Shown: positions 1 to 64,000 of the stretch, in pieces | Numbering within the stretch: the stretch's first letter is position 1 | Layout: each line of letters starts with the position of its first letter | NCBI GenBank assembly: GCA_973895155.1 | Contig: OZ316891.1 | Coordinates: 186,001-250,000 of the forward strand | Reading direction: 5' to 3' | DNA length: 64,000 nt | Source of the DNA: Marsupella aquatica | Taxonomy: Eukaryota; Plantae; Marchantiophyta | Program-made: the position numbers and the translations under genes | The notes under the pieces: model-generated | Database searches by the model: none | Seen by the model: only the letters and a program-made list of their open reading frames with translations | Told to the model about the DNA's origin: nothing

Positions 1-2
1 AT

Positions 3-1724
3 GTCAATATCGCCGCGGTAAAACCAGTACGAAGGTTGCCTGCTCCCATGAGAATGAACGTATGGTGCACCCGATGCAGTCAGCAGGGCCATTACCCGAA
101 CGAGTGCCCCACATTACGAACCCCGGTGAATTATGTAGATGGTCAAGAAGAGGCTGAGGAGTATGAGTACGATCCCACGTATACCGTCCAAACAGCACCC
201 CCTGGACAGTATTTCCCACCACCTCCTGCTTCCAGACCGACTTGGGGACCACCTAAGCCCACTTTCAATAAACCAACGTCAAGACCACCCATGGGACCCC
301 CGGGAGGATACCCACCACGAGGAATGCCGCGTCAAAAAGGGGCTTGTTGGAATTGTGGCCAACCTGATCATTATTCACCCCAGTGCCCTTATCCCAAACA
401 GGAGGTGGGGTATACACCTGTCTGTGGGAACTGTGGAAAAGAAGGACACTTACCGGTGGAATGCCCGAATCTGGCTAAGCCTAGGCTGATGGTTCGATTT
501 GCTCAAGAGCCAGTTAAAGAAGCAAGTCGACCTGAAGCCAAGATTCGGATGGTTTATTCTGAAGAGATGGAGCAATGCAGCTTCATTCAACATATGGATG
601 TAAATCGGGTGGAATTAAAGCCAGATTCACTTTTTCATCAACCAGTATCCGGGGTGGTGCCTGATGTCTTGGTAAGTCATTTAGTGAAACCTGAAGTAGT
701 TGGTATGCCGAATGATCGAGTTCAGAATCGGGATAAAGTTCTGACTAATATTTACGCAACTACTCGTTCGAAGAAAAAGGAGACCAAGAAGCACGAGCAT
801 CAGAAGGTCGCGAAAGCTCCCAAGGATGAAGGGCGCAAGCCATGTAAGGAAGGCCTCGACAAAGAAGACGACCCTGCTTATGACCGATATGACCCAAAAT
901 ACTTCTTGCCCGACATCTCTTTGGAAGTGAAAGACCATCTGGAAGAGCTAGTTAAGGAGCAAGTGCAATCTCCTAACCCACCAGTAGTAGTCAAAGCTAA
1001 AGAGCCACTGAAAAATCCAGGTTATGATATTGTTGAAGATGTCAAGAATCATCCTGCACATATCACCATTGGGGAATTATTACAGGACAATCCGGTTTAT
1101 AGGCGACAGCTGAGGAGCCTCCTTGCAGGAAAACGGAGGAAGAAGAAGTTACCTTCGGTGGATGTGCTACGAACAGAGTGGGAGGACAAAGGACCGATGG
1201 AAATTGAGGTTCAAATCCAGGGGTGTGTCATTCGGAGAGTTCCTGTGGATGGAGGAGCCAGCGTTAATCTGATTACACAGTCAGCAGCATTTAATTTGGG
1301 TTTCACTAAGTTTGAGCCCACTCCCAAGATTTTGCGCATGGCGGATCAGTCTCGTGTGGTACCCATAGGGAAGCTGACCAGAGTAGAAACTTTGATTGCT
1401 GGTGTCCCTTTTCTGTTGGATTATGTGGTTATTAATCCGGAAATACCATCCAGCTTTCCTGTTTTGTTAGGCCGACCATGGTTGTATAAGGCTCAAGTTC
1501 AGGTTAATTGGCAATCTCAAGAGCTTTCATTTGGGAAGCCTAAGGTGACTGTTAGTTGGGTTCCGGAACCACATTTTGGAGAAACACAAACAGATGATGG
1601 GTACACCTCGGATTTTTCGACCTCTTCGCTAGTCCTGCAGCCATTGGAATTTGAACTGGAGGAAGTTCGTTACTTGGAAGTTTATCTGTCTGATGCTCCC
1701 ATAAAACCAACTAGGCCCTCCTGA
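3..1724 (+). CDS. Gag C-terminus (three CCHC knuckles) fused to aspartic protease; frame open to window edge
   Basis: CTRCSQQGHYPNEC, CWNCGQPDHYSPQC, CGNCGKEGHLPVEC; protease VDGGASVN...LLGRPWL. Confidence 0.9.
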   Translation, partial: VNIAAVKPVRRLPAPMRMNVWCTRCSQQGHYPNECPTLRTPVNYVDGQEEAEEYEYDPTYTVQTAPPGQYFPPPPASRPTWGPPKPTFNKPTSRPPMGPPGGYPPRGMPRQKGACWNCGQPDHYSPQCPYPKQEVGYTPVCGNCGKEGHLPVECPNLAKPRLMVRFAQEPVKEASRPEAKIRMVYSEEMEQCSFIQHMDVNRVELKPDSLFHQPVSGVVPDVLVSHLVKPEVVGMPNDRVQNRDKVLTNIYATTRSKKKETKKHEHQKVAKAPKDEGRKPCKEGLDKEDDPAYDRYDPKYFLPDISLEVKDHLEELVKEQVQSPNPPVVVKAKEPLKNPGYDIVEDVKNHPAHITIGELLQDNPVYRRQLRSLLAGKRRKKKLPSVDVLRTEWEDKGPMEIEVQIQGCVIRRVPVDGGASVNLITQSAAFNLGFTKFEPTPKILRMADQSRVVPIGKLTRVETLIAGVPFLLDYVVINPEIPSSFPVLLGRPWLYKAQVQVNWQSQELSFGKPKVTVSWVPEPHFGETQTDDGYTSDFSTSSLVLQPLEFELEEVRYLEVYLSDAPIKPTRPS

Positions 1725-2021
1725 CAATTAACTTCATCATCGGAAGTGGGCCCAGCAGCAGACGAACCTCCTAATACTGAGGCTAATAGGGATTTACACC
1801 ATGATATGGGAGTGTCAGCTACCCTTGAGCCATTTGCACCAGAAGTATCCAAACTTGGACTTCAGCCGGCAAACCTCACGGATGGAATTGTGGATCCAAA
1901 AGCTTGTCAGAAAATCGAAATTGAGCCAGGCAAGTTTTTGAATATTGGTAAGCATATCGAAGGAGAGCATTTTGCAGCAGCAGCAGATTTTGCCAATGAC
2001 ATCCCATCCGAGGATTCGTAG
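1725..2021 (+). CDS. In-frame extension after the Gag-PR stop (pre-RT linker homologue), possibly by readthrough
   Basis: Same frame as Gag-PR after a single TGA; KIEIEPGKFLNIGKHI resembles KLDLGEGRELNLGRNL that precedes RT in the pol at 26166-29432. Confidence 0.55.
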   Translation, partial: QLTSSSEVGPAADEPPNTEANRDLHHDMGVSATLEPFAPEVSKLGLQPANLTDGIVDPKACQKIEIEPGKFLNIGKHIEGEHFAAAADFANDIPSEDS

Positions 2022-2403
2022 TTTGATTCGCACATATGAACCTGGGAAGGCGGTTCCTCCCATTGATAAGGACAGACGACATAAGTTTTCGGAGTTCGAA
2101 ATTTGGTGTTGGGTGTATATGCTTCGACGAGCTCAAGCTCCATTTCCGCCCCTTGTGCCGGAAATTCCATGGCCCTATCCATACTATGTTTGGGTTTGTC
2201 CTGGTGGGTTTGCTATTCCAATTAAATATGAGAAGAAGCTTGTTAAGCTAAGGGAGCAGTTGATTACAAAACAATGTATGCTACCGGCTTCCCAAGGGTT
2301 CAAGTCGCTTAGGTGTTTAGCGTTCCTACCTATTATTCCTTCTTATCCGGATGTGATTATTCAAGGTGTTTTATCTAGGACACAGATTTGAAGGACACCA
2401 TTT

Positions 2404-2880
2404 ATGAGAGATATCAAACGGTGTTGTCATTTATATGTATATAAGCCGTTACTTTTGCAGCATCCTGCAATTGTTTCCTTCTTTCTCCTTCGAATTGATA
2501 TTTATCTGCTCATGTGGGACATCAAAGCTACTATGGATTGTTGGAATTCTTTACCCCGTGCTTTCCAACATTCCTTTGAAGGCAAGATCAAACTGGGAGG
2601 ACATGCTATTCAACACTTTGTTATTGATCCAGGCTCTCGAATTAATTTCCTCTCCCACAGACTGTGCCAGCAATTTGTTCATCAAGAAGTACAACCGATA
2701 TCTGCTCAGATATCAATCGATGGACGAATCATTAATCTTTGGGGAAGAGTTAAAGGAGTCCCAATACAGATCGGAGAAGAATTCCATGACCTCGATTTTT
2801 ATATTCTGGATTCGGATATCTCCCAACTCCCGTCAATGATTTTGAGCACTACTTGGATTATTAAGCCAGAATATTATTAA
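2404..2880 (+). CDS. Second retropepsin-like (aspartic protease fold) ORF
   Basis: FVIDPGSRINFLS...WGRVKGVPIQIG...LDFYIL...MILSTTWI follows the DxG / G-x-V-x-I / ILG pattern, with degenerate ILG. Confidence 0.6.
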   Translation: MRDIKRCCHLYVYKPLLLQHPAIVSFFLLRIDIYLLMWDIKATMDCWNSLPRAFQHSFEGKIKLGGHAIQHFVIDPGSRINFLSHRLCQQFVHQEVQPISAQISIDGRIINLWGRVKGVPIQIGEEFHDLDFYILDSDISQLPSMILSTTWIIKPEYY

Positions 2881-2957
2881 TGAAGAACATGTCACTCGCT
2901 TCTGATTCAATTCGGTCATGTCTTGTGGGGACACGGCGAAATTTAAGTGGAGGGCTA

Positions 2958-4344
2958 TGTGGTATGGGTGTCCCTGCAATTTTTTCTGGAAACTTGTTTA
3001 TTTTTAGCATATCACAAGATTTACTTACACTTTAGACACCTTCCGGCCAACATTTACTTGTTCTGGACACTTATAGAAATATTTGACATCTCCGGCTTTC
3101 CTGACGATTCCTAGTGTACTTTGCCCGACGCTGTGACCAGCGCCCGTTTCTTTTACTCAAGACGCTGCGGAAGCGTCCAACCTCCTCATGACGCTTTTGG
3201 CAGTGCCCGACCGCCACCAAGACTCTATGAGGATTTCGACCGACGCTGTGGAAAGCGTCAGCTTCAACACACGACGCTGTGAGCAGCGTCCACCCTAGTA
3301 TTGACGCTGTGAGCAGTGTGAGCAGCGTCCGTTGGTTTTACTTAAGACGCTTCTAGCAGCGTCCAGATTCTCCCGACGCTTCTAGCAGCGTCCGCTCAAC
3401 ACTTAGTTTTTGAAGTAGATTACTAGTAAAGTAGTATTCTACCACCCTTGTTGAAGTACTTATGCTGTGCTTCTCCCTTGTTTAGTTTTAAGCTTGGAAA
3501 GGCACGACTGTTCTTACCTCCTCCATTTTAGGATTCCAGCACTTATAAGACAGAGTAGAATGCTCATTTGAAGTAGAGAGAAATAGAGTTAATACTGTAT
3601 TCAGAATTGAGTCTTCTGAATAGTTTTCTCCTCCTTCCATTGTAACAAGGCATGCTGTGAGTGTTTTGTATGGAAGTAAAGCTATATTGATTGAAGTTAA
3701 GATTGAATTCAAGAGATTCCTGTGGTGATTGAATTCAGTTGCAGATTTCTGAAACTCGTATTGAATTCACTGCTAGGCTTGCTTGCAGAGTCGGGATTCG
3801 CTAGCCAATTCAAGAATAGTTAATGATAAATGAGAAGTAAATTCTGATTCTCAGAGTAGTTAGTACTGTTGCTTTGATTCTGGAATATGGTTTAGAGTTT
3901 GACTGAATTGCGTATCGCTGATGTCAAACCATGTTGACGGCATTTTAAATCATATCATTCATTTGCAATCAGAAAGCTTCTGCTTCATCAGATTGAGAAT
4001 TCCATTATCATTAACCTTTGTGTTTTGAAGAGTGAGATGGATGAATTATGAGATAGATTTCATGTCTATACTGAGCCCAAATCCTTTCTGAAGGAGTGGC
4101 AGTAGCTTGTAGTCTCTAAATCCTTACTCATTTCTTCTCTAATTCATAAATCAGAAGTTCAGTTACTTTGTTGTTTGTTTATTCGATTTTTTTATTGAGA
4201 AGTGAAGTCAACATAGAGCTCAAGACTCTAAATCACTCGGAGTGATAAAAGTTATACAATTCATTCTGAAATCTGTTCTTAAAGGGATCGAAACCCTGGT
4301 TTTAGGTGAGGAGAGTCACTTTTGATACTTAGCACTATACGACA
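2958..4344 (+). repeat. LTR, family C (about 1.39 kb)
   Basis: Starts TG directly after the PPT and ends TACGACA; shares ATGTTGACGGCATTTTA and TGTTCYTAAAGGGATCGAA with the TSD-flanked solo LTR at 50958-52643. Confidence 0.8.
3127..3392. repeat. Array of about 8 palindromes GACGCT-N5/6-AGCGTC in LTR C
   Basis: For example gacgctgtggaaagcgtc, gacgctgtgagcagcgtc, and gacgcttctagcagcgtc twice. Confidence 0.85.
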
Positions 4345-5549
4345 TTGACCATGGCTACCACGAATAAACTAACACCATCCGATTGGAATGCTTTTGCACT
4401 TCCAGTTAGACTTGCAGGAAGATTGATCAGAGATGCTACACCAGATCAAGAAATGAGAGACAATGTTAGTGTTTTCCGTGACACTAGCACCACACTTAGA
4501 GCTCACCCCAATTCTCCCTCATTTGGACTGATGAGAGTTAAACAAAAATTATGGGAGAGCTTAAGGCGGTCTCTATTCAAATTATAAAAAAGACACAGGT
4601 AGTCAAGATAAGGGATATCTGAGTGAGAATAGTCAACCAATTTGGAAGAAGAAACAAGGAGCCTCATCTGCACCTAAAAGATTCCTCCACCTGATTGAAT
4701 CTCAATGCCACTCCTTCACAGCCTAGTTTATTTCTTCCTACTCATTTGATCAACATGGCCCGGAATAATATTCGCTATGACACCTTCAAAGGGACATCTA
4801 AAGAGGATGCAGAGACCTACTTAAAGGAGTTTGAAGCTACTGCAATTTCAAATGGACATAGCCAAGACGCTGAGAAGGCAAGCATTTTTGGAGGACTTAT
4901 GAAGAAAGGAGCACAAAAGTGGCATCATCGATTTTTAGATAAAAATGACTGGACAAAGACAAAAGCTGCATTTTTAGAGAAATACAAAGAAGATGGGGCA
5001 GCAGCAAGAGCCTTCACAAAAATTTCTTATTTAAAAATGAACAAGTATGGATCTGTTCGGAAATATGCAGATAAGCTGGAAGAGTTAGTTGACAAATACA
5101 ACCCGGCTACATCAAAATCAACAGTCAGAGATTGGTTCATAAATGGACTGCCATCTAGAATTGCAAGATATGTGAGAAGAGAAGGTGGAACCACATATGG
5201 AGAAGCTTTAGCTGCAGCACAGAAATATGTTGATTCAGAAGTGTCTGGAAAGAAAAGATTGAAAAAAGAGCTCAAGAAATATATTAAGAAGAAAAAGAAA
5301 AAGAAACTCAATTCTGAATCAGAATCCATGTCAGACGAGGGGAGTGACAACAGCAGTGAAGAGAACACTAAAAGGACAACACCTAGTTCTTCAAATGATG
5401 AAACCAGCTCTAGCTCTGAATTTGAAAAAGCAAAAACCAAGAAAAAGAAGCAAGTACCAGATATTTCCACAATTTCACCAAAAGTTAAGCAAGTATACAA
5501 GTTGCTTGACAAATTGTCCAGTCAAGTATCAAACTTAATACACAATTGA
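4345..5549 (+). pseudogene. Truncated retrotransposon gag (capsid region plus K/S-rich linker), family D
   Basis: ATG 4755 MARNNIRYDTFKGTSKEDAETYLKEFE...WFINGLP is homologous to the gag at 29339-32332; it stops before the zinc knuckles. Confidence 0.8.
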
Positions 5550-5638
5550 AACCAATGTGCATTTCAAAGGCGATTTAGTTCTGGTGGAAGACTTCAGAAA
5601 GGCTTGTGAGGGCACGGCGCCGCTTGAGGAGAGGGCTA

Positions 5639-7481
5639 TGTAAGTAGTGGGTAATTCCAAAAGCATGAAGAAACTGAAATTTTTTAAATTTTTTACGGTG
5701 TTTAGACTGCAATTATTGCTAACTGTAACTAAAACAGCATTCAAAGTTACTAAGTTCCTAAGTTACGAGTAAACTCAGTTTACGAGTTTACTAGTTCACT
5801 TCTTTACGAGTTACACCTTAAGATTTGGCGACTCTGTGATCGTGACATCTTACAACTAGTTCAACGGGACTCCACAACGGATGAAGAGCTCACCTTGAAA
5901 GGGAAGGAATGCAAGACATAGGCGCTCATTACTGACTTCTCTTCCACCTTACCTCTCAAACTCTGCCCAGCTTCAACCGGTATTTCAGAGATGTCAAATG
6001 GAGACTTCGACCCTTCTATTCCAGGATGATGAATAGTGATGAGTTTCTGCATCACTATCCCCAAGTATATGCTGCCACCTGCAACAACTATGATGTACTA
6101 GGGATATACAGAGAAGCTCTTCGTATAGATTCCTGTTATTTGATGAAGCGAATGCCTTTGATGTATCCTGAGAGACAACTAAGGTGCCTACCCTACTCTA
6201 GAGGATCACCACGTCAGACTGAGCTGATGGAGGTAACACAGAATTGGACTGTCACCTACGTGGAGCTGCTCGAACCCGATGATATTCGACAACAAGCTTG
6301 AAGGAGACTATCTTTTTAGCTAGTATTGAAAAGTATAGTACTTTTACCAATTTTTCTAAATGTGTTGTAGAGCTTTAAAAGCTATGAGACTTCTTTAGGC
6401 TGTAGTCTGTACCTAGGAAACCCTGCTGGAAAAATTTCAGAGTTTTCCGAACCAGGAGTAGAAAGTTAAAAATAGTTGAATCTACTCAATTTTTAGTATA
6501 CCGAAATTAAGAGTTTAAGAGTTTAAGTTTTTACGTTTTTAAGAGTTTAAGTTTTTAAGAGTTTAAGAGTTCATACTTAGCCATTTTTTCCGGCTTTCCA
6601 CTTATTGAATCGTCGTTTTGACTTTTTGAGGGTTATGAAGAGGCATGTCTCTTCGACCCTGTGACCTCTTATTCTGTAGTTCATCACTATTTATACCTCT
6701 TCCCCTAGTGTAGAGAGATGGTTAAGTTCTGCATTTTTGCCTCCCTTTTGTTAAGTCTATTGATTCTGAACCTACGAGTTCTAAATCAGACTTAATAATT
6801 GGAGAGACTTACCTCCTTCTTGTATTTTGGAACCCAAATACTTGAAGTAAAACCTCAATTATGAATCTCGTGAATTATAATGTCAGATTCCGCTTTGGTG
6901 ACACATTGTAATCTCACAAGTTCTTAGAGTTAACTCATTGAGTTTAAGTTACATTGGAAATGATGTTTTCACCTTCATGTTGCTTAGTACCATCTAAATG
7001 CTGAAGTATTTATCCTTTTAGATCTTGACTAAGTATCACTTAGGAAGAAAGGTCAAGACATGTTGCCGGCATTTTAAAAGGATACTCTAGTATGCAGTTT
7101 AGATCTGAAAAGCCGTGTGGATTTGGATTCCCTTTAAAGTCATTCCATTATTACTTATGTCTAAGGAGTAACCTTGGTCTATTCCAGACTCCCTTAAGCA
7201 TACTCTGAGAGATTTTTCCTTGTGTTTTGTTAATTGCAATCTTTTGCTTAATTGAAGGTTATCTGATGTTGAGTTATCATCAAAAACTACTCACCGCTGT
7301 GGAGCGATCTTCAAAGTACCTGATTAAAGTAGTCAAGATTGATTACTATGTGTGACACAAGAGCTTAAAGCTTTGTTTTTAGTTTATTACATCAAACCAA
7401 CCCCATCTTGTTCTTAAAGGGAACGAATACCGAGTTTGGAGACTTTAAAATGTGATTTTTGGTTCTCTATGGCAAACTACA
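5639..7481 (+). repeat. LTR, family D (about 1.84 kb)
   Basis: Preceded by PPT GAGGAGAGGGCTA; TGTA...TACA ends; shares CATGTTGCCGGCATTTTA and TGTTCTTAAAGGGAACGAA motifs with LTR C. Confidence 0.65.
6509..6572. repeat. Degenerate short tandem repeat (AAGAGTTT/AAGTTTTT)n
   Basis: Seen directly. Confidence 0.7.
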
Positions 7482-9445
7482 AGCCCATTCAGAAATGTAC
7501 CCGATACAAAGAGTTCCGGGTGGTCCAGGTTGTGTCTGTCCGGATTTGGTCACGGGAAAACGTCAACTCGCGCGGGGGCTGGGGTAGTGACATCCAGCCC
7601 TGGAGATGTAGTGTTGGAAGGGGCTGGAGTGTCCTCCTCCATCATTGTCCGGTCCTCCGAAATAGCCACAGGTGGGTCTTCTGGACCCACGGGCTCGGGT
7701 AAGGCCTCCATGGTCCCAACTTTTGTACTTGGCCTGGCCTGGTTGATCGTATCTAAGGTTGCAATCACTGCCTCTGGTATCTCTTCGGCCACGGCTACAG
7801 CTACTTGCGGAGGTGGGGTGGGTGAAGCCTGCGTGGCCGCTGGACTTTGGGCCTCGGGTTGGGGCCGTCTTTCCAAGGCCAGGAAGACCCACCTAGCTGG
7901 GACCAACTTAGTTACATTGACCCGGGGAAGGGTTCGTCGATCAAACTAGGCGTACCACTCAAGAATGATCTCGATGTGGCTTGCGAAATATGCCTTCCCA
8001 CCGATGTATAGCGCCTTTCTTCGCCACTCCATCTCTTCATGGAATTTCTTAGCAAAGTATGACGCCCACTTCCTAGGTTGATAGTTCTCGGCCTGGATAA
8101 CCTGGGCCGCAGAGATCTCACCCCGGGGTTCCATCATGTGGAGGGCGTACCTCTGGAACTCCAGCCGCTCGGCTATCTTGGGGATGAGGCAGGTCCTCAT
8201 CACAAACCCCTTCTCCACTGATCCCTCGGAGGGAAAACTCGAGGATTGGTACTTGGCTCCCTTGCCCCCGGGAGCCCGTGATTCGACTCGATGATCGCCC
8301 TCTGGTAGCCCGAAGATCATCCTGAGCCGTTCCTCAGTGAGGGACATATTCCTCCCCCGCAGCCGAGTATGCTAACGGGCGTCGTCATAATTCTTGATGA
8401 ACTCCGTTATGTCCTCCCCGTAGTACCTGCAGGTGTTCCAGGGGAGAGAGGCGAGGTGCTCGAATCCTTGAGTTTTCAGGTACACCGCATGTTTGGGGTG
8501 GAGGATGTTCTTATGCACATTTTCCCCCATGCGGTGCATTGTCACCTTGGCCGCGGCTACCGTGGCCATGGGTAATCCAAATACAGCTACGGGTTCCTTT
8601 CTCTTCCTTCCCCGCGATTGGCTCGGGGAGGGTGACACCTCCCTATCCTCTCTATCGGGGATAGGTAGTGCCACCGCTGTTAGTATTAGGGCCGGGGTGG
8701 CTACGGTCACCATGTCTGCTGGAGCCGCTTCTCGGGTCCGGGCCTGGGGAGGGGGCAATGTAGTGCCGGCTCCTTGAGTGCTTGCTCCTCTGGGCCGCTT
8801 GAACAAGGGTGGGGTAGCCTCGTCGTTGTCGCTGAGGTCCATAGCGTTGACGACCGAGCGTACTTGTACTGGCGGGGCGACCGGTGGTGGGGATCGGCTA
8901 GGCTGAGGCTGAGACTAAAGCTGAGCCTGAGCCTGCGCCTGTGCACGTACGGGTATGGGGTCGACTGGGCCAGTACCGGTGGTTGATAGTCTGGTTCCCA
9001 TGAAGTTTTGCATTTGCCGGTGGAGGTTCTTTGAATCAAGTGTAGACGGTCTTGTCAACCGGGTAGCGCTGAACTCACTGTTGATGATACCCTGGACCCG
9101 AGCGGGGATGTGGTCAAAGTGGTGTTGCTGCAAGTCGATCGTGCCCGGGATAGTGAAGACCGAGTCCGGGAGCCGAAGCAATGCTTCCCAGAAACCGATA
9201 TATTTGCCTTCATCGAAGAAGTACCTTGATACCTCTTCGGGTTGGTAAAGCTCGCTCTAGGACGGGTACTCAAAGTTAAGGAGATAGTGGTGGTGGCCTG
9301 CTAGGCGGATGGCTTTCTCGTATTCGCGTTTGATCTTGTATCGGCGCGGGTTGGCGTGTTTCAATGAGTCGGTGAAGTGCCCTCCGATAGACAAGAACTG
9401 TGTCCAGAATTGTATGGCCGAACTGGAAAGGATCGTGTGCGACAT
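7482..9445 (-). pseudogene. LTR-encoded ORF of family B (frameshifted), with PMD/Transposase_32-like domain
   Basis: GFEHLASLPW...EFIKNY and LRMIFGLPEG...FQRYALHMMEPRGEISAAQV align to GLEAFVRLPW...EFVGSW and IAEVFGLPMG...FLRVTMHCNLPRAEIGKAQV of the 1208-aa LTR ORF. Confidence 0.75.
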
Positions 9446-9886
9446 TCAGAGGAGGTAGCAGGTTACTAAGGATAAGCAAGAGAGCTGGGGTCAAAGCTGG
9501 CGCGTGGACTGAAGAACTAGTGCACTGCAAAGGATCGACCCCCTTTTATACTCTGAGAGCTTGTTGATCGCCCGACGCCTCCTCGTTGCTTATAGGCCAA
9601 GCCTTTCACGCTCATAGTGTACCGGCCACTTTGCCAGTTCGGGTCAGCTTGTGTCAGTGGCCGCCTCCCGGAGTTTGTTATATGGACCCGAGGGAGGGGG
9701 GAAAGGGGGCCCATTACTCGCTCGTAACCCGGACGTGTGAATGGCGACCCGCCGCCAGCCCGAACATGAATTCCCCTTATTGACTAATGATTTCCTATTC
9801 ATAATGGCTACCTAAATACTGTCGTTATGCTAATAATAACGGCCTAAGATACCCCTAACACGCGTGCTAAGCACGGTTAGACCGAA

Positions 9887-11752
9887 TCACTCATTACCCT
9901 CCGTACCGGCGGCGTCACATAGCTCCCTGCTTAATTGTGAAGCGTCCTTGCGAACATCATTATCGGCGTCATTGTCTTGATGGTGGTACTTCTTCACACG
10001 ATCGTAACTGACTCGCGTGGGGAGTAAATCGCCGACGTACGTTGCAAGTTTGAAAGATCCGTTAGGGTAGATCTGATTGACTAGGAAACACCCTAACCAA
10101 TGGGTATGCAGCTTCCCCAAAAATTGCATGTACCTACTATCGTACAACAGGACTAGATTTCCCGTCACGACGTTGATCTTCCGTAGTCTTTTGTCGTGCT
10201 GCTTCTTGGAAGCTGCCTGCTGCTTTACGGTGCATCGAGCTGCCAGTAGCCGTGCTTCTTCTAATGCTTCAATCTGATAAGCTATGTCCGAAAAACTTTT
10301 AGCTTTGAGTAAGCGATCCCGAATGCTTACCCATGGAGTGTGTATTTTGAACTCAACGGGCACCAACGAATGTTGGTCGAACATGAGAAAGTATGGGCTA
10401 TGACTCGTAGTAGTCTTGTAAGCTAGATTATACGAGTACACCGCCGCGTACAACTTATTATCCCAATCCGTTTTGTGCACGGCTATTGTCTTGTTGAGGA
10501 TCTTCCCAATGATACCGTTGGCTCTCTCTGTCAGCCTGTTGGCTTTAGGATGATACGGGGTAGTTTTGCGGTGTTTGACTAGGTAGCGCTCTGTAAGCCA
10601 TGCTACAGTGTCATTGAGGAAGTATGTTCCACGGTCGCTTACTAATTCCAAAGGAGGCCCAAACCGGGTGAAAATCTGTTCATATAAGAACCTGGCGCTG
10701 GTTGCAGCGTCGTCCTTCACTGTAGCCCGTGCTTCGACCCATTTAGTGGAGTAGTCGATGGCTAGCAGGATATACCGGCATCTGCATCTTTGGGTAACCG
10801 GAGTGAAAGGCCCAATATAATCAATGCCCCACTTCTTGAATGGTGCTAGCGGGAGCACAGAAGTGAGGGGTGGTTATGGGTTCTCCTCGGGGCACCAGCC
10901 CGTTGGCACAAATCGCATCCCTTGATAAAGCGTTGTACATCTCGATGCAACGTAGGCCACCAATACCCCGAATCCAGAATCTTTCAAGCTGTCGTGATAG
11001 CCGTGAAATGGCCTCCAGCTTCTTCTTCATGCAAGGCCCGCATAATGATGAGCGTCTCCTTGTACTCTAAGCAGCGTCGTAGCTTCCCATTAACTCCTTC
11101 CTTGTGTAGGTGACCCTGTGTCATAACGTATGGCCCGGCCTTCTGTAAAAACACAGAGGCGGCCTCCTGATTGATACCGTCGGGGATGTGGCCTGTTAAG
11201 AGGAAGGTGATTATTGATCCGTACCACGTAGGCGTTCCCGCCCCTATGTGGAATAACTCCTCATCCGGAAAAGTATCATTAATAGGCTGGTCGACAGGTA
11301 CACCGCCTAGTCTCGAAAAGAAGTCGGCGTTGAGGTGTGCTTTTCCTGGCCGAACCCAAACCTCGTAGTTGAATTCCTGGAGGAGTGGCACCCATCGGGC
11401 TATCCGTCCCGTGACATCTGCTTTGTTGACCATGTACTTCAAGCTATCATGGTTCGTGTGGAATATGACCTTATATCCAAGCAAATAGTGTCGGAATTTC
11501 TTACAGGATGCCTAGAGCTTCTCGATCAATGGGACAATAATTTTTTTCGGCTATGAATAGCTGACGGCTAGCAAAGTAGATGGGTGGTCACATCCGTCCT
11601 TATCAAGTTGACTGAGCACGGACCCGATACAGAACCCGGACACGTCAACATACACATGGAATTCCTTATTCCAGTCCGGGGTGACCATGATAGGTGCGGT
11701 GGTGAGTCATTTACGGAGTTCTTCGAAAGCAATCCGTCTCCAAGGTAGGCTA
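9887..11752 (-). pseudogene. pol remnant: RNase H plus integrase (frameshifted)
   Basis: APIMVTPDWNKEFHVYVDVSG; GHF...CxxC; WGIDYIGP...SDRGTYF...TERAN; homologous to 26166-29432. Confidence 0.9.
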
Positions 11753-14399
11753 TGTCACGTTGTCAGCCTAGACCTTAACCTGGGCTTTGGCTTAGACAGG
11801 CACATCCTTTGTCAAAATGAGGGTTCGGGCAGGGATGGAGGCACGGAATGCACCTAACTCACGTAAACTAGTGCTAAGTGCGCCTATGGTCATATACGGA
11901 TACCTCCTAGGTATGGTTTGTGTTCTGCCACCAGAACGTACCTCAGTCGATAGCAGTATCGACCCCGGCTTACGGACTTCTAAGCCTTCGTGTTGTCCGC
12001 CTTCAATCCGGATTCAATAATATGGGTACTCAACCCGGGCTTGCAACCACTTACTTGCAAGCTGCACCCATGCACGACCTGGGTAGTGCGTTTGGCCAAG
12101 CGTTGGCACCTATACACGAGATTCACACATATACACATGCACAAGCATACAATCTCAATTTACACAAAGGAAATAATGGGAAAGGATTTTACTACATAGG
12201 AGACATACGCGTACACTTAGTTGACCCGAAAGCTCTTGAATGAACAGGTCCAAGGCCAAGGGTGTACATTACAATGGAGCCCGGCTCCGCACTCGCCCAG
12301 CGAGCTTAGTCTTACGCCCTCCCCTTGGTACTCTTTCACTCCCAGAGGTTGGGACTCCCCGCACATACCGCGGATGTCCAACACTGAGACTAAAAACCCC
12401 CTGCCTCTACCGAGGGGTGCACTAAATACTAAGGGCCAAGGAACAGAGTGCCCTCATGCCCAAAGATTCGCTAGCTACGGTCCTAACTAAGCTGGCTGTC
12501 AGGCCGGAAAACGGCTTGTCTTATTAGAAGATTCTATTCTACGCAGGCTGGTCAGCATGGCAGTGTCGCTTTAACTAGGGCGGCACTGGCTGCTGCAGCC
12601 TAGTTTAGCTACTCCTGACTCAATTCTAATCCTACTCCGCCGCTAATGCCTGGTGCGCTTGCCAAACCGTCTGAGTGGGAGCAGCCATCCCGTTGTCTAC
12701 GGAGTCTGTCGTTGTCCGTTTTGAGAAGCTAGACTTGGTCTAGCAGAGATTCGTTCTCTCATTTCGCCGCGTCCGATCGCCCTTGGGTAGCCCAAAGATC
12801 ATCTTGAGCCGTTCCTCTATGAGGGACATATTCCTCCGCCGCAGCCGAGTATGCTAATGAGCATCGTCATAATTCTTGACAAACTCCGTCATGTCCTCCC
12901 CGTAGTACCTGCAGGTGTTCCAGGGGAGAGAGGCAAGGTGCTCGAATCCTTGAGTTTTCAGGTACACCGCATGTTTGGGGTGGAGGATGTTCTTATGCAC
13001 ATTTTCCCCCATGCGGTGCATTGTCACCTTGGCCGCGGCTATCGTGGCCATGGGTAAGCCAGATACAGCTGCGAGTTCCTTCCTCTTTCTTCCCCGCGAT
13101 TGGCTCGGGGAGGGTGACACCTCCCCATCCTCTCTATCAGGGATAGGTAGTGCCACCGCTGTTAGTATTGGGGCCGGGTGGCTACGGTCACCGTGTCTGC
13201 TGGAGCCACTTCTCGGGTCCGGGCCTGGGGAGGGGGCGATGTAGTGCCGGCTCCCTGAGTGCTTGCTCCTCTGGGCAGCTTGAGCAAGGGTGGGGTAGTC
13301 TCGTCGTCGTCGCTGAGGTCCATAGCGTTGACGACCAAGCATACTTGTACTGGCGGGGTGACCGGTGGTGGGGATCGGCTAGGCTGAGGCTGAGACTGAA
13401 GCTGAGCCTGAGCCTGAGCCTGTGCGGGTATAAGTATGGGGTCGACTGGGCCGGTACCGGTGGTTGATGGTTTGGTTCCTATGAAGTTTTGCAGGTGCCG
13501 GTGGAGGTTCTCTGAAGCAAGTGTAGACGGCCTTGTCGACCGGGTAGCGCTGAACTCACTATTGATGATAGCCTGGACCCGAGCGGGGATGTGGTCAAAG
13601 TGGTGTCGCTGCAAGTCAATCTTGCCCGGGATAGTGAAGACCGCATCCGGGAGCCAAAGCAATGCTTCCCAGAAACCGATATATTTGCCTCCGTCAAAGA
13701 AGTACCCTGATACCTATTTGGGTCGGTAAAGCTCGCTCTGGGACGGGTACTCAAAGTTAAGGAGATAGTGGTGGCGGCCTGCTAGGCGGATGGCTTTCTC
13801 GTATTTGCGTTCGATCTCGTATCAGTACGGGTTGGCGTGTTTCAATGAGTCGGCCAAGTGCCCTCCGATAGACAGGAACTGTGTCTAGAATTGTATGGCC
13901 GAACTGGAAAGGATCGTGTGCGACATTCAGAGGAGGTAGCAGGTTACTAAGGATAAGCGAGAGAGCTAGGGTCGAAGCTGGCGCGTGGACTGAAGAACTG
14001 GTGCACTGCAAAGGATCGACCGCCTTTTATACTCTAAGAGCTCGTCGATCGCCCAACGCCTCCTCGTCACTTATAGGCCGAGCCTTTCACGCTCATAGTG
14101 TACCGGCCACTTCGCCGGTCCGGGTCAGCTTGTGTCAGTGGCCGCCTCCCGGAGTTTGTTATACGGACCCGAGGGAGGGGGGAAAGGGGGCCCATTACAT
14201 GCTCGTAACCCGGGCGTGCGAATGGCGACCCATCACCAGCCCGAACATGAATTCCCCTTATAGTCAATGATTTCCTATTCATAATGACAACCTAAATACT
14301 GTCGTTATACTAATAATAACGGCCTAAGATACCCCTAACACGCGTGCTAAGCGCGGTTAGACTGAATCACTCATTACCCTCTGTACTGGCGGCATCACA
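11753..14399 (-). repeat. Family B LTR with large internal deletion near 12780
   Basis: TGTGA start at 14399, TGACA end at 11753; similarity to 8300-9919 breaks near 12780. Confidence 0.65.
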
Positions 14400-14419
14400 A
14401 ATAATAATTGGATCTGTTA

Positions 14420-14820
14420 GGTATAGAATGTCTCTTTAGTGTTCATTTGGCAAATCTATTGAATGACTTTGTATTATATGATTCTTGAATGACATGAATT
14501 TTTGTCCAATATTACCACTTAAATTTGTATAACTCCAAGTCATTGAATACATGACTTGAATGACATATAAAATGACTGATGTAATGGTCATTATGAACTC
14601 CTGTATTTGTGTCCAATATGACTCACCTCGAGTCATTAATGACATATCCTTAATGACATAAAAAATGACCCATAAAATGACCGATCTTATGGTCATTATA
14701 GACGTATGTAATTGTGTCCAATATGACTCCTTTCAAGTCATTCTAGACATGTCATTAATGACAAATGTGTGTCTTTACGTGTCTCTTCCCAATTCAACCA
14801 CGTGTCTCAATATGACTTGT
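14420..14820. repeat. AT-rich segment with dispersed ATGAC/GTCAT motifs, probable CACTA subterminal fragment
   Basis: Many atgac/gtcat words, like the subterminal region 45610-45910 of the CACTA element. Confidence 0.45.
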
Positions 14821-14834
14821 CTATATGAGGCAGA

Positions 14835-15162
14835 CAACTTCTAAAAAGCAGCACAACAAGGACTACGGAAGATTGACATCACGACGGGGGATTTGGTGCT
14901 CCTGTACAACAGCCGGTACATGCAACTTCCAGGGAAGCTCCGTACTTGCTGGTTGGGACCTTTCCTGATCAATCAGATACACCCATACGGATCTATGGAA
15001 CTTGCGACGTACGCGGGCGATTTACTCTTCACACGAGTCAGTTATGATCGTGTGAAGAAGTACCATCATCAAGACAATACCGCCAATAGTGATGTTTGTG
15101 AGGACGCTTCACAGTTAGGCAGGGAGCTATGTGACACCACCAGCACGACTGCAAATGAGTAA
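14835..15162 (+). pseudogene. Integrase C-terminus of a family-B-related gypsy element
   Basis: VLLYNSRYMQLPGKLRTCWLGPF...DASQLGRELCD (GPY/F-like region). Confidence 0.85.
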
Positions 15163-15965
15163 TCCGGCCTAATCTGTGCTGAGCACACACGCTACGGACT
15201 TAGTTTTCCATAGTTATTAGCATAGTGACACTAAAATAGTTAGTATTCATGAATAGGACAAAATTAGTCAATAAAGAGCATTAACACTTGGGCTGGCACC
15301 TCACCATATGTCACGATTATGTCCAGTTTGGCCATTCGCTTTTGGCTTCAATTTCTGTCCATTGGTAATCATCTAGCAAAAATGCTTGCCAAATTCAACC
15401 CGCGCAGGTACAAAGCCCAAAGAGAGTACAAACGACTCATCCATTTGGCTGGGCACTCTCACTACAACAACGATCTCAACCTTCCCTTTGAGAGCAAATT
15501 CTATCGAGACAACAAGATCGCCAAATTCTTCTTCGATGGTTCAAAGTACCTCGGCTTTAGAGAAGCGCTCCTTCAACTTCCGGACAAGGTCTTCACAATC
15601 CCGGGCATGGTGCACTTGCAACATCATCACTTTGACCATATACCCGCCAAAGTTCAGTCCTTCCTTGACTATTGATGCGTAGTCCAAATACGGGCGAGTC
15701 ATCAATCCTAACATCACTCAACTTCCCCTCCGACCTTCTGAATCCTATGGTACTGCCTCCAGCTAAACCCGTAGCCGACTCATTGGCACCATCGCAACCA
15801 CCGCCTCGGCCTCATTCAAGCCGCTCTCCACCACCGGTTGCACCACCCGTTTGGGTACGATCCGTGGTGAATGCGGTGAACATCAGCTCAGAGGACAAGG
15901 AGGCTCATCCTCCTCTTCTCCGGAGACCACCAAGGGCACACCGACAAGGGCCGGGTAACACATAG
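15130..15965 (+). repeat. 5' part of a family-B-related coding LTR; it resumes at about 46022
   Basis: PPT GGCAGGGAGCTA then TGTGAC; ORF AIRFWLQFLSIG...HHFDHIPAKVQ is homologous to 8915-9445. Confidence 0.8.
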
Positions 15966-15986
15966 TTTAGGGTTTAGGGTTTAGGG
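15966..15986 (+). repeat. Interstitial telomeric repeat (TTTAGGG)3
   Basis: Seen directly at the breakpoint of the LTR ORF. Confidence 0.9.
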
Positions 15987-17533
15987 CAGCGGCACCAAAA
16001 AGAATATGTGGTAAGTGGAATCATACAAATGTATATACTTTTATCCTTAAATACCAAGATTCGGTCCCGTAAAGAATAAACAGCGCGATTTACCAAGGTT
16101 TTGTGATGTTCGAAATCTTCAAGCAATTTCTTTGCTATTTTTCCTTATATAATCCTGAAACGATTAGTATGTCACAAATGCTGAAATGCAATTCCTTAGG
16201 TTCGGCTTCTTCTCGATAGATTGAAAGGTTTTCTCTTCCTTCTAACTTCCTTATACACTTATTAGTGATCGGTTTTACGTCATGAAGGTTGGTACAATTC
16301 CCATTTCAACTAGATTTCAAAGGCACACCTTAGTTATCCATTCAAATCTATTTCCTACAACTAATTCAAACATCAAAACTTGAATACTTAAGTTTGATTC
16401 ATGAAATGTTTAAAATTCAATTGATGTGAGTGGTACAAGTCTTCTCCATTAAATTCTTTCTCCTAAGCCCAATTTGGCATGAGAAAAAGACCCACACTTG
16501 GTCCAAAATCAATGTTGAAGAAAAGACAATGAATCATGATCTTGGGAGTCCACTTGTAAGGCTCCCTCAAAAGGTTTAAGATGCCAAAAGGTTTAGAAGC
16601 CTAAAAACCTTTTCTCATCTAAACTTAGGGTCCTAAAAGGTAAAATAAGTCTAAGACTCTCTATATCTAATTCCTAAAGGTACACTAAACTATGTCCCTC
16701 TATATCCTACTCTATCTAACTCATGAAAAGGCTCAAGAGGTGAGAAAAGAGATAGAAAACGATTTAAGTAACATATGCCAAAAAACCTTGGAGAATCGGT
16801 TTGGGTTATTCTGAAGTTGGTCTTTTGGGACCAAACTGAAATTCTCCTTATAGCCCTTGGAAAGAGCTTTCCAACGCACCAAATATCTTGTCAAACCAAC
16901 ATTGGACCGATCCGCAATCGTCCGTCAAAGTTGCTGCTGAAAGTCTAAACCGATTTTCCAACTTCCAAAGCGATTCTTCTGCTTCCTCCCGAAGCGATTT
17001 CTTTCGGATTTCTTTGAAAGCGATTGTTTGTCTGAAGCGATTCTTCCTTCTAAACTCAAACTTCTTAGCTTTCTTCCATAACATTCCTTTGAGGCTTAAA
17101 ATGGATTAAGGGGTGATGGATAAACCTAAATAAGCCACTAGTAGAAATACCCCCTATTTTTTACCAAACCACTATTGACTACTGTGACAAGGTTATGGAA
17201 GTTTAGGGTGTTATCACTACATATGTCTTAAGTATCACTTCCACAAAGTTTCCACTCATTTGTTGCGACTCCTTTGCGATGTTGACTTTACCTACTCTTT
17301 TCAATCACTCATTCTTCAAGGTGCAAGGGACATTGTTCATGGTTCAAGGTTGTCCATGCACCTTTGAAGTTGGATGGGGGATACCACTTAATTACAACAT
17401 CCCATCATAAGGAAAATGGCAGGTCCACTATCTAAGCTGATTGTCTTAGTTTAGGGTTCTTATGTGAGTGAGTGCTACTCACCAATTGCCAAACATTCAA
17501 GCTTTTTATGTGAGAAAGCTTCAAATAGTAGAG

Positions 17534-17667
17534 GTACCCCCTTACATGAGCCCCTTACATGTCACTGGCTGAGTACCTTAGTACTCTCCACCGTTGTGCA
17601 GTACCCCCTTACATGAGCCCCTTACATGTCACTGGCTGAGAACCTTAGTACTCTCCACCCTTGTGCG
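17534..17667. repeat. Tandem duplication of a 67-bp unit
   Basis: gtacccccttacatgagccccttacatgtcactggctgag... at 17534 and 17601. Confidence 0.9.
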
Positions 17668-19998
17668 CGGGAGCAAATGTAGGGTCTTCGTCCGCAAAGA
17701 GGGTTTACAAAGGGGAGGGGAGGTGGAGCGAATGAGGTGACTCATTGAGAGGGGCGATCGATAGTCGATCAATCAAGGAGGGAACGAAGGTTTATGGAGA
17801 AACAATGGGATTCTTAGTGTGCAGTGAGTCGGGCTCTCTGTGATTTCAGGGAGGAGGAAGGGTTTGACACCACACTTGAAGCGACCTGACCACATTCAAT
17901 CGGGTGCTGGGTGCGTTTGCGAGTGCTCCCTGAAGGCATTGCAGGGGCATTGCGGGAAATTTTAGGGTCAGACGCCAAGTTCGTGGTGCGGGGGTCCGTC
18001 TTCCTCCATTAGCTTTGTAAGTATTTACCTCTTTGCCTTGCATAGCATTGGGAGATGAGAGGAGAGGAAGTGCTTCTTGCTCTTGCGGTCGAAGACTCTC
18101 TGTGATTGAAGGGAGGAGGAAGGGTTTAGGGCCACACTTGAAGCGCAACGTGACCACATTCACCCAGGTGCTAAGTGCGTCCATCTTCCGCCATTTGCTT
18201 GTTGGGTTGTTCTTCGGTCAAGAGGAGAACGAGCTAGAACAAAAACGCGCTGCGACATTGGAGCGGGCGACATTGGAAGTGTCGGGTTTAGGGTGTCAAC
18301 TTGTTTTCAAGACCGCTGATCTCTGGTGTGGTGTTGGGTGCGGCTGGTGTTCAGGCAGAGGTGAGAGGTCCCGTGCGACGCACTGTGGTGCTTCATTGTG
18401 CTCTGTTTGTACTCTGTTTGTTCATCTTAACTCTGGAAAATTAATGACAGCAAAAACTATGGTTCATATATAGAAGGTTGTCCCTATTCAAGACCTCTCT
18501 TGCTGAATTCTCACCTCACTCTCTCTCGCCCTCTCTCTCGGTCTCGCTCTTCCATCGTGTCTCGCTCTTCCATTGTGTCCACTCTCTGTTGCAAATTTCT
18601 CTCTCTCGCGATCCTCAAGTACGTGTCATCATCTCTCCCTCTCTTATGCATGCCCATCACTATAGCAATCTCATGTCGGGGTCGGCGTTGAACTTGGATT
18701 TCACTATGGAAATGTAGATGGGATCACAGTATATTGTTGGCACTTTCATTCTGCTTCGGCTTGAATTGCTCTAATCTTATACACTAGTATTCTAGTGTGT
18801 AGAAGTGTTGTGCAGAACTAAGGTGGGGTGCGGGGGGTTTTTCTTTGCCTTTGTTGAGCTGTGATTTCAACTCAATGGTCCTCTCCTTAGTCGCTTAGTG
18901 CTTATTTGTGTCTTGCAACAACTTTTCAGACCTGCGCGCTTGCAATGCTTGTACTTTCAGAATCGCAGACTTTAGAGTATACTCTTGTACTGTCAATGAC
19001 TAAATTAGAAGTTATTACGCGCGCCTACATGCTTCACTTGTGTCTTTGGAGGCTTTCGGATTAGAGGTTGCACAAAGCATGGATGTCATAGCCCTAAACT
19101 TCAAATTTTCCTGCATGCAATTCTACCTCTACATTCATGTTTCGGCAACAGGAAGAACGCAAAGGGAGCAGGTCACTCTTCCATTGACTACTTTGCCACT
19201 GTATGTATTCAATGTACAGGACATTAGTCAAATGTGATACTCTATAATGTACTCCTCCACGAACAACTAATGAGCCACAGAACTGATGAGCCACACTCTG
19301 TCTGTGGCACTTGCAGATCATTTTTCCACCCGTTCGAGAGCTTTCTCTTTTGCCAAGCTAGGCACAAAGAAATCATTCCAGGGTTTTGTCAACTCCTGAG
19401 GTCTGTAATCACTCAGAGCCCTCTACATTGTCATTGCTTTGTCTTCACTGGTGGTCTCAGGGTCGAGCGTTTGTGCTGCTTATCCTCAAGTATGTACAAA
19501 AATCTCTCCCTCTCTTATGCATGCCCATCACTATAGCAATCTCAGGTCGGGGCCAGGGTCAAGCCAGGATTTCACTATGGAAGTGTAGACTGGATTTGGG
19601 TTATTTGATTGGATTTTATGTATGGGGTGTCGATTGTATTCTACTGGCCTTCTTGTTGTGCTGAGCAATGTCCTGCTGTGGACTTTTGAATTCTTCTACT
19701 GGTTCCCCTTATTTTCGTGGCCCCCAAAATTTATAAAAATGCATGTGTGAAAATGCTAGCCCAACAATTGCCCACCTTTAATGGCAGAAATCGTTCAATA
19801 ATTGCCTGTGTACAATCTCAGAGTCCTAAACTTAAAATTTCCTCCATACACACAACCCGTCTTGAATTTAGAACTTGAAATTACAGTTTCTCAAATCTTT
19901 GGTATTAATTCATAGTTTTAGTTTCTCATTCTTTGCATGCTTCACTACGTCACTGACTCTGGCCATATATTGTGTTGTTTTCTATCGGGGTAGAAGTC

Positions 19999-20510
19999 AT
20001 GGCTCGTCCAAAACGGTCAGCACACAGAGGCGGATCACAGGTGAGGCACAATTCCATGAGTAGACATCATCATTGGTCCAATGCACAAATTCATCAGAAA
20101 GCCGCTCATGTCTGTGCCATTTGTGACGATGGAGGTGACCTGGTCATGTGTGATGGCCCCTGCCTGAGACAATTCCATGTCAATTCCTGGTCCACTTATG
20201 CACCACAAAATGCATGCCCTGGGGTTGGGCTCTAGGGGGACCATCGGGGTGCTTGGACTTGCTTTGATTGTGCCACTAATATCAGCAAGTGTGCTCAATG
20301 TGGCACAAACGGCACTGTTGAGGGGGATCAACCAGAGCGGCGGAAATGTCCTGACAGGTTTTGTGTTCGTTTTTTTTGTTTGACATGCCTGCCCCATGCT
20401 TTGCCCACTACATATTTGTCCTGCTTGTGGGGAGCCTGATGATGACTACTGGATAGACATGGTCCATTGTCCCAGATGTCCCACAGCCTAGCACTATGAG
20501 TGTTTACTAG
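19999..20510 (+). pseudogene. EDM2/NSD-like tandem PHD-finger fragment captured in the CACTA
   Basis: CAICDDGGDLVMCDGPCLRQFH...C(stop)...WTCFDC, CAQC...CPDRFC...C, then after a frameshift CPLHICPAC...HCPRCPTA(stop)HYECL. Confidence 0.75.
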
Positions 20511-21553
20511 CCCTTCAGGCAGAAGGGTATGCATGTGACCGCCAAATTTATTCCCACTCTGCACACGGGGTTGATAGGTGGTTTTTGTATTGCCACCTCC
20601 ATACGATTGACCCTCATTTGCAGACCCCTGCGAGAGACCACTTGACTTGGCTATTGCTGGATGACACCTCCAGCGCCAGCAACAAAACAAGTGGATCAGC
20701 ACCAACAGGCTGAGCTAAATGAATCCAACATTGCACATCTCACATTTTGGACTTTTTAATGAAGTGGGCACCTCACTGTGCTGTCAACCATAGCTCAGAC
20801 ACACCCCGCTACAGTGAGCTATCGATCGACTTTGTGACTGCATAGTAAATTTGGATCTTGCTTTTTCAGTTCAGCCATACATGGTTCTGTCCTTATACTT
20901 TCGTACACGATGACACCTCCAAAACTAACTAAGTTAACTTATTTTTTGAAGACTGATTAAGTTAATTGCAATTTCAAAGTTAGGGCCTGCACAAGGATGT
21001 CTGTGTTTTTTCCACTTTGAGTGAATCATGTGTATGGCAAGAGACCATAACCGTGAAAGACTAAAGATTCCAAGCAGACTGTTGCCTGGAGTAAAACAAC
21101 ATGCATGCATTGGAGTATGAAAATACATATATAGCTCAAATTATGTATTTGTTTCTGCTCTTAACAAAGGTCATCTTAAGTCGTGTGCCTGACCCATACA
21201 TTTGTACAATTATAGATGTGACAGGAAATTGGGCAGTTGAATGATATCATTCTCAGTCCCCACCACTGTCACGTAAGATACAGGTATTCAAATGTGAATT
21301 CAGGCTATATGCAGACAAGACAATATAAAGGGCCACATGTATGCTATGTGTATACTGAAGTAGGCTGTCGCTCTACTTTCATCAATGTAATTACATGAAC
21401 ACATGGTGAAAATAATTTGACTGAAGAGTATATGGTTTGTCCTATAACTCCGTGCTGGGATTTACTGCATGTATTGACTTTCGATCTTGTCATGTGTGCC
21501 ACAATCAGGGAGCTAGAGTGCACTTTGTGTCATCAGAGAGCATTGGGCTGAAG

Positions 21554-24500
21554 TGTGGTGCGTCCCATGGCTCCCTAAACCCAAGAAACCCCCCAGCTCA
21601 AGCCGATTCCCGCAGGTTTCGTGCTTGGCGAGGCCGTTTCCGCGGCTTAGCGGCATGGGACGCTGCTAACCTTCTACTACTACTATTAACATTTTACACA
21701 CATATACTGGACAGATCCTTCATCGGGTCATGAGATACGTAGCCGGCCTAATATAGGCCTTCCCCTGTCTTCCCCTGTCTTCCCCTCCGTCTTGTTAGGT
21801 ATGTTTGGATTCCGCCGCCGGAATGATCCCCAATAGGCTTGGTTAAGCCGCTAAGACCTCTCTCAGCTCGACACATCCAACTCTCACTCCCCTGCTTACT
21901 TTCCTTCCTTCTGTTGATGTGGGCACTCTTCACACAAGTTAATGCGACACACAAATAGCAAAATGACTCATTCTGACTGAGTCATACCATGCACTTGCCA
22001 TACAAACAGTACATCTCATACACAAGTTCTGCGAACTAAGCCGTGAGGCCAACTCTATTCAGCTCTTAGGCATGAGGAAACATGAATATACACAAGGGTC
22101 ACTGTATGACTAACCGAGAGCTTCTCGTACTACTTGATCCCAGCCCGGCTGGTGCAAACTAAAAACTTGCTAAAGAAGAGGCCCTGAGCTCCCCGCTGCC
22201 CAGGTACTTATCCTGGTAGTGGATCCGCCATTCTTTGCATCGTAAGCCTAATCTACTTAACAGTAATCTACTTGCCCAAATCTACCTATGTACAGCAAGG
22301 CAGGAGCACAAGTGTTGCTCCTACCAGTGGGACCGCAATCCCACTAAGCTAAGTGTCAGGGCCGCTCCTGGTTCTGATCCTAATCCTAAACATGGAGATC
22401 CGTGCCCGCCCTGCCCACTCACGCCTCCTCCCTCCACGTCCGCCCTCCCTAAAAGGAACGGCGCCCTTGCACCGTCACGACACCGGTGGTGGATCCTCAA
22501 TGGACGCCCCCAACACTTCCTCCTCAGCCACTGCCGTTGGCCCGCCTACTGACAGATTACCTGCCCTTGACCGAGTCAACTCTCCATCGGCCTGACTGGG
22601 TCCACCTTCGGCTTCAGCCTCGACAACTCCCACGGCTTCGGCTTCAGCCAACCCCACGGCTTCGGCCTCCCCTTCCCCTAGGGTAGTTGGATCCTTAGCC
22701 GTGACCCTGTCTGGGGTCGGTGCTGGGTCTACCTCCTTGATCACCACGACCTGTGAAGTCGTATTACTCCTTGACCCTGAAGGTTTCCGCTTCTTCTTCG
22801 TTGGTGGCTCGGCAGCTGGTCCCTTCCCCTTCCCACTTACCTCCGGCACTGGTGCAGGTGGCGCGGCTTGTCCTTCGGCAATTACCACCCCTGGTAACTG
22901 GTTTGTCCCAACAGGAGATGGACCTGCTGCAGCTAAGCATTTAAATACTGCGGCTTGTTTCTTCAGCCGCTCTGTTTGGTTGTCGGCCCGCCGCTGTAGG
23001 TTCTCCATCTTCCTCGTGATTTCCTCCAACTCCTCTTGGGTTTCATCCAGGTCCTTACGTGCCCCCTCCAGCTCGTTTTTGGCCTCCTCCTGCTCCCTGT
23101 GGGCTTCCTCCAATTCCTTCTTCAAGGTAGCCTTCTCCTCCTGGGTTGCTCTTAGCTCCTTGTCGAGCTCTGCAATGATGACAGACTCCATCTGGTTCAT
23201 CTTGGCGTAAGTCTGTTCGAGCATCTCGTCCTTCTCCCTTAGGTCGGCCTTGAAGCTGGCCGTCAGGGACGCAAGCTCCTGCTGCAGCGCCATAATCCCT
23301 TGATAGGATTTCCCTAACTCGACCTCCTTCTGCTCAAGGGCTCCGCGGATTTTCTCGAGCTCCCCTTTCAACGCCCATTCCTTTCTTTGGGTCTCCGCCA
23401 TGGCCCGGCTGTTGGCTGTTATGTGGGCCTCCTCTGTATTCTTCAGCTCTTGCTTCCACTTTTCCCTTTCTTTGATCGTGTCGGCCAACTCTTCCTGCGT
23501 CTGAGTCAGTTTATCCTTGATATTCTGATTATCAGCCTGCACGGCGTCCAACTGCCCCTGCATGATGTTCAGCTCATGTCGTTTAATCCGCAGTTCATCT
23601 TGGGCTTTCTTGGCCGCCCTTAGATCTTCAATCTCGGCTCCCATCCTCCTAAGCCGCCGAATGACCTCGTCCTTCTTGCTTCTCTCTAAAGCCACCGCTT
23701 CTTCTAATTGGTGCTTCTCCAACTGCTCCCTATGGAAAAAGGGTCCTACCTCCAACTCCTCTCCAAAGATGCCGAGCGCAAGTTCCCCACACATCTCACC
23801 ATACTCCATGGCTCTATTCTTAGCGTAGGTGGAGTAAGTAGAAGTGATCGGCATCGCCCATCGTGGCCTCTGCTCCCAAGCCGTCCTGCGGATCTCTTCA
23901 ATCGTGGCTAGAGGTTTGCTTCCTTTTTCGGCTAGCCGCCTGATGTCCTCCGGCCAATCTCCTCCTGGTAAATCCTTTTCCTTAGCCAGGGCGGCCTCTT
24001 CCTCCTGCTTGATTCGCTCCTGAAATTCCTGCACCGTCTGTTTTATGCCGTCGAAGCTCGGGGGAGCAACATCTGGTGGGGGAGACTCAGGGCTACTCTG
24101 CTGGTTGGGGTCCCCTCGCACTACCCTTGGAAGTGTGGGGACAAACCGGCCACAGGTCCTTACTCCTGGAACGTGATGGTCCGACCCATAGCCGGAATTA
24201 TCATGGCTGCAGTCCTCCACTGCCTCCTCTACCTCTTGGATTTCCGGCTTCTCCCTCTCCTCTTCCTCGGTAGGAGCTTCAGGCAATTCTGCCTCAGATT
24301 CGGAGCTTGAGGTTCCCACGTACATTCGAACACCTGGCTTGGATTCCGGCCTGATTCTCTCCTTGTCTCCAGCAAAGGGGTTTTCTCTTGTGAGCCGGTG
24401 TAGGCCTACCTCTGTAGTAGTGTCCTGCATTGTTGCCGTTGCCGTTGTTGTTGCCGATGCCGATTTCTTTTCTTTCTCCAGTAGTTTCAGCAGACTCTGC

Positions 24501-26177
24501 ATGCCTGGTTGCTGCATCGGCAAGTCTTCCTTCCTGGGCCTAAACACCTGCTCGATCGTAGGACTAACAGGTGGTTGAGGCTTCTCAGCCAACGGCCTCG
24601 GTGTTGGAGCTTCCTCGGGTGCCCTTACCTGCAGGGGAAGTACCGGGGCAAAAGTCTGACCTCTGGCATACCGGCACAACAGCGGCATGTGATAGCCAAG
24701 CCGCGACACGCTCCCCATGCCGATTACCTGCTGCTCCTCCTTTAAGATCTTCTTCAATTGGTTGAGGAGGTACCCGTTGTAGTCCCGGCTTGGGTCTGGC
24801 CTTTCTGCCAGATAGACCTGTGCCTTGCCGATCTCTGCCCTCGGCAAGTTACAATGCATGGTCACCCGCAAGAAGTCGATCATCTCTCCTATGTGCGGGT
24901 TGGTGCAGGTGTTCCGGAAGAAGCCATTCTTCGTTGATGGCCCGGGGAACGACCGGAACTCCTTGTCAGGCAAGGTCTTCCTGGTATCAACTTTGGTCTT
25001 ATTGCCCATCGGCAAGCCAAACACTTCGGCAATTACCTTGGGAGTAAGATAGAAATCCTTCCCATATATCCTCGTGCAATTGGTCTCGGGTTCCCATGAC
25101 CCCACGAATTCTAATAGGTCTGACTCCGGTACCTCCGGCTTCAGCCATGGTAATCTTACAAAGGCCTCCAAGCCGGATCCGGCCATGAAGCCTTGGTACT
25201 TCTTGGTCTGCATGGCCGTAAAGCATGCATCCTCCTCCCGTGCAAAATGTAGTTGCACCTCCACCGGTAGGGTTGCCGCCCAGCCCTTCCAGGTGTCATC
25301 CCTGGTTGGAATGGCCTTGATGGGATCGACCTCCTCCTCTTCGGCTTCTCCCTGCCTCCTGCTCTGCTGCTCGGCTGGCTTCTTTGGTGCCGCCGACCTC
25401 GTTCTTTTTGCCGGGGTGGCTTCATCGTTGACGGCTCCCTTCCTCTTCATCTCTGCTGCCGTGGAGGTTTCTCCTAGCACCGTTGCCTGGGTCCACCTTT
25501 CCGTGCTACCCTTTAATTCCCAGTGGATGTCGTTGCAGTTCTTGATGGCCTCTCGGATGCCGACGACGCTGTCTTTGCAAAACAGAAGATCGTCGAGTTG
25601 ATTGGAAGTAGGCGTCCACAGGAACTCGTCCTTGATGAGTTCGCCTCCTAAGAAAGCCGTCTTGTGCAGCTCCCACAATTGAGCGAGCTCCTGCCGTTCT
25701 CGAGCTGCCCTTTCTGACTCCTCGTCCTCGTAAGTCTTGATGTACTCAGTTGCCCGTTCGAACAGGCATCCCCAGAAATGTGCCGCTTGATTGACGTTGC
25801 TCATACCCTCCTTAGGTTGATCGTCGGTATCTACTCTCTCCCCGAGTGCTTGCCTAAGCAGCTGACAGTAGTTGGCCTCCCGTAGTCGTCTGCCTAGTTC
25901 GTGCTCGCAAATGAGCCACCATCTCCTGCAAGCGCTCCTTACCCCTCTCCTCTGCCGGTCCTTCTTCCCGTTGATCCTTCCTAGCCGCCGACGCTTAACG
26001 CGCCCTAACCCTAATCGGGTTTTCACCCTTAGCCTTACCTCCGGCCTCTGCCCGGGTTCCATGGTTGCCCCTAATTGTTTATATTTTCCTTGTTTTGTCA
26101 CTATACTAAGGTGTTCCTAGGGTGCCTTCCTGCTTTACCCACTTAACCGGCCGAGTGATTCCTGTCTAGGCATCACA
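21554..26177 (-). repeat. 3' LTR of family A, 4,624 bp
   Basis: Direct repeat of 32402-37025 at offset 10,848; about 8 substitutions found by eye. Confidence 0.97.
22475..26101 (-). CDS. LTR-encoded 1208-aa protein (first ATG at 26062): PMD/Transposase_32-like domain plus long coiled coil
   Basis: Uninterrupted 3.6-kb ORF; FYLTPKVIAEVFGLP motif; E/K/Q heptad-rich C-terminal third; basic NLS-like KRKG and KKKRK. Confidence 0.85.
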   Translation of the reverse strand: MTKQGKYKQLGATMEPGQRPEVRLRVKTRLGLGRVKRRRLGRINGKKDRQRRGVRSACRRWWLICEHELGRRLREANYCQLLRQALGERVDTDDQPKEGMSNVNQAAHFWGCLFERATEYIKTYEDEESERAARERQELAQLWELHKTAFLGGELIKDEFLWTPTSNQLDDLLFCKDSVVGIREAIKNCNDIHWELKGSTERWTQATVLGETSTAAEMKRKGAVNDEATPAKRTRSAAPKKPAEQQSRRQGEAEEEEVDPIKAIPTRDDTWKGWAATLPVEVQLHFAREEDACFTAMQTKKYQGFMAGSGLEAFVRLPWLKPEVPESDLLEFVGSWEPETNCTRIYGKDFYLTPKVIAEVFGLPMGNKTKVDTRKTLPDKEFRSFPGPSTKNGFFRNTCTNPHIGEMIDFLRVTMHCNLPRAEIGKAQVYLAERPDPSRDYNGYLLNQLKKILKEEQQVIGMGSVSRLGYHMPLLCRYARGQTFAPVLPLQVRAPEEAPTPRPLAEKPQPPVSPTIEQVFRPRKEDLPMQQPGMQSLLKLLEKEKKSASATTTATATMQDTTTEVGLHRLTRENPFAGDKERIRPESKPGVRMYVGTSSSESEAELPEAPTEEEEREKPEIQEVEEAVEDCSHDNSGYGSDHHVPGVRTCGRFVPTLPRVVRGDPNQQSSPESPPPDVAPPSFDGIKQTVQEFQERIKQEEEAALAKEKDLPGGDWPEDIRRLAEKGSKPLATIEEIRRTAWEQRPRWAMPITSTYSTYAKNRAMEYGEMCGELALGIFGEELEVGPFFHREQLEKHQLEEAVALERSKKDEVIRRLRRMGAEIEDLRAAKKAQDELRIKRHELNIMQGQLDAVQADNQNIKDKLTQTQEELADTIKEREKWKQELKNTEEAHITANSRAMAETQRKEWALKGELEKIRGALEQKEVELGKSYQGIMALQQELASLTASFKADLREKDEMLEQTYAKMNQMESVIIAELDKELRATQEEKATLKKELEEAHREQEEAKNELEGARKDLDETQEELEEITRKMENLQRRADNQTERLKKQAAVFKCLAAAGPSPVGTNQLPGVVIAEGQAAPPAPVPEVSGKGKGPAAEPPTKKKRKPSGSRSNTTSQVVVIKEVDPAPTPDRVTAKDPTTLGEGEAEAVGLAEAEAVGVVEAEAEGGPSQADGELTRSRAGNLSVGGPTAVAEEEVLGASIEDPPPVS

Positions 26178-29100
26178 TAGCTCCCCACTTAATTGTGAAG
26201 CGTCCTCGCGAACAACTTCATCTTCGTCCATATAGTATTTCTTGAGGTGGTCATAATGGATGCGAACTGGATATACCTCTCCCGTAATGTTGGCCAATTG
26301 CACGGAGCCATTGGGGAACATCATGGTTACTCTAAAGGGTCCTAACCAGCGAGTGTAAAGCTTTCCTGGAAACCTACTATACCTACTGTCATAAAGTAGC
26401 ACAAGATCACCGGTATGAACACTAACTACTTTTAACCTTTTATCATACTGCTGCTTCATGATATTCTGTCTATATTCTACTCTCTCGGCTGAAATCATTC
26501 TCGCTTCCTCTAAAGCTTCTAACCTATATTCTCGCTCCTTTAGGCTCTCCTCCGCTGAGGCTCTTTCCTCAATTGTAACTTGAAATGTCGGTATCTCAAG
26601 TTGCATGGGTACCAGGGCTTCTTGTCCAAAGGTTAAGAAGAAGGGTGTATGACCGGTAGTGGATTTATAGGCCAGATTGTAAGCAAAAACAGCAGCAAAC
26701 AATTTATCATCCCAATCGAGTTTGTTCTGAGCTACTGTCTTGTTCAATATCTTTCCTATGATTCCGTTTGCTCGTTCTGTCAACCCGTTTGCCTTTGGAT
26801 GGTAGGGAGTAGTAGGCCTATGTTTAACTAAATACTGCTCATTTAAACGACTAATTATATCATTCAAAAAATGGGTTCCTCTATCACTAACTAATTCTAG
26901 GGGTGCTCCATACCTGGTGAAGATCTGCTCATACATGAATCTAGCCGTAGTAATTGCATCATCCTTCGTTGTTGGTCTGGCCTCTACCCATTTAGTTGCA
27001 TAATCCGTAGCCAGGATTATGTACTTGTTCCGTCGAGGGTGGGTCAGTGGTTTCAGAGGTCCAATGTAATCAATACCCCACTTCTCGAATGGTGCCAGAG
27101 GTAGAATAGGGTGCAGTGGATGCCTGGTGGACGCCCTTGGTCCTCCCGCTCGTTGACAAGGATCGCATTGTTTGATAAACTGATAGACATCTTTGTGCAA
27201 GGTGGGCCACCAGTAACCGGCATTTAATATCTTCTTAGACGTGGTTACTGGGGCAAAATATCCTCCGGCCTCCTCTCCATGCATGGCCCGTAGGACTCGT
27301 TTTACCTCTCTCTTCTCCAAACACCTTTGAATCGTGCCGTTGATTCCATGCTTGTGCAGTATGCCTTTAATGCACTGATATTGTCTGACCTTCCGCACAA
27401 AGACTGCGGCTTGCTCTCGGCTTAATCCTGGCTGTAATCTGGAAGTGCTGAGAAATTGTAAAATCTCAGGGTACCATGTACCAGCTATTTCCACAACGAA
27501 TAGCTCCTCGTCGGGGAATCGATCATCGATGCAATCTGTGGCAGGTTTACCTGTGATCCTTGAAAAGAAGTCGGCATTGGCATGTAACTTTCCTGGCTTG
27601 ATCCTCAGCTCATAGTCAAACTCCTGTAATAGCAAAATCCATCTTGCTACTCTGCCTGTAAGGTCCGGCTTATTGACTAGGTACTTCAAACTTTCATGAT
27701 CAGTATGAAAGATTACCTTGTACCCTAGTAAATAATGCCTAAACTTTTTACAAGAATAAATGACTCCTAATGCTTCTCTTTCCGTGGTAGAGTAGTTCCG
27801 TTCGGCATCGGCAAGCTGACGGCTTGCGAAGTATATGGGATGGTCCCTTCCTTTCTCATCCAACTGACTTAGTACTGAGCCAATACAGAAGCCCGAGACA
27901 TCTACAAAAACATGAAAATCTTTGTTCCAGTCCGGTGCTATCATGACTGGGGCCTCTACTAACATCTGCTTCAATTCTACCACCGCTGTGACTCGTTCGG
28001 GTGTGGGTTCGAAGTCTGCTCCTGCCTTGAGCATATTGGTTAATGGTAAAGCTAGCTTGGCAAAATCCTTGATGAACCGGCGATAGTAACCAATGCATCC
28101 CAAGAAGGATCTTACATCCTTTATGTTCTTAGGTTGCATGATATCTAGCCATACTGCTAGCTTACCTTTGTCAATCTCAATGCCCTTCCTTGATACCTTG
28201 TGACCTAGTAGCACCCCCTCGGTTACTGCAAAAAAACATTTATCTGGGTGTAACTTGAGACCCACCTCCCTACATCTCATGAAGGTTTTCCTGAGGTATT
28301 TAGCATGTTTCGATGCCTTCCCGAATACTGCAAAGTCATCAATGAAGATTTCCATGAACTTTCTCAAGTAATCATGAAAAATGTTCACCATTAATCGTTG
28401 GAACATAGCTGGTGCGTTGCAGAGTCCAAACGGCATACGATTGAAGACATAGATCCCCCATTCCGTGATGAAGGCCGTCTTGATTTGGTCTTCCTGCCAA
28501 ATCCTGATTTGGTTATAACCAGAGTATCCATCCATGAATGAATATAGTTCATGACTGGCTACCATGTCTAGTACCATATCAGTAAACGGTAAAGGAAAAT
28601 GGTCTTTTAATGTTGCTTCATTCAGCTTCCTGTAATCCTGACAAACCCGGATCTTGGGTTTACCATCGGGTCCAGCTTTCTTGGGAACTATCACAATTGG
28701 AGACACCCAGTCTGAATGCAGGACTGGAGTGATGAATCCAGCTTCCACTAGTTTGTCGATTTCTGTTTTGACTAGCAGGGAATACTTCGGGTTCATCCTT
28801 CGAATTGGTTGTCGAAATGATTTGGCTCCTAACATGAGATCAATTCGATGTTCCCCTAGTGTTGGATCTACGCCCTTTAGATCTTGGTGACTCCATGCAA
28901 ACACATCCTGAAATTCAATCAATAAGTCACTGATCTCTTTCTCGAGCTCAGGTGCTAGGTTTCTCCCTAAGTTCAGTTCTCTTCCCTCTCCTAAGTCGAG
29001 CTTCCGATATTGCCGTGCTTGGATCATATTAATCTGCTTCTTCAAATTCGGGTCCAGTTCGGCTTCCAGTCTCTCTAATCTCATACCTCCATAAACTGGG

Positions 29101-29432
29101 ATCTCGGCTGGACTAGCCGAGTCGGTCCCTTCCTTGGTGTCCATAGATTGTCCCCTTACCGGTCTATTCGGTTTTGAATTAGTGGTCGGCTCCCCTTCCT
29201 GCCTTGGCTCTGGATCTTGTCTGTCCATCTCATCCACCTCTTGCTCCTGAGAGTTAGGCCGCTGTGCTCTCTCGGCTTCTAATAGGGCCTCAATTTGTTC
29301 TGCCCTCGTAATCGGCTTGTATGCCGATCCCTTGGTATTTAATTCCTTGCCGATGATCGATGGCGTTGTGGACCCCGTCGGCTCTGCCACAACGCCTGCA
29401 GAAAATCCACTGTCCCTGCTACTGCTCCCCAC
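26166..29432 (-). CDS. pol: Pol: reverse transcriptase, RNase H, integrase
   Basis: RVCQDYRKLN, MPFGLCNAP, FIDD, DVSG...EREALG...TDH, H/C zinc region, WGIDYIGP...SDRG...TERAN, WLGPF. Confidence 0.97.
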   Translation of the reverse strand: MGSSSRDSGFSAGVVAEPTGSTTPSIIGKELNTKGSAYKPITRAEQIEALLEAERAQRPNSQEQEVDEMDRQDPEPRQEGEPTTNSKPNRPVRGQSMDTKEGTDSASPAEIPVYGGMRLERLEAELDPNLKKQINMIQARQYRKLDLGEGRELNLGRNLAPELEKEISDLLIEFQDVFAWSHQDLKGVDPTLGEHRIDLMLGAKSFRQPIRRMNPKYSLLVKTEIDKLVEAGFITPVLHSDWVSPIVIVPKKAGPDGKPKIRVCQDYRKLNEATLKDHFPLPFTDMVLDMVASHELYSFMDGYSGYNQIRIWQEDQIKTAFITEWGIYVFNRMPFGLCNAPAMFQRLMVNIFHDYLRKFMEIFIDDFAVFGKASKHAKYLRKTFMRCREVGLKLHPDKCFFAVTEGVLLGHKVSRKGIEIDKGKLAVWLDIMQPKNIKDVRSFLGCIGYYRRFIKDFAKLALPLTNMLKAGADFEPTPERVTAVVELKQMLVEAPVMIAPDWNKDFHVFVDVSGFCIGSVLSQLDEKGRDHPIYFASRQLADAERNYSTTEREALGVIYSCKKFRHYLLGYKVIFHTDHESLKYLVNKPDLTGRVARWILLLQEFDYELRIKPGKLHANADFFSRITGKPATDCIDDRFPDEELFVVEIAGTWYPEILQFLSTSRLQPGLSREQAAVFVRKVRQYQCIKGILHKHGINGTIQRCLEKREVKRVLRAMHGEEAGGYFAPVTTSKKILNAGYWWPTLHKDVYQFIKQCDPCQRAGGPRASTRHPLHPILPLAPFEKWGIDYIGPLKPLTHPRRNKYIILATDYATKWVEARPTTKDDAITTARFMYEQIFTRYGAPLELVSDRGTHFLNDIISRLNEQYLVKHRPTTPYHPKANGLTERANGIIGKILNKTVAQNKLDWDDKLFAAVFAYNLAYKSTTGHTPFFLTFGQEALVPMQLEIPTFQVTIEERASAEESLKEREYRLEALEEARMISAERVEYRQNIMKQQYDKRLKVVSVHTGDLVLLYDSRYSRFPGKLYTRWLGPFRVTMMFPNGSVQLANITGEVYPVRIHYDHLKKYYMDEDEVVREDASQLSGELCDA
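26178..26190 (-). promoter_or_regulatory. Polypurine tract AAGTGGGGAGCTA (inside the integrase reading frame)
   Basis: Directly abuts the TG of the 3' LTR. Confidence 0.85.
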
Positions 29433-32332
29433 TTAGCCGTTTCATCCAATTGGTCTACTTCCTTAACTTCCTCCGGAATTGCAGCTAAAAAGGTGGATTC
29501 TATTGTAAAGCAGTCCTCGACCTCTTCGTCTTCTTCTTCCAAGTCACCTTCCATTGGTTCTTGCCATAATCCGCTGGGGGGTACCTCTGGTCCAAAGACA
29601 CCTTCTTCGGTTAGGTTAGTGAAGCATTCTAACCAACGTACTTCATCGGCTGACTCCAGTCCACTATCGTACCCATCTACTTCCCTTATGCTTTTCCTAC
29701 GGTCATCCTTAGTGTCCCAGGATACCGTGATAGAGGGGGTCCCGAAAGTGAACTGCTTTTTACCCCAATCTTCTATTACCTCGGCTAGGTACAGCCATGG
29801 CCTACCAATCAATAGCCGGAATGACGTAGGATTTACCGGCTTCATTACTACATAGTTAATGCTAAAGAAGATACCTCCTATCTCTGTCTTGATGCCGGTT
29901 AACACTCCCGTCGGAATGACCTGATATCCATTGGCCATGTTCAACACTCTTCCAGTCATCTCCGGTGTTAGACCCCACCCTTTTGCTGTTGAATCAATCA
30001 TAATACATACCCCTGATCCTCCATCGATGGGTACCCGTAGTAATAATTCTCCTTGAATCATTAATGGTAATGCTGGGGCTCCTTGATCTTCTTCTATCAT
30101 TAGTACGTCGGATCTGGTTGCTACCTTGGGTAATCTCGGCTTGCCGAGAATAGCCTTCCTTAATTGCTTCCGGAAGTACGGGCTATTTTTCAATAGTTGA
30201 CCTACTGTTGCCGAGACTCTAGATTCTAGTACATCTTTAGCCAGGTCATAGGGAACAATCGGCTTCTCTTCTGGTGGTGTTTCCGTCTTGGATTCGGCCA
30301 GTTTTGCCACGCTAGTCTCCACAGCTGTTGGGTCTTCCGAAGCAAACAATGCTTTTGCTCGTTTTACATCCTTGGCAATGGCTTCGGTATTCTCCAGGGT
30401 TTCTAATTCTCTTAGTTGTTCCTTAACACTAGCCGTAACAGAGGGGTAGAACAACTTAGGATGATCTCGATTGAAGTCGCTATCTTGTGAAGGATTGGTT
30501 TCACTGGTGGGCTCATGGCTTACCTGTATTGCCGGAGCCCTCCCTTCTCCTTCTGTTGATGTTGACGAAGAGTCGATCCTTTCCTCCGTAACCTTCCCTT
30601 TATTTTTGGCCAGCCCATCCCACCTTTCCTTCCTTCTGGTAGATCGAGTAGAGACCCGGTAGCAATCATGATCTAAATCCTCCTCTGAGAAGGTTGATAG
30701 GGCTTCGGCCTCATCATCAGATGGTACGAACTCTGCCTCGGCATCCTCTTGCCATCCTAGTTCGATGTGGTTGATTTGAACTCCTCCGGGGGTAGTACCT
30801 GGCGGTAAGATCTTGATCGGCAAAAGCTTATGATTTGCGGCCAGGCCTGCCAACCAAGTAGGACATTGCCCTAGCATATGACCTTCCTGTCGGCATCCCA
30901 TACATAGCTGAGCTGGTTGTCCATCACCCTGTTTGCGTGCATTCGGGCATTCTCTAGCAAAATGGCCAGGTTGACCACAATTATAGCACGCCGCAAATCT
31001 TTGCACATTCGGCCTAGGAGGTACTGACGGGTTCTGAATAATCCGAGGATACATCTCTCCTGGATTGTTCCTTAACCCTGACCACAGAGATGCAGGTCTG
31101 TTGGATAGGTCTCGTGCTCCAGTCTCACTGATGCCGAAAACACTATCAGCGGCATCTCCCAAAAAGTACTCTACTTCTCCCTGACATGGTCTGATCTCGG
31201 CCACATGTCGAACATGATTAGTATTAAGCTTAGGACAAGCATCTTTATGGTGTCCGGTTTTATAACATAAGGCACACCATACAGAGCTATCCTCCTGTAC
31301 TACCTTCTTCTTTGGTTTTACCTCTGCAATGATAGCCTTAAGTTGCTCGGTAAGGGCTACGATGTTATCTGGTGGCTTAGCCTCCATCTTGACTTTTGTC
31401 TTCCCTCTCCTTCTGCCCTTCCTTTTCCTAGTTTTTTCTTCTTCAAAACTAGAAGATGACTCACTCTTGCTACTCCCACTATCCGAGCTTGACTTATCAC
31501 TTCTAGACTTCTTGGAATGTTTCTTCTTCTTATCTTTTTTCTTATGGGGTGATCCCTCCTCTGATGAGGAACTCTCAGACTTAAGCTGTTTCTTCCGGCT
31601 TGTGATATCTGCATTAATGTATAATTGAATATCCTTAATTGCTTCGGCTAAGGTCTCCGGGTTCTCCTTCCTAATTGCAAAACTCATCTTCTGTGGCAAA
31701 GCATTCACCAACCATTGAAGTTGCATACCTTCAGATGCATTGGTCTTTGTACGTCTTACCAGTTTTTGAAAGCGTTGCAAGAACTTCCTGAAGGATTTGT
31801 TCTCCTTGAACCGAAGTTGTCCCAACTTCAGCACTGCTAGTTCTGAAGTTCCAATGGGTCGAAACTCCTTAACAAAGAGTGTTTTGAAGATATCCCAGAT
31901 GGCTTGATCTTCCACATCTAATGCTCTGTACCAAGGCCTAGCCTCACCCTTGAACAGGCCGGGAAGAATCTGCATCTTGATGGCCGATTCTCCATTTGCT
32001 GCAGCGGTTCCCTCGAAATCATCCAACCATTCGTCCGGATCCTCATCTCCTCTCCCATGAAATGCCTTGTAATGTATGCGCGACCGCTGGCTCAATCTGG
32101 TCCCTGGCCTCTCGTCTGGCCGTGCCTCTGGTTCCCCCATGTCGGTTGGAGACTCACTTCTCCTTACCGACTCTTCTTCTGGTATGTCTTCTTCGACGCC
32201 ACTTCCAGTTTCGGAGCTACCAGCTCTTTCTGCCCCTCTCAGTCGCTGTGTATCATGCCACCCGGCGAGCTGCTGCAGTCGAGCTCTCTCCCGTTGAATC
32301 ACTCTTTCTTCCCTCGGCGTAAGGTCAGTCAT
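29339..32332 (-). CDS. gag: Gag-protease polyprotein
   Basis: Capsid FHGRGDEDPDEWLDDFE; three CCHC knuckles; protease IDGGSG...LIGRPWL. Confidence 0.95.
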   Translation of the reverse strand: MTDLTPREERVIQRERARLQQLAGWHDTQRLRGAERAGSSETGSGVEEDIPEEESVRRSESPTDMGEPEARPDERPGTRLSQRSRIHYKAFHGRGDEDPDEWLDDFEGTAAANGESAIKMQILPGLFKGEARPWYRALDVEDQAIWDIFKTLFVKEFRPIGTSELAVLKLGQLRFKENKSFRKFLQRFQKLVRRTKTNASEGMQLQWLVNALPQKMSFAIRKENPETLAEAIKDIQLYINADITSRKKQLKSESSSSEEGSPHKKKDKKKKHSKKSRSDKSSSDSGSSKSESSSSFEEEKTRKRKGRRRGKTKVKMEAKPPDNIVALTEQLKAIIAEVKPKKKVVQEDSSVWCALCYKTGHHKDACPKLNTNHVRHVAEIRPCQGEVEYFLGDAADSVFGISETGARDLSNRPASLWSGLRNNPGEMYPRIIQNPSVPPRPNVQRFAACYNCGQPGHFARECPNARKQGDGQPAQLCMGCRQEGHMLGQCPTWLAGLAANHKLLPIKILPPGTTPGGVQINHIELGWQEDAEAEFVPSDDEAEALSTFSEEDLDHDCYRVSTRSTRRKERWDGLAKNKGKVTEERIDSSSTSTEGEGRAPAIQVSHEPTSETNPSQDSDFNRDHPKLFYPSVTASVKEQLRELETLENTEAIAKDVKRAKALFASEDPTAVETSVAKLAESKTETPPEEKPIVPYDLAKDVLESRVSATVGQLLKNSPYFRKQLRKAILGKPRLPKVATRSDVLMIEEDQGAPALPLMIQGELLLRVPIDGGSGVCIMIDSTAKGWGLTPEMTGRVLNMANGYQVIPTGVLTGIKTEIGGIFFSINYVVMKPVNPTSFRLLIGRPWLYLAEVIEDWGKKQFTFGTPSITVSWDTKDDRRKSIREVDGYDSGLESADEVRWLECFTNLTEEGVFGPEVPPSGLWQEPMEGDLEEEDEEVEDCFTIESTFLAAIPEEVKEVDQLDETAKWGAVAGTVDFLQALWQSRRGPQRHRSSARN
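29349..29408 (-). promoter_or_regulatory. Putative -1 ribosomal frameshift signal (G GAU UUU plus pseudoknot)
   Basis: Heptamer 29408-29402 in the gag frame, 5-nt spacer, 10-bp stem GGCGTTGTGG/CCACAACGCC, loop GCCGA complementary to downstream TCGGC; pol is in the -1 frame. Confidence 0.7.
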
Positions 32333-32379
32333 TACCTACGCTTCCGTTCTAACTTCATATCTCACGGCTTAAGAAATGC

Positions 32380-32397
32380 CCCCTCCATCTAGCGCCA
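32380..32397 (-). promoter_or_regulatory. Primer-binding-site-like TGGCGCTAGATGGAGGGG
   Basis: TGG-initiated, 4 nt after the 5' LTR; primer tRNA not assigned. Confidence 0.75.
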
Positions 32398-32401
32398 AAA
32401 A

Positions 32402-35400
32402 TGTGGTGCGTCCCATGGCTCCCTAAACCCAAGAAACCCCCCAGCTCAAGCCGATTCCCGCAGGTTTCGTGCTTGGCGAGGCCGTTTCCGCGGCTTAGCG
32501 GCATGGGACGCTGCTAACCTTCTACTACTACTATTAACATTTTACACACATATACTGGACAGATCCTTCATCGGGTCATGAGATACGTAGCCGGCCTAAT
32601 ATAGGCCTTCCCCTGTCTTCCCCTGTCTTCCCCTCCGTCTTGTTAGGTATGTTTGGATTCCGCCGCCGGAATGATCCCCAATAGGCTTGGTTAAGCCGCT
32701 AAGACCTCTCTCAGCTCGACACATCCAACTCTCACTCCCCTGCTTACTTTCCTTCCTTCTGTTGATGTGGGCACTCTTCACACAAGTTAATGCGACACAC
32801 AAATAGCAAAATGACTCATTCTGACTGAGTCATACCATGCACTTGCCATACAAACAGTACATCTCATACACAAGTTCTGCGAACTAAGCCGTGAGGCCAA
32901 CTCTATTCAGCTCTTAGGCATGAGGAAACATGAATATACACAAGGGTCACTGTATGACTAACCGAGAGCTTCTCGTACTACTTGATCCCAGCCCGGCTGG
33001 TGCAAACTAAAAACTTGCTAAAGAAGAGGCCCTGAGCTCCCCGCTGCCCAGGTACTTATCCTGGTAGTGGATCCGCCATTCTTTGCATCGTAAGCCTAAT
33101 CTACTTAACAGTAATCTACTTGCCCAAATCTACCTATGTACAGCAAGGCAGGAGCACAAGTGTTGCTCCTACCAGTGGGACCGCAATCCCACTAAGCTAA
33201 GTGTCAGGGCCGCTCCTGGTTCTGATCCTAATCCTAAACGTGGAGATCCGTGCCCGCCCTGCCCACTCACGCCTCCTCCCTCCACGTCCGCCCTCCCTAA
33301 AAGGAACGGCGCCCTTGCACCGTCACGACACCGGTGGTGGATCCTCAATGGACGCCCCCAACACTTCCTCCTCAGCCACTGCCGTTGGCCCGCCTACTGA
33401 CAGATTACCTGCCCTTGACCGAGTCAACTCTCCATCGGCCTGACTGGGTCCACCTTCGGCTTCAGCCTCGACAACTCCCACGGCTTCGGCTTCAGCCAAC
33501 CCCACGGCTTCGGCCTCCCCTTCCCCTAGGGTAGTTGGATCCTTAGCCGTGACCCTGTCTGGGGTCGGTGCTGGGTCTACCTCCTTGATCACCACGACCT
33601 GTGAAGTCGTATTACTCCTTGACCCTGAAGGTTTCCGCTTCTTCTTCGTTGGTGGCTCGGCAGCTGGTCCCTTCCCCTTCCCACTTACCTCCGGCACTGG
33701 TGCAGGTGGCGCGGCTTGTCCTTCGGCAATTACCACCCCTGGTAACTGGTTTGTCCCAACAGGAGATGGACCTGCTGCAGCTAAGCATTTAAATACTGCG
33801 GCTTGTTTCTTCAGCCGCTCTGTTTGGTTGTCGGCCCGCCGCTGTAGGTTCTCCATCTTCCTCGTGATTTCCTCCAACTCCTCTTGGGTTTCATCCAGGT
33901 CCTTACGTGCCCCCTCCAGCTCGTTTTTGGCCTCCTCCTGCTCCCTGTGGGCTTCCTCCAATTCCTTCTTCAAGGTAGCCTTCTCCTCCTGGGTTGCTCT
34001 TAGCTCCTTGTCGAGCTCTGCAATGATGACAGACTCCATCTGGTTCATCTTGGCGTAAGTCTGTTCGAGCATCTCGTCCTTCTCCCTTAGGTCGGCCTTG
34101 AAGCTGGCCGTCAGGGACGCAAGCTCCTGCTGCAGCGCCATAATCCCTTGATAGGATTTCCCTAACTCGACCTCCTTCTGCTCAAGGGCTCCGCGGATTT
34201 TCTCGAGCTCCCCTTTCAACGCCCATTCCTTTCTTTGGGTCTCCGCCATGGCCCGACTGTTGGCTGTTATGTGGGCCTCCTCTGTATTCTTCAGCTCTTG
34301 CTTCCACTTTTCCCTTTCTTTGATCGTGTCGGCCAACTCTTCCTGCGTCTGAGTCAGTTTATCCTTGATATTCTGATTATCAGCCTGCGCGGCGTCCAAC
34401 TGCCCCTGCATGATGTTCAGCTCATGTCGTTTAATCCGCAGTTCATCTTGGGCTTTCTTGGCCGCCCTTAGATCTTCAATCTCGGCTCCCATCCTCCTAA
34501 GCCGCCGAATGACCTCGTCCTTCTTGCTTCTCTCTAAAGCCACCGCTTCTTCTAATTGGTGCTTCTCCAACTGCTCCCTATGGAAAAAGGGTCCTACCTC
34601 CAACTCCTCTCCAAAGATGCCGAGCGCAAGTTCCCCACACATCTCACCATACTCCATGGCTCTATTCTTAGCGTAGGTGGAGTAAGTAGAAGTGATCGGC
34701 ATCGCCCATCGTGGCCTCTGCTCCCAAGCCGTCCTGCGGATCTCTTCAATCGTGGCTAGAGGTTTGCTTCCTTTTTTGGCTAGCCGCCTGATGTCCTCCG
34801 GCCAATCTCCTCCTGGTAAATCCTTTTCCTTAGCCAGGGCGGCCTCTTCCTCCTGCTTGATTCGCTCCTGAAATTCCTGCACCGTCTGTTTTATGCCGTC
34901 GAAGCTCGGGGGAGCAACATCTGGTGGGGGAGACTCAGGGCTACTCTGCTGGTTGGGGTCCCCTCGCACTACCCTTGGAAGTGTGGGGACAAACCGGCCA
35001 CAGGTCCTTACTCCTGGAACGTGATGGTCCGACCCATAGCCGGAATTATCATGGCTGCAGTCCTCCACTGCCTCCTCTACCTCTTGGATTTCCGGCTTCT
35101 CCCTCTCCTCTTCCTCGGTAGGAGCTTCAGGCAATTCTGCCTCAGATTCGGAGCTTGAGGTTCCCACGTACATTCGAACACCTGGCTTGGATTCCGGCCT
35201 GATTCTCTCCTTGTCTCCAGCAAAGGGGTTTTCTCTTGTGAGCCGGTGTAGGCCTACCTCTGTAGTAGTGTCCTGCATTGTTGCCGTTGCCGTTGTTGTT
35301 ACCGATGCCGATTTCTTTTCTTTCTCCAGTAGTTTCAGCAGACTCTGCATGCCTGGTTGCTGCATCGGCAAGTCTTCCTTCCTGGGCCTAAACACCTGCT

Positions 35401-37025
35401 CGATCGTAGGACTAACAGGTGGTTGAGGCTTCTCAGCCAACGGCCTCGGTGTTGGAGCTTCCTCGGGTGCCCTTACCTGCAGGGGAAGTACCGGGGCAAA
35501 AGTCTGACCTCTGGCATACCGGCACAACAGCGGCATGTGATAGCCAAGCCGCGACACGCTCCCCATGCCGATTACCTGCTGCTCCTCCTTTAAGATCTTC
35601 TTCAATTGGTTGAGGAGGTACCCGTTGTAGTCCCGGCTTGGGTCTGGCCTTTCTGCCAGATAGACCTGTGCCTTGCCGATCTCTGCCCTCGGCAAGTTAC
35701 AATGCATGGTCACCCGCAAGAAGTCGATCATCTCTCCTATGTGCGGGTTGGTGCAGGTGTTCCGGAAGAAGCCATTCTTCGTTGATGGCCCGGGGAACGA
35801 CCGGAACTCCTTGTCAGGCAAGGTCTTCCTGGTATCAACTTTGGTCTTATTGCCCATCGGCAAGCCAAACACTTCGGCAATTACCTTGGGAGTAAGATAG
35901 AAATCCTTCCCATATATCCTCGTGCAATTGGTCTCGGGTTCCCATGACCCCACGAATTCTAATAGGTCTGACTCCGGTACCTCCGGCTTCAGCCATGGTA
36001 ATCTTACAAAGGCCTCCAAGCCGGATCCGGCCATGAAGCCTTGGTACTTCTTGGTCTGCATGGCCGTAAAGCATGCATCCTCCTCCCGTGCAAAATGTAG
36101 TTGCACCTCCACCGGTAGGGTTGCCGCCCAGCCCTTCCAGGTGTCATCCCTGGTTGGAATGGCCTTGATGGGATCGACCTCCTTCTCTTCGGCTTCTCCC
36201 TGCCTCCTGCTCTGCTGCTCGGCTGGCTTCTTTGGTGCCGCCGACCTCGTTCTTTTTGCCGGGGTGGCTTCATCGTTGACGGCTCCCTTCCTCTTCATCT
36301 CTGCTGCCGTGGAGGTTTCTCCTAGCACCGTTGCCTGGGTCCACCTTTCCGTGCTACCCTTTAATTCCCAGTGGATGTCGTTGCAGTTCTTGATGGCCTC
36401 TCGGATGCCGACGACGCTGTCTTTGCAAAACAGAAGATCGTCGAGTTGATTGGAAGTAGGCGTCCACAGGAACTCGTCCTTGATGAGTTTGCCTCCTAAG
36501 AAAGCCGTCTTGTGCAGCTCCCACAATCGAGCGAGCTCCTGCCGTTCTCGAGCTGCCCTTTCTGACTCCTCGTCCTCGTAAGTCTTGATGTACTCAGTTG
36601 CCCGTTCGAACAGGCATCCCCAGAAATGTGCCGCTTGATTGACGTTGCTCATACCCTCCTTAGGTTGATCGTCGGTATCTACTCTCTCCCCGAGTGCTTG
36701 CCTAAGCAGCTGACAGTAGTTGGCCTCCCGTAGTCGTCTGCCTAGTTCGTGCTCGCAAATGAGCCACCATCTCCTGCAAGCGCTCCTTACCCCTCTCCTC
36801 TGCCGGTCCTTCTTCCCGTTGATCCTTCCTAGCCGCCGACGCTTAACGCGCCCTAACCCTAATCGGGTTTTCACCCTTAGCCTTACCTCCGGCCTCTGCC
36901 CGGGTTCCATGGTTGCCCCTAATTGTTTATATTTTCCTTGTTTTGTCACTATACTAAGGTGTTCCTAGGGTGCCTTCCTGCTTTACCCACTTAACCGGCC
37001 GAGTGATTCCTGTCTAGGCATCACA
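32402..37025 (-). repeat. 5' LTR of family A, 4,624 bp
   Basis: Direct repeat of 21554-26177. Confidence 0.97.
33323..36949 (-). CDS. Second intact copy of the LTR-encoded 1208-aa protein
   Basis: Six amino-acid differences from the 22475-26101 copy. Confidence 0.85.
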   Translation of the reverse strand: MTKQGKYKQLGATMEPGQRPEVRLRVKTRLGLGRVKRRRLGRINGKKDRQRRGVRSACRRWWLICEHELGRRLREANYCQLLRQALGERVDTDDQPKEGMSNVNQAAHFWGCLFERATEYIKTYEDEESERAARERQELARLWELHKTAFLGGKLIKDEFLWTPTSNQLDDLLFCKDSVVGIREAIKNCNDIHWELKGSTERWTQATVLGETSTAAEMKRKGAVNDEATPAKRTRSAAPKKPAEQQSRRQGEAEEKEVDPIKAIPTRDDTWKGWAATLPVEVQLHFAREEDACFTAMQTKKYQGFMAGSGLEAFVRLPWLKPEVPESDLLEFVGSWEPETNCTRIYGKDFYLTPKVIAEVFGLPMGNKTKVDTRKTLPDKEFRSFPGPSTKNGFFRNTCTNPHIGEMIDFLRVTMHCNLPRAEIGKAQVYLAERPDPSRDYNGYLLNQLKKILKEEQQVIGMGSVSRLGYHMPLLCRYARGQTFAPVLPLQVRAPEEAPTPRPLAEKPQPPVSPTIEQVFRPRKEDLPMQQPGMQSLLKLLEKEKKSASVTTTATATMQDTTTEVGLHRLTRENPFAGDKERIRPESKPGVRMYVGTSSSESEAELPEAPTEEEEREKPEIQEVEEAVEDCSHDNSGYGSDHHVPGVRTCGRFVPTLPRVVRGDPNQQSSPESPPPDVAPPSFDGIKQTVQEFQERIKQEEEAALAKEKDLPGGDWPEDIRRLAKKGSKPLATIEEIRRTAWEQRPRWAMPITSTYSTYAKNRAMEYGEMCGELALGIFGEELEVGPFFHREQLEKHQLEEAVALERSKKDEVIRRLRRMGAEIEDLRAAKKAQDELRIKRHELNIMQGQLDAAQADNQNIKDKLTQTQEELADTIKEREKWKQELKNTEEAHITANSRAMAETQRKEWALKGELEKIRGALEQKEVELGKSYQGIMALQQELASLTASFKADLREKDEMLEQTYAKMNQMESVIIAELDKELRATQEEKATLKKELEEAHREQEEAKNELEGARKDLDETQEELEEITRKMENLQRRADNQTERLKKQAAVFKCLAAAGPSPVGTNQLPGVVIAEGQAAPPAPVPEVSGKGKGPAAEPPTKKKRKPSGSRSNTTSQVVVIKEVDPAPTPDRVTAKDPTTLGEGEAEAVGLAEAEAVGVVEAEAEGGPSQADGELTRSRAGNLSVGGPTAVAEEEVLGASIEDPPPVS

Positions 37026-37093
37026 TGAAGCATTGAGGGACAGGCAACGCGGGCACTGGTATTTCTCTATTGGCTTTTATTACAGGAGGCATC

Positions 37094-38020
37094 ATGCCTT
37101 CCAAACGGAAGCGTGAACTTGTCCCCCTTCCAACTTCCCAGTGTGCTCCCATCTTCCAAGGGGTCAGAGTCTTTTTTGTCCCAGGTATTCAGAGTGCAAG
37201 ATTGGATATCCTTAGGAGAAAACTCATTGAGTGTCACGGTATAGAGACACAATCTCAACTACAGGACACTGAAGTCACCCATATTATTGCAGAAACATGG
37301 GAACATTGTCTGAAAATGGCATCTTGGTCGGTTTTCTATGACAAAGTCTTCTTGAGGCATGTCAAAATACTTTCAGCAGAATGGATGTCTGACTCCCTTA
37401 GAAAAGGGAGTGTCCAAGATCCTGATGATTACAATTTGTTTGAGAGCAAGTACAATAGCGTCCAAATGATGAAAGACAGTCGAGATTGGCACAAGGCTCG
37501 TAGAATTGCAGGGAGAGGTGGGAGTAGGGTTCTGTCTATTGACCAGATCACAAAAGTATACAACAACATTATCCCATATGAGACAGAACCCATCCCAGAC
37601 CGTACCATGTTCAGAGGTGTGAGGGCTGTTATACTTGACAAGTCTATCAAGCCATATAGGGTCTGTCGTTTCAAGAGGGAGATCAGTAGAAGAGGTGGTA
37701 CAGTGATTGAGAAGCTCACTAATGAGACCACCCATCTCATTGCTCATTCATATTCTAAGGCATGCCGACAGTATGGAAAGTCCACAGTACGATGGCTCAT
37801 CACACATGGGCTGCGTGTGGTCTGCCCTGAATGGGTCAGGCAGTCACTTTCAACAAATATGCGATTAGATGAGCATAAATATGATTTATATGAAATATGG
37901 CCAGCAAAGCCATTCATTCCCTATGACGACCCAAAATATGTTACTTCTGAGTTCCAGACCACGGATGAAGAGTTTTCTGATAGTGCGTATGATTCTGTTA
38001 GCCCTAATGATTATGAATAA
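37094..38020 (+). CDS. Tandem BRCT-domain protein (DNA polymerase lambda-like BRCT) inside the CACTA
   Basis: Two repeats: IFQGVRVFFV...VTHIIA...SAEWMSDSL and MFRGVRAVIL...TTHLIA...CPEWVRQSL; N-terminal MPSKRKR. Confidence 0.8.
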   Translation: MPSKRKRELVPLPTSQCAPIFQGVRVFFVPGIQSARLDILRRKLIECHGIETQSQLQDTEVTHIIAETWEHCLKMASWSVFYDKVFLRHVKILSAEWMSDSLRKGSVQDPDDYNLFESKYNSVQMMKDSRDWHKARRIAGRGGSRVLSIDQITKVYNNIIPYETEPIPDRTMFRGVRAVILDKSIKPYRVCRFKREISRRGGTVIEKLTNETTHLIAHSYSKACRQYGKSTVRWLITHGLRVVCPEWVRQSLSTNMRLDEHKYDLYEIWPAKPFIPYDDPKYVTSEFQTTDEEFSDSAYDSVSPNDYE

Positions 38021-38413
38021 GGTCTTAACTGTCTGTATGCTAGACGGTTACATTTTTGAAATAAACTTTTGTGTGTTATTTTTTGTCTACAAGACATTAC
38101 TCCTTTTCATCCTCCAAATGTCTTGGTTTTGCATGTGGAGATGTATGGCAGTGTATGATTTACGTTGTACCATTGACTGGTCAACGACCAAGCACTTCAC
38201 TGATTATAGCAAGTCTGTTATGATGTTGCTGCCTGCAGTGAGCAGGTCGGGCGCCAGCACAGAGCGGACTTGATAGTGAGTGTGTTTAGCGTCTATGATA
38301 TTTCCTTCATGAAACTTGCATGTGTCCCCTCCATGTACTTAGAATATGCAATTGTATAAGCCTGTCTAGTGCAAAGGGTACATAGCCAAGGGGTGCCTAC
38401 GACAGCTGAAGGT

Positions 38414-41400
38414 ATGGATCAGGCAAATGAGGATGGACAGTTGGGGCAAAGGAATCAGAGACATACCAATGAAGTGCGACTCCCTTTGCATCACCCACTG
38501 AGGATTACACGTCATGACTCCAAGTTGTGGAATAGAGAGGTGCTTAGAGCAAGTCGGGGCAGAAATGCCCGGATGAGATGCCCCTGCATGCAATGTCGAG
38601 GATACCACTCGATGACCCTGAACCAAGTGCATTCTCATCTTCAAAGGCATGGAAGACATCCAATCCGCAGGGTGTGGAATGTGCCAGAGGAAGAGGATTC
38701 ATCGGATGATGAATGGAGAGCAGATTTTGAAAATGTGAATACAGCAAGATGCTCTGCATTCTTTCATAACGTCACTGGTCATGCAGGCAACAATGCCGAA
38801 GATGAGTATGTTCCACAGGGAGGTCCCGAGACTTCTAATGAGGACGGGGCAGATGTTCCTAGGATGGTTTCCGACATTTTTCAAGACCTGGATGCACTTT
38901 ATGAAGATGCAGAGGCACAGGGGGACGAAGAACCAGACATGCATGGTGCAGATCCATCGGACCAAGAAGAGTTTGACATTGGAGAAGGAGCTGGAGATGA
39001 TGGTCAATTCTTGGGAACTGGGGCCTACTTGGAGGAAGCTAGGTCCCCATTGTATGGTGGTGTAAATTGCTCCAAACTAGGGTTCATAGTGATGTTCCTC
39101 AATATATGTGGATGTCACCGTGTGCCCAACATATGTGTAACAGAGTTGTTGATGTTCCTACAGAGGACAGTACTACCCGCTGGAAACATTGCTCCTAAGA
39201 ACATGTATGAGGCAAAGAAGGTGATGAGCAAACTTGGTTTGAATTATGTGTCCATCCATGCATGCCCAGATGGCCATGTACTTTTCAGAAAAGAATATGC
39301 TGATTGCCTATCCTGCCCTATCTGCGGAAAGCACAGATATAAGAACGTGGGGAAGTCAACTCAACCTGCTAAGGTCCTACGGCATTTCCCTCTCATTCCA
39401 AGATTGCAGCGCCTCTATAGGTGTCCATCCATTTCTAAGATGATGACTTGGACCTCTGATCAGAAGAGTACAGATGGTTTGCAACGTCACGTTGGAGATT
39501 CCAACCACTGGAAGTACATAGATGAGAAGTGGCCGGACTTTGCAGTAGAGAGCAGAAATGTGAGGTTTGGTCTAAGCCTTGACGGTGCTAATCCTTTTGG
39601 AGACAAGAACAACGTGTATTCTTGCTGGCCAGTGACTTTGATAAATTATAATCTCCCGCCTTGGATATCCACCAAGCGTTTTTTTGTGATCTTGTGTCTT
39701 ATGATTCCCGGCCCAAACTCTGCTATAAGTGCAAACATAGATGTTTGGTTGGCCCCTGCGGTGGAGGAATGGGTTACTCTATGGACACATGGAGTTATGA
39801 CAGTTGATGCACTTTGTGGACCTGGTAGACCGAGGACATTCAACCTACGTGCAATGTGTGTTAATTCAATAGCAGACTACCCTGGACATAGCATGATATC
39901 TGGGCAGGTAGGGAAGGGATATCTGGGTTGCACACGATGTGGCCCAGATGTTACATCTGAACGGTCCGTTTCCTTGGGCAGTATCAAATTCCAGGGCCAC
40001 AGGCGATATCTTCCTACCGACCACCCTTTCAGGCACAGGCAATCCCACATAGCCCACTTCAACAACCAGAGGGAGCTTCGAGAGTCTCCTGTGTTGGTTA
40101 GTAGAGACCAACTTCTGCAGTGGGGACTGAACAAGGTGTCTTATGATGAATATGGTGCTTGTAGAGACGTGCCAGATGACCCAGCAAAGACTCATGGCAT
40201 CAAAAGGCAGACAATGATGGACACATCATTGGAGTATTGGAAGGTAACATTTGCATATTCACTTGTACTCAGTGAACCTCTTCAGATCCTATGCACAACA
40301 GTTTTTAGTTCTTGTGTCTGAACCTAATTGTGGCAATCATGCGTACTTCATGGGTGCAGGATTTTGAGCCAAGCAAACATAACATTGATGTTATGCACAT
40401 TGAGAAGAATGTATACGAAAGTCTTTTGAAGTTTCTATCGGGGGACAACGATACTGCAGCAGTACGAAAGGACCTTCAGGAGAAGGGCATTCGTCCTCAA
40501 CTTTGGCTGCAAGAATCCCAGAATAGGCCGGGTGTGGTTTTCAAGTACCAAGCTCCATATGTTTGCACCCAGAACGAGTGGAACACAATTTTGTCTAGGC
40601 TGAGTTCGTTCAGAGTACCCTCTGGGTACGCTGGAGCCTTTGCAAAGCATATAAGGAAGAAGAAGTTGGGAAGCATGAAAACTCATGACTTCCATGTTAT
40701 GATGCAAGACATTCTACCAGTATGTCTGAGGGGATTGATGCAAAAACCAGTTCGCAATGTCATTTTGAGATTGTGTCAGATCTTTCGTCGTATTTGTGTG
40801 AAGGTGTGGGACCCTACAACATTTCCTCAGTTAAAGGCAGATACTGTGCGTGTGCTTTGTGACTTGGAGATTTATTTCCCGCCAGCATTTTTTGATGTCA
40901 TGACTCATTTGATCATCCATGCGGTTGAAGATCTGGGCCACTACGGCCCAGTGAGTACAAGGTGGATGTATCCAATGGAACGGTACATGAAGTTGCTAAA
41001 AGGCCATGTACGTACTTATTACAGGCCTGAAGCAAGCATGGCTCTCGGTTACATTCAAGAAGAGACCTTGGGGTTCCTTACAGAGTACATGGCTGGTGTA
41101 GACAGTGTTAGGAGCAGGGTGTGGGATGCTGAGGAAGAAGAGGGGGTGGCTGGAGAGGTTCTTCAAGGCACTTTTACTTCCTTGGAATTGTCTGCAGAAG
41201 TTCGTGATGCAGCACACTTATATGTCTTACACAATACAGTCATGATGCAACCTTGGTGGCAGTGAGTACTCATGTTTCCGCACCCTCCTTGCATTCCTTC
41301 TTTATTCATATCCATTTTGGTAGGATATGTACATTGTATTGAGAAATTGTTCTCATTGTCATCATGCAGGGAATACAATGTGCAGAAGGCCGCCCAATTA

Positions 41401-42125
41401 GGGTTAAATCACCAGGCATTCCCTACTTTTCCTGAGTGGATCAGGACAACAATTCGAGAGCATAGCAGGCAGAACCCAAACATGGATAGAGATGTTCTCC
41501 TCTTGTCTGTGCCTCCCAGACGTATTGTATAGCGGTATAAACGGATGAAAGCATATGGGAATCAGTACCGTGTGCATGATGATGAGGACAAGCATTTAGT
41601 GACATATAATTCGGGGGTAATATCTATGTTTGAGCATATAGATGCTCAGAGCAACAGGGGCTGGATGGAGATGGGATATGTTGGGGAGTTGGCAGACATC
41701 TGGGCACTGAATTATGGAAACACATCACAACAAATCATCCTAATGAAAGGTTCATGGGTGAAGCCAGATTGGCATGGGCCAAGAGCGACCATGAAACGGG
41801 ATATGGATGGCTTTCTAATGGTCAATTTTAACCAAGACTGGCAGAATGGATGGAGCCTTTTGTGTTCCCAAGTCAAGTGGAGCAAGTATTTTTTTTAGAT
41901 GTGGAGGAGTCTCGTGGTTGGCGTGTAGTCTGCCATAGCTCACCTAGAGTTCGAAGGATGGAGGGTACTAAAATAGAGTTCAGTTTGGATGCACATGGGG
42001 CCTTTGAACAGCCGGCAGTAGACGTTGTACATCGGGGCCAGGGGACCAGGGAGTACATCCCCTTGACAGTGAGACAGACTTATGAGGGAGAGGTTGAAGC
42101 TGACATGGACGAAGATGATGAGTAG
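38414..42125 (+). pseudogene. CACTA Tnp2/TnpD transposase (Transposase_21, DUF4218, DUF4216-like)
   Basis: IHACPDG...CPIC, FGLSLDGANPF, YNLPPW, IDVMHIEKNV, WMYPMERYM; introns 40244-40359 and 41262-41369; stop at 41530 and a frameshift near 41830. Confidence 0.9.
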
Positions 42126-42588
42126 TTGGATTTGTTTTGTTGTGAGTAGGTGACTCTTTGAAGTGCAATGAGTAGCAAGTATGAGCAATAAATGGATGAC
42201 TTGTTTGTGCAACCGCAGTAACTTGGTGAGTAGGATGCCAGACGAAAATGGCATGTGTGAGTATGAGAAGCAGGCTGTGAAACATCGAGCATGGGTTCGC
42301 CAATGTGCCGCAGCCCTGTTGGGTGATGTGCAAGAGGCTATTTCGGATATGTAAGGGACTGTGCATAGTATGAGCTGTATGTGTATCTCATTGTGTGCGT
42401 CTGTTCATTGTGTAGCTTTTGTAATGGACTACTACATACATAACCTGTGTCGAATTTCATGTGGGTGTTGCAGTAACAAAAGTATCCCAACACTGTCGAA
42501 GCGGAGTCAGTGTAGACGGAAGACCTTCTGTAATCCTGACGGACCTAGGCGACGCAGTGAGAGGTTGACTTCAAAGACCCCTATTTCA

Positions 42589-45454
42589 ATGGCTGAATCT
42601 CCTGATAAGAATGAGGTAGAGGATTGCATGCCTGATGTTGGTGATACAGAATATGATCATGACCAAGATCCGAATGCAAGTGCTAGCATGTCAGAGGATG
42701 ATGACATGCCAAATCCTACCCCTCCACCAAAGCCTGCTTGCAGTAAGGCAACTGGGGGAACTTCTATGAGATCTCGATCGACGCCCTCTGTATACTCAGC
42801 CCAAGCCCCAAGCAACAGCAATTGCAATAACCCCCAATTTAATGCCCCCAACTATAACTGGCCGCAAGCACGACAGGGGGGCAATAACTATGGCGGGTCT
42901 AAGGGTGTAGGCCCTTCTGCCAGCTATATGGGTCCAAGTTGGCCAAGTAAGTGTGAACATTTTAATTTGTTTCATGTGGACAAGTGTATTTTGAGCTCAA
43001 ATTGGCTGATTGTGTTCCTCAATAGATGTGGGTCTGAGTATGACAATTTGCCTGGTCTGATGTGAATGGCAGACCCAATGTGGGACCGTATGCAGCCCAC
43101 AAATATGTATGAAGGAGGGTCAATGGGGCCATCGGGGCAATTCATGGGAGGTCCTCTCCCAATGGCGACAGGATGGCAAGGTTATGGTGGGTATGGTGGG
43201 AACCCAGCACCAGCACTAGCACCTTCAGTCCAACCGACACAGAGTCTGCGGAGGGGAGGAGGTATTTTCTACAGCAGTTCTAAGTAAAGTATTGAAATCA
43301 GGTAGTTCACAGAGACCATATGATATTAATGGTGTTAATTTCTCTTTTCAGATAACCCTATCACACCCCGCTCAGGCCATGGGAGAGCAACTCCTGGATT
43401 TGCAACACCAAGTAGTGCGTCAGGGAGCACTGGGAGAGGTGAGAATGTGAAGCTGGGTACTGTTGAAGTTGATGATGAAGGCCGGATCACAACGATGAGT
43501 GCTGGAAAGAATAGATGGCACAATGACTTGCGAATGGAGTGTCTACGGTGGTTGGACATTAGCTGTACTAACTTTAATTGTCAACATCCATCTGACTGGG
43601 AACTGGTTTGCAAATATATGCGAGACAAGTGGGAATATTTGGGGAATTCTGGGAAAGGGGTCAGTGCTGATTGTCTTGCAGAGTATGGACGAACTATCAT
43701 GAAAACAGAGAGGCATCGATTGCACAAAGCATGGATTGCTGATGGCAGTAAACCACATGCTGAAGCACCCCCAAGTGTTCATGTAGAACAATGGGCTCGA
43801 CTGAGAGGGACATTCCTGTCTAGGGCAAGACAGGAGAAGTCTGCACAAATGATTGCTGCTAGAAATGCAGTGAAGAATCCTACGCTTACAGGGAGGGGAG
43901 GACATGCACCAGTAGTAGCCAAATTGGTTGGGTTCCCATGCCATACATATCTTTATTTACATTTCAATATTTGAGTGGACTGTATGTAGTTGTAGCAGCA
44001 CGCTACGTTTAGGCAAGATTGACATTGAGAAACGTGTCTTGCAATGTTTATGTGCTCCAGAAAAAGCTTACTGGAGAGAAACCCACAAAAGAGGAGGTTG
44101 TGGCAGAAATCAAAAGGGTAAAGTGTGATGAAGGCATCATTGGATCTAAACAGGTAATTTAGGAGCATTATTGATGGACAATCTGTTATACAGTCCTTCT
44201 TCAGATGTACAGTACTGTCAGCCCTTATGCAATTGTAAAATTGCTGAGAAGAGCCGTTTGGTTGGTGTATGTGATATATAGCAGGGAGCAGTGTCTACCC
44301 TTACAGAGATATCAGACCGGTTGAAGACTGTGGAGAACGCTTGGCCATCAGTAGAGACTGAGATGAAGAGTCAATTCAAGGACATAGCTAGTCTTCTTCA
44401 AAGCCAAGGATCAACCTTAAGGGAAGTACAAGCTGAACTACGTGAGTTGCGGGCGATGCACATTGCTGGCAGGGTTGAGCACCCAATTGCACATCCATAT
44501 GAAGAGCCTGCAAATATTGTGGAAGTTGTGCCTACAAAGAAGAGTGGTACGTGTCATCTGAAATCATGTTTAGTGTAGTGTGACTTTACCTAGGAATTTG
44601 AGGTTCATGGATGCAGGATGGTTCAGGTTCAGGTTCTAGACCCTGAAGGTTTGTTACATTGTGTATCAGGTGATCAGATTGCAGTGGTTGCAGCAGATCC
44701 AAAGATCATCGAACCTGGTACAACTGTCATTGAGAGTAAGTAAATGTTGGTTTGAAGACTCTGTCTAGCCTGTTAATGTGGTTGAGTATCTATGCCATGT
44801 ACGTTCAATTAGTGCAAACTTGAAGGTTTGTTGACAGCTTTAGTGCCTATATGCTTAGTTGTAAATGAAGGAATTTGTGGCTGCTATTGAGGTACAGAGC
44901 CAGCACAGGAGGAGGTGCGCATACCAAATCCAGCAGGCAGGAAGAGGAGACGAAACTTAGAGGCTACCAAATTTTCAGATTCACAGGAGAAGCAGAGTGA
45001 TGACAATGATGTGATTTTCATAGACTCTCAGCCTCCCCCAGGTATTGGAGATGAGTTTTCTCAATCCCCACCACTGATGAACATGGGAAAGATGAGGACC
45101 AGAAACAGTGGGAAGGAGACGAGGAAGGAGACTTTGCCTTACAAGGCACCAAAGAAGAAGAGGAATAACACTTCTCCAAAAGGGACAGCAGTGAGCATTG
45201 TAGCACAGTCTTCTAGGCTAATGGCAACTGATAATTCTGGTGTTTGTGTTGGGCAAGGCATACTTCAAATTGAAGCAAGTACTTTCCATGGAAAGAAGGT
45301 ACTTGCTGATCATGTTGTGCTGTTGTTGACTGCTGTCAGTAAGCCCAAATATCTTCTACCCTTTCCAAACAAGGGAGATGATCCGCCACACATCCATCTT
45401 GTGGATGCTGTGGAATCATTTGTGATGTGGCCTGAGAAATTTGTAGAGTGTTAG
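42589..45454 (+). CDS. CACTA TnpA/Ptta-like multi-exon gene (exon structure approximate)
   Basis: QWARL...KSAQMIAARNAVKNPTLTGRGGH (Transposase_24-like) and C-terminal FHGKKV...LPFP...VDAVESFVMWP (Tnp1-like). Confidence 0.7.
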
Positions 45455-46021
45455 GTACCAAATACAATTTGAGACTCAAAATGTGAAGGATTGTTTCAAT
45501 ATATGACCACAATTTGGAGTACATGATGTTGGGTAATACTCTTTTTTTTATGGATTGCTCATATTTTGAGTTATTATCGTGCCATTGTTAGTTGGATTGG
45601 TGCTTTTGTGACATTAATGACTCAGTCTCGACTATGAATAACAGCATTGTCTACGGAAACTAGTGCGGTCAATTGAGTGTTATCAATCACTCACGGAAAA
45701 CCCCATATGACTCGAACTAAGTCATTCTAAACACTTATGTTTGACTGATGTATGGTTCCAAATACTTGACCCTCTAGTCACTAAAATGACTAATGACACT
45801 AGTCAATAATATGACTAAGTTAATCCAAGTCACCACTTTTATGACTACTAGTTGTAAGAACGACGTCAGTGATTTTCAGTCATACATGACCGGTTTTAGT
45901 CATAGTTAGTCGTATTTTATGGTAAAAAATAGGGGGTATTTCTACTAGTGAGCTTCAAATAAGGTTAAAATGTTTTTAAATGGATCACTTTCACTCTGTA
46001 GTTCCTTTTTACCTTTCGACA

Positions 46022-46946
46022 CCCCTTCTACGAGCCATCCTGGGAACAATTCTTGAGGAAGGAAGTCAGAGGAAAGAGTCAGCTACAGTATCCGGTTTAC
46101 CCGTGGCCACCGCCGCCGTGGCCAAGTTGACCATGCATTGCATGGGGGAGAATGTTCACAAGAACATCCTCCATCCAAAACATGCAGCGTACCTGAAGAC
46201 CCAAGGGTTTGAACACCTCATCGCCCTCCCTTGGAACACTTGCAGGTACTACGGGAAAGACATGACGGAGTTCATCCAGAACTTCAACGAGGCCCGCCAA
46301 CAGACCCGTGCGCACGAATGGGTAATGCCGCTCCTCTTAAGCTCATTTTTGGCCTACCCGAGGGTCAAAACCAGGTGGAGTCACGGGCCCCAGGGGGCAA
46401 GGGAGCAAAGTATCAATCCTTGAGCTTCCCGCCCAAGGGTTTGGTGGGCAACGGCTTCCTGATGAGGACATGCCTCATCCCGGAGATTGTAGAGCGGCTG
46501 GAGTTCCAGCGGTATGCCCTCCACATGATGGAGCCGCGGGGAGAGATATCCGCCGCCCAGGTGATCCAAGTCGAGAACTATCGGCCTAGGAAGTGGGCTT
46601 CCTTCTTTGTCAAGAAGTTCCACGAGGAGATGGAGCGACAAAGGAAGACCCTGTACCTTGGGGGGAAGGCGTACCTTGCAAGCCACATCAAGATTATTAT
46701 CAAGTGGTACGCCCGTTTTGATCGACAAACCCTTCGGCGGCTCAACGAGCCCAAGCTCACCCCATCCCGGTGGGTCTTTGTGGCGCTAGAATGATGGCCG
46801 CAGCCCAAAGCCCTGGCTCTAGCACCAGTAGTACCCACCCCGGTTCCACCACCAGCCATTGAGACACCTTCTCCAGTGCCAGATTGGGCGGTAATTGCAA
46901 CCCTGGATGCCCAAAACCAGGCCCGTGCAGTGACCGTTGAGCGAGA
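46022..46946 (+). pseudogene. Continuation of the family-B-related LTR ORF begun at 15319
   Basis: MGENVHKNILHPKHAAYLKTQGFEHLIALPWNTCRYYG and FQRYALHMMEPRGEISAAQV nearly identical to 7946-8842. Confidence 0.85.
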
Positions 46947-49900
46947 GGGGTATAGCAGTGGAGATAGGAAACAGGAAACAGTTTTCCTGTTACCAGGTAA
47001 TTTCTCCTGGTAACAGGAAATTGTTATTGTAAATGTGTACTATTTGGCAAAGTTTTTCAAAAATTCACGTAAGGAACAACCACATACTTAAGCTAAAAAT
47101 ATTCCTACTGGCATAACACACGACGTCAGATATAAGTGAAAGGTGTGCTCACAGTTGCTCGGAGAGGTTCCAATCCCTTGTCACTTCCTTAGATTATAGA
47201 TAAAAAAGGGTTGTCATTCAATTCACTGCTGTTTACATACAACAACAGTTCTAAACAGTCCACTTTGGAATGCTTCATTTAGTTCATATACTTCATTAGT
47301 GTGTTTTTAAAAAGCCAAACCATAAAACCCATGGAGGAATGGAGTATGCTCAGGCGGGACCCACCACAAAGCCAGTTATAGTCTGAATTATGTTATCAAA
47401 AACATAGGGGTCTATCAGGCAGAGTGTGAAACTAGCGCCAGGCACTAACAAAGGATTAAGTACGCAGAATATAGGGACGACAATCAAAGCTTACGGGACC
47501 ATCCAATGACACTAACCAGATAAAACAATTTTTTTATAAATAAGTTATTGACCAGCGCCCGACGCTAACCAAAACCACATAAAAAACTAGAGTATATCCG
47601 TTGACTAAAGACAAAACAACATAGTATCCGTTATGGAATACGACAGTTAAGGAAAAATCAAGTCCCTCTATAAACCATTTGCGTCCTGCCTCTCCAACAC
47701 AAGTCTGACTTCTCCAACTGTCAAAATCGGCTGGCTACATAGGGTAGACTCCTCTACATGAAACTTGAAGACATTTATGAACACCCACTACAAATGTTTA
47801 CAGGGCATATACGGCTTGCCGCGGGAATGATGACGGAATAAATCCTCCCAAGAACAAGTAGGGAAGATGCACATTTGGACAAAGTAAGTGTTTGGGGATC
47901 GAAGGTTCTCGTGAGTCCGTATTCTGAATTGTTTTCCAAAAGCAATTCCACTAGTCACATCCCACTCTCCATCCAGAGTCATAGCTTTTCTTCGAGCCGA
48001 CTCCATTCATTTATTGTGAGACACAGTTAGATTAGAGCCAGGTCTGGAGTTCCTCCCATTCTTGCTACGAAGGCGCACGTTGGGCTCCGCAAAATTGATT
48101 TTCTCTGGAAATGCGTTTACATTGATTCTCAAGTCGAATGCAACAGGTGCAGTTCGAGTTCGAGAGGTCGCAGTTGTTTGGACCATAGAGACTCCCTGCG
48201 CTTGAAGGTACTCTATCTCGCCAAGCGAGAGGTTTGTTCCTTTCACAACTGGCAGGATGTCCGGTACAGGAGAAGGCGTTCAACACCATGACGCAGGCGG
48301 CTCTTGTAGCATGTGCTGTTTGGGCAGAACCATATCATTTTGGAAATGGGCGTTCCTCTGAAAATGCGATGTCCACTGACAACAATGCCGACAACACCAG
48401 CAGCATAATGGAACCCTACTTTCTTGACACGATTCAACACTCATCTCTGTCAGAATTTCCATGCAAGGTCCCATTACACTGTGGCCCTGCCCCATATTTG
48501 GCCGTCTGTCTCAAATGCCAGCTTCCTCTTGGAACGTCCATTTCCAAAGGAGCTGATTCTGTCGGCAAACGTTGAAGCACAGCAGGGGCACTGCGTGGTG
48601 GTTGAGATGATGTTGTTTCCCTCGTGGCTTCAGGGGTGCTCGCAAGGGAATCGCTTTCACTCATTGAAGTGTCACTCCCACAGAGGTCCACTACAGGATC
48701 TTCTACATTGGTGGGAATGGAAGTGAACTCAGTGTTGTTAAGATTCTTTCATTTGAATCCTCGAGTATTTGGGGTAGTGATGAGAATGGTGTCATGCCGA
48801 TGGGAGTCTTGTGGCGAGACAATCCCAGTTGCAAGTCCCTTCCTCTTAACAGATTTGGTGACAATATCTCCATTCAGAGGAGAATTCCTATCCAGATCAA
48901 AATCGGCAGAGTTGGAAAGAATCATGTTAGTGGCTTCTTTGAATAACTTGGGTGAACTTGCTTGGTCTGCCAAACGGAATGCTAATTCCCAGATAGTTGG
49001 CCCCTTCCCTCTATTGAGTCCTTTCCGATATGCACTGTAACCCGCAACTTGAGATATAGCCCAATTTTGATCAACTTCGCATGCTTCGAAGAGACCCACC
49101 ATTTTTTTGGTTGCCCATGCTTTCATTGAAGCGTGCCTTGACTTAGAACCTGTACAGTTTGGAATGAGGGCACCTTCTTCTGCGCTTTTGCTCTGCAATG
49201 AAGTGGACCCAGACCAACTTTAGTCAATTTTTTAAGCAGCAGCAGGCGCTAGCAATGTATATAATATATTTCAATATAATGTTGCTATTCTCAAGTGTTC
49301 CTAAGTCATGAATGTGCAAAGTTCTCTGTACAGTTTAAAGCAGCGCCAGGCGCTAGCAATGTGTATGATAGAATGATATAATGTTGCTATCTGTACAGTT
49401 TAAAGCAGCGCCAGGCGCTAGTATAAACATATTGAGAAGTGAGTATTGAACACATTGATAAAACTTACCACGCAAATGAAATTCCCCCACTGACGCCATC
49501 AAACGACCCACCATGATATCCAACTCTGCAACATCATCAGTTTTCCTGGAACACAATTGCCTGCTTGCCACCACAACACAATCTCCCTAGAAACTTGGTA
49601 CGCCGCAACAAACGATGGAGCATTTCGCAATTTCTCCCACAGTCTTAGATGTTCAGGTTGCCTACCCTCCAGTACTCCCTCCGTGGAATGTTGATGGAAA
49701 GACTGGTAAAAGTGGAATGCATCGGAGCGTTCACGTTCAGGGTCTGGGTGACCCCCAAAAACAACATTGCAAACGGCAATCCATCCAGCCTGAGCATTGT
49801 CGGCCATAAAACCTTGAACGGTTACCTCATGTAACCCATTTTCCTTACAAACCTCTATCATAATTCTCCATGCCTTCTCAAAGGACTCTGTGTCCTCAGC

Positions 49901-50957
49901 TTTTAGTTCGCATGTGAATATTGTACAAAGAGCTCGAAAGTTGTGATCGTAAACGTGTGCGCTAAAAGTAAACCAGTTGGTTGTCACTCGCTTCATGACA
50001 TCAAAACTCACCCAAGCCCCTTCCAGTCTTCCGCCAGGTTGCATCTGCCGTAGAAGATCTACACCAGATCCATGACCCTTGACTGACATTTTGAATATGT
50101 GGGGCCGATCTGCTAAACAACCCTGACCCGGCAGAAGATACCTTTGGAGGAAAGAAATATTATTTGACCTTTGCATTCAAGCTAGGAAATCTAACTCACC
50201 ACGACCAGCTTGGTCCATTCAAATGCTACGACAAAGGGATGCAAATTTATGAGGAGAAGATAGAACCATGAGAGACTTCCAAATTTCCGTTTCTTCAATA
50301 TCTACGATGTCGTCAACGTTCTCGCAAAGAGCTTTCACAAGCAAACCAGCCGCCGAATTCAAAATCCCAGCCGGCTTTGCAAGAGGATTGGCTTTGTGAT
50401 TTCTTTTTATTAAGTCCTCGGCCATCTTTTCAGCGCTCCTCGAGAAAACTTTTCTACTCAGATGGTTATGTTCACCTATATGAACCGCGAGCCGAGACAT
50501 GTGACTACAGGTTTCTGTATCAAGTAGAACCTGTGGATACATATAGAACAAGCGAGCAGGGCAAGAGTCCACACAGAAAGGAATCTGTTCACAGTAGTGA
50601 CATACTATACCACCCTCTTCAATGAACGAACCCACCACATGCTGGCCACTAAGCTTAGGGGTACCAGCCCACGCTTTTGAATTGCATCTCTTCTTTCGCC
50701 AAAAATACTCACAGGACTTGTTCCTGCACTCAATGAACCTAGTACAAGTGACTTTACCAAACTCCCAGTGTTTCTTTGGTTGCACGTTTGTGGTCGTCGC
50801 AAAAATCCTGGTCCAAATGTAACAATCTTTGGCACAGTCCATGTCACAAAGTCTAGATCCTTTGGACTGCATTCCCACAATGGGAGGCAATTCAAATAAA
50901 ACATTTCTGTTGTACTTGTTTGGCAAACAAGGAACTTGATCGTGTCGGAAGTCCCCT

Positions 50958-52643
50958 TGTCGTAAGCCGTAAGAACACAAAAGTAACAAAATATCTTTAT
51001 AAACTCGGAATTCGATCCCTTTAGGAACAGAATTGGAATAGATTGAATGATATAGTAATTTTGAGAGGTTTAGAGTCTCTTACTCTATACAGCTCAAATT
51101 TTCCTCACAGGAAAAATAAGAAAACTAACAAAACACAAACAAAACAGACTTTTGAGTTATGAATAAAGATAAGCTTCAATTGAGTGAGATCATTATCACT
51201 TTGATATTGCCACTCCTTCAAAAAGGACTATGGTCTTATTATATACAAACAAAATTTCTCTTAACTCATCTAAACTCTCCTTAAATCCATAAGAATACTG
51301 ATTGAAAGATTTCTACTCACCAAACCCAAAGGTAGATTTTTGATTACATATACTAAGATATTCAATAAAATGCCGTCAACATGGATTGATTATCAGTGAT
51401 GCGCACTTTCAATCAATCACTATTGAATATACCAGAGTACAGTAATGGTACTAACTACTGTGAAAATGGAATTTTGCTTCTCTCAATCAAGCATTAATTC
51501 TCAAATTGGCTAGCAAATCTCATTTGAGTAAGTCTAGCAGTGAATTTGATATGAATCTCAAAAGGGTGTGATTGTAATTCAGTCACACAAAGTATCTCCT
51601 GAATTCATTCACAAATCATAACATATATTTTACTTCCATACAAGTCTCTCTTGTTAAAATGGAAGGTGGAAAACTATTCAGAATTCTAACATCTGAATAA
51701 CATTTTGTTCCCCCCTTTCGGACTGGTAAAGAAAGGGGTCTTATAGGTGTAGTCTGTCAACTGAAGAGTCATGACCTTTCAAACCTCAATATCTAAAAGG
51801 TAATCTTAAAATGGAAAAAATAAAGTGTGGAAAATGCAGTGGGCGCTTCTCAAAGCGTCGAGGTTTGAGCGGACGCTTTGCAAAGCGTCGGTGTTTTTCG
51901 ATAAAACTAATAAACAGTGATCTTAATCTAATTTTAACTTCTAAACTAAACGTCAGAATGAGTTGAAACTTTTCTAGGGTACTCTACTACATATAGTCTA
52001 TATGCTGGAAAAGTTTCAGACTTTTCTGAGATCTCTAAGTGCCTCAAATAAATCAGTAAAAGTGGCACAGTGTTATAAAAGTGCGAAAAACGAAAATATT
52101 TCTAAGTGTCGGGAACATAGTGGACGCTTCAGAAAGCGTCCAAACCTACAAAGGACTTTTGTGGACGCTTCAGAAAGCGTTGGCTGAATTTTGGGGTTTT
52201 GGTCGCAGCGTCCGTCTTTTGGGCTCCGGGTGCGACGCTTCAGTCAGCGTCAGTGTCGATGTCGCCTTGGAGTGGCGGACGCTTCAGAAAGCGTCGGGTC
52301 TTATGGGGACGCTTTTAGGAGCGTCGCGGCGGTCAGGACTTGATAATGGACGCTTCCAAGTAGCATCAAGTTTTGGACTGTTCCAGTGGACGCTTCAGAA
52401 GGCGTCCAGTACTTGGTGCCGGTCACAGACGTTGGATTGGTGCCGCAGTTGAACGTATACTAACTTCTCAGATGGACGCTTCAGAAAGCGTCCGGAGTTG
52501 GGCTGCTTGAAACAGAGTAGTGAGGGCGGACGCTTTAGAAAGAATGCGGACGCTTCCGAAAGCGTCATCCTTGGCTCCAAAAAGTTTGAAAAAATCCCGA
52601 TTAAGCTCTTATTCATAATATTCAACAAAAATGCCTTCCCACA
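50958..52643 (-). mobile_element. Solo LTR related to family C, 1,686 bp
   Basis: TG...CA ends, 5-bp TSD CCCCT (50953-50957 and 52644-52648); removing it restores the frame FISAG-DFRHD. Confidence 0.93.
51842..52567. repeat. Array of about 12 palindromes GACGCT-N6-AGCGTC in the solo LTR
   Basis: ggacgcttcagaaagcgtc repeated with variants. Confidence 0.9.
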
Positions 52644-54112
52644 CCCCTGCCGAGATAAATCTTGACAGTTCACTATGGCCCGTGGCCTTGAGTAGGGGGT
52701 CCATTGCACTCCGCTGGTAAACCTTCTGGACACCTTCGGAAGTGGCCACCTGTTCACTCTTAAGGCAACTCGAGCCTGAAACTTTGTGCTTCTCAGGAGG
52801 ATTGGGCGCAACTTCCTCATCTTCACTCTCAGATATTTCAACAACCTGGGGCGGAATGTCCTGAACAACCGATTGAAGAGGAGTAGGTCTGACATGAAGC
52901 GTGTAACGAAGTCCTACATTCATGTGCCAGAAATGTATTCCGTCATCCACATCAAATGCCGTAGCTGGTTCAAGTCTTCCACTCGATGACTCCTCAGGAA
53001 CAATCGACTCAATGTCATTGATTCTCAAATCGAATCTCCCGCACAGGTAGGTCTCGCTTACTTGCTTGTAAGTATCAAAAACTTGCACGGGAACCTTGAC
53101 GACGTCCGCGGTACAAGCACGTGTAATAACAATTGAGCGTAACATTGTAGATGAATGAAGTTTAGGCCAAAGGAAATTCATGCACTAACCCAATCCCGAC
53201 CGTATTGGTTGCTTATACCACCCCTTCAAGGACCACCGGCCATTAAAAGAGATGTTCCAATACGACAAAGAACACGCACAACTTTGCGTCTGTTGAAATC
53301 ATAAATGAGACATTTGTCCTTTTTGCCCGGCAAGTGCGGGTGTAAGGAATATTTATTACATGAATATGACTAGATAATAGCCTATACAAGTGCGTCCATT
53401 TCATTAGCGTCGGGCGCTACCTAAAAATCATTGGAAAAAACAATGACTTATTTTGAAAAGTCTTGTGACTAGCGCCTGAAGCTAGCATAATCATACACGA
53501 AATATCGATGTTTTTTCCTTCAAAATATTGCATCACAAGATCAAATAAAGCTCAAAAACAGTAAATCGTTACTAGCGCCAGGTGCTAGTATTGATACAAT
53601 ATACTTAATACCATAATATCAAGTAAAGTTTAGTTACTACGGGTGAAACGAGTACATTTGGAAGTTTGTTGACAATATCTGGTACTAAAATAGAACGTTA
53701 ATCAAATTATTCAAATGGCTAGCGCCGGGCGCTAGCATTTGTTCACCAATAAGTGTTTGAATTTGGTAGTCACTTCTTCGTTAGCGCCCGGCGCTGGCAT
53801 TGCATTCTGTCTGAAAGGTGTTGAGACAACGGTAACATTTAACGGTAACTAATGTTTAGCATGATGATCATGACAACATTTTAGCGTAATTCACATTAAT
53901 ACTTATTGCAATTTCTAAATTGTCGGCTTTCTGTCACGGATAAATAAAATTGAATCTCGTTGTTCGCAATGAGTAACGTCTCTCCAACCGATTACAAAGA
54001 GGGGAATAGCACTCATTGATCGGATATAATACAGCCACAACTGTTAATATGGTACGGAGAACTGGTAATCAATCGTGAGAATTTTGTTTGTACACCTCTC
54101 ATCGTAAAGACG

Positions 54113-56236
54113 ATGGATGCAATCCCCTCCTCGTCGAGGGGGTATAGTGTGGTTGGGGATCAAGATCGTGGATATTGTGAGTCTTCTGAGTCTTCATTCT
54201 CTGGTTTGGTGTATACGCGTCGAGTAACGAGATCCACCGCATCGCTTGTTCCAATCTCCGGTATTTCGTTTGCCAAGCCAGCTAGAAAGAGATGGAGAAT
54301 CTTGACACATTTGCGATTCAAGATGTTTTGTTTTCCGAGACGGATCTTATTTCAAAACATGTCATGTCATTTGGGAAGGATTTAAGAGGGTTTGACAAAG
54401 AGCCTCCACGAATTCCACTATGTCGATTGGTGCATATGGAGGTTGTCCGAACTCTACAGAAAGATAGTTCTTCCATCGACAAGCTCAAAGACTCCTTCCG
54501 TAGCATGGGATACAATTCTTCGATTGGAATGAGGTTTTACGTTCAGCCTACCAATGTTGAGGGAGTGCTTCTCACCTATACTCAAGAAATTCGTGAGAGT
54601 TGGGATCCAATATGGACATCTGAGAATGAGAAATTTGAGGAAGAATGTGCTGCCGACCCAGATTTTCTGGTTTTGAAGGACATAATGTTCTCAGTTTTTG
54701 ACGGGAACCATAGGCTTTATTTGTGGACTCTTGTCACTCAGTAGAGTCCCAAAAACCCAAAGTACCACCCGCATGTACTTTGTACTATTTTCAACGGCGA
54801 CAAGGGTTCGCTGATAGAAATCAAAGCGGCTATGCATACCGTTAATCAGTAAGATACTCTTTTGTGCATAACTTCGTGAGTCATTGTGAATTGTTCATTC
54901 TTTCTAGCATAACTTTCCAAGGCTATGTTTTACAAGCGCCCGGCGCTGCTTATATGTTCTTCTCATTTCATTCTTGCATTTCAGGCTTGGACAAGCCGTT
55001 GTGGAACCCTCTTGGATCCTAGACGCCAATCGAATTAAGCGGATCTTGATGCATGACCTAGAGTACTATAGTAAGCTCATCGACCCTGCGAATTACAAGA
55101 AGTTTGAGCAGATCAGGATGAAGACGCGAAAAGGATCCTGGTACACAAAGAAGATGCCTCAGGAGGCCCTTGTGTACATTCTATGTTAGGATAAGATTAA
55201 GTCGTATTCGAACCAGTTCAAGATTGACATGGAGTCCGCTGCGGCCCTCGGTTCCCCTTGGTCGGTCGAGGGGGTTTCCAGAAGGCATGCCGTTATGATG
55301 AAGGAAGCAACCAAGGAATGGGCAGTGAAGACCTCAAATATCACTCCTTTGTTGAGTCCAGAGTTTGAGGACTTTCTGTCTACGTGCGCAAAAATGTATG
55401 CTGTCACGGAGAGGAATAAGCGGGAGAAGAAGCCAGATACCGTGTTGTGTACCATGGACCGGGCTAGGCTTTTTACAGCTATTTTGGCTCTTGACGCCAA
55501 GCTACAAAGTACTTTGCTTGTAGCACATTGCAATCCGGAGCTCCGAAGACAATTCTTCCATCCGAATAGCGTCAATGATGATCCAGTAAAATAGTGGTGT
55601 CACACTTGGATTACATGGAATAATGTAGAAGGGATTGCGGTGGGGATGTTGCAATGTGCTCTGCGAGAGGTCCAACAAACCATTCCCGTGAATCGTTTAC
55701 AAGATTGGGCATGTGAATCATTCGAATCTCTCATTGACAGTCACAAATGATTTTAGGAAATACGGTGACTCTGTCAAGGGTAAGTTTTTTAATACAATGT
55801 GGCCCTCGAAGTATCCTGACAAAGAGGATTACTCTTTGAAGAACCAGAAGCGAGCAAAACGGTACCTCTACCGTTTTTACATCCACATGGAAGCTACAAA
55901 ACCTGATTACTTCTGGGCGTATCCCGCCGCCTTCCTCAAGTGGACTGTAGTACCGGAGAGTGATTCTTTAGCTGAATTGTATTCTATGTATCCTACCGAG
56001 GGAATTTTCCCAGCAAGACCTTTGAGTGAATGGGAGAGAACCCATTGTCCATGGTACCTAGATACAGATAGATGGGACTCGCCCTTTGATCACAGAGAAA
56101 AGGATGCTTTCCATAAGCTGTCTAAGTCCCAGATCCCAGTCAACGTTGTTTCTGACATGAAGCAGGGGCTTCCGGACGATGTGGATCAATCCACAACACA
56201 ATTGCAAACAATATGCAAGACAACAATTGTTCATGT
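54113..56236 (+). pseudogene. 5' half of ParB/Srx-like cargo gene of element 1 (stops, frameshifts), cut at 56237
   Basis: RIPLCRLVHMEVVR...FSVFDGNHRL...AAMHTVN; intron 54849-54984; the downstream part is closely similar to 61630-62780. Confidence 0.75.
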
Positions 56237-56849
56237 GGGCATCACCACCGAGATAGGAAACAGGAAAATAGATTTCCTGTTAACAGGAAAACAGGAACCT
56301 GTACCATGAATGTTTTGAAGTTTTGAGCCCACATTTTAGCGAAAGGTAACACTTGATCGGGTTCCTTACAACAACTAAATGCAGTCACTTCTCCACCACA
56401 TATACATAAACCATCGAGTGGGTCCCACCATACACTGGCTGCTGATACGAAACACACTCGAAATGTTACTTATCTTAAAAATATCATCGGAATCGGAACT
56501 GTATTCTATAATATCGCTAGGCGCTAACAAAAAAACAAACCAAGATTTCTAGCCCTTTTAAATAAACTTCTTGCAAAAATACTTACTAGTGTAAGAGTTT
56601 AGATGAGAAGAATTCCATTCCCAGAATGTTAAGAAATGGAAATTTTGGTGGCAAACACAAGTACTTTAAAGCATCCATCCGGCCCATGAAATGAAAGAGA
56701 TTCACTCAGAACGGGACAAACTTATGCTAGCGCCAGGCGCTAGCCATATATATTAACCAAATGTGATCGTTGAAAAGAAATGAAACGTTGCACATGCGAC
56801 AAATGAGGTTGGAGCCGTTCAACGTTACTAAATCTCTAGTCTATAAGTT

Positions 56850-57354
56850 TAGAGAATTATGCCTAGCTAGAATGAGCCTCACCTCACCTCACCTACAGTC
56901 AAAATTGAATCCACGACATCTAGTTTGAGGACGTTGGTATAAACCCAATATAGATGCTTGCAAGGCATGAAAGGCCATCCATGAGAATGGCGACGATAGA
57001 AGTCCTCACAAGAACAGCAGGGGAAAATACAAATCTGCACCCAATAAGTGTTTGCCGTACGAAGTTTCTCTTGGGTCTGGATCTGAAATTGTTTGCCCCA
57101 GGAGTTTCCGATTGAAACATCAAACTGTTGAATCAGTGTCATCGGCTCCTTGTTTGCAGATTCAATTCTTTTGTTGTGTCCTTGTGAAAGATTTGAAGGT
57201 GGGACTGTATTTTTACCATTCCTACTCCAAAGGTGGATATTTGGCTCCAGGAGATTGATTTTCTCAGGGAAAACATTCACATTGATTCGCAAGTCAAATG
57301 GAGATGGAGGAGTCTGATGTCCGGCCTCTGGATTGATCGCAATCCCTTGTTGAG
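56850..57354 (-). pseudogene. Transposase C-terminus with SWIM finger (element 3)
   Basis: CSCEDFYRRHSHGWPFMPCKHLYWV; joins in frame to FLSQQG at 63827. Confidence 0.8.
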
Positions 57355-59178
57355 GGGGTATTTACAAAAGACAGGAACCAGGAAACAATAACAGGAAACA
57401 ATTACTGTTACCAGGAGAATTGGAGGTAAAAACCAAAAAAATCAGACCAAAAAAAGGATTCCAAACAATCAAAATTAAAGCCCATTTGAGTCATTTTCAT
57501 TAAAATAGTCTCATTCCGGAGGAAATATCCCGTTGAGTAGTCCGACATAAATTTGTGATGATTACCAGCGCCCAGCGCTAGTATAAATGAAGCGAATGGA
57601 AATCTGGTAGGGTCTCATAGAAGAAGGAAAAATTAAACGAAAATCTACGTAACCTCAATCGAGAAGACAATGAGCGGCTGAAAATGAGGCAATTCAAATA
57701 AAAAGAGGCAGGGTCATACAACAACAAAATCCGGATCTCATTGCTAGTTTAAACCTCAAAATCACAAAATCCATGTTTAACGCCATCGAGAGGAAAACCA
57801 TACATTGGAGATTGAGCCGATCACAAATTCATTTACTTCAAAAATGGGTGAAAAAATATCACCAAGATTACACGGGCGACGGAAAGCAATGAGTATAAGT
57901 AGCGCCCGACGCTAGCTTAAAACTACAAATCCCGCCCTTCCATGTGTAACGCCATGGAGAGGAAAATGGGTTGATCCGAAAAGCATGTCCTATCAAAATG
58001 GGCGAAAACATATTACCCAGATTACCAAATCCTAACAAAACATTTAGTACTGAAAAACGAATATGGAAAGCATCCAGCTTTAGCAACGCTCGGCGCTAGC
58101 TTAAATATAGCTGCCTAGGAACCTAATCGCCATAGGGTTGCACTCCAAAATAACCTAAGCGACTGCAATTGGAACACCTTTAGCTCTGTGATTGACAGTC
58201 ATCATCGACTCCCGCCCTCGCCGGCTTGTAGTTTTTCTTGAATCCTAAACCCCTGAGCCGAATATAATTGGAAGAGGGAACTCGATGCTCAGCATGAGCT
58301 TGGCCAGGGCCCACAAAATTTGCATCAAGGAAGTCGACGCACCCCAATTGCTCTTGCACACGACGTTCAATGGGCTGCTGACCATCAGCAGGAATGACTT
58401 GATGAAACGAGAACCGATCGTCAAATTTGCGTGGAGTCTGTCGGTCACCAGTCCATAGAATATTTCTCTCCCCAGGACTAATCGCCTTGTCGTAAGGAAG
58501 AGAATTACGGTTCCAAAAAGTTGATGTCTCGGTCTCAGTGTCGACACAAACTGATTCGAAGGAGCTGAAGTGGCTCTCCACCGGTCAAACTCGGGAAGGA
58601 CTGAAGAAGGCAAGCATCTCGTCCAACGACATTGGTTCCCTCCTCTCCATGTGGTCACAACCCAGCTCGACAACGTCCACACGCAGGTCGACAACGTTCG
58701 CACCTTAACATCCGCACCTTAACTTCCGCACCCAACTCGACAACGTTCGCACCTTGCCCTAAAGTCCGCAACCAGATCGACAATGTCTGCATATTTATCG
58801 ACAATGTCCGCACCTTTCTCGACCGTCTCCAAAAGGTTGACATAGTGACTACCAACGGATGGTCATCGGTGGACACCCGTAACATGCGAGCTTCAACGGG
58901 CAGAGGACCGTTGAGTAAAGAGTCAAATCGTGACACGATTATTTTGAAACAGACCAGACTTAATTACGTAACGACAATATACGGATGGCGACAGGATGGC
59001 GACAGAACGCATGAACGATATTATGATGTAAAGGTTCGTGGAAAACTGTGCACATTTGGGGAGCGCCTGGTGCTACTAAACGAAGAGACCAATTTAAAAC
59101 CTTTTACATAAGAAATACATGTACCTCGATAACAGCGCCCGGCACTACTAAAGACAACAAGTGGTTTTTAGATTTTTA

Positions 59179-59524
59179 GAGTAAAGCTACATCATTAGTT
59201 ATCAATGTTTTTCATCAGTCAACCTGATATCAGTCGCCACGTCATCTTAGAGAGGCCGCCAAGTTGGGGCGCCGAAAGAAAATGCGAAAAAAAAAACTTT
59301 TGCGCATCTCAACTGGGGCAGCTGAGATTGACTCAATCTCAGCTGCCCCAGCTGAGATCCTTACGCCGATCTCGGCGAGGTCAGCTGAGATGCGCGAAAG
59401 TGCGAAGGCCCTATCTCAGCTGCTCAGCTGAGATTCAGAAATTTCAAGGCGACCAAACTGATACCTGATATCAGTGACTGATATCAGTTATCAGCCACTG
59501 ATAACTGATGATCCTCGCTACCCC
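59179..59524. mobile_element. 346-bp Mutator-like MITE
   Basis: 9-bp TSD AGATTTTTA (59170-59178 and 59525-59533); imperfect TIRs G(A/G)GTA...ATCATYAGTTATCA; internal CAGCTGAGAT repeats. Confidence 0.8.
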
Positions 59525-59629
59525 AGATTTTTATTATGAGCATATGAAATGAAATACATGTCTTTTCATAACAGCGCCCGGCGCTAGTAAAAGCTGGAAA
59601 AGAAAATTACATCAATTATCTGTTTTTGA

Positions 59630-62600
59630 TTCAGATTCCGATCCAAAGCTCTGTGATATGTCGGTAGAGACTGCTTTGTCATCGACATACTTGCTCTTAG
59701 AAAAGTCATTTAAGACTTTAGGGTTAGGACTTTAAATGACTTTTCTAAGTACAAGTTTCTAGCAAACTTTCTGTCAACTCCTCTTCGAAGGCGGAGACCT
59801 TTGTTTTCCCAGCACAGAGTCCTTTGATTATCCTCCTTCCTCACAGCGTTCTCAGCGTAAGACGGCAAAACAAATGGTTTCTCCGGTGTATCCAAAACGT
59901 GCAACTTTTCTTCTGAGTTGGAAGCGCTTTCTGGTATTCCATTCGGACCTGGGTAGATAACCAAGTAAGACAACCAATTGAAAGATACAATGAATAGCAA
60001 AAAATGCATGAAGGAGCTGGAAAAGAGAAAGAAGCTTACGAGTTTCAGAACATTACTCGGAAGAGTCATCGCTATCACTCTCGCCAGCAGATTGCTCCTT
60101 ACCCCCCCTGAGTTGTCTCCCCGTCCACTTCATCTGCTGTCCCCCCACTTGACTCATCATCGGAGTCAAAATTAAGTACAGACCGGAGCTTGTCCCTCTT
60201 TTTCTTTTTTGGTGGTTGAATTGGGGGAGGCAAGGTTCCTACTTCCTTAGAAGAGAGTAGATTTAAGAACACCTTGGAACCAGTTTCAACAAAATCCTTC
60301 CGATTCTCCAGTCCAATTACAAACCTCCCAGAATAGTCTCCGGCTACAAAAGAGCTACCCGAACCAACTGTCCAATCTATGAAAATGTCCCGAGGACGAG
60401 TGATGAGCTCAATCACAGACTGCATGAATCCAACCGACAAACGGGCATTCCCTGCGAATTCCATCTCAGGTGTTGGATCTATATTGAGAGTGGGAAGCCC
60501 AATTAAATTAGTGATGGAGGGATCTTCTGTAACAGACAGAGGTCTAAACCTCGAGTCCTTGGGTACTTTCCCTTTATGAGATACTCAGCAAAAGACGTCT
60601 AGCCTGAGCGTGAATATCTGCGAGATAAACCAAGAATGATATGTCATTCCATGCATTCATACACATTCTTGAGTGTTAAAAACAGAGATCGCGACTTGGA
60701 ATTTACCTGTTGGTCAGTCTTCGGAGCGTACATAGGAACTAACATAACAACATTGTGTGTTGAGATGCAATGAAACTTCTTCGATTCCTGACATTTGGAT
60801 ATAACCTAAGACATAGGATCGTACTCCCCATTATGCAAAACTGCTAGCATTCCGTCATCTGATAAAAATGGGTCCATTCCACGAAAGAACGATGTTGCCA
60901 GTGTGTGGTCGGGGGTATTCCATTTCGGGACTTTTCTATCTAGCAGCGATGGTTTCAGACCAGTAGGAAGGTAAATGAATCCTGCGTGTACTCCAAATGA
61001 TCTTTCCTTCCCCCCACGGACAATTCCCTTGTCTTGATATCCCGACTTCATGAGGTCCTTTGCCCATTTCTCTACACCATTTACCCAGTCAGGCTTCTCC
61101 TCTTTGTTGAACATTGTGTCATAGAATTCATAGATGCTAGACTCAACCATGCAATGCCTTGAAAGAGTGTTTTTGAAGTCACCAACTTCTCGTTGAACAC
61201 CTGTTGCAGCCGCACTTTCCCGAGCGGAGGATGATCCACCTTCAATTGCCCTTTTTTGTTTCTTTCTAGTACTAACCGCATCTACTGGAGCAATTGACTT
61301 CCCTTTCTCGATGGGTGTAAGTGGGTCAGATGGAGGCGATACAAAGATAGATGTAAAACGGATGTAAAACGCAAAGTATACTAACGCCCGGCGCTGGCCA
61401 AATTTCTCAAAGAGATGGAAGCAAAAATATATATATATATATATTTAGGGTTTAGGGTATATATATACAAATGAGACAAATGAAATCTAACATATATTGA
61501 ATGGCATAGCAGCGCCAGGCGCTAACCAAAGAACTACAAATTATACTTACATTTTTTCCCGGACCTTGTTGATTCACTTGGGACAGCAGTATCAGCTTTC
61601 CCTTTCGTGCAAGGCTTTCGGCTTTAGTCAACGTGAACAACTGTGGTCTCACAGTTCATTTGCAATTCTGTTGTGGACTTATCTACATCATCCGCTAGTC
61701 CCTGCTTCATGTCAGAAACAATATTGATTGGTATCTAGGACTTAGAGAGCTTGTGGAACGCATCCTTTTCTCGGTGATCAAAGGGCGAGTCCCATCTGTC
61801 TGTATCTAGGTACCATGGACAGTGGGTTCTCTCCCATTCACTTAAAGGTCTCGCTGGGAAAATTCCCTCCGCGGGGTACATAGAGTACAAATCAGATACA
61901 TTGTCGCCTTCTGATATTACTGTCCACTTCTGAAAGGCGGCGGGATATGCCCAGAAGTAATCAGGTCTAGTTACTTCCATGTGGATGTAAAATCGGTAGA
62001 GGTACCTTTTTGCTCGCTTCTGGTTCTTGAAAGAGTAGTCCTCTTTGTCCGGATACTTCGAGGGCCACATTGTATTAAAAAACTTACTCTTCACCGAGTC
62101 TCCGTATCTCTTGAAATCATTCGTAACTATATCAATGAGAGCTTCAAAAGATTCACATGCCCAGTCTTGCAAGCGATTCTCGGGAATGGTTTGTTGGACC
62201 TCCCGCAAAGCACACTGTAACATCCCCACTGCAATCCCCTCTACATTGTTCCACGTAATCCAGGTATGACACCACTGTTTTACTGGATCATCATTCACGT
62301 TGTTCGGATGGAAGAATTGCCTTCGGAGCTCAGGATTGCAATGGGCGACAAGCAAAGTACTCCTGAGCTTGGGGTCAAGTGCAGAAACAGCAGTAAAAAG
62401 CCTGGCTCGGTCCATCGTACACAAGACGGTATCAGGTTTCTTCTCTCGTTTATTTCTCTCCGTCACAGCATACATTTCTACGCACGTAGATAGAAAGTCC
62501 TCAAATTCAGGACTCAACAAAGGAGTGATTTTTGATGTTTTCACTGCCCAGTCCTTGGTGGCCTCCTTCATCATTACGGCATGCCTTGTGGAAACCTCCT

Positions 62601-62780
62601 TGGCCGACCAAGGGGTACCTAGGGCCACAGCGGACTCCATGTCAAGCTTGAACTGGTTAGAATATGATTTAATTTTATTCTCACATAGAATATAGACAAG
62701 AGCCTCTTGAGGCATCTTCTTCGTGTACCAGGATCCTTTCCGCGTCTTCAGCCTGATCTGCTCAAACTTCTTATAATTGG
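59630..62780 (-). pseudogene. 3' part of the cargo gene, with a beta-class N4/N6 DNA methyltransferase-like domain (about 60250-60990)
   Basis: HAGFIYLPTG (degenerate DPPY position)...KWN...FLSDDGMLAV, then ITRPRDIFIDWTVGSGSSFVAGDYSGRFVIGLE (SAM-binding motif I); intron 60618-60706. Confidence 0.7.
61427..61467. repeat. (TA)n microsatellite with embedded (TTTAGGG)2
   Basis: Seen directly, in an intron of the cargo gene. Confidence 0.8.
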
Positions 62781-62796
62781 TCTATGATCCTGGATG

Positions 62797-63121
62797 AGAG
62801 GAAGCTATGATCCTGGATGGCGAGTGGGATGTGGGTATTGGAATTGCATGTGGGAAGCAATTCAAAATCCGGACCCACGAGAACCTTCGATCCCCAAACA
62901 CTTACTTTGTCCAAATTTGCGTCTTCCCAACCTGTTCCTGTGAGGATTTCTTCCGTCGTCATTCTCGTGGCAAGCCATATATGCCTTGTAAACATTTGTA
63001 TTGGGTGTTTATAAATGTCTTCAAGTTTCATGTAGAGGAGTCTACCCTGTGTATCCAGCCCATTTTCACAGTTGCGGAAGTTAGACTCGTGCTGGATAGG
63101 CAGAACGTGAATGGTTTGTAG
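62797..63121 (+). pseudogene. Transposase 3' remnant with SWIM finger (element 2)
   Basis: RKAMILDGEWDV...CSCEDFFRRHSRGKPYMPCKHLYWV is homologous to 47668-48006. Confidence 0.85.
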
Positions 63122-63826
63122 AGTAACACGACATTCTAGAGATTGTCGTTTTTCGTAACAGATACTATGGTTTTTGTCTGTAGTCAACGGATATTACACT
63201 TGTTTTTTCTTTCTTTTGGTTAGCGCCTAGCGCTGGTTCCAGAACATTAATATTTTTAAATTTTCAATTTTATCTAGTTATTTTCATGTCGTTGTCCCTT
63301 AACTTAAACTTTTGTCCCTGTTAAAGCTTTGTTAGCGTCGGGCGCTAGTTTTCACACTCTGTCTGGCTCCAATATTGCAAATTCCAGAACCCTTCTTCGC
63401 CGATCGGTTGTTTAAGCCTATAACTGGATTTAGGGTGGGTCCTACCCTAAATTACTCCATCCCTGCATGGATTTTATTTTTCCTTCTCGTAGGCCGAACT
63501 GCGCTTTCTGAACTGGACTATTCTGAAATGATGTTGTATCTAAATAGCAGGGATATTGAAGGACGACATTATTCATGTAGAACAAATGGACACTCGGTTT
63601 GGAACCTCTCTTTGCAGCTATGACCACACCCTTGGCTTATATCTGACCTCGTCACATTTGGCACTAACAAGACGTTCAACTTGATGATGTGGTGGAAAAT
63701 GACGTTAATTTTTTGCAAACTTAGCCAAAAAAGTACACTTTTACCATAAGACTTTCCTGTTACCAGTTAAGAGTTATCTGATAACAGGAATTCTGTTACC
63801 TGTTTCCTGTCACCGCTGTTATACCC

Positions 63827-64000
63827 TTGCTGAGATAGGAATTGGACCTCAACTTCCGAAAGATTTGTGCCCTTCAAAACGGGCAGGGTATGAGGAAACG
63901 GGGGAAGATTCACCACATTACGACGGGGCCGACTCTTATAGCATGCATTATTGGGACAGAACCAAATCATCTCAGGATATGGTTCTCCCTTGAACATGCG
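63827..64000 (-). pseudogene. Transposase of element 3, upstream part
   Basis: MIWFCPNNACYKSRPRR...KGTNLS matches 48200-48350 of element 1. Confidence 0.8.

Follow-up and report, generated by a model that had tools for sequence, protein, structure and literature searches.

A liverwort Ty3/gypsy retrotransposon carries, within its long terminal repeats, an accessory gene for a predicted VANC-like protein

The present analysis covers a 64,000-nt stretch of the liverwort Marsupella aquatica (contig OZ316891.1, positions 186,001 to 250,000; hereafter the window), in which an intact, recently inserted non-chromovirus Ty3/gypsy retrotransposon, element A, holds a long accessory open reading frame (the LTR ORF) that lies, with virtual certainty, truly inside its 4.6-kb long terminal repeats (LTRs). 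Modelling makes it highly probable that the conserved domain of the encoded protein has a VANC/PMD-type fold. The reading as a whole, in which an accessory gene captured into the LTR would encode a nuclear VANC-like protein that keeps its own family transcribable, stands at about even chances.

Element A lies on the minus strand (21554-37025, 15.5 kb) and is flanked on both sides by a 5-bp target site duplication (TSD), TGAAG. Self-BLAST of the window returned its two LTRs as one ungapped direct repeat (99.8%), each copy being 4,624 bp long with TG...CA ends, and boundary inspection agrees with this length, which the first-pass annotation had set from the TSD, a PBS-like site and the polypurine tract (PPT). 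Its features, with those of the LTR ORF, are as follows.

21549..21553, plus strand: left copy of the TSD TGAAG (sequence inspection)
21554..26177, minus strand: 3' LTR, 4,624 bp, with 8 substitutions relative to the 5' LTR
22475..26062, minus strand: LTR ORF, 3' LTR copy, intact; Met87 at 25804
26166..29432, minus strand: pol frame (RT, RNase H, integrase), with a 94-nt overlap with the gag frame
26178..26213, minus strand: PPT, adjoining the 3' LTR and overlapping the last pol codons; its upstream motif is common to related elements
29339..32332, minus strand: gag-protease ORF of 997 aa with Retrotrans_gag and zf-CCHC; a protease-like motif lies near aa 769
32380..32397, minus strand: PBS TGGCGCTAGATGGAGGGG, beginning 4 nt past the 5' LTR
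32402..37025, minus strand: 5' LTR, 4,624 bp, TG...CA (self-BLAST)
33323..36910, minus strand: LTR ORF, 5' LTR copy, 1,195 aa; Met87 at 36652; GTG start of the 1,208-aa version at 36949
33791..34573, minus strand: E/K/R/Q-rich, proline-poor stretch, about aa 780-1040 (composition), a putative coiled coil
35471..36163, minus strand: conserved domain, aa 250-480, with a predicted VANC21-like fold; 3' LTR copy at 24623-25315
37026..37030, plus strand: right copy of the TSD TGAAG (sequence inspection)

The order of gag followed by PR-RT-RH-INT, together with the TG...CA LTRs, TSD, PBS and PPT, is that of Ty3/gypsy elements. The internal part is nearly all coding, and pol reads across the PPT to stop 12 nt into the 3' LTR. 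A Pfam scan of pol, which ends at the LTR, found no chromodomain family after the integrase, and the element belongs to the non-chromovirus branch. Pol holds a single RNase H region, and a second, archaeal-type RNase H was not found in it, which rules out the Tat clade (TatI-III, Ogre, Retand).

Each LTR of element A contains a stop-free frame of 1,213 codons, against a longest frame of 337 codons in 300 shuffles of the same LTR. The first-pass annotation had described a 3,627-bp ORF of 1,208 aa occupying 78% of the LTR; the frame is indeed free of stops in both copies, but that length is reached only with a GTG start (LTR position 77). Counted from its first ATG (LTR position 116), the ORF encodes 1,195 aa and fills 77.6% of the LTR, while from Met87 (LTR position 374), probably the true, conserved start, it encodes 1,109 aa and fills 72%. 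Since the ORF sits within the LTR it is necessarily duplicated at each transposition, as had been proposed from the outset. A KKKRK motif resembling a nuclear localization signal (NLS) follows the E/K/R/Q-rich stretch near aa 1090. No transmembrane segment was found in the protein (top 19-residue hydropathy 0.82), for which reason an env-like membrane protein was rejected.

Homologues of the LTR ORF occur at three further places in the window.

7553..14399, minus strand: element B, a decayed related family, integrase 62% identical
14830..15900, plus strand: element C, comprising the end of pol, a PPT, an LTR that starts at 15130 and, of the homologous ORF, the N-terminal part
45980..46813, plus strand: fragment D, the conserved domain of a homologous ORF

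The LTRs of element B start at 14399 and 9919 and both contain a homologous ORF, the 3' copy with Met at 9445 and four in-frame stops; the domain of this second family matches that of element A by BLASTP at 27% over 182 aa (E 2e-18). Fragment D is probably the remainder of element C, separated from it by a CACTA insertion. Comparison of B with D gave a dN/dS of 0.12 (bootstrap 0.07-0.18; 250 codons), against 1.38 and 1.65 in the two shifted frames, and the N-terminal parts of the ORF in B and C gave a pS of 0.80 and a pN of 0.28; these values point to purifying selection on the homologues in the window. The value for the two LTRs of element B against each other (0.72; 0.44-1.28) is drift after insertion. 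Given the B versus D ratio and the presence of a homologue in both LTRs of element B, there is little doubt that the LTR ORF represents a real gene family.

Two alternative accounts were weighed. One is that the 4.6-kb repeat is no LTR and arose by local duplication or misassembly around an element with short LTRs and the ORF between them; such a layout does occur in distant relatives, but the TG...CA ends, 5-bp TSD, PBS and PPT all coincide with the 4,624-bp boundaries, 8 sites distinguish the two copies, other runs yield contigs that diverge from the window sequence exactly at 37025 and 32402, where they are joined to other DNA, and element B shows the same layout independently, so that this account is already largely refuted and its probability close to nil. 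The other is that the gene was functional in ancestors and is now a relaxed passenger, intact only through recent amplification of the family. The intact ORF in both LTRs of element A is not proof of selection, as the seven differences between the copies within the ORF, six non-synonymous and one synonymous and all transitions, follow the pattern expected of a very recent insertion, and this excess of non-synonymous changes favors the passenger. So do the variants of the element A family: among the best-supported 40 of about 1,560 rows, 8 of 17 ORF variants are synonymous (34% expected, p=0.19), compared with 9 of 11 in pol (p=0.002) and 6 of 11 in gag (p=0.13). However, the strong selection on close homologues argues against a passenger, as does the 1,213-codon frame, which stays open though family copies go below 90% identity. 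Of 12 indel rows listed out of 41, only two fall in the ORF, and these form a +1/-1 pair 4 nt apart, whereas four of the same 12 fall in the non-coding LTR tail; further, the listed non-synonymous variants lie mostly in the low-complexity C-terminal region, with none in the conserved domain. A relaxed passenger is considered quite improbable.

The identity of the protein, which the first-pass annotation had left open, is suggested by its predicted fold, and the VANC-like assignment is new here. A model of the conserved domain, built from 23 sequences (pLDDT 77), had VANC21-DNA as its best Foldseek match (TM 0.50, E 0.48; other matches listed at 0.17 or below) and aligned to VANC21 in VIA-align with Z 9.0 and rmsd 4.0 over 213 residues. 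Among 48,161 PDB chains, VANC21 was the sole chain to reach Z>=2 (Z 8.7, rmsd 3.9, 209 aligned), although a Z below about 13 can reflect a common arrangement in helical folds and a shared fold does not prove function. Sequence identity to VANC21 is 8-11%, and Pfam gave no useful E-value for the LTR ORF or for any of the 23 aligned homologues. Language-model scores of 0.85-0.88, taken as leads only, named families of this same group, Transposase_32, ATHILA ORF-1, DUF1985 and PMD. In the available portions of the literature, VANC carries DUF1985 and resembles PMD/MAIN (PMC5735166; 10.1101/2024.09.27.615353; PMC13547354). As the LTR ORF is encoded in a Ty3/gypsy LTR and not in a VANDAL/MuDR element, its product is not a VANC but at most VANC-like.

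The layout of metagenome relatives allows the construction of a model for how the gene entered the LTR. Among 80 loci scanned, four (L001, L003, L004 and L007) have the same PPT motif as the window elements and TG directly after pol, followed by the homologous ORF, an LTR location read solely from that motif on contigs carrying no second LTR or TSD. In L005 and L020 the ORF instead lies ahead of the PPT, and the LTRs, ending at a PBS, measure about 1.0 and 0.55 kb, respectively. L020 has a single frame that joins integrase to the homologous domain (a weak match, E 0.004), a linker, a coiled coil and an acidic tail. The ORF domains of window and metagenome align in hhalign with a probability of 87.6 (E 3.5e-6, 164 columns), and a profile built without window sequences matches the element A LTR ORF at E 0.005 (6,119 segments searched). 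On midpoint-rooted integrase trees the six LTR-type rows form one group, with support of 95/95 (31 rows) and 91/92 (14 rows, under the tool's star level), and a constraint grouping A and B with L005 and L002 was rejected (p-AU 0.007, the group having been named after the first tree was seen). Seed-plant matches, which carry no lineage labels, fall outside the bryophyte group on the 31-row tree. The closest named relatives come from liverworts. The first-pass annotation would have counted family members with short LTRs and an internal ORF as refuting its reading. This is half borne out, in that the more distant L005 and L020 have such a layout, but both lie outside the LTR-ORF group, so their layout looks ancestral and not refuting. 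It is quite probable that the accessory gene was captured into the LTR from an internal position. The ancestor would have had the order pol, accessory ORF, PPT and short LTR; once plus-strand priming used instead a PPT located where pol ends, the downstream gene, the old PPT region and the old LTR (about 0.9-1 kb) would have become the new LTR, copied to both ends. In the best reading, the captured gene is an Athila-type accessory gene. One candidate remnant scores highest on the PPT matrix within the LTR (8.5), a value that does not stand out from shuffles, whose maxima averaged 7.4 and went up to 12.6.

33286..33319, minus strand: possible decayed PPT (weak), starting 4 nt past the ORF stop

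The G-tract that follows pol in L005 differs in motif type from the terminal PPT of that element, which makes the precise capture route less certain.

How the captured gene may be expressed, and what its product may do, each admit a competing account. A motif scan found exactly two TATA-like sites in the element A LTR.

32597..32603, minus strand: TATA-like site 2 at LTR position 4423, with 200 nt left to the LTR end; 3' LTR copy at 21749-21755
36926..36931, minus strand: TATA-like site 1 at LTR position 95, ahead of the ORF; 3' LTR copy at 26078-26083

A TATA-like sequence near 21750 had been taken to place the ORF in U3; the site is real, but it does not fix U3, because the second site upstream of the ORF allows either an own promoter or a long R. 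We somewhat favor the former, in which the LTR ORF has its own promoter in U3: the upstream promoter would yield an accessory mRNA and the downstream one gag-pol/genomic RNA, and with genomic RNA starting from position 4423 the gene would lie in U3 as a self-contained unit. Alternatively, the upstream site could be the main promoter. U3 would then measure only about 120 nt, the genomic RNA would open with an R (or R-U5) of roughly 4 kb that contains the ORF, and gag-pol would need another transcript, either second or spliced. Five of the seven distinct LTR heads scanned have a TATA-like site ahead of the ORF (A, B, L001, L003 and L004; not found in C or L007), which fits both accounts. In favor of the long R, a T/G-rich stretch resembling a plant 3' end, noted by eye at LTR positions of about 4080-4250 ahead of the second TATA, would, if used, truncate the genomic RNA before an R beyond 4450. 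However, a long R would call for some 4.5 kb of minus-strand strong-stop DNA and for suppressed 3'-end formation in the 5' LTR. L005, with its internal ORF and 1-kb LTR, has a TATA-like site placed like site 2, with 100 nt of LTR remaining after it, which suggests that site 2 is the inherited main promoter, and the scan found none between its pol and internal ORF. The long-R arrangement is considered rather unlikely.

As for the protein, it is likely a nuclear DNA-binding self-regulator: its VANC-like domain would recognise short motifs in non-coding parts of the family's LTRs, the coiled coil would oligomerise, and silencing of the family would be relieved in trans. An anti-silencing or activating role as such is put at one chance in two. 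VANC targets are described, in the available part of PMC5735166, as short motifs accumulated in the element's non-coding DNA, and in L001, L003, L004 and L007 a short motif recurs in the non-coding LTR parts more often than in most shuffles (0-6 of 200 reach the observed level). The shuffle test gave no significant motif in the element B head or L005, and in the non-coding LTR of element A the best, CGGCTTA (four copies in 991 nt), was reached by 29 of 200 shuffles. This last result would suit a functional nuclear protein that is not anti-silencing but brings the particle or pre-integration complex to chromatin as a tether, or serves integrase or Gag as a structural or oligomeric partner, as would the in-frame integrase fusion of L020, whose domain match is weak, and the proposal that accessory ORF proteins aid nuclear import or insertion preference (PMC7264820; PMC11728184). 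Such a role is doubtful, however, as the only solved structure of this fold belongs to an anti-silencing factor that binds DNA sequence-specifically, four relatives have motif-rich non-coding LTR DNA, and a separate upstream promoter suits a trans-acting regulator.

Among known systems, Athila shares with element A the Ty3/gypsy order, the lack of archaeal RNase H and chromodomain, the 5-bp TSD and an accessory ORF in sense orientation past pol; that of element A has an NLS-like motif and gave language-model leads of 0.87-0.88 to Athila ORF-1/Transposase_32 (PF03078/PF20167), with no Pfam match. The Athila ORF, however, lies between pol and the PPT, a position also seen in L005, whereas that of element A lies past the PPT in both LTRs; element A further differs in its 4.6-kb, 72-78% coding LTRs, in a pol ending inside the LTR and in its PBS. 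Athila typically, though not strictly, has a PBS of the tRNA-Asp type. The PBS of element A (TGGCGCTAG) is presumably of the tRNA-Asn type, while L004, L005, L014 and L015 have the TGGCGCCG type, which in L004 and L005 we take to be that of Athila. Coding sequence in the LTR, duplicated on reverse transcription, is known from MMTV sag and HIV nef, in which, as here, an upstream ORF overlaps the PPT/LTR edge; these genes are about 1 kb or less, partly outside the LTR, and expressed from the 3' copy via splicing or an internal promoter. The LTR ORF is three times longer, lies wholly in the LTR and encodes an unrelated protein. In plants, as the first-pass annotation stated, the literature places extra ORFs in the internal region (e.g. 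PMC11728184), including a sunflower Athila 3' ORF with Transposase_32 and an NLS (PMC11728184). Multi-kilobase LTRs are reported for Ogre (1.9-6.5 kb), Diaspora and Retrosat2, and Grande gene23 is a nuclear accessory gene with its own promoter (PMC6431247; PMC1142308; PMC7264820); in the available portions of these sources, however, the extra ORFs of Ogre and Grande are internal, Diaspora has none, and their long LTRs are not described as coding. Phygy and Selgy are described as short, phylogeny-defined elements whose polyprotein fills the internal part; the internal part of element A is likewise nearly all coding, but the element measures 15.5 kb and has an extra ORF.

The fold of VANC21 (PDB 9lnj/9lnk) matches the prediction for the LTR ORF over about 210 residues, and VANC proteins of VANDAL (MuDR) elements are likewise transposon-encoded accessory proteins with variable low-complexity regions. 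In the accessible text of PMC13547354, VANC21 is modelled as oligomerising via a coiled coil and VANC is described as dicot-specific. The LTR ORF, 8-11% identical and VANC-like by predicted fold, sits by contrast in a retrotransposon LTR of a non-seed plant. Excerpts of PMC13547354 and 10.1101/2024.09.27.615353 place the PMD proteins (MAIN/MAIL1/MAIL2; PMD-A of Ogre/Tat) in the same structural neighbourhood; PMD-A is retrotransposon-encoded, like the LTR ORF, and PMD/MAIN proteins of this fold have been tied both to silencing and to protection against it.

What extra ORFs do in the LTR retrotransposons of plants is a standing question in the literature (PMC7264820; PMC6317226), for which element A offers an intact, recently active, high-copy case with a concrete lead, a fold so far seen only in VANC21. 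An LTR can, moreover, be a mostly coding unit that would outlast solo-LTR formation, and relatives on either side of the transition would illustrate enlargement of U3 by a shift of the PPT. A further, less probable reading is that in a bryophyte Ty3/gypsy lineage the LTR took in a VANC-like anti-silencing gene together with a promoter of its own, with solo LTRs acting as trans-acting genes. If so, each insertion would bring two gene copies and each solo LTR would be a free-standing anti-silencing gene plus target sites, such that solo-LTR formation, the host's main route of retrotransposon removal, would strengthen the family rather than disarm it, and the long-unexplained extra ORFs of the Athila type would correspond, on the retrotransposon side, to VANC and might even have given rise to it. 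Annotation that assumes non-coding LTRs overlooks such genes or labels them host genes; in one liverwort genome, two homologues appear in the annotation as unnamed proteins.

The strongest self-match in the window is an ungapped direct repeat of 99.8% identity, which corresponds to the LTRs of element A, the minus-strand Ty3/gypsy element at 21554-37025:

37025-32402 and 26177-21554, minus strand: LTRs of element A, 4,624 bp each, starting with TG and ending with CA, TGAAG flanking both sides

A primer binding site (PBS) lies 4 nt past the 5' LTR and a polypurine tract (PPT) adjoins the 3' LTR, and together with the TGAAG TSD these fix the LTRs at the 4,624 bp that the first-pass annotation had given them. 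The internal part is occupied by gag-protease (an ORF of 997 aa) and by a pol frame that overlaps it and encodes RT, RNase H and integrase, the Ty3/gypsy order. A Pfam scan of pol found neither a second RNase H nor a chromodomain; pol crosses the PPT and stops 12 nt into the 3' LTR. The gag-protease/pol overlap (29339-29432) measures 94 nt in different frames, the break falling after the protease and not before it. In each LTR one frame stays free of stops for 1,213 codons, the longest in 300 LTR shuffles being 337, and the architecture of element A, with an ORF inside its LTRs, is solid. The 1,208 aa previously assigned to this ORF are indeed open in both LTRs, but that reading starts at GTG, and from the first ATG the length is 1,195 aa. 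The two LTRs differ at only 8 sites, all transitions, 7 of them in the ORF (6/7 non-synonymous), which marks the insertion as very recent and makes the intactness of the ORF in both LTRs uninformative on selection. Both boundaries are borne out by contigs from other runs: one, of another organism, tracks the first 270 nt of the LTR and departs at 37025, one matches the flank from 37026 onward with the element absent, and three contig joints end at 32402. Summed contig depth of the LTR ORF is 2.8-4.0x that of gag in 4/4 runs, depth not being copy number; the excess would fit solo LTRs or ORF-keeping fragments, and is not counted as evidence here.

The frame is not confined to element A, as tblastn with its central domain gave three further matches in the window. 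Element B, a decayed relative at 7553-14399 whose integrase is 62% identical to that of A, has the following LTRs:

14399 and 9919, minus strand: LTR starts of element B, with a PPT motif as in A at the end of pol

The homologous ORF of B begins 475 nt into the LTR and is carried by both LTRs, the 3' copy with four stops. Element C (14830-15900) and fragment D (45980-46813) are further copies, probably the two parts of a single LTR that a CACTA insertion separated. Between the ORFs of B and D, dN/dS is 0.12 (0.07-0.18; 250 codons), with 1.38 and 1.65 in the shifted frames, and for the N-terminal part of the ORF the B-C comparison gives pS 0.80 and pN 0.28; these comparisons indicate that the ORF family was under purifying selection while resident in LTRs. 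The LTR of B compared with its own other LTR gives 0.72 (0.44-1.28), as expected of drift after insertion. The dN/dS calculation proposed by the first-pass annotation thus speaks for constraint among the homologues in the window, but not within the family of element A itself, where the best-supported 40 of ~1,560 variant rows include 17 variants of the LTR ORF, 8 of them synonymous against an expectation of 34% (p=0.19). In the same rows, synonymous variants number 9/11 in pol and 6/11 in gag, and 0/17 of the LTR-ORF variants fall in the conserved domain.

Comparison with homologues suggests that the true start of the LTR ORF is likely Met87. The ORF of element B and a Calypogeia protein both begin at the place equivalent to this residue, and residues 87-200 match the Calypogeia homologue with a score reached by 4/2,000 shuffles; for the first 86 codons no such match is seen (338/2,000 shuffles reach the score). 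The start of B also matches the Calypogeia homologue (0/2,000), but direct comparison of the A and B starts finds no similarity (661/2,000), so that Met87 falls short of proof. The protein is laid out as follows:

From Met87: helical N-terminal region, conserved domain at ~250-480, Pro/Ser/Glu-rich linker
C-terminal part: putative coiled coil at ~780-1040, KKKRK motif, low-complexity tail

An env-like membrane protein is ruled out, there being no transmembrane segment. Pfam returned nothing informative for the ORF, an ATG16 match below the cut-off (E 0.005) being taken as coiled-coil noise, and a PDB sequence search returned nothing credible; a language-model atlas offered sub-threshold leads to Transposase_32, ATHILA ORF-1, DUF1985 and PMD. 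A single-sequence fold of the domain reached a pLDDT of only 37, and a model built from 23 sequences a pLDDT of 77 and pTM of 0.74. With the latter, the top Foldseek match was VANC21 bound to DNA (TM 0.50, E 0.48; other matches listed, 0.17 or less), VIA-align gave Z 9.0 and rmsd 4.0 over 213 aligned positions, and VANC21 was the sole chain among 48,161 with Z of at least 2 (Z 8.7); a viral fold library gave no match. A VANC-like fold is, on these model comparisons, a strong lead for the domain. We call the protein VANC-like rather than a VANC, and can only infer its function.

VANC proteins carry DUF1985, bind short motifs accumulated in the non-coding parts of their own transposon and remove DNA methylation, according to the accessible text of one study (PMC5735166). 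The accessible parts of two others describe DUF1985 as resembling the PMD of MAIN/MAIL1 (10.1101/2024.09.27.615353; PMC13547354), and VANC and the Athila domain have been modelled as coiled-coil oligomers in one of these (PMC13547354, accessible text). In four metagenome loci with a related integrase (L001, L003, L004 and L007), the non-coding LTR DNA is enriched in short repeated motifs (0-6/200 shuffles):

L001 2626-3127: motif-rich non-coding DNA, CCGGA-type
L004 6148-6661: motif-rich non-coding DNA, CCGGA-type
L007 4337-5207: motif-rich non-coding DNA, CCGGA-type
L003 2389-3157: motif-rich non-coding DNA, ACGGAA

These repeats are candidates for the sites to which the protein of each element would bind. 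The best motif of element A, CGGCTTA, is not significant (29/200 shuffles), and the non-coding LTR DNA of B and of a further locus, L005, holds no significant repeated motif.

The best named pol relatives of element A are from the liverworts Calypogeia fissa, Riccia sorocarpa and Marchantia, and Calypogeia fissa is the source of both named LTR-domain homologues among the 10 looked up, which suggests a bryophyte host. With the LTR ORF as query, word-indexed protein searches gave 0/358 and 0/2,883 candidates and a metagenome scan with its domain 0/77 stretches, relatives being found only by a full HMMER scan (20 matches; three, with multiple short repeats, were excluded from the domain alignment). 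Scanning metagenome contigs for integrase yielded 80 loci, all of which were searched for the PPT motif, with the region 3' of pol examined in 22. In L001, L003, L004 and L007, a PPT motif and TG immediately follow pol, and then the homologous ORF; that these ORFs lie in LTRs is deduced, as the contigs carry no second LTR or TSD. L007 has no second PPT in the 870 nt 3' of its ORF (best score 1.7 vs 25.9 for the true PPT of A). L005 runs from pol through a G-tract without TG, a homologous 741-aa ORF and a true PPT to a 1-kb LTR and a PBS that we take to be Athila-type. A G-tract with an ORF downstream is likewise present in L002 and L006, and two of these tracts are placed as follows:

L005 3735-3770 and L002 2290-2325: second PPT-like G-tract, immediately past pol and lacking TG, its motif type unlike that of the terminal PPT

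In L020 (1-4713, plus strand), pol continues in the same frame for ~1,000 aa, taking in the domain, the linker, the coiled coil and an acidic tail, all preceding a PPT and a ~550-bp LTR; the domain match is weak (E 0.004), and the product would be an integrase-accessory protein fusion. Alignment of the A/B domain with that of L002-L007 by hhalign (probability 87.6, E 3.5e-6) and an independent profile holding no window copies, which matches the LTR ORF of A at E 0.005, are the basis for homology between the window and L005, and not the profile built from window copies alone, with which L005 was not detected. Midpoint-rooted integrase trees unite the six LTR-type rows in a single group (95/95 in the 31-row tree, 91/92 in the 14-row tree) and leave L005, L002 and L020 outside it, and a tree holding A and B together with L005 and L002, a group named after the first tree had been seen, is rejected (p-AU 0.007). 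The first-pass annotation had named, as a finding that would count against its own reading, other family members with short LTRs and an internal ORF; the more distant relatives L005 and L020 do have this layout, but both fall outside the LTR-type group.

Taken with the trees, these layouts allow a history to be proposed in which an internal accessory gene would have been captured once, as plus-strand priming shifted to a PPT located where pol ends; such a single capture is the simplest history and is reasonably supported. The G-tract after pol in L005 and L002 could be a central PPT, a stepping stone toward LTR extension. The 921 nt 3' of the ORF in element A are about the size of the entire LTR of L005. 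A decayed PPT after the ORF of A was also considered, the best PPT-like site in the LTR starting 4 nt past the stop; its score lies within the shuffle range, and it was dropped as not significant.

The transcript map of element A, as we infer it, turns on two TATA-like sites located by motif scan at LTR positions 95 and 4423, the first of them lying upstream of the ORF. The second is the TATA near 21750 from which the ORF had been assigned to U3; the site is real, but with another one upstream it does not by itself place the ORF there. The favoured arrangement, judged from motifs, has two promoters, with the accessory gene a self-contained unit in U3. The upstream site would also suit a long R beginning near LTR position 120, with the ORF within R and not U3, which we consider less likely. 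That site recurs in B, L001, L003 and L004 and is absent in C and L007 (motif scan); in L005, a TATA-like site lies 100 nt before the end of the short LTR, with none between pol and the internal ORF. A search of sequencing runs listed no RNA run containing the sequence, which counts neither for nor against expression. The LTR head also has a telomere-box-like sequence, TAGGGTT/AAACCC, at 36850-36870 (minus strand), between the upstream TATA and Met87.

Element A behaves as would an Athila-type element equipped with a 3' accessory gene, except that it has neither the internal ORF placement nor the Athila PBS feature. U3-encoded genes are found in retroviruses, as with MMTV sag and HIV nef. Among the papers listed by a literature search of incomplete coverage, none described a plant Ty3/gypsy element in which both LTRs contain a long ORF, or a VANC-like fold in a retrotransposon ORF. 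For plant extra ORFs, the accessible text of three sources gives an internal location, on the 5' or the 3' side of the polyprotein (PMC7264820; PMC6317226; PMC11728184), bearing out the earlier statement that they are normally internal, and LTRs of up to 5-6.5 kb are known that are not described as coding in the accessible text (PMC6317226; PMC6431247; PMC1142308). The accessible portions of PMC12885004, PMC1560396 and 10.64898/2026.08.24.746577 have no bearing on a plant coding-LTR layout.

Element A is nested inside a CACTA/EnSpm transposon with these features:

17143-45950: CACTA/EnSpm transposon, 31-bp matching ends starting CACTA, 3-bp AGC duplication
38414-40321: Transposase_21 ORF
40339-41265: DUF4218 ORF
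37094-38020, plus strand: ORF of 308 aa, intact, two BRCT domains (Pfam E 1e-13)

The BRCT ORF starts 68 nt from the insertion site of element A, and such cargo in a CACTA element is, to our knowledge, unusual. Elsewhere, ORF fragments with Cys/His patterns (49499-51079, minus strand, and 3598-4292) look by eye like remnants of a MULE-like DNA transposase, the one fragment tested having no Pfam match. Two inverted pairs (55091-56236, plus, with 61631-62778, minus, 87% identical; 46948-47987 with 62802-63826, 73% identical) carry ORFs of up to 348 aa without a Pfam family and represent a repeat family. Related gag-protease fragments, 27-29% identical to the gag of element A, lie at 3-1724 and 4695-5549, both on the plus strand.

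Follow-up and report, generated by a model that had tools for sequence, protein, structure and literature searches.

Accessory proteins that join a ParB-like domain to an N4/N6-methylase are already published for transposons of algae, and the gene described here is therefore not of a new kind. The nearest case, in the account that PMC12477816 gives of it, is Sola1-1_Ec32 of the brown alga Ectocarpus, in which a 1104-aa ParB plus N4/N6 methyltransferase gene lies opposite the transposase; for comparable proteins of green and red algae the same account refers to Iyer 2011 and Petroll 2025. As far as that account goes, the liverwort gene shares with the algal one the two domains in a single protein of ~1100-1200 aa, the position on the strand opposite to the transposase and the proposal, made for both, that the protein binds and modifies its own element. 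In contrast to Sola1-1_Ec32, with its 4-bp Sola target-site duplication, the gene here belongs to a land plant and to a Mutator-like element with a 9-bp duplication, and it comes with a D[LMI]P[TS] motif IV and candidate palindromic sites, the likeness being drawn from domain layout. The word 'palindrom' is absent from the main text of PMC12477816, and literature searches for a ParB-methylase transposon design in land plants found none. What is new is the land plant, the Mutator-like host, the odd catalytic motif and the candidate sites.

The VANC/VANDAL elements of Arabidopsis are likewise Mutator-like, with an accessory gene and a short motif amassed in non-coding DNA, whereas VANC, in the parts of the reports that describe it, has DUF1985/DUF287 and non-palindromic motifs of 8-9 bases (PMC5735166, PMC10398659); Pfam gave no match to DUF1985 or DUF287 in the accessory protein. 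Phage ParB-N6N4 fusions and the ParB/KorB/Noc clamps, as portrayed in part of a recent ParB survey, have the same domain order, the GxxR box and palindromic sites, but the gene here is a spliced eukaryotic one with a 350-aa helical middle part and no ParA (10.1101/2025.10.10.680097). The look-alikes of its methyltransferase are of the phage-type N6_N4 group. In the portion of the survey concerned, sulfiredoxin is the main eukaryotic member, plants and transposons go unmentioned, and the NTP specificity of ParB-type proteins is held not to be predictable from sequence (10.1101/2025.10.10.680097).

Marchantia MpDN4MT1 and bdelloid N4CMT also bring a bacterial-type beta-class amino-methyltransferase fold into eukaryotes; compared by fold and motif, they differ in being host genes with an SPPY motif, according to the sections of these papers that deal with them (10.1101/2021.02.12.428880, PMC8885841, PMC10406627), and MpDN4MT1 has no added domains in its descriptions there (10.1101/2021.02.12.428880, PMC8885841). 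SPPY is absent from the accessory family. Retrotransposons of dinoflagellates and charophytes encode DNA methyltransferases for which self-methylation has been proposed, although these, in the part of the report concerned, are C5 enzymes that the retroelements took from their hosts, with no ParB module (PMC5890265).

Three nested Mutator-like elements

The window, a stretch of 64,000 nucleotides from Marsupella aquatica, had been credited in a first-pass annotation with two copies of a transposon carrying a cargo gene. Three nested Mutator-like copies were found instead, E1, E3 and E2, all of them dead, as had been recognised for the two (the accessory gene has frameshifts and stops, the transposase is degraded), and each holding only parts. 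E1 (46948..56236) consists of a transposase-side end, a decayed transposase and the 5' part of the divergent accessory gene; it is cut at 56236 by the insertion of E3, and its remainder presumably lies outside the window. The left part of E3 (56237..57355), an end repeat and a transposase tail, is itself interrupted by E2 (57356..63826), after which E3 resumes at 63836. E2 is internally deleted and retains both ends, the 3' part of the accessory gene and a transposase tail. Its left target-site duplication (57347..57355, + strand) is 7/9 identical to the right one (63827-63835), which is followed by the continuation of the E3 transposase (63827..64000). The joint of E2 within E3 was placed at 57343-63824 or 57344-63825 in 3/4 runs, the empty site skips 6480, equal to the length of E2 plus the duplication, and across the join the E3 transposase has 70% continuity with that of E1. 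In other words, E2 moved as one unit, gene part and transposase tail together between matching ends with a 9-bp duplication, and the gene is indeed carried within the transposon.

The assignment of all three copies as Mutator-like is based on their ends, the target duplication and motifs recognised by eye. The four element ends are alignable over ~60-70 bp, all begin GGG(T/C)AT, and the ACAGGAAA repeat is clustered at each of them; the terminal inverted repeat of E1 (46948..47020, + strand), which starts GGGTAT and carries ACAGGAAA repeats, aligns with the other three. MULEs are defined by such terminal inverted repeats, here present at all four ends, and by target-site duplications of 8-11 bp, a range that includes the 9 bp of E2, one site only. 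A Sola identity was set aside, since with symmetric ends the duplication comes to 9 bp instead of 4 bp. The decayed MULE-like transposase of E1 (47668..53184, - strand) has an N-terminal Cys/His-rich part, an intron at ~49220-49471 and a C-terminal SWIM-like finger. By eye it contains D at 50002, D at 49801, DxxH at 49723-49712, a W, and K at 49144 where E is expected, residues which we take to belong to the motifs named DDE, DxxH and SWIM-like. A profile search of the window translations gave no match to the Pfam MULE model, and the SWIM-like finger in the E2 transposase tail (62782..63121, + strand) is below cut-off (Pfam SWIM E 0.021). Within the E1 transposase lies a solo LTR foreign to the transposon family (50957..52644; 1688 bp, TG...CA, 5-bp duplication CCCCT), its joint placed at 50952-52644 in 3/4 runs.

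The accessory gene and its relatives

The accessory gene is spliced and divergent from the transposase, its 5' part being read in E1 and its 3' part in E2. Exon 1 (54113..54848, + strand, ATG at 54113), for the predicted ParB/Srx-fold domain, includes IPLCRL, VVR, DGNHR (54700-54714) and AMHTVN, and is disrupted in E1 by a frameshift near 54285 and by a stop codon at 54742. Exon 2 of E1 (54985..56236, + strand), for a helical middle domain, has two stops and one frameshift and is interrupted by E3; the same domain in E2 (61551..62781, - strand) has a 348-aa open frame. The remainder of the gene lies on the - strand of E2. Methyltransferase exon A (60707..61338; motif IV YLPTG at 60973-60959, Trp at 60922, then LSDDG) has one stop and an apparently mutated acceptor site; an 89-nt intron parts it from methyltransferase exon B (60040..60617; motif X/I DWTVGSGS at 60377-60354, acidic residue at 60308; Pfam PF01555 E 2.9e-4), which reads RPRDIFIDWTVGSGSS...GRFVIGLE at 60377-60306; and a last exon (59612..59948) follows from inferred splice sites. 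Where they overlap, the E1 and E2 copies are 87% identical in DNA over 1148 bp. The first-pass annotation had already described the intron-containing gene of E1 with its DGNHR exon, the overlapping 3' part in E2 and the course from YLPTG...WN...LSDDG to RPRDIFIDWTVGSGSS...GRFVIGLE (60973-60306), all of which are there; its composite stopped at 59630, short of the gene end at 59612. Judged by its codons, purifying selection has acted on the gene: dN/dS is 0.098 across 377 codons, against 1.6 and 2.2 in controls with a shifted frame.

Riccia and Calypogeia have relatives of it, the 24 named representatives or members listed all coming from liverworts, and these relatives comprise several deep clades ~25% identical to each other; in their alignment of 38 rows, 37 are paralogs of one species. 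The single fused polypeptide that had been proposed is realised in an intact 1207-aa Riccia gene model, with all domains in one chain, and in P0095, P0128, P0138 and P0140, each of which has GNHR and motif I in a single chain; KAL3677308.1 is an example of an intact Riccia protein. A word-based search with methyltransferase exon A among longer proteins and a metagenome scan with the middle domain gave no match, and viral and prokaryotic scans gave no relatives of the accessory protein; L002-L005 are unrelated phage contigs. No transposase was found in the decayed relative L001 or among the relative proteins retrieved, Riccia being known from gene models, and a SWIM match in L001 (E 0.11) was discarded as overlapping a palindrome copy. 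Matches to Pfam TRAPP and Anthrax_toxA and to designed helical repeats were taken as chance ones, being below cut-off or compositional.

Predicted domains

The N-terminal domain is predicted, with moderate scores, to have a ParB/Srx fold. Model residues 136-307 match ParB, KorB, Srx, SerK and Spo0J at Z 5.5-7.2: pNOB8 ParB with Z 7.2 (rmsd 4.2, 211 aligned, model 139-520), KorB with Z 6.0 (rmsd 2.6, 95 aligned), sulfiredoxin with Z 5.7 (89/89 aligned) and Spo0J with Z 5.5 (166 aligned, model 175-510), the alignments with pNOB8 ParB and Spo0J entering the helical part and ending there at residues 510-520. Foldseek lists are headed by Noc/ParB/Srx with E above 0.001. Among the relatives, and with boxes assigned by position, Box I is RVR in 16/24 rows (VVR in the window copy), the GxxR of Box II appears as DGNHR in 20 of the 24 rows covering the region, and Box III is AMH[NT][LV]N in 25/27. 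The ParB/Srx-like domain of the first-pass annotation is thus found again in motif and structure, by Foldseek among others; the ParBc profile, PF02195, to which it had looked as well, had no match in a profile search with the accessory protein. The elements hold the transposase and the accessory gene only, with no ParA partner gene.

The C-terminal domain has the predicted fold of a beta-class DNA amino-methyltransferase. The eight best matches of its model (mean pLDDT 60) are all beta-class N6/N4 enzymes with Z 8.2-9.8, N4CMT is among the fold matches at Z 8.5, the Foldseek E is 1e-7, and exon B matches 5hek/5hfj, MboIIA and CcrM in the PDB. Motif IV precedes motif I, the permuted Rossmann order, as expected of the N6_N4 methyltransferase-like domain first proposed, with which the PF01555 match also agrees.

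Beta-class catalytic motifs follow the rule [DNSH]PP[YFW], which neither the D[LMI]P[TS] of the family nor the YLPT particular to the window copy obeys. The chemistry of CcrM and N4CMT, in the part of the N4CMT work that treats it, is carried out by the side chain of the Asp together with a carbonyl of the main chain (PMC10406627). Motif IV Asp is found in 36/38 rows and the second Pro in 34/38, whereas position 4 is aromatic in 0/38 and always Thr/Ser; the window row, aligned among its relatives in a partly circular way, served for register only. Calypogeia P0046 has SVGT. Motif I Gly is present in 25/28 relatives and missing from two Riccia subfamilies, and the window copy has SAM motif I and the acidic residue after strand 2 (DWTVGSG...E). 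From these alignments the family appears to keep the catalytic Asp and the SAM pocket and to have lost the stacking aromatic, methyl-transfer activity being putative. With the catalytic Asp still present in the family, it is the missing aromatic, and not YLPT, that argues for a dead enzyme; the early doubt about catalysis survives on the former ground and loses the latter.

Palindromes in non-coding element DNA

The elements contain 23 copies (up to 2 mismatches) of a palindrome, AGCGCCNGGCGCT, which had been overlooked. They span 47434..63346 and lie at 47434, 47554, 49238, 49342, 49407, 53406, 53471, 53574, 53721, 53783 and 54935 in the left part and at 56513, 56729, 57567, 57901, 58085, 59062, 59134, 59573, 61383, 61511, 63222 and 63334 in the right part. 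Matches number 24 against 0.97 expected, with 23/24 inside the elements, and none of the 23 is in an exon although exons make up 60% of the DNA; the sites are in introns and spacers. By its resemblance to parS or VANC sites this layout likely marks candidate binding sites. Of the changes from the palindrome, 16/19 are C>T or G>A; ordinary 5mC decay therefore affected the palindromes in these copies too. In L001 another palindrome lies upstream of the gene, in 12 copies. AGCGCC half-sites number 10 only in the other 47 kb. The solo LTR, an unrelated element, has 20 AGCGTC half-sites, one base off AGCGCC, and such arrays could be explained by a host factor.

Possible function

By analogy with ParB/parS and VANC/VANDAL, the accessory protein may be self-targeting. 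Dimers of it would load at the AGCGCCNGGCGCT palindromes in the element that encodes it, spread along that element under nucleotide gating and methylate it at N4-C or N6-A, and the methylation or shielding would counter host silencing. To this tentative reading we give somewhat less than an even chance. Doubtful is its fuller form, in which an NTP-gated clamp at subfamily-specific palindromes slides, writes 4mC/6mA with the new D[LMI]P[TS] site and escapes 5mC silencing in a sequence-specific way, unrelated LTR elements possibly hitch-hiking. Counted against self-targeting are a motif IV without aromatic, with Tyr for Asp here, SVGT in P0046 and the Gly losses; the moderate ParB scores, the missing PF02195 match, the pLDDT of 60 and the rows of one-species paralogs; and the 5mC-type decay of the palindromes together with half-site arrays in an unrelated LTR.

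The algal reports left this accessory class as a proposal. Here there are land plants, intact Riccia gene models, deep clades and a candidate site, and three questions can therefore be put to a direct test: does a nucleotide clamp of the ParB type operate on the chromatin of eukaryotes, does a plant transposon write 4mC or 6mA onto its own DNA, and can an amino-methyltransferase function without the motif IV aromatic? The answers may bear on the acquisition of bacterial-type 4mC enzymes by liverworts, and a site-loaded spreading writer, if true, would serve as an epigenome tool.

The same palindrome targeting could instead serve a pseudo-enzyme, which would bind SAM or flip or read bases, shielding cytosines or recruiting host factors with no methyl transfer. 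We regard this as unlikely, though deserving of some weight. The aromatic missing from 38/38 rows, SVGT, YLPT and the motif I losses in some lineages all point in its direction, as do the inactive amino-methyltransferase domains of DIRS1 retrotransposons, but it must accommodate an Asp, second Pro (34/38), Trp and SAM motif kept across clades ~25% identical, and a position 4 that, being invariably Thr/Ser, seems constrained. The N4-cytosine enzymes RsmH and METTL15 likewise have no aromatic, which is also counted against a pseudo-enzyme.

It is rather improbable that the transposase or a host DNA-binding protein is what binds the palindromes, with the accessory protein acting elsewhere or without sequence specificity. 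AtMu1 transposase by itself activates cognate copies, and the solo LTR, from which no such gene is known, has its 20 AGCGTC half-sites; yet another repeat, ACAGGAAA, clusters where transposase sites usually lie, at each of the four ends, while the palindromes occupy introns and spacers, their half-sites are scarce in the other 47 kb, and the gene of L001 is paired with another palindrome. ParB clamps are described as spreading and bridging DNA, and sites spread over the whole element would also suit a protein that helps transposition as TnpA or MURB do, by clamping and bridging or compacting the ~12-kb element so that its ends meet, with no silencing role; TnpA of Spm is required for transposition. 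Such a helper, which we think very unlikely, leaves the retained SAM-binding methyltransferase fold unexplained, and the sites kept by E2 and E3, which have no 5' part of the gene, suit any trans-acting role. As to the array itself, the short motif has spread here partly via local duplication (repeat families D8 and D9).

Nested copies of one transposon family

The region holds a single transposon family in three nested copies, E1 (46948-56236), E3 (from 56237) and E2 (57356-63826, within E3), whose ends at 46948, 56237, 57356 and 63826 align over ~60-70 bp, start with GGG(T/C)AT and carry ACAGGAAA repeats. The first-pass annotation had described two decayed Mutator-like copies; the number changes, while its second gene divergent from the transposase in E1, and the 3′ part of that gene in E2, are both borne out. 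The E1 transposase lies on the minus strand, is decayed and is interrupted by a solo LTR (50957-52644), a gap bridged by contigs in three of four sequencing runs. The accessory gene starts divergently at 54113 and is truncated at 56236 by E3. Contigs in three of the four runs link 57343/4 to 63824/5, the E3 transposase reads on across this join (70% identity to E1), and E2 is flanked by a 9-bp duplication with seven matches. E2 contains the 3′ part of the accessory gene together with a transposase tail, so that the gene has travelled as part of the element. In all four runs, numerous contigs 80-99% similar covered each of the region's 30 bins, which fits a multi-copy family; depth does not equal copy number here, and one of the runs may be the window's own source.

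By eye, the E1 transposase has apparent D, D and DxxH residues and a SWIM-like end. The sole Pfam match is SWIM in the E2 transposase tail, below the cut-off (E 0.021), so a Mutator-like assignment is likely, short of proven.

The accessory gene and its product

Codon comparison of the E1 and E2 copies shows the accessory gene to be real, with dS 0.57 and dN/dS 0.098 (377 codons), against 1.6 and 2.2 in shifted frames; for the 104 codons compared in the transposase tail, the ratio is 0.17. Its middle domain matched 92 cluster representatives, 30 of which were looked up, the species given being Riccia sorocarpa (eight) and Calypogeia fissa (two), with some others 'hypothetical'; two further protein searches returned 26 and 25 matches, every one from Riccia sorocarpa. 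Four automated gene models carry both the ParB and the methyltransferase ends in a single chain. The 1207-aa Riccia model P0095 matches the window's ParB exon at 33%, methyltransferase exon B at 31% and exon A weakly (24%, E 0.006). The middle-domain tree (31 rows of at least 180 residues, with redundancy among Riccia rows removed) splits into a number of deep clades, two of which include Calypogeia; the window's copy falls, with one Calypogeia protein, within a supported set of 12. These relatives make a liverwort the probable host.

Fold prediction used Riccia proteins in place of the broken window copies, and both domain assignments of the earlier reading held up, the ParB one at moderate strength. 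The front part (pLDDT 75) has pNOB8 ParB as its top structural match (Z 7.2, 211 aligned), other matches being KorB, sulfiredoxin, SerK and Spo0J, mixed with helical-bundle noise; Noc, ParB and Srx lead two Foldseek lists at E >0.001; Atlas look-alikes (DUF3723, DUF6551, ParB_N) fall below the recognition threshold; and the GxxR box is conserved. Each line is moderate, and the lines agree on a probable ParB/Srx-like domain. The C-terminal domain matches PF01555 below the Pfam cut-off and phage N6_N4 clusters at 0.95, and its mediocre model (pLDDT 60) resembles CcrM, M1.HpyAVI, M.BceJIV, MboIIA, PvuII, N4CMT and RsrI (Foldseek E 1e-7; Z 8.2-9.8, rmsd 4.1-5.2, ~167 aligned).

Motif IV was counted in 38 rows, 37 of them Riccia paralogs, after five of 43 rows with letters were removed as misaligned. 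Asp is first in 36 and Pro third in 34; position four is Thr/Ser in all 38 and aromatic in none. The suspicion of a non-catalytic domain, raised by the window's YLPT, rests rather on the missing aromatic, which is shared by every row; the window's Tyr is one base away from Asp. In this regard, the parts of PMC10406627 dealing with CcrM and N4CMT have the amino group held by the first motif IV residue and a main-chain carbonyl, with a Tyr stacking the target base, so that the family looks to have kept its chemistry and SAM pocket and lost the stacking. A Trp downstream of motif IV aligns with CcrM DHWD. None of the 38 rows has the canonical motif given in PMC4738411. On these residues, activity of the methyltransferase would stand at near even odds.

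The same ParB-methyltransferase architecture occurs, according to PMC12477816 (citing Iyer 2011 and Petroll 2025), in a Sola element of the brown alga Ectocarpus, whereas the present element is probably from a liverwort and likely Mutator-like. The observation is real, and is a variant of this recently recognised kind. Literature searches found no land-plant case of a transposon ParB-methyltransferase gene, a weak absence as PMC12477816 itself escaped them; PMC12513842 and PMC12885004 hold no relevant passage, a ParB-fold survey (10.1101/2025.10.10.680097) lacks 'plant' and 'transpos', and passages of the MULE review list no such cargo. Liverwort cases may already be listed in Iyer 2011 or Petroll 2025, in the supplements of either, or in bioRxiv supplements.

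Dispersed palindromes and possible function

The palindrome AGCGCCNGGCGCT, a motif chosen by eye, occurs 24 times in the window when ≤2 mismatches are allowed, where chance predicts 0.97 (0 of 100 shuffles). Eight are exact, and 23 lie inside E1-E3, some three of these sites being orthologous between copies. None of the 23 is in an exon, exons being an estimated 60% of element DNA, or in the solo LTR; the sites sit close to both ends and between the genes, and three of the five introns also contain them. Local duplication has spread some of the sites. A ParB-type module beside dispersed palindromes suggests, by analogy, that the protein would load on them as a dimer and then spread. VANC, the anti-silencing protein of Arabidopsis VANDAL elements, has the same pattern (PMC5735166, PMC10398659), its motif being gathered in the non-coding DNA of a Mutator-like element.

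We weigh four readings, of which a self-targeting writer is tentatively favoured, at a little short of an even chance, on the predicted folds and the motifs. A protein that targets its own element as a pseudo-enzyme shares the palindromes and fits the lost stacking residue, sits less easily with the retained Asp, and is rather unlikely. Slightly less likely again is that the palindromes serve the transposase or a host factor (10.64898/2026.08.24.746577). Two findings count against a simple reading of the palindromes: of 19 base changes in the sites, 16 are C>T or G>A, and arrays of an almost identical half-site occur in the solo LTR family, possibly reflecting hitch-hiking or a shared host factor. 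A pure transposition helper seems improbable beside the predicted methyltransferase fold. For the self-targeting writer, a further palindrome comes from L001, a locus outside the window with a decayed relative of the accessory gene: GGGAAGNNCTTCCC, selected from L001 itself, has 12 copies upstream of the gene against 0.31 in shuffles, and a search of the locus found no transposase.

Other repeats in the region

In L001 the GGGAAGNNCTTCCC array (336-1730) alternates with a GTCGTGA/TCACGGC-type word. The LTR half-site is one base off that of the Mutator palindrome; GACGCT-N6-AGCGTC has 10 copies in the solo LTR 50957-52644 and five more in a related LTR region (3127-4292) near a gag frame. ATGACT-N7-AGTCAT palindromes occur within short tandem units of another repeat (14559-14763, 45702-45733). 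At its cargo-side end, E2 has two local inverted repeats (59306-59358 and 59458-59494, within 59199-59510) built from CAGCTGAG and TGATATCAG words, and short imperfect tandem repeats of CGACAA...CGCACC units (58672-58816). A CACTA element (17136-45950) is bounded by a perfect end repeat of 31 bp and carries frames for Transposase_21 and DUF4218, as well as an open frame with tandem BRCT domains (37037-38020). Nested in it is a very young LTR retrotransposon (21551-37026). Its 4.6-kb repeats share 99.8% identity, and in each of them lies an intact coiled-coil frame of 1213 aa that matches nothing in Pfam.

Follow-up and report, generated by a model that had tools for sequence, protein, structure and literature searches.

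Dispersed 15-bp palindromes in nested transposons of the liverwort Marsupella aquatica as candidate landing sites of a ParB-methyltransferase-like accessory protein

Twenty-three copies of a 15-bp palindrome, YAGCGCC-N-GGCGCTR, are dispersed over positions 47433..63347 (no strand assigned) of a 64,000-nucleotide stretch of Marsupella aquatica DNA, hereafter referred to as the window. What reads these sites, and to what end? A sequence-only reading of the window had proposed that they are cis sites for a ParB-methyltransferase-like protein encoded by the transposons in which they lie. Our analysis leads us to regard them as probable parS-like landing sites of the transposon's own accessory protein.

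Distribution of the palindromes in three nested elements

The copies start at 47433, 47553, 49237, 49341, 49406, 53405, 53470, 53573, 53720, 53782, 54934, 56512, 56728, 57566, 57900, 58084, 59061, 59133, 59572, 61382, 61510, 63221, and 63333, and the motif (in search form, YAGCGCCNGGCGCTR) was recovered at all 23 of these coordinates, as first reported. The exact sequence TAGCGCCNGGCGCTA occurs twice in the window. With up to two mismatches, 21 copies were found, every one within 47433-63347, versus a mean of 0.03 and a maximum of 1 in 100 dinucleotide shuffles; under a first-order Markov model (5,019 non-coding element bases, 100 runs), the mean was 0.05 and the maximum 1, versus 23 seen. Sites 49237 and 58084 carry three mismatches each. 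The initial statement that the first 46 kb are free of copies holds at two mismatches and fails at three, where a single further match appears at 30793. Other transposon DNA, 46.9 kb with a CACTA element and LTR elements among it, contains no copy at up to two mismatches, and after 46948 the half-sites AGCGCC and GGCGCT occur nowhere beyond the 23 sites, save once in a nested LTR.

The consensus extends more weakly for 2-3 bases outwards from each arm. Any base may stand at the centre (C9 A8 G3 T3), and the spacer is 1 bp in every copy, a fixed geometry that fits a dimeric protein binder. The flanks are 68% AT and mostly unrelated, in agreement with the earlier description, with a median similarity of 18 of 54 bases over all pairs, so that most copies are not duplicates. 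Sites 47433/63333 and 47553/63221 are equivalent positions in the homologous left ends of two elements (A and C, below), and 49341/49406 lie within a common 32-bp local duplication; the members of these pairs are not independent. Weaker local duplications include 59133/59572 and 57900/58084. C>T or G>A accounts for 16 of the 19 inner departures from the consensus, which is what decay of a fixed site by methylation in dead copies would produce. No convincing helical phasing was seen by eye in the site spacings (62-72 and 103-147 bases).

All palindromes are held by three nested multi-copy cut-and-paste elements. Element A (46948..56236, + strand; 11 palindromes) has a left end beginning GGGTAT, a transposase-like gene directed to that end, and a divergent accessory gene. 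A contig of run X3 ends at 46948, its left border, and A is broken at 56237 by element B, the rest of A lying beyond the window. The left part of B, from a diverged subfamily (56237..57355, + strand; two palindromes), comprises a left end and the 3' end of a transposase-like gene; an 865-base contig of run X6 begins at its border, 56237, and B resumes at 63827. Element C (57356..63826, - strand; 10 palindromes), delimited by terminal alignment and an empty site, is internally deleted and inserted in B. It reads, in order, left end, transposase 3' end, deletion, 3' two-thirds of the accessory gene, a third frame, and right end. Its empty-site joint (57343/4 to 63824/5) was present in three of four runs. 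The inverted GGGTAT termini of C and its 9-bp target duplication, in which seven of nine bases are alike and which can be read as 8-bp if one more G is assigned to the element, are Mutator-like features. The third frame is a possible gene, frameshifted, in the right arm of C (58180..58870, - strand), with no family match. Two further nested insertions are without palindromes (no strand assigned to either): an LTR-like insertion in the transposase gene of A (50953..52643), with a 5-bp duplication, a joint of 50952/3 to 52644/5 in three of four runs, and 67% identity over 722 bases to 3598-4292, and a 355-bp miniature inverted-repeat element (59170..59524) with a 9-bp duplication.

As had been claimed, the sites lie in introns, the divergent intergenic region, and subterminal DNA: 23 of 23 fall outside exons, where non-coding DNA makes up 5,019 of 15,007 element bases, a count that is not a blind test because the motif positions were already known when the exons were mapped by hand, using frames and splice sites. 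Six are in introns, five lie between the divergent genes of A, and those nearest to the element ends are 210-490 bases away. Contigs placed on 60920-61600 were deeper in the bin containing site 61382 than in its neighbours (2990 versus 304 and 112 in run X3); this peak was not counted, as an adjacent AT repeat was skipped in contig placement.

The non-coding left end of B aligns with those of A and C at 44-45% (A with C, 68%), and the transposase 3' ends of A and B are 63% identical. Blastn of the B left end against those of A and C gave three matches at E < 0.1, all of them the palindrome, which is the sole non-coding sequence common to the two diverged subfamilies over the left ends compared. 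The accessory gene was seen in A and C, B being only partly within the window.

The accessory gene and its predicted product

In element A, the accessory gene (+ strand) includes an exon carrying the predicted ParB-fold domain (R...DGNHR...N; 54020..54848, start approximate, one in-frame TAG). A GT-AG intron follows (54849..54984), with palindrome 54934 inside and homolog fragments stopping at the same point, and then a helical middle region (54985..56236), which contains stop codons and one frameshift and is interrupted by element B. The copy in C is also broken (59620..62781, - strand, borders approximate, acidic tail), with, on the same strand, the helical middle region at 62781-61551, an intron with two palindromes at about 61550-61340, and methyltransferase-like exons bearing a motif IV-like YLPTG near 60965 and a SAM-binding DWTVGSG near 60370. 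The gene was formerly under purifying selection: among 215 codons, 54 differed synonymously and 22 non-synonymously.

Longer relatives, missed by word-based protein searches, were found by a full HMMER search. The gene of the window is collinear with Riccia (liverwort) proteins of about 1,200 residues, one of 1,207 residues, and is also related to Adiantum fern proteins; its N-terminal, middle, and C-terminal parts each find their counterpart, in the same order, in the Riccia protein P0162. No DNA loci around the relatives were found in the metagenome contigs or the viral and prokaryote genomes scanned, and an Atlas search with the middle region returned unnamed clusters only. The literature within reach, which mostly excluded subscription papers and some supplements, gave no description of such a family in liverworts or ferns. 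For green-algal relatives, Iyer et al. 2011 is reportedly the source cited elsewhere.

A single-sequence fold of the window's own ParB-like exon was of no use (pLDDT 36.9). The structure was modelled on the Riccia relative P0162 (residues 154-690) in place of the window's protein. Its first 170 residues had a pLDDT of about 86-98, and the first eight Foldseek rows were ParB, Noc, or ParB-N structures, none reaching E 0.001. Upon realignment, the model matched Caulobacter ParB 7bm8 with Z 9.2 and an rmsd of 2.3 Å over 98 residues; ranks 1-14 were all ParB-family and the first unrelated row had Z 5.3. The N-terminus of the accessory protein is thus predicted to adopt a ParB/Srx fold. The GxxR phosphate-binding box is present, flanked by an R and an N, and the pocket residues are kept in most of 114 aligned relatives (R55 in 87, G140 in 106, R143 in 93, N187 in 80), with the D/E-G-N-H-R box intact in 87. 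Box II of chromosomal ParB reads GxxRxxA, whereas here it reads DGNHR. Sequence profiles did not link the domain to ParB, giving weak matches to DUF1015 (6 of 114 members) and to DndB (5 of 114), and profiles run against solved structures found no ParB. The middle region of P0162 is all-helical in the model; some extended alignments reach into the ParB DNA-binding region at an rmsd of 9-15 Å, and a profile search with the middle region returned no ParB. In vitro, many fusions with a ParB fold bind ATP or show no binding at all, and nucleotide specificity is described as not predictable from sequence or models (10.1101/2025.10.10.680097).

The C-terminus is beta-class N6/N4 methyltransferase-like by its sequence matches: PF01555 over the motif I region (positions 164-218), at E 2.9e-4 and so short of the curated cut-off, and DpnA (E 1.4e-4), with E 1e-5 to 5e-5 for the match in the Riccia proteins. 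The SAM-binding motif I is kept and lies at the C-terminal end, after the catalytic motif. Catalytic motif IV normally follows the pattern (D/N/S)-P-P-(Y/F/W). Here it departs from this pattern family-wide, reading D-[LMVF]-P-[TSFI]-G in all six named relatives having the motif, with a further change to Y-L-P-T-G in the window, so that catalysis is doubtful. The motif-IV codon showed no change among the matches listed (40 of 84), leaving aside one A>C place per run that bears on whether the Y is copy-specific, and one X5 contig was identical to the window there. Sub-threshold Pfam matches to Anthrax_toxA (E 0.03), TRAPP, and Ntox5 were taken as chance.

The original proposal is partly supported, as regards the confinement of the sites to non-coding DNA, the three nested elements, the ParB-like N-terminus (in a relative's model), and the beta-class methyltransferase-like C-terminus; binding by the accessory protein, spreading, and anti-silencing are predictions. 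The accompanying suggestion that CCNGG within the palindrome is a cytosine-methylase target was abandoned, in view of that motif and of the free centre base.

Candidate binders and functions of the palindrome

As in canonical ParB/parS systems, many palindromes with one constant layout share a stretch of DNA, and, as in VANC-type systems, the elements' own motifs have accumulated in their non-coding DNA. Counted for the accessory protein as binder were the confinement of the sites to the family's non-coding DNA, their fixed two-fold geometry, their outlasting of the flanks between subfamilies, and their presence in elements carrying the accessory gene. Counted against it were the lack of a profile match to ParB, the prediction of the fold for a relative, the DGNHR box, the atypical motif IV, and the sharing of the motif with a subfamily 63% identical in coding DNA.

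In the mechanism that we propose, a dimer of the accessory protein would read both palindrome arms via its helical region, and its nucleotide pocket would gate loading. A possible ParB-like clamp could spread from about 19 sites across an element of about 11.5 kb, and the methyltransferase-like end may mark or shield the element DNA, leading to escape from host silencing, as VANC does for VANDAL. If the accessory protein is the binder, its purpose is probably anti-silencing or self-marking; clamp-type spreading appears evenly poised between yes and no, and catalytically active methylation is somewhat improbable.

The same protein may instead bind the palindromes for tethering, segregation of excised copies, or self-repression, to which we give a small, still appreciable probability. 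ParB-fold proteins also serve in segregation and long-range repression (10.1101/2025.10.10.680097), and the clustering of five sites between the divergent promoters of A, together with the atypical methyltransferase motif, would suit such a role. However, the sites are spread throughout nearly all non-coding parts, like VANC21 sites, the SAM-binding motif is kept, and no ParA match was found among the element frames scanned (A and B lying partly outside the window).

Binding by the transposase, an alternative raised in the sequence-only reading, is unlikely. The gene occurs in all three elements, and two sites in the left end of A have counterparts at the same positions in that of C. In A, it is broken (47700..53184, - strand, borders approximate from frames and intron ends), with, on the same strand, a Cys/His-rich, candidate zinc-binding N-terminal part (50219-50952), a DDE-like core (49469-50218), both read by eye, a 276-bp intron containing three palindromes (49193-49468), and a C-terminal SWIM-like Cys/His motif, also seen by eye. 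The N-terminal part could contact the palindromes in autoregulation or in gathering the element for transposition. The family labels (MULE DDE, SWIM, N-terminal zinc domain) are tentative ones, from motif patterns matched by eye; no profile in Pfam, NCBIfam, or PDB matched the transposase frames, so the 'Mutator' and 'GCM' labels first applied stand on these motifs and the 9-bp target duplication. Transposase sites are usually at element termini. Here, the termini carry a different repeat, ACAGGAA/TTCCTGT (46971..47019, and also 56260-56297, 57371-57399, and 63754-63810; no strand assigned), and of its 16 matches after 46900, 14 lie no more than about 75 bases from an end. These repeats, which differ from the palindrome, are likely, from their placement, to be where the transposase binds, and this speaks against the transposase as the palindrome's binder, as do the distance of the nearest palindromes from the ends and their intronic and intergenic locations.

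Recruitment of a DNA-binding protein of the host, with a role in transcription, insulation, or demethylation, that keeps the element open or expressed is likewise improbable. Identity of the motif between subfamilies with otherwise unalignable non-coding DNA fits a slowly changing binder, and slow motif change would also suit a host factor, whereas VANC targets diverge quickly. However, the other transposon DNA and the two nested insertions are devoid of copies at two mismatches, the element encodes its own candidate binder, and a palindrome with 14 specified bases is long for a plant transcription factor.

Finally, it is very unlikely that the palindromes have no protein partner, as local-duplication by-products or small RNA or DNA hairpins, because, despite the few local duplications and the folding of four single-stranded copies tested at -5.4 to -12.5 kcal/mol, the flanks are mostly dissimilar, none of 138 inner arm pairs shows compensated changes, a 1-base spacer would strain the loop, and, in the absence of selection, a motif so rich in CG would decay, as the C>T and G>A departures show.

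Comparison with known systems and significance

The idea of an accessory ParB-methyltransferase that binds its own transposon is already in print for algal transposons. Sola1-1_Ec32 of the brown alga Ectocarpus has an accessory gene, encoded on the other strand from the transposase, whose product of about 1,100 residues combines ParB-like and N4C/N6A methyltransferase domains and has been suggested to bind the element that encodes it and to modify it; this element belongs to another transposon superfamily and host kingdom, and 'palindrom' is absent from the accessible text (PMC12477816). In red-algal Plavaka (EnSpm) elements, PAG2/PAG3 combine a ParB-like accessory domain, nearby inverted repeats proposed as sites, and a PF01555 methylase domain in one cassette, with homologs in Chondrus Mutator elements; unlike here, two genes are involved, one fusing ParB with a 2OG oxygenase and the other the methylase with SET, and the repeats form tandem arrays beside PAG3 rather than single sites across introns and ends (10.1101/2025.02.11.637652). 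Both were compared with the window's protein by domain order alone, and the catalytic motif of the window's family is atypical.

VANC21 of Arabidopsis binds short motifs that lie in introns, between genes, and in terminal non-coding DNA of the element that encodes it (PMC5735166), and VANDAL shares with the present family a Mutator-type element, an accessory gene, and non-coding motifs spread by local duplication. In contrast, its motifs are 8-9-base non-palindromes that diverge between families, the accessible text describes no ParB or methyltransferase fold, and VANC function is demonstrated, whereas that of the window's protein is predicted (PMC5735166). Bacterial ParB/parS and VirB, a CTP-binding ParB-family anti-silencer (PMC10653881), share the ParB N-terminal fold, GxxR with flanking R and N, and multiple fixed-geometry palindromes; the window's element differs in its DGNHR box, a much longer helical middle, no visible ParA, and a spliced, eukaryotic gene fused to a methyltransferase-like domain. 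MpDN4MT1 (from Marchantia, also a liverwort) and the bdelloid N4CMT likewise bring a beta-class PF01555-type domain of bacterial origin into a eukaryote, but they are encoded by the host, their SPPY-type motif is intact, and the accessible sources mention no ParB domain in them, whereas the window's gene is transposon-borne. Starship DUF3723 (PF12520, ascomycetes), a conserved accessory gene of giant eukaryotic transposons, supplied the entries that a language model ranked as most similar to the ParB-like exon of a close relative (0.95-0.96; 184-190 of 256 features). PF12520 was absent from the families listed (25 of 42) for the 114 relatives, with no alignment or HMM support, and this link is a lead only.

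What is new here is the land-plant lineage and a dispersed, conserved site, the role of the algal ParB-type genes having been proposed without a tested site. On a broader and distinctly tentative view, transposons of seed-free land plants would carry a working ParB/parS-like module in which a nucleotide-gated sliding clamp loads at element-private palindromes and spreads, and a rewired methyltransferase lays or reads a mark that protects the element; the Sola and Plavaka accessory genes of algae and Starship DUF3723 would then rest on this one ParB-derived module, by which giant eukaryotic transposons in general would recognise themselves. With a 15-bp candidate site defined precisely and full-length relatives known from Riccia and Adiantum, the idea lends itself to direct testing in vitro and in Marchantia or Physcomitrium. 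Should the DUF3723 lead hold, it would offer a first insight into the mechanism of a core Starship gene, and the system might yield a compact protein-site pair for targeted epigenetic change. If the proposal is true, the module extends to land plants, and a bacterial segregation fold has been reused in the conflict between host and transposon.

Palindromes in three nested, probably Mutator-like elements

The sequence-only reading had described 23 dispersed copies of a 15-bp palindrome in non-coding DNA, with none in the first 46 kb. In the window, 21 copies had at most two mismatches, two of them being exact, and all were located at 47433-63347 (mean of 0.03 in 100 shuffles). The other two had three mismatches, a level at which one match was also found at 30793; the claimed absence from the first 46 kb stood at the stricter threshold and not at the looser one. 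The symmetrised profile was YAGCGCC-N-GGCGCTR; its centre base is free, and it extends weakly by 2-3 bases. All 23 copies were, as described, outside exons on a map that was hand-drawn and not blind, non-coding DNA representing 5,019 of the 15,007 element bases.

Element A starts at 46948 and holds element B, inserted at 56237 in its accessory gene, and B holds element C (57356-63826; 9-bp duplication, GGGTAT termini) in its transposase gene. Family members were twice in succession inserted into family members (B into A at 56237, C into B at 57356), possibly because the family targets its own DNA. In four public runs (three organisms), contigs covered 30/30 bins of the region and showed the empty site of C as well as those of two smaller insertions, a 1.7-kb LTR-like insert and a 355-bp miniature element; the family is therefore multi-copy and mobile. 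Combined, A and C give one whole layout that spans about 11.5 kb and includes 19 sites. From the left end, it comprises a transposase-like gene that faces this end, a divergent accessory gene, a possible third gene, and the right end. The termini carry ACAGGAA, a repeat different from the palindrome. By eye, the transposase presumably resembles Mutator (DDE-like core, SWIM-like end, and Cys/His-rich start); profile searches with it gave no match.

At their non-coding left ends, A and C were 68% identical and had two sites at the same places. B is a distant subfamily: its transposase 3' end shared 63% identity with that of A, and its non-coding end shared 44-45% with those of A and C. When B's non-coding end was compared with those of A or C by blastn, the three hits with E < 0.1 all corresponded to the palindrome, and the motif therefore outlasts its surroundings. 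After 46948, half-sites were found only within the 23 sites, save one in the nested LTR. No compensated arm pair was observed among 138 inner pairs, and 16 of the 19 inner departures from the consensus were C>T or G>A, as expected for a double-stranded site that was fixed and decays after the copy is dead and methylated. The palindrome is a real, selected cis-element.

Other repeats in the window

Element A is hosted by a very high-depth repeat (45951-46947), also present at 7849-8611 and 12873-13093. The miniature element (59170-59524), which lacks the palindrome, shows a 9-bp duplication and has CAGCTGAG inverted repeats in its interior, and a small perfect inverted repeat with 25-bp arms (59689-59756) lies at the 3' end of the accessory gene, other copies having other letters there. 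A second palindrome family, GACGCT-N6-AGCGTC, was represented by 11 perfect copies (51842-52566 and 3127-3392). These belong to the nested LTR-like insert and to a related LTR-like region located upstream of a gag frame. In this family, the half-site AGCGTC differs by one base from the Mutator-like half-site, faces the opposite way, and has a 6-base spacer.

At 37037-45950, a frame encoding two BRCT domains (37037-38020) precedes a CACTA-type element (Transposase_21 and DUF4218), which ends in CTACTAGTG near 45950 and has ATGAC/GTCAT subterminal repeats at 45.6-45.9 kb, resembling tandem ATGAC/GTCAT-rich repeats at 14559-14763. A Ty3-type retrotransposon (21551-37026) has two 4,628-bp terminal repeats that are 99.8% identical, each with an open frame of 1,213 codons and no significant Pfam match.

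The accessory protein and its relatives

The accessory gene is broken in both A and C; among 215 codons, the two copies differ at 54 synonymously and at 22 non-synonymously. Its first exon retrieved six relatives, and a profile built from this exon and five relatives retrieved 388 cluster representatives (150 of them listed). Twenty relatives were looked up, including 10 from Riccia sorocarpa and 4 from Adiantum; the closest relatives are metagenome or Logan fragments, as are 6 of these 20. From these relatives, the host is probably a seed-free land plant. A Riccia relative, P0162 (1,207 residues), is collinear with the N-terminal, middle, and C-terminal parts found in the window. The Logan relative P0007 is a natural deletion product in which the ParB-like start is joined directly to the methyltransferase motif-I region, which supports a single gene in another source. 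Locus scans of metagenome contigs and of viral and prokaryote genomes returned no DNA around any accessory-protein homolog.

Residues 154-690 of P0162, rather than the window's own protein, were modeled from an alignment of 127 rows, and the first 170 residues were confident. The top structural matches were ParB, Noc, and KorB (best Foldseek E of 0.19), and comparison with the Caulobacter ParB structure 7bm8 gave Z 9.2 and an rmsd of 2.3 A over 98 residues, ranks 1-14 being ParB family throughout. Phage ParB-like proteins were on top in a viral structure library, and the pocket residues of the ParB-like domain are conserved. The middle region is helical, and by eye it may resemble the ParB DNA-binding region. 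The C-terminus carries the SAM-binding motif of beta-class N6/N4 methyltransferases; the catalytic motif reads D-x-P-[TSFI]-G in six named relatives and Y-L-P-T-G in the window copy, and catalysis by this end appears doubtful. The ParB-like exon of a close relative matched fungal DUF3723 clusters (Atlas) at 0.95-0.96, and alignment support for this link, sought among the relatives, was not found. DUF3723 is described as a cargo gene that is conserved in Starships and has no known function.

Candidate binders and purpose of the palindrome

The fixed 1-base spacer, the lack of lone half-sites, the confinement to a single family, and the absence from exons point to a dimeric, family-specific binder. 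This binder is, on balance, rather likely to be the accessory protein, because this is a ParB-fold protein of the element's own and palindromic sites of this kind are recognized by ParB-family dimers, according to the part consulted of 10.1101/2025.10.10.680097. The accessory protein would bind the sites, form dimers, use a nucleotide, spread, and possibly methylate. By analogy, self-marking or anti-silencing would be the likeliest purpose, because the site layout mirrors that of VANC21 sites in VANDAL21 (PMC5735166, in part), an Arabidopsis Mutator-type anti-silencing system, and because VirB is an example of a ParB fold used in anti-silencing (PMC10653881, in part).

Some points count against assigning the sites to the accessory protein: the motif is common to the distant subfamily B, unlike VANC targets; no accessory gene of B is visible in the window; and catalysis is doubtful. 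Less probable binders are the transposase and a host factor. The accessory protein may also bind the sites in a role other than anti-silencing. A neutral origin of the palindromes, local duplication being the origin of some copies, is hard to reconcile with a median flank similarity of 18/54 over all copy pairs.

The accessory protein is a credible partner of the palindrome. In the sections consulted, red-algal Plavaka transposons are reported to have a ParB-oxygenase gene, next to which inverted repeats lie in tandem, plus a PF01555-SET gene, and self-binding was proposed for their accessory proteins (10.1101/2025.02.11.637652); ParB-HTH methyltransferase fusions were reported in chlorophytes and chytrids by Iyer et al. 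(PMC4738411, in part). The portions consulted of PMC6431247, PMC12973397, PMC8885841, and a Marchantia 4mC preprint held nothing on the accessory-protein family, and literature searches found no account of this family in liverworts or ferns. Together, the palindrome and the accessory protein are a new land-plant variant of a transposon module that had so far only been proposed.
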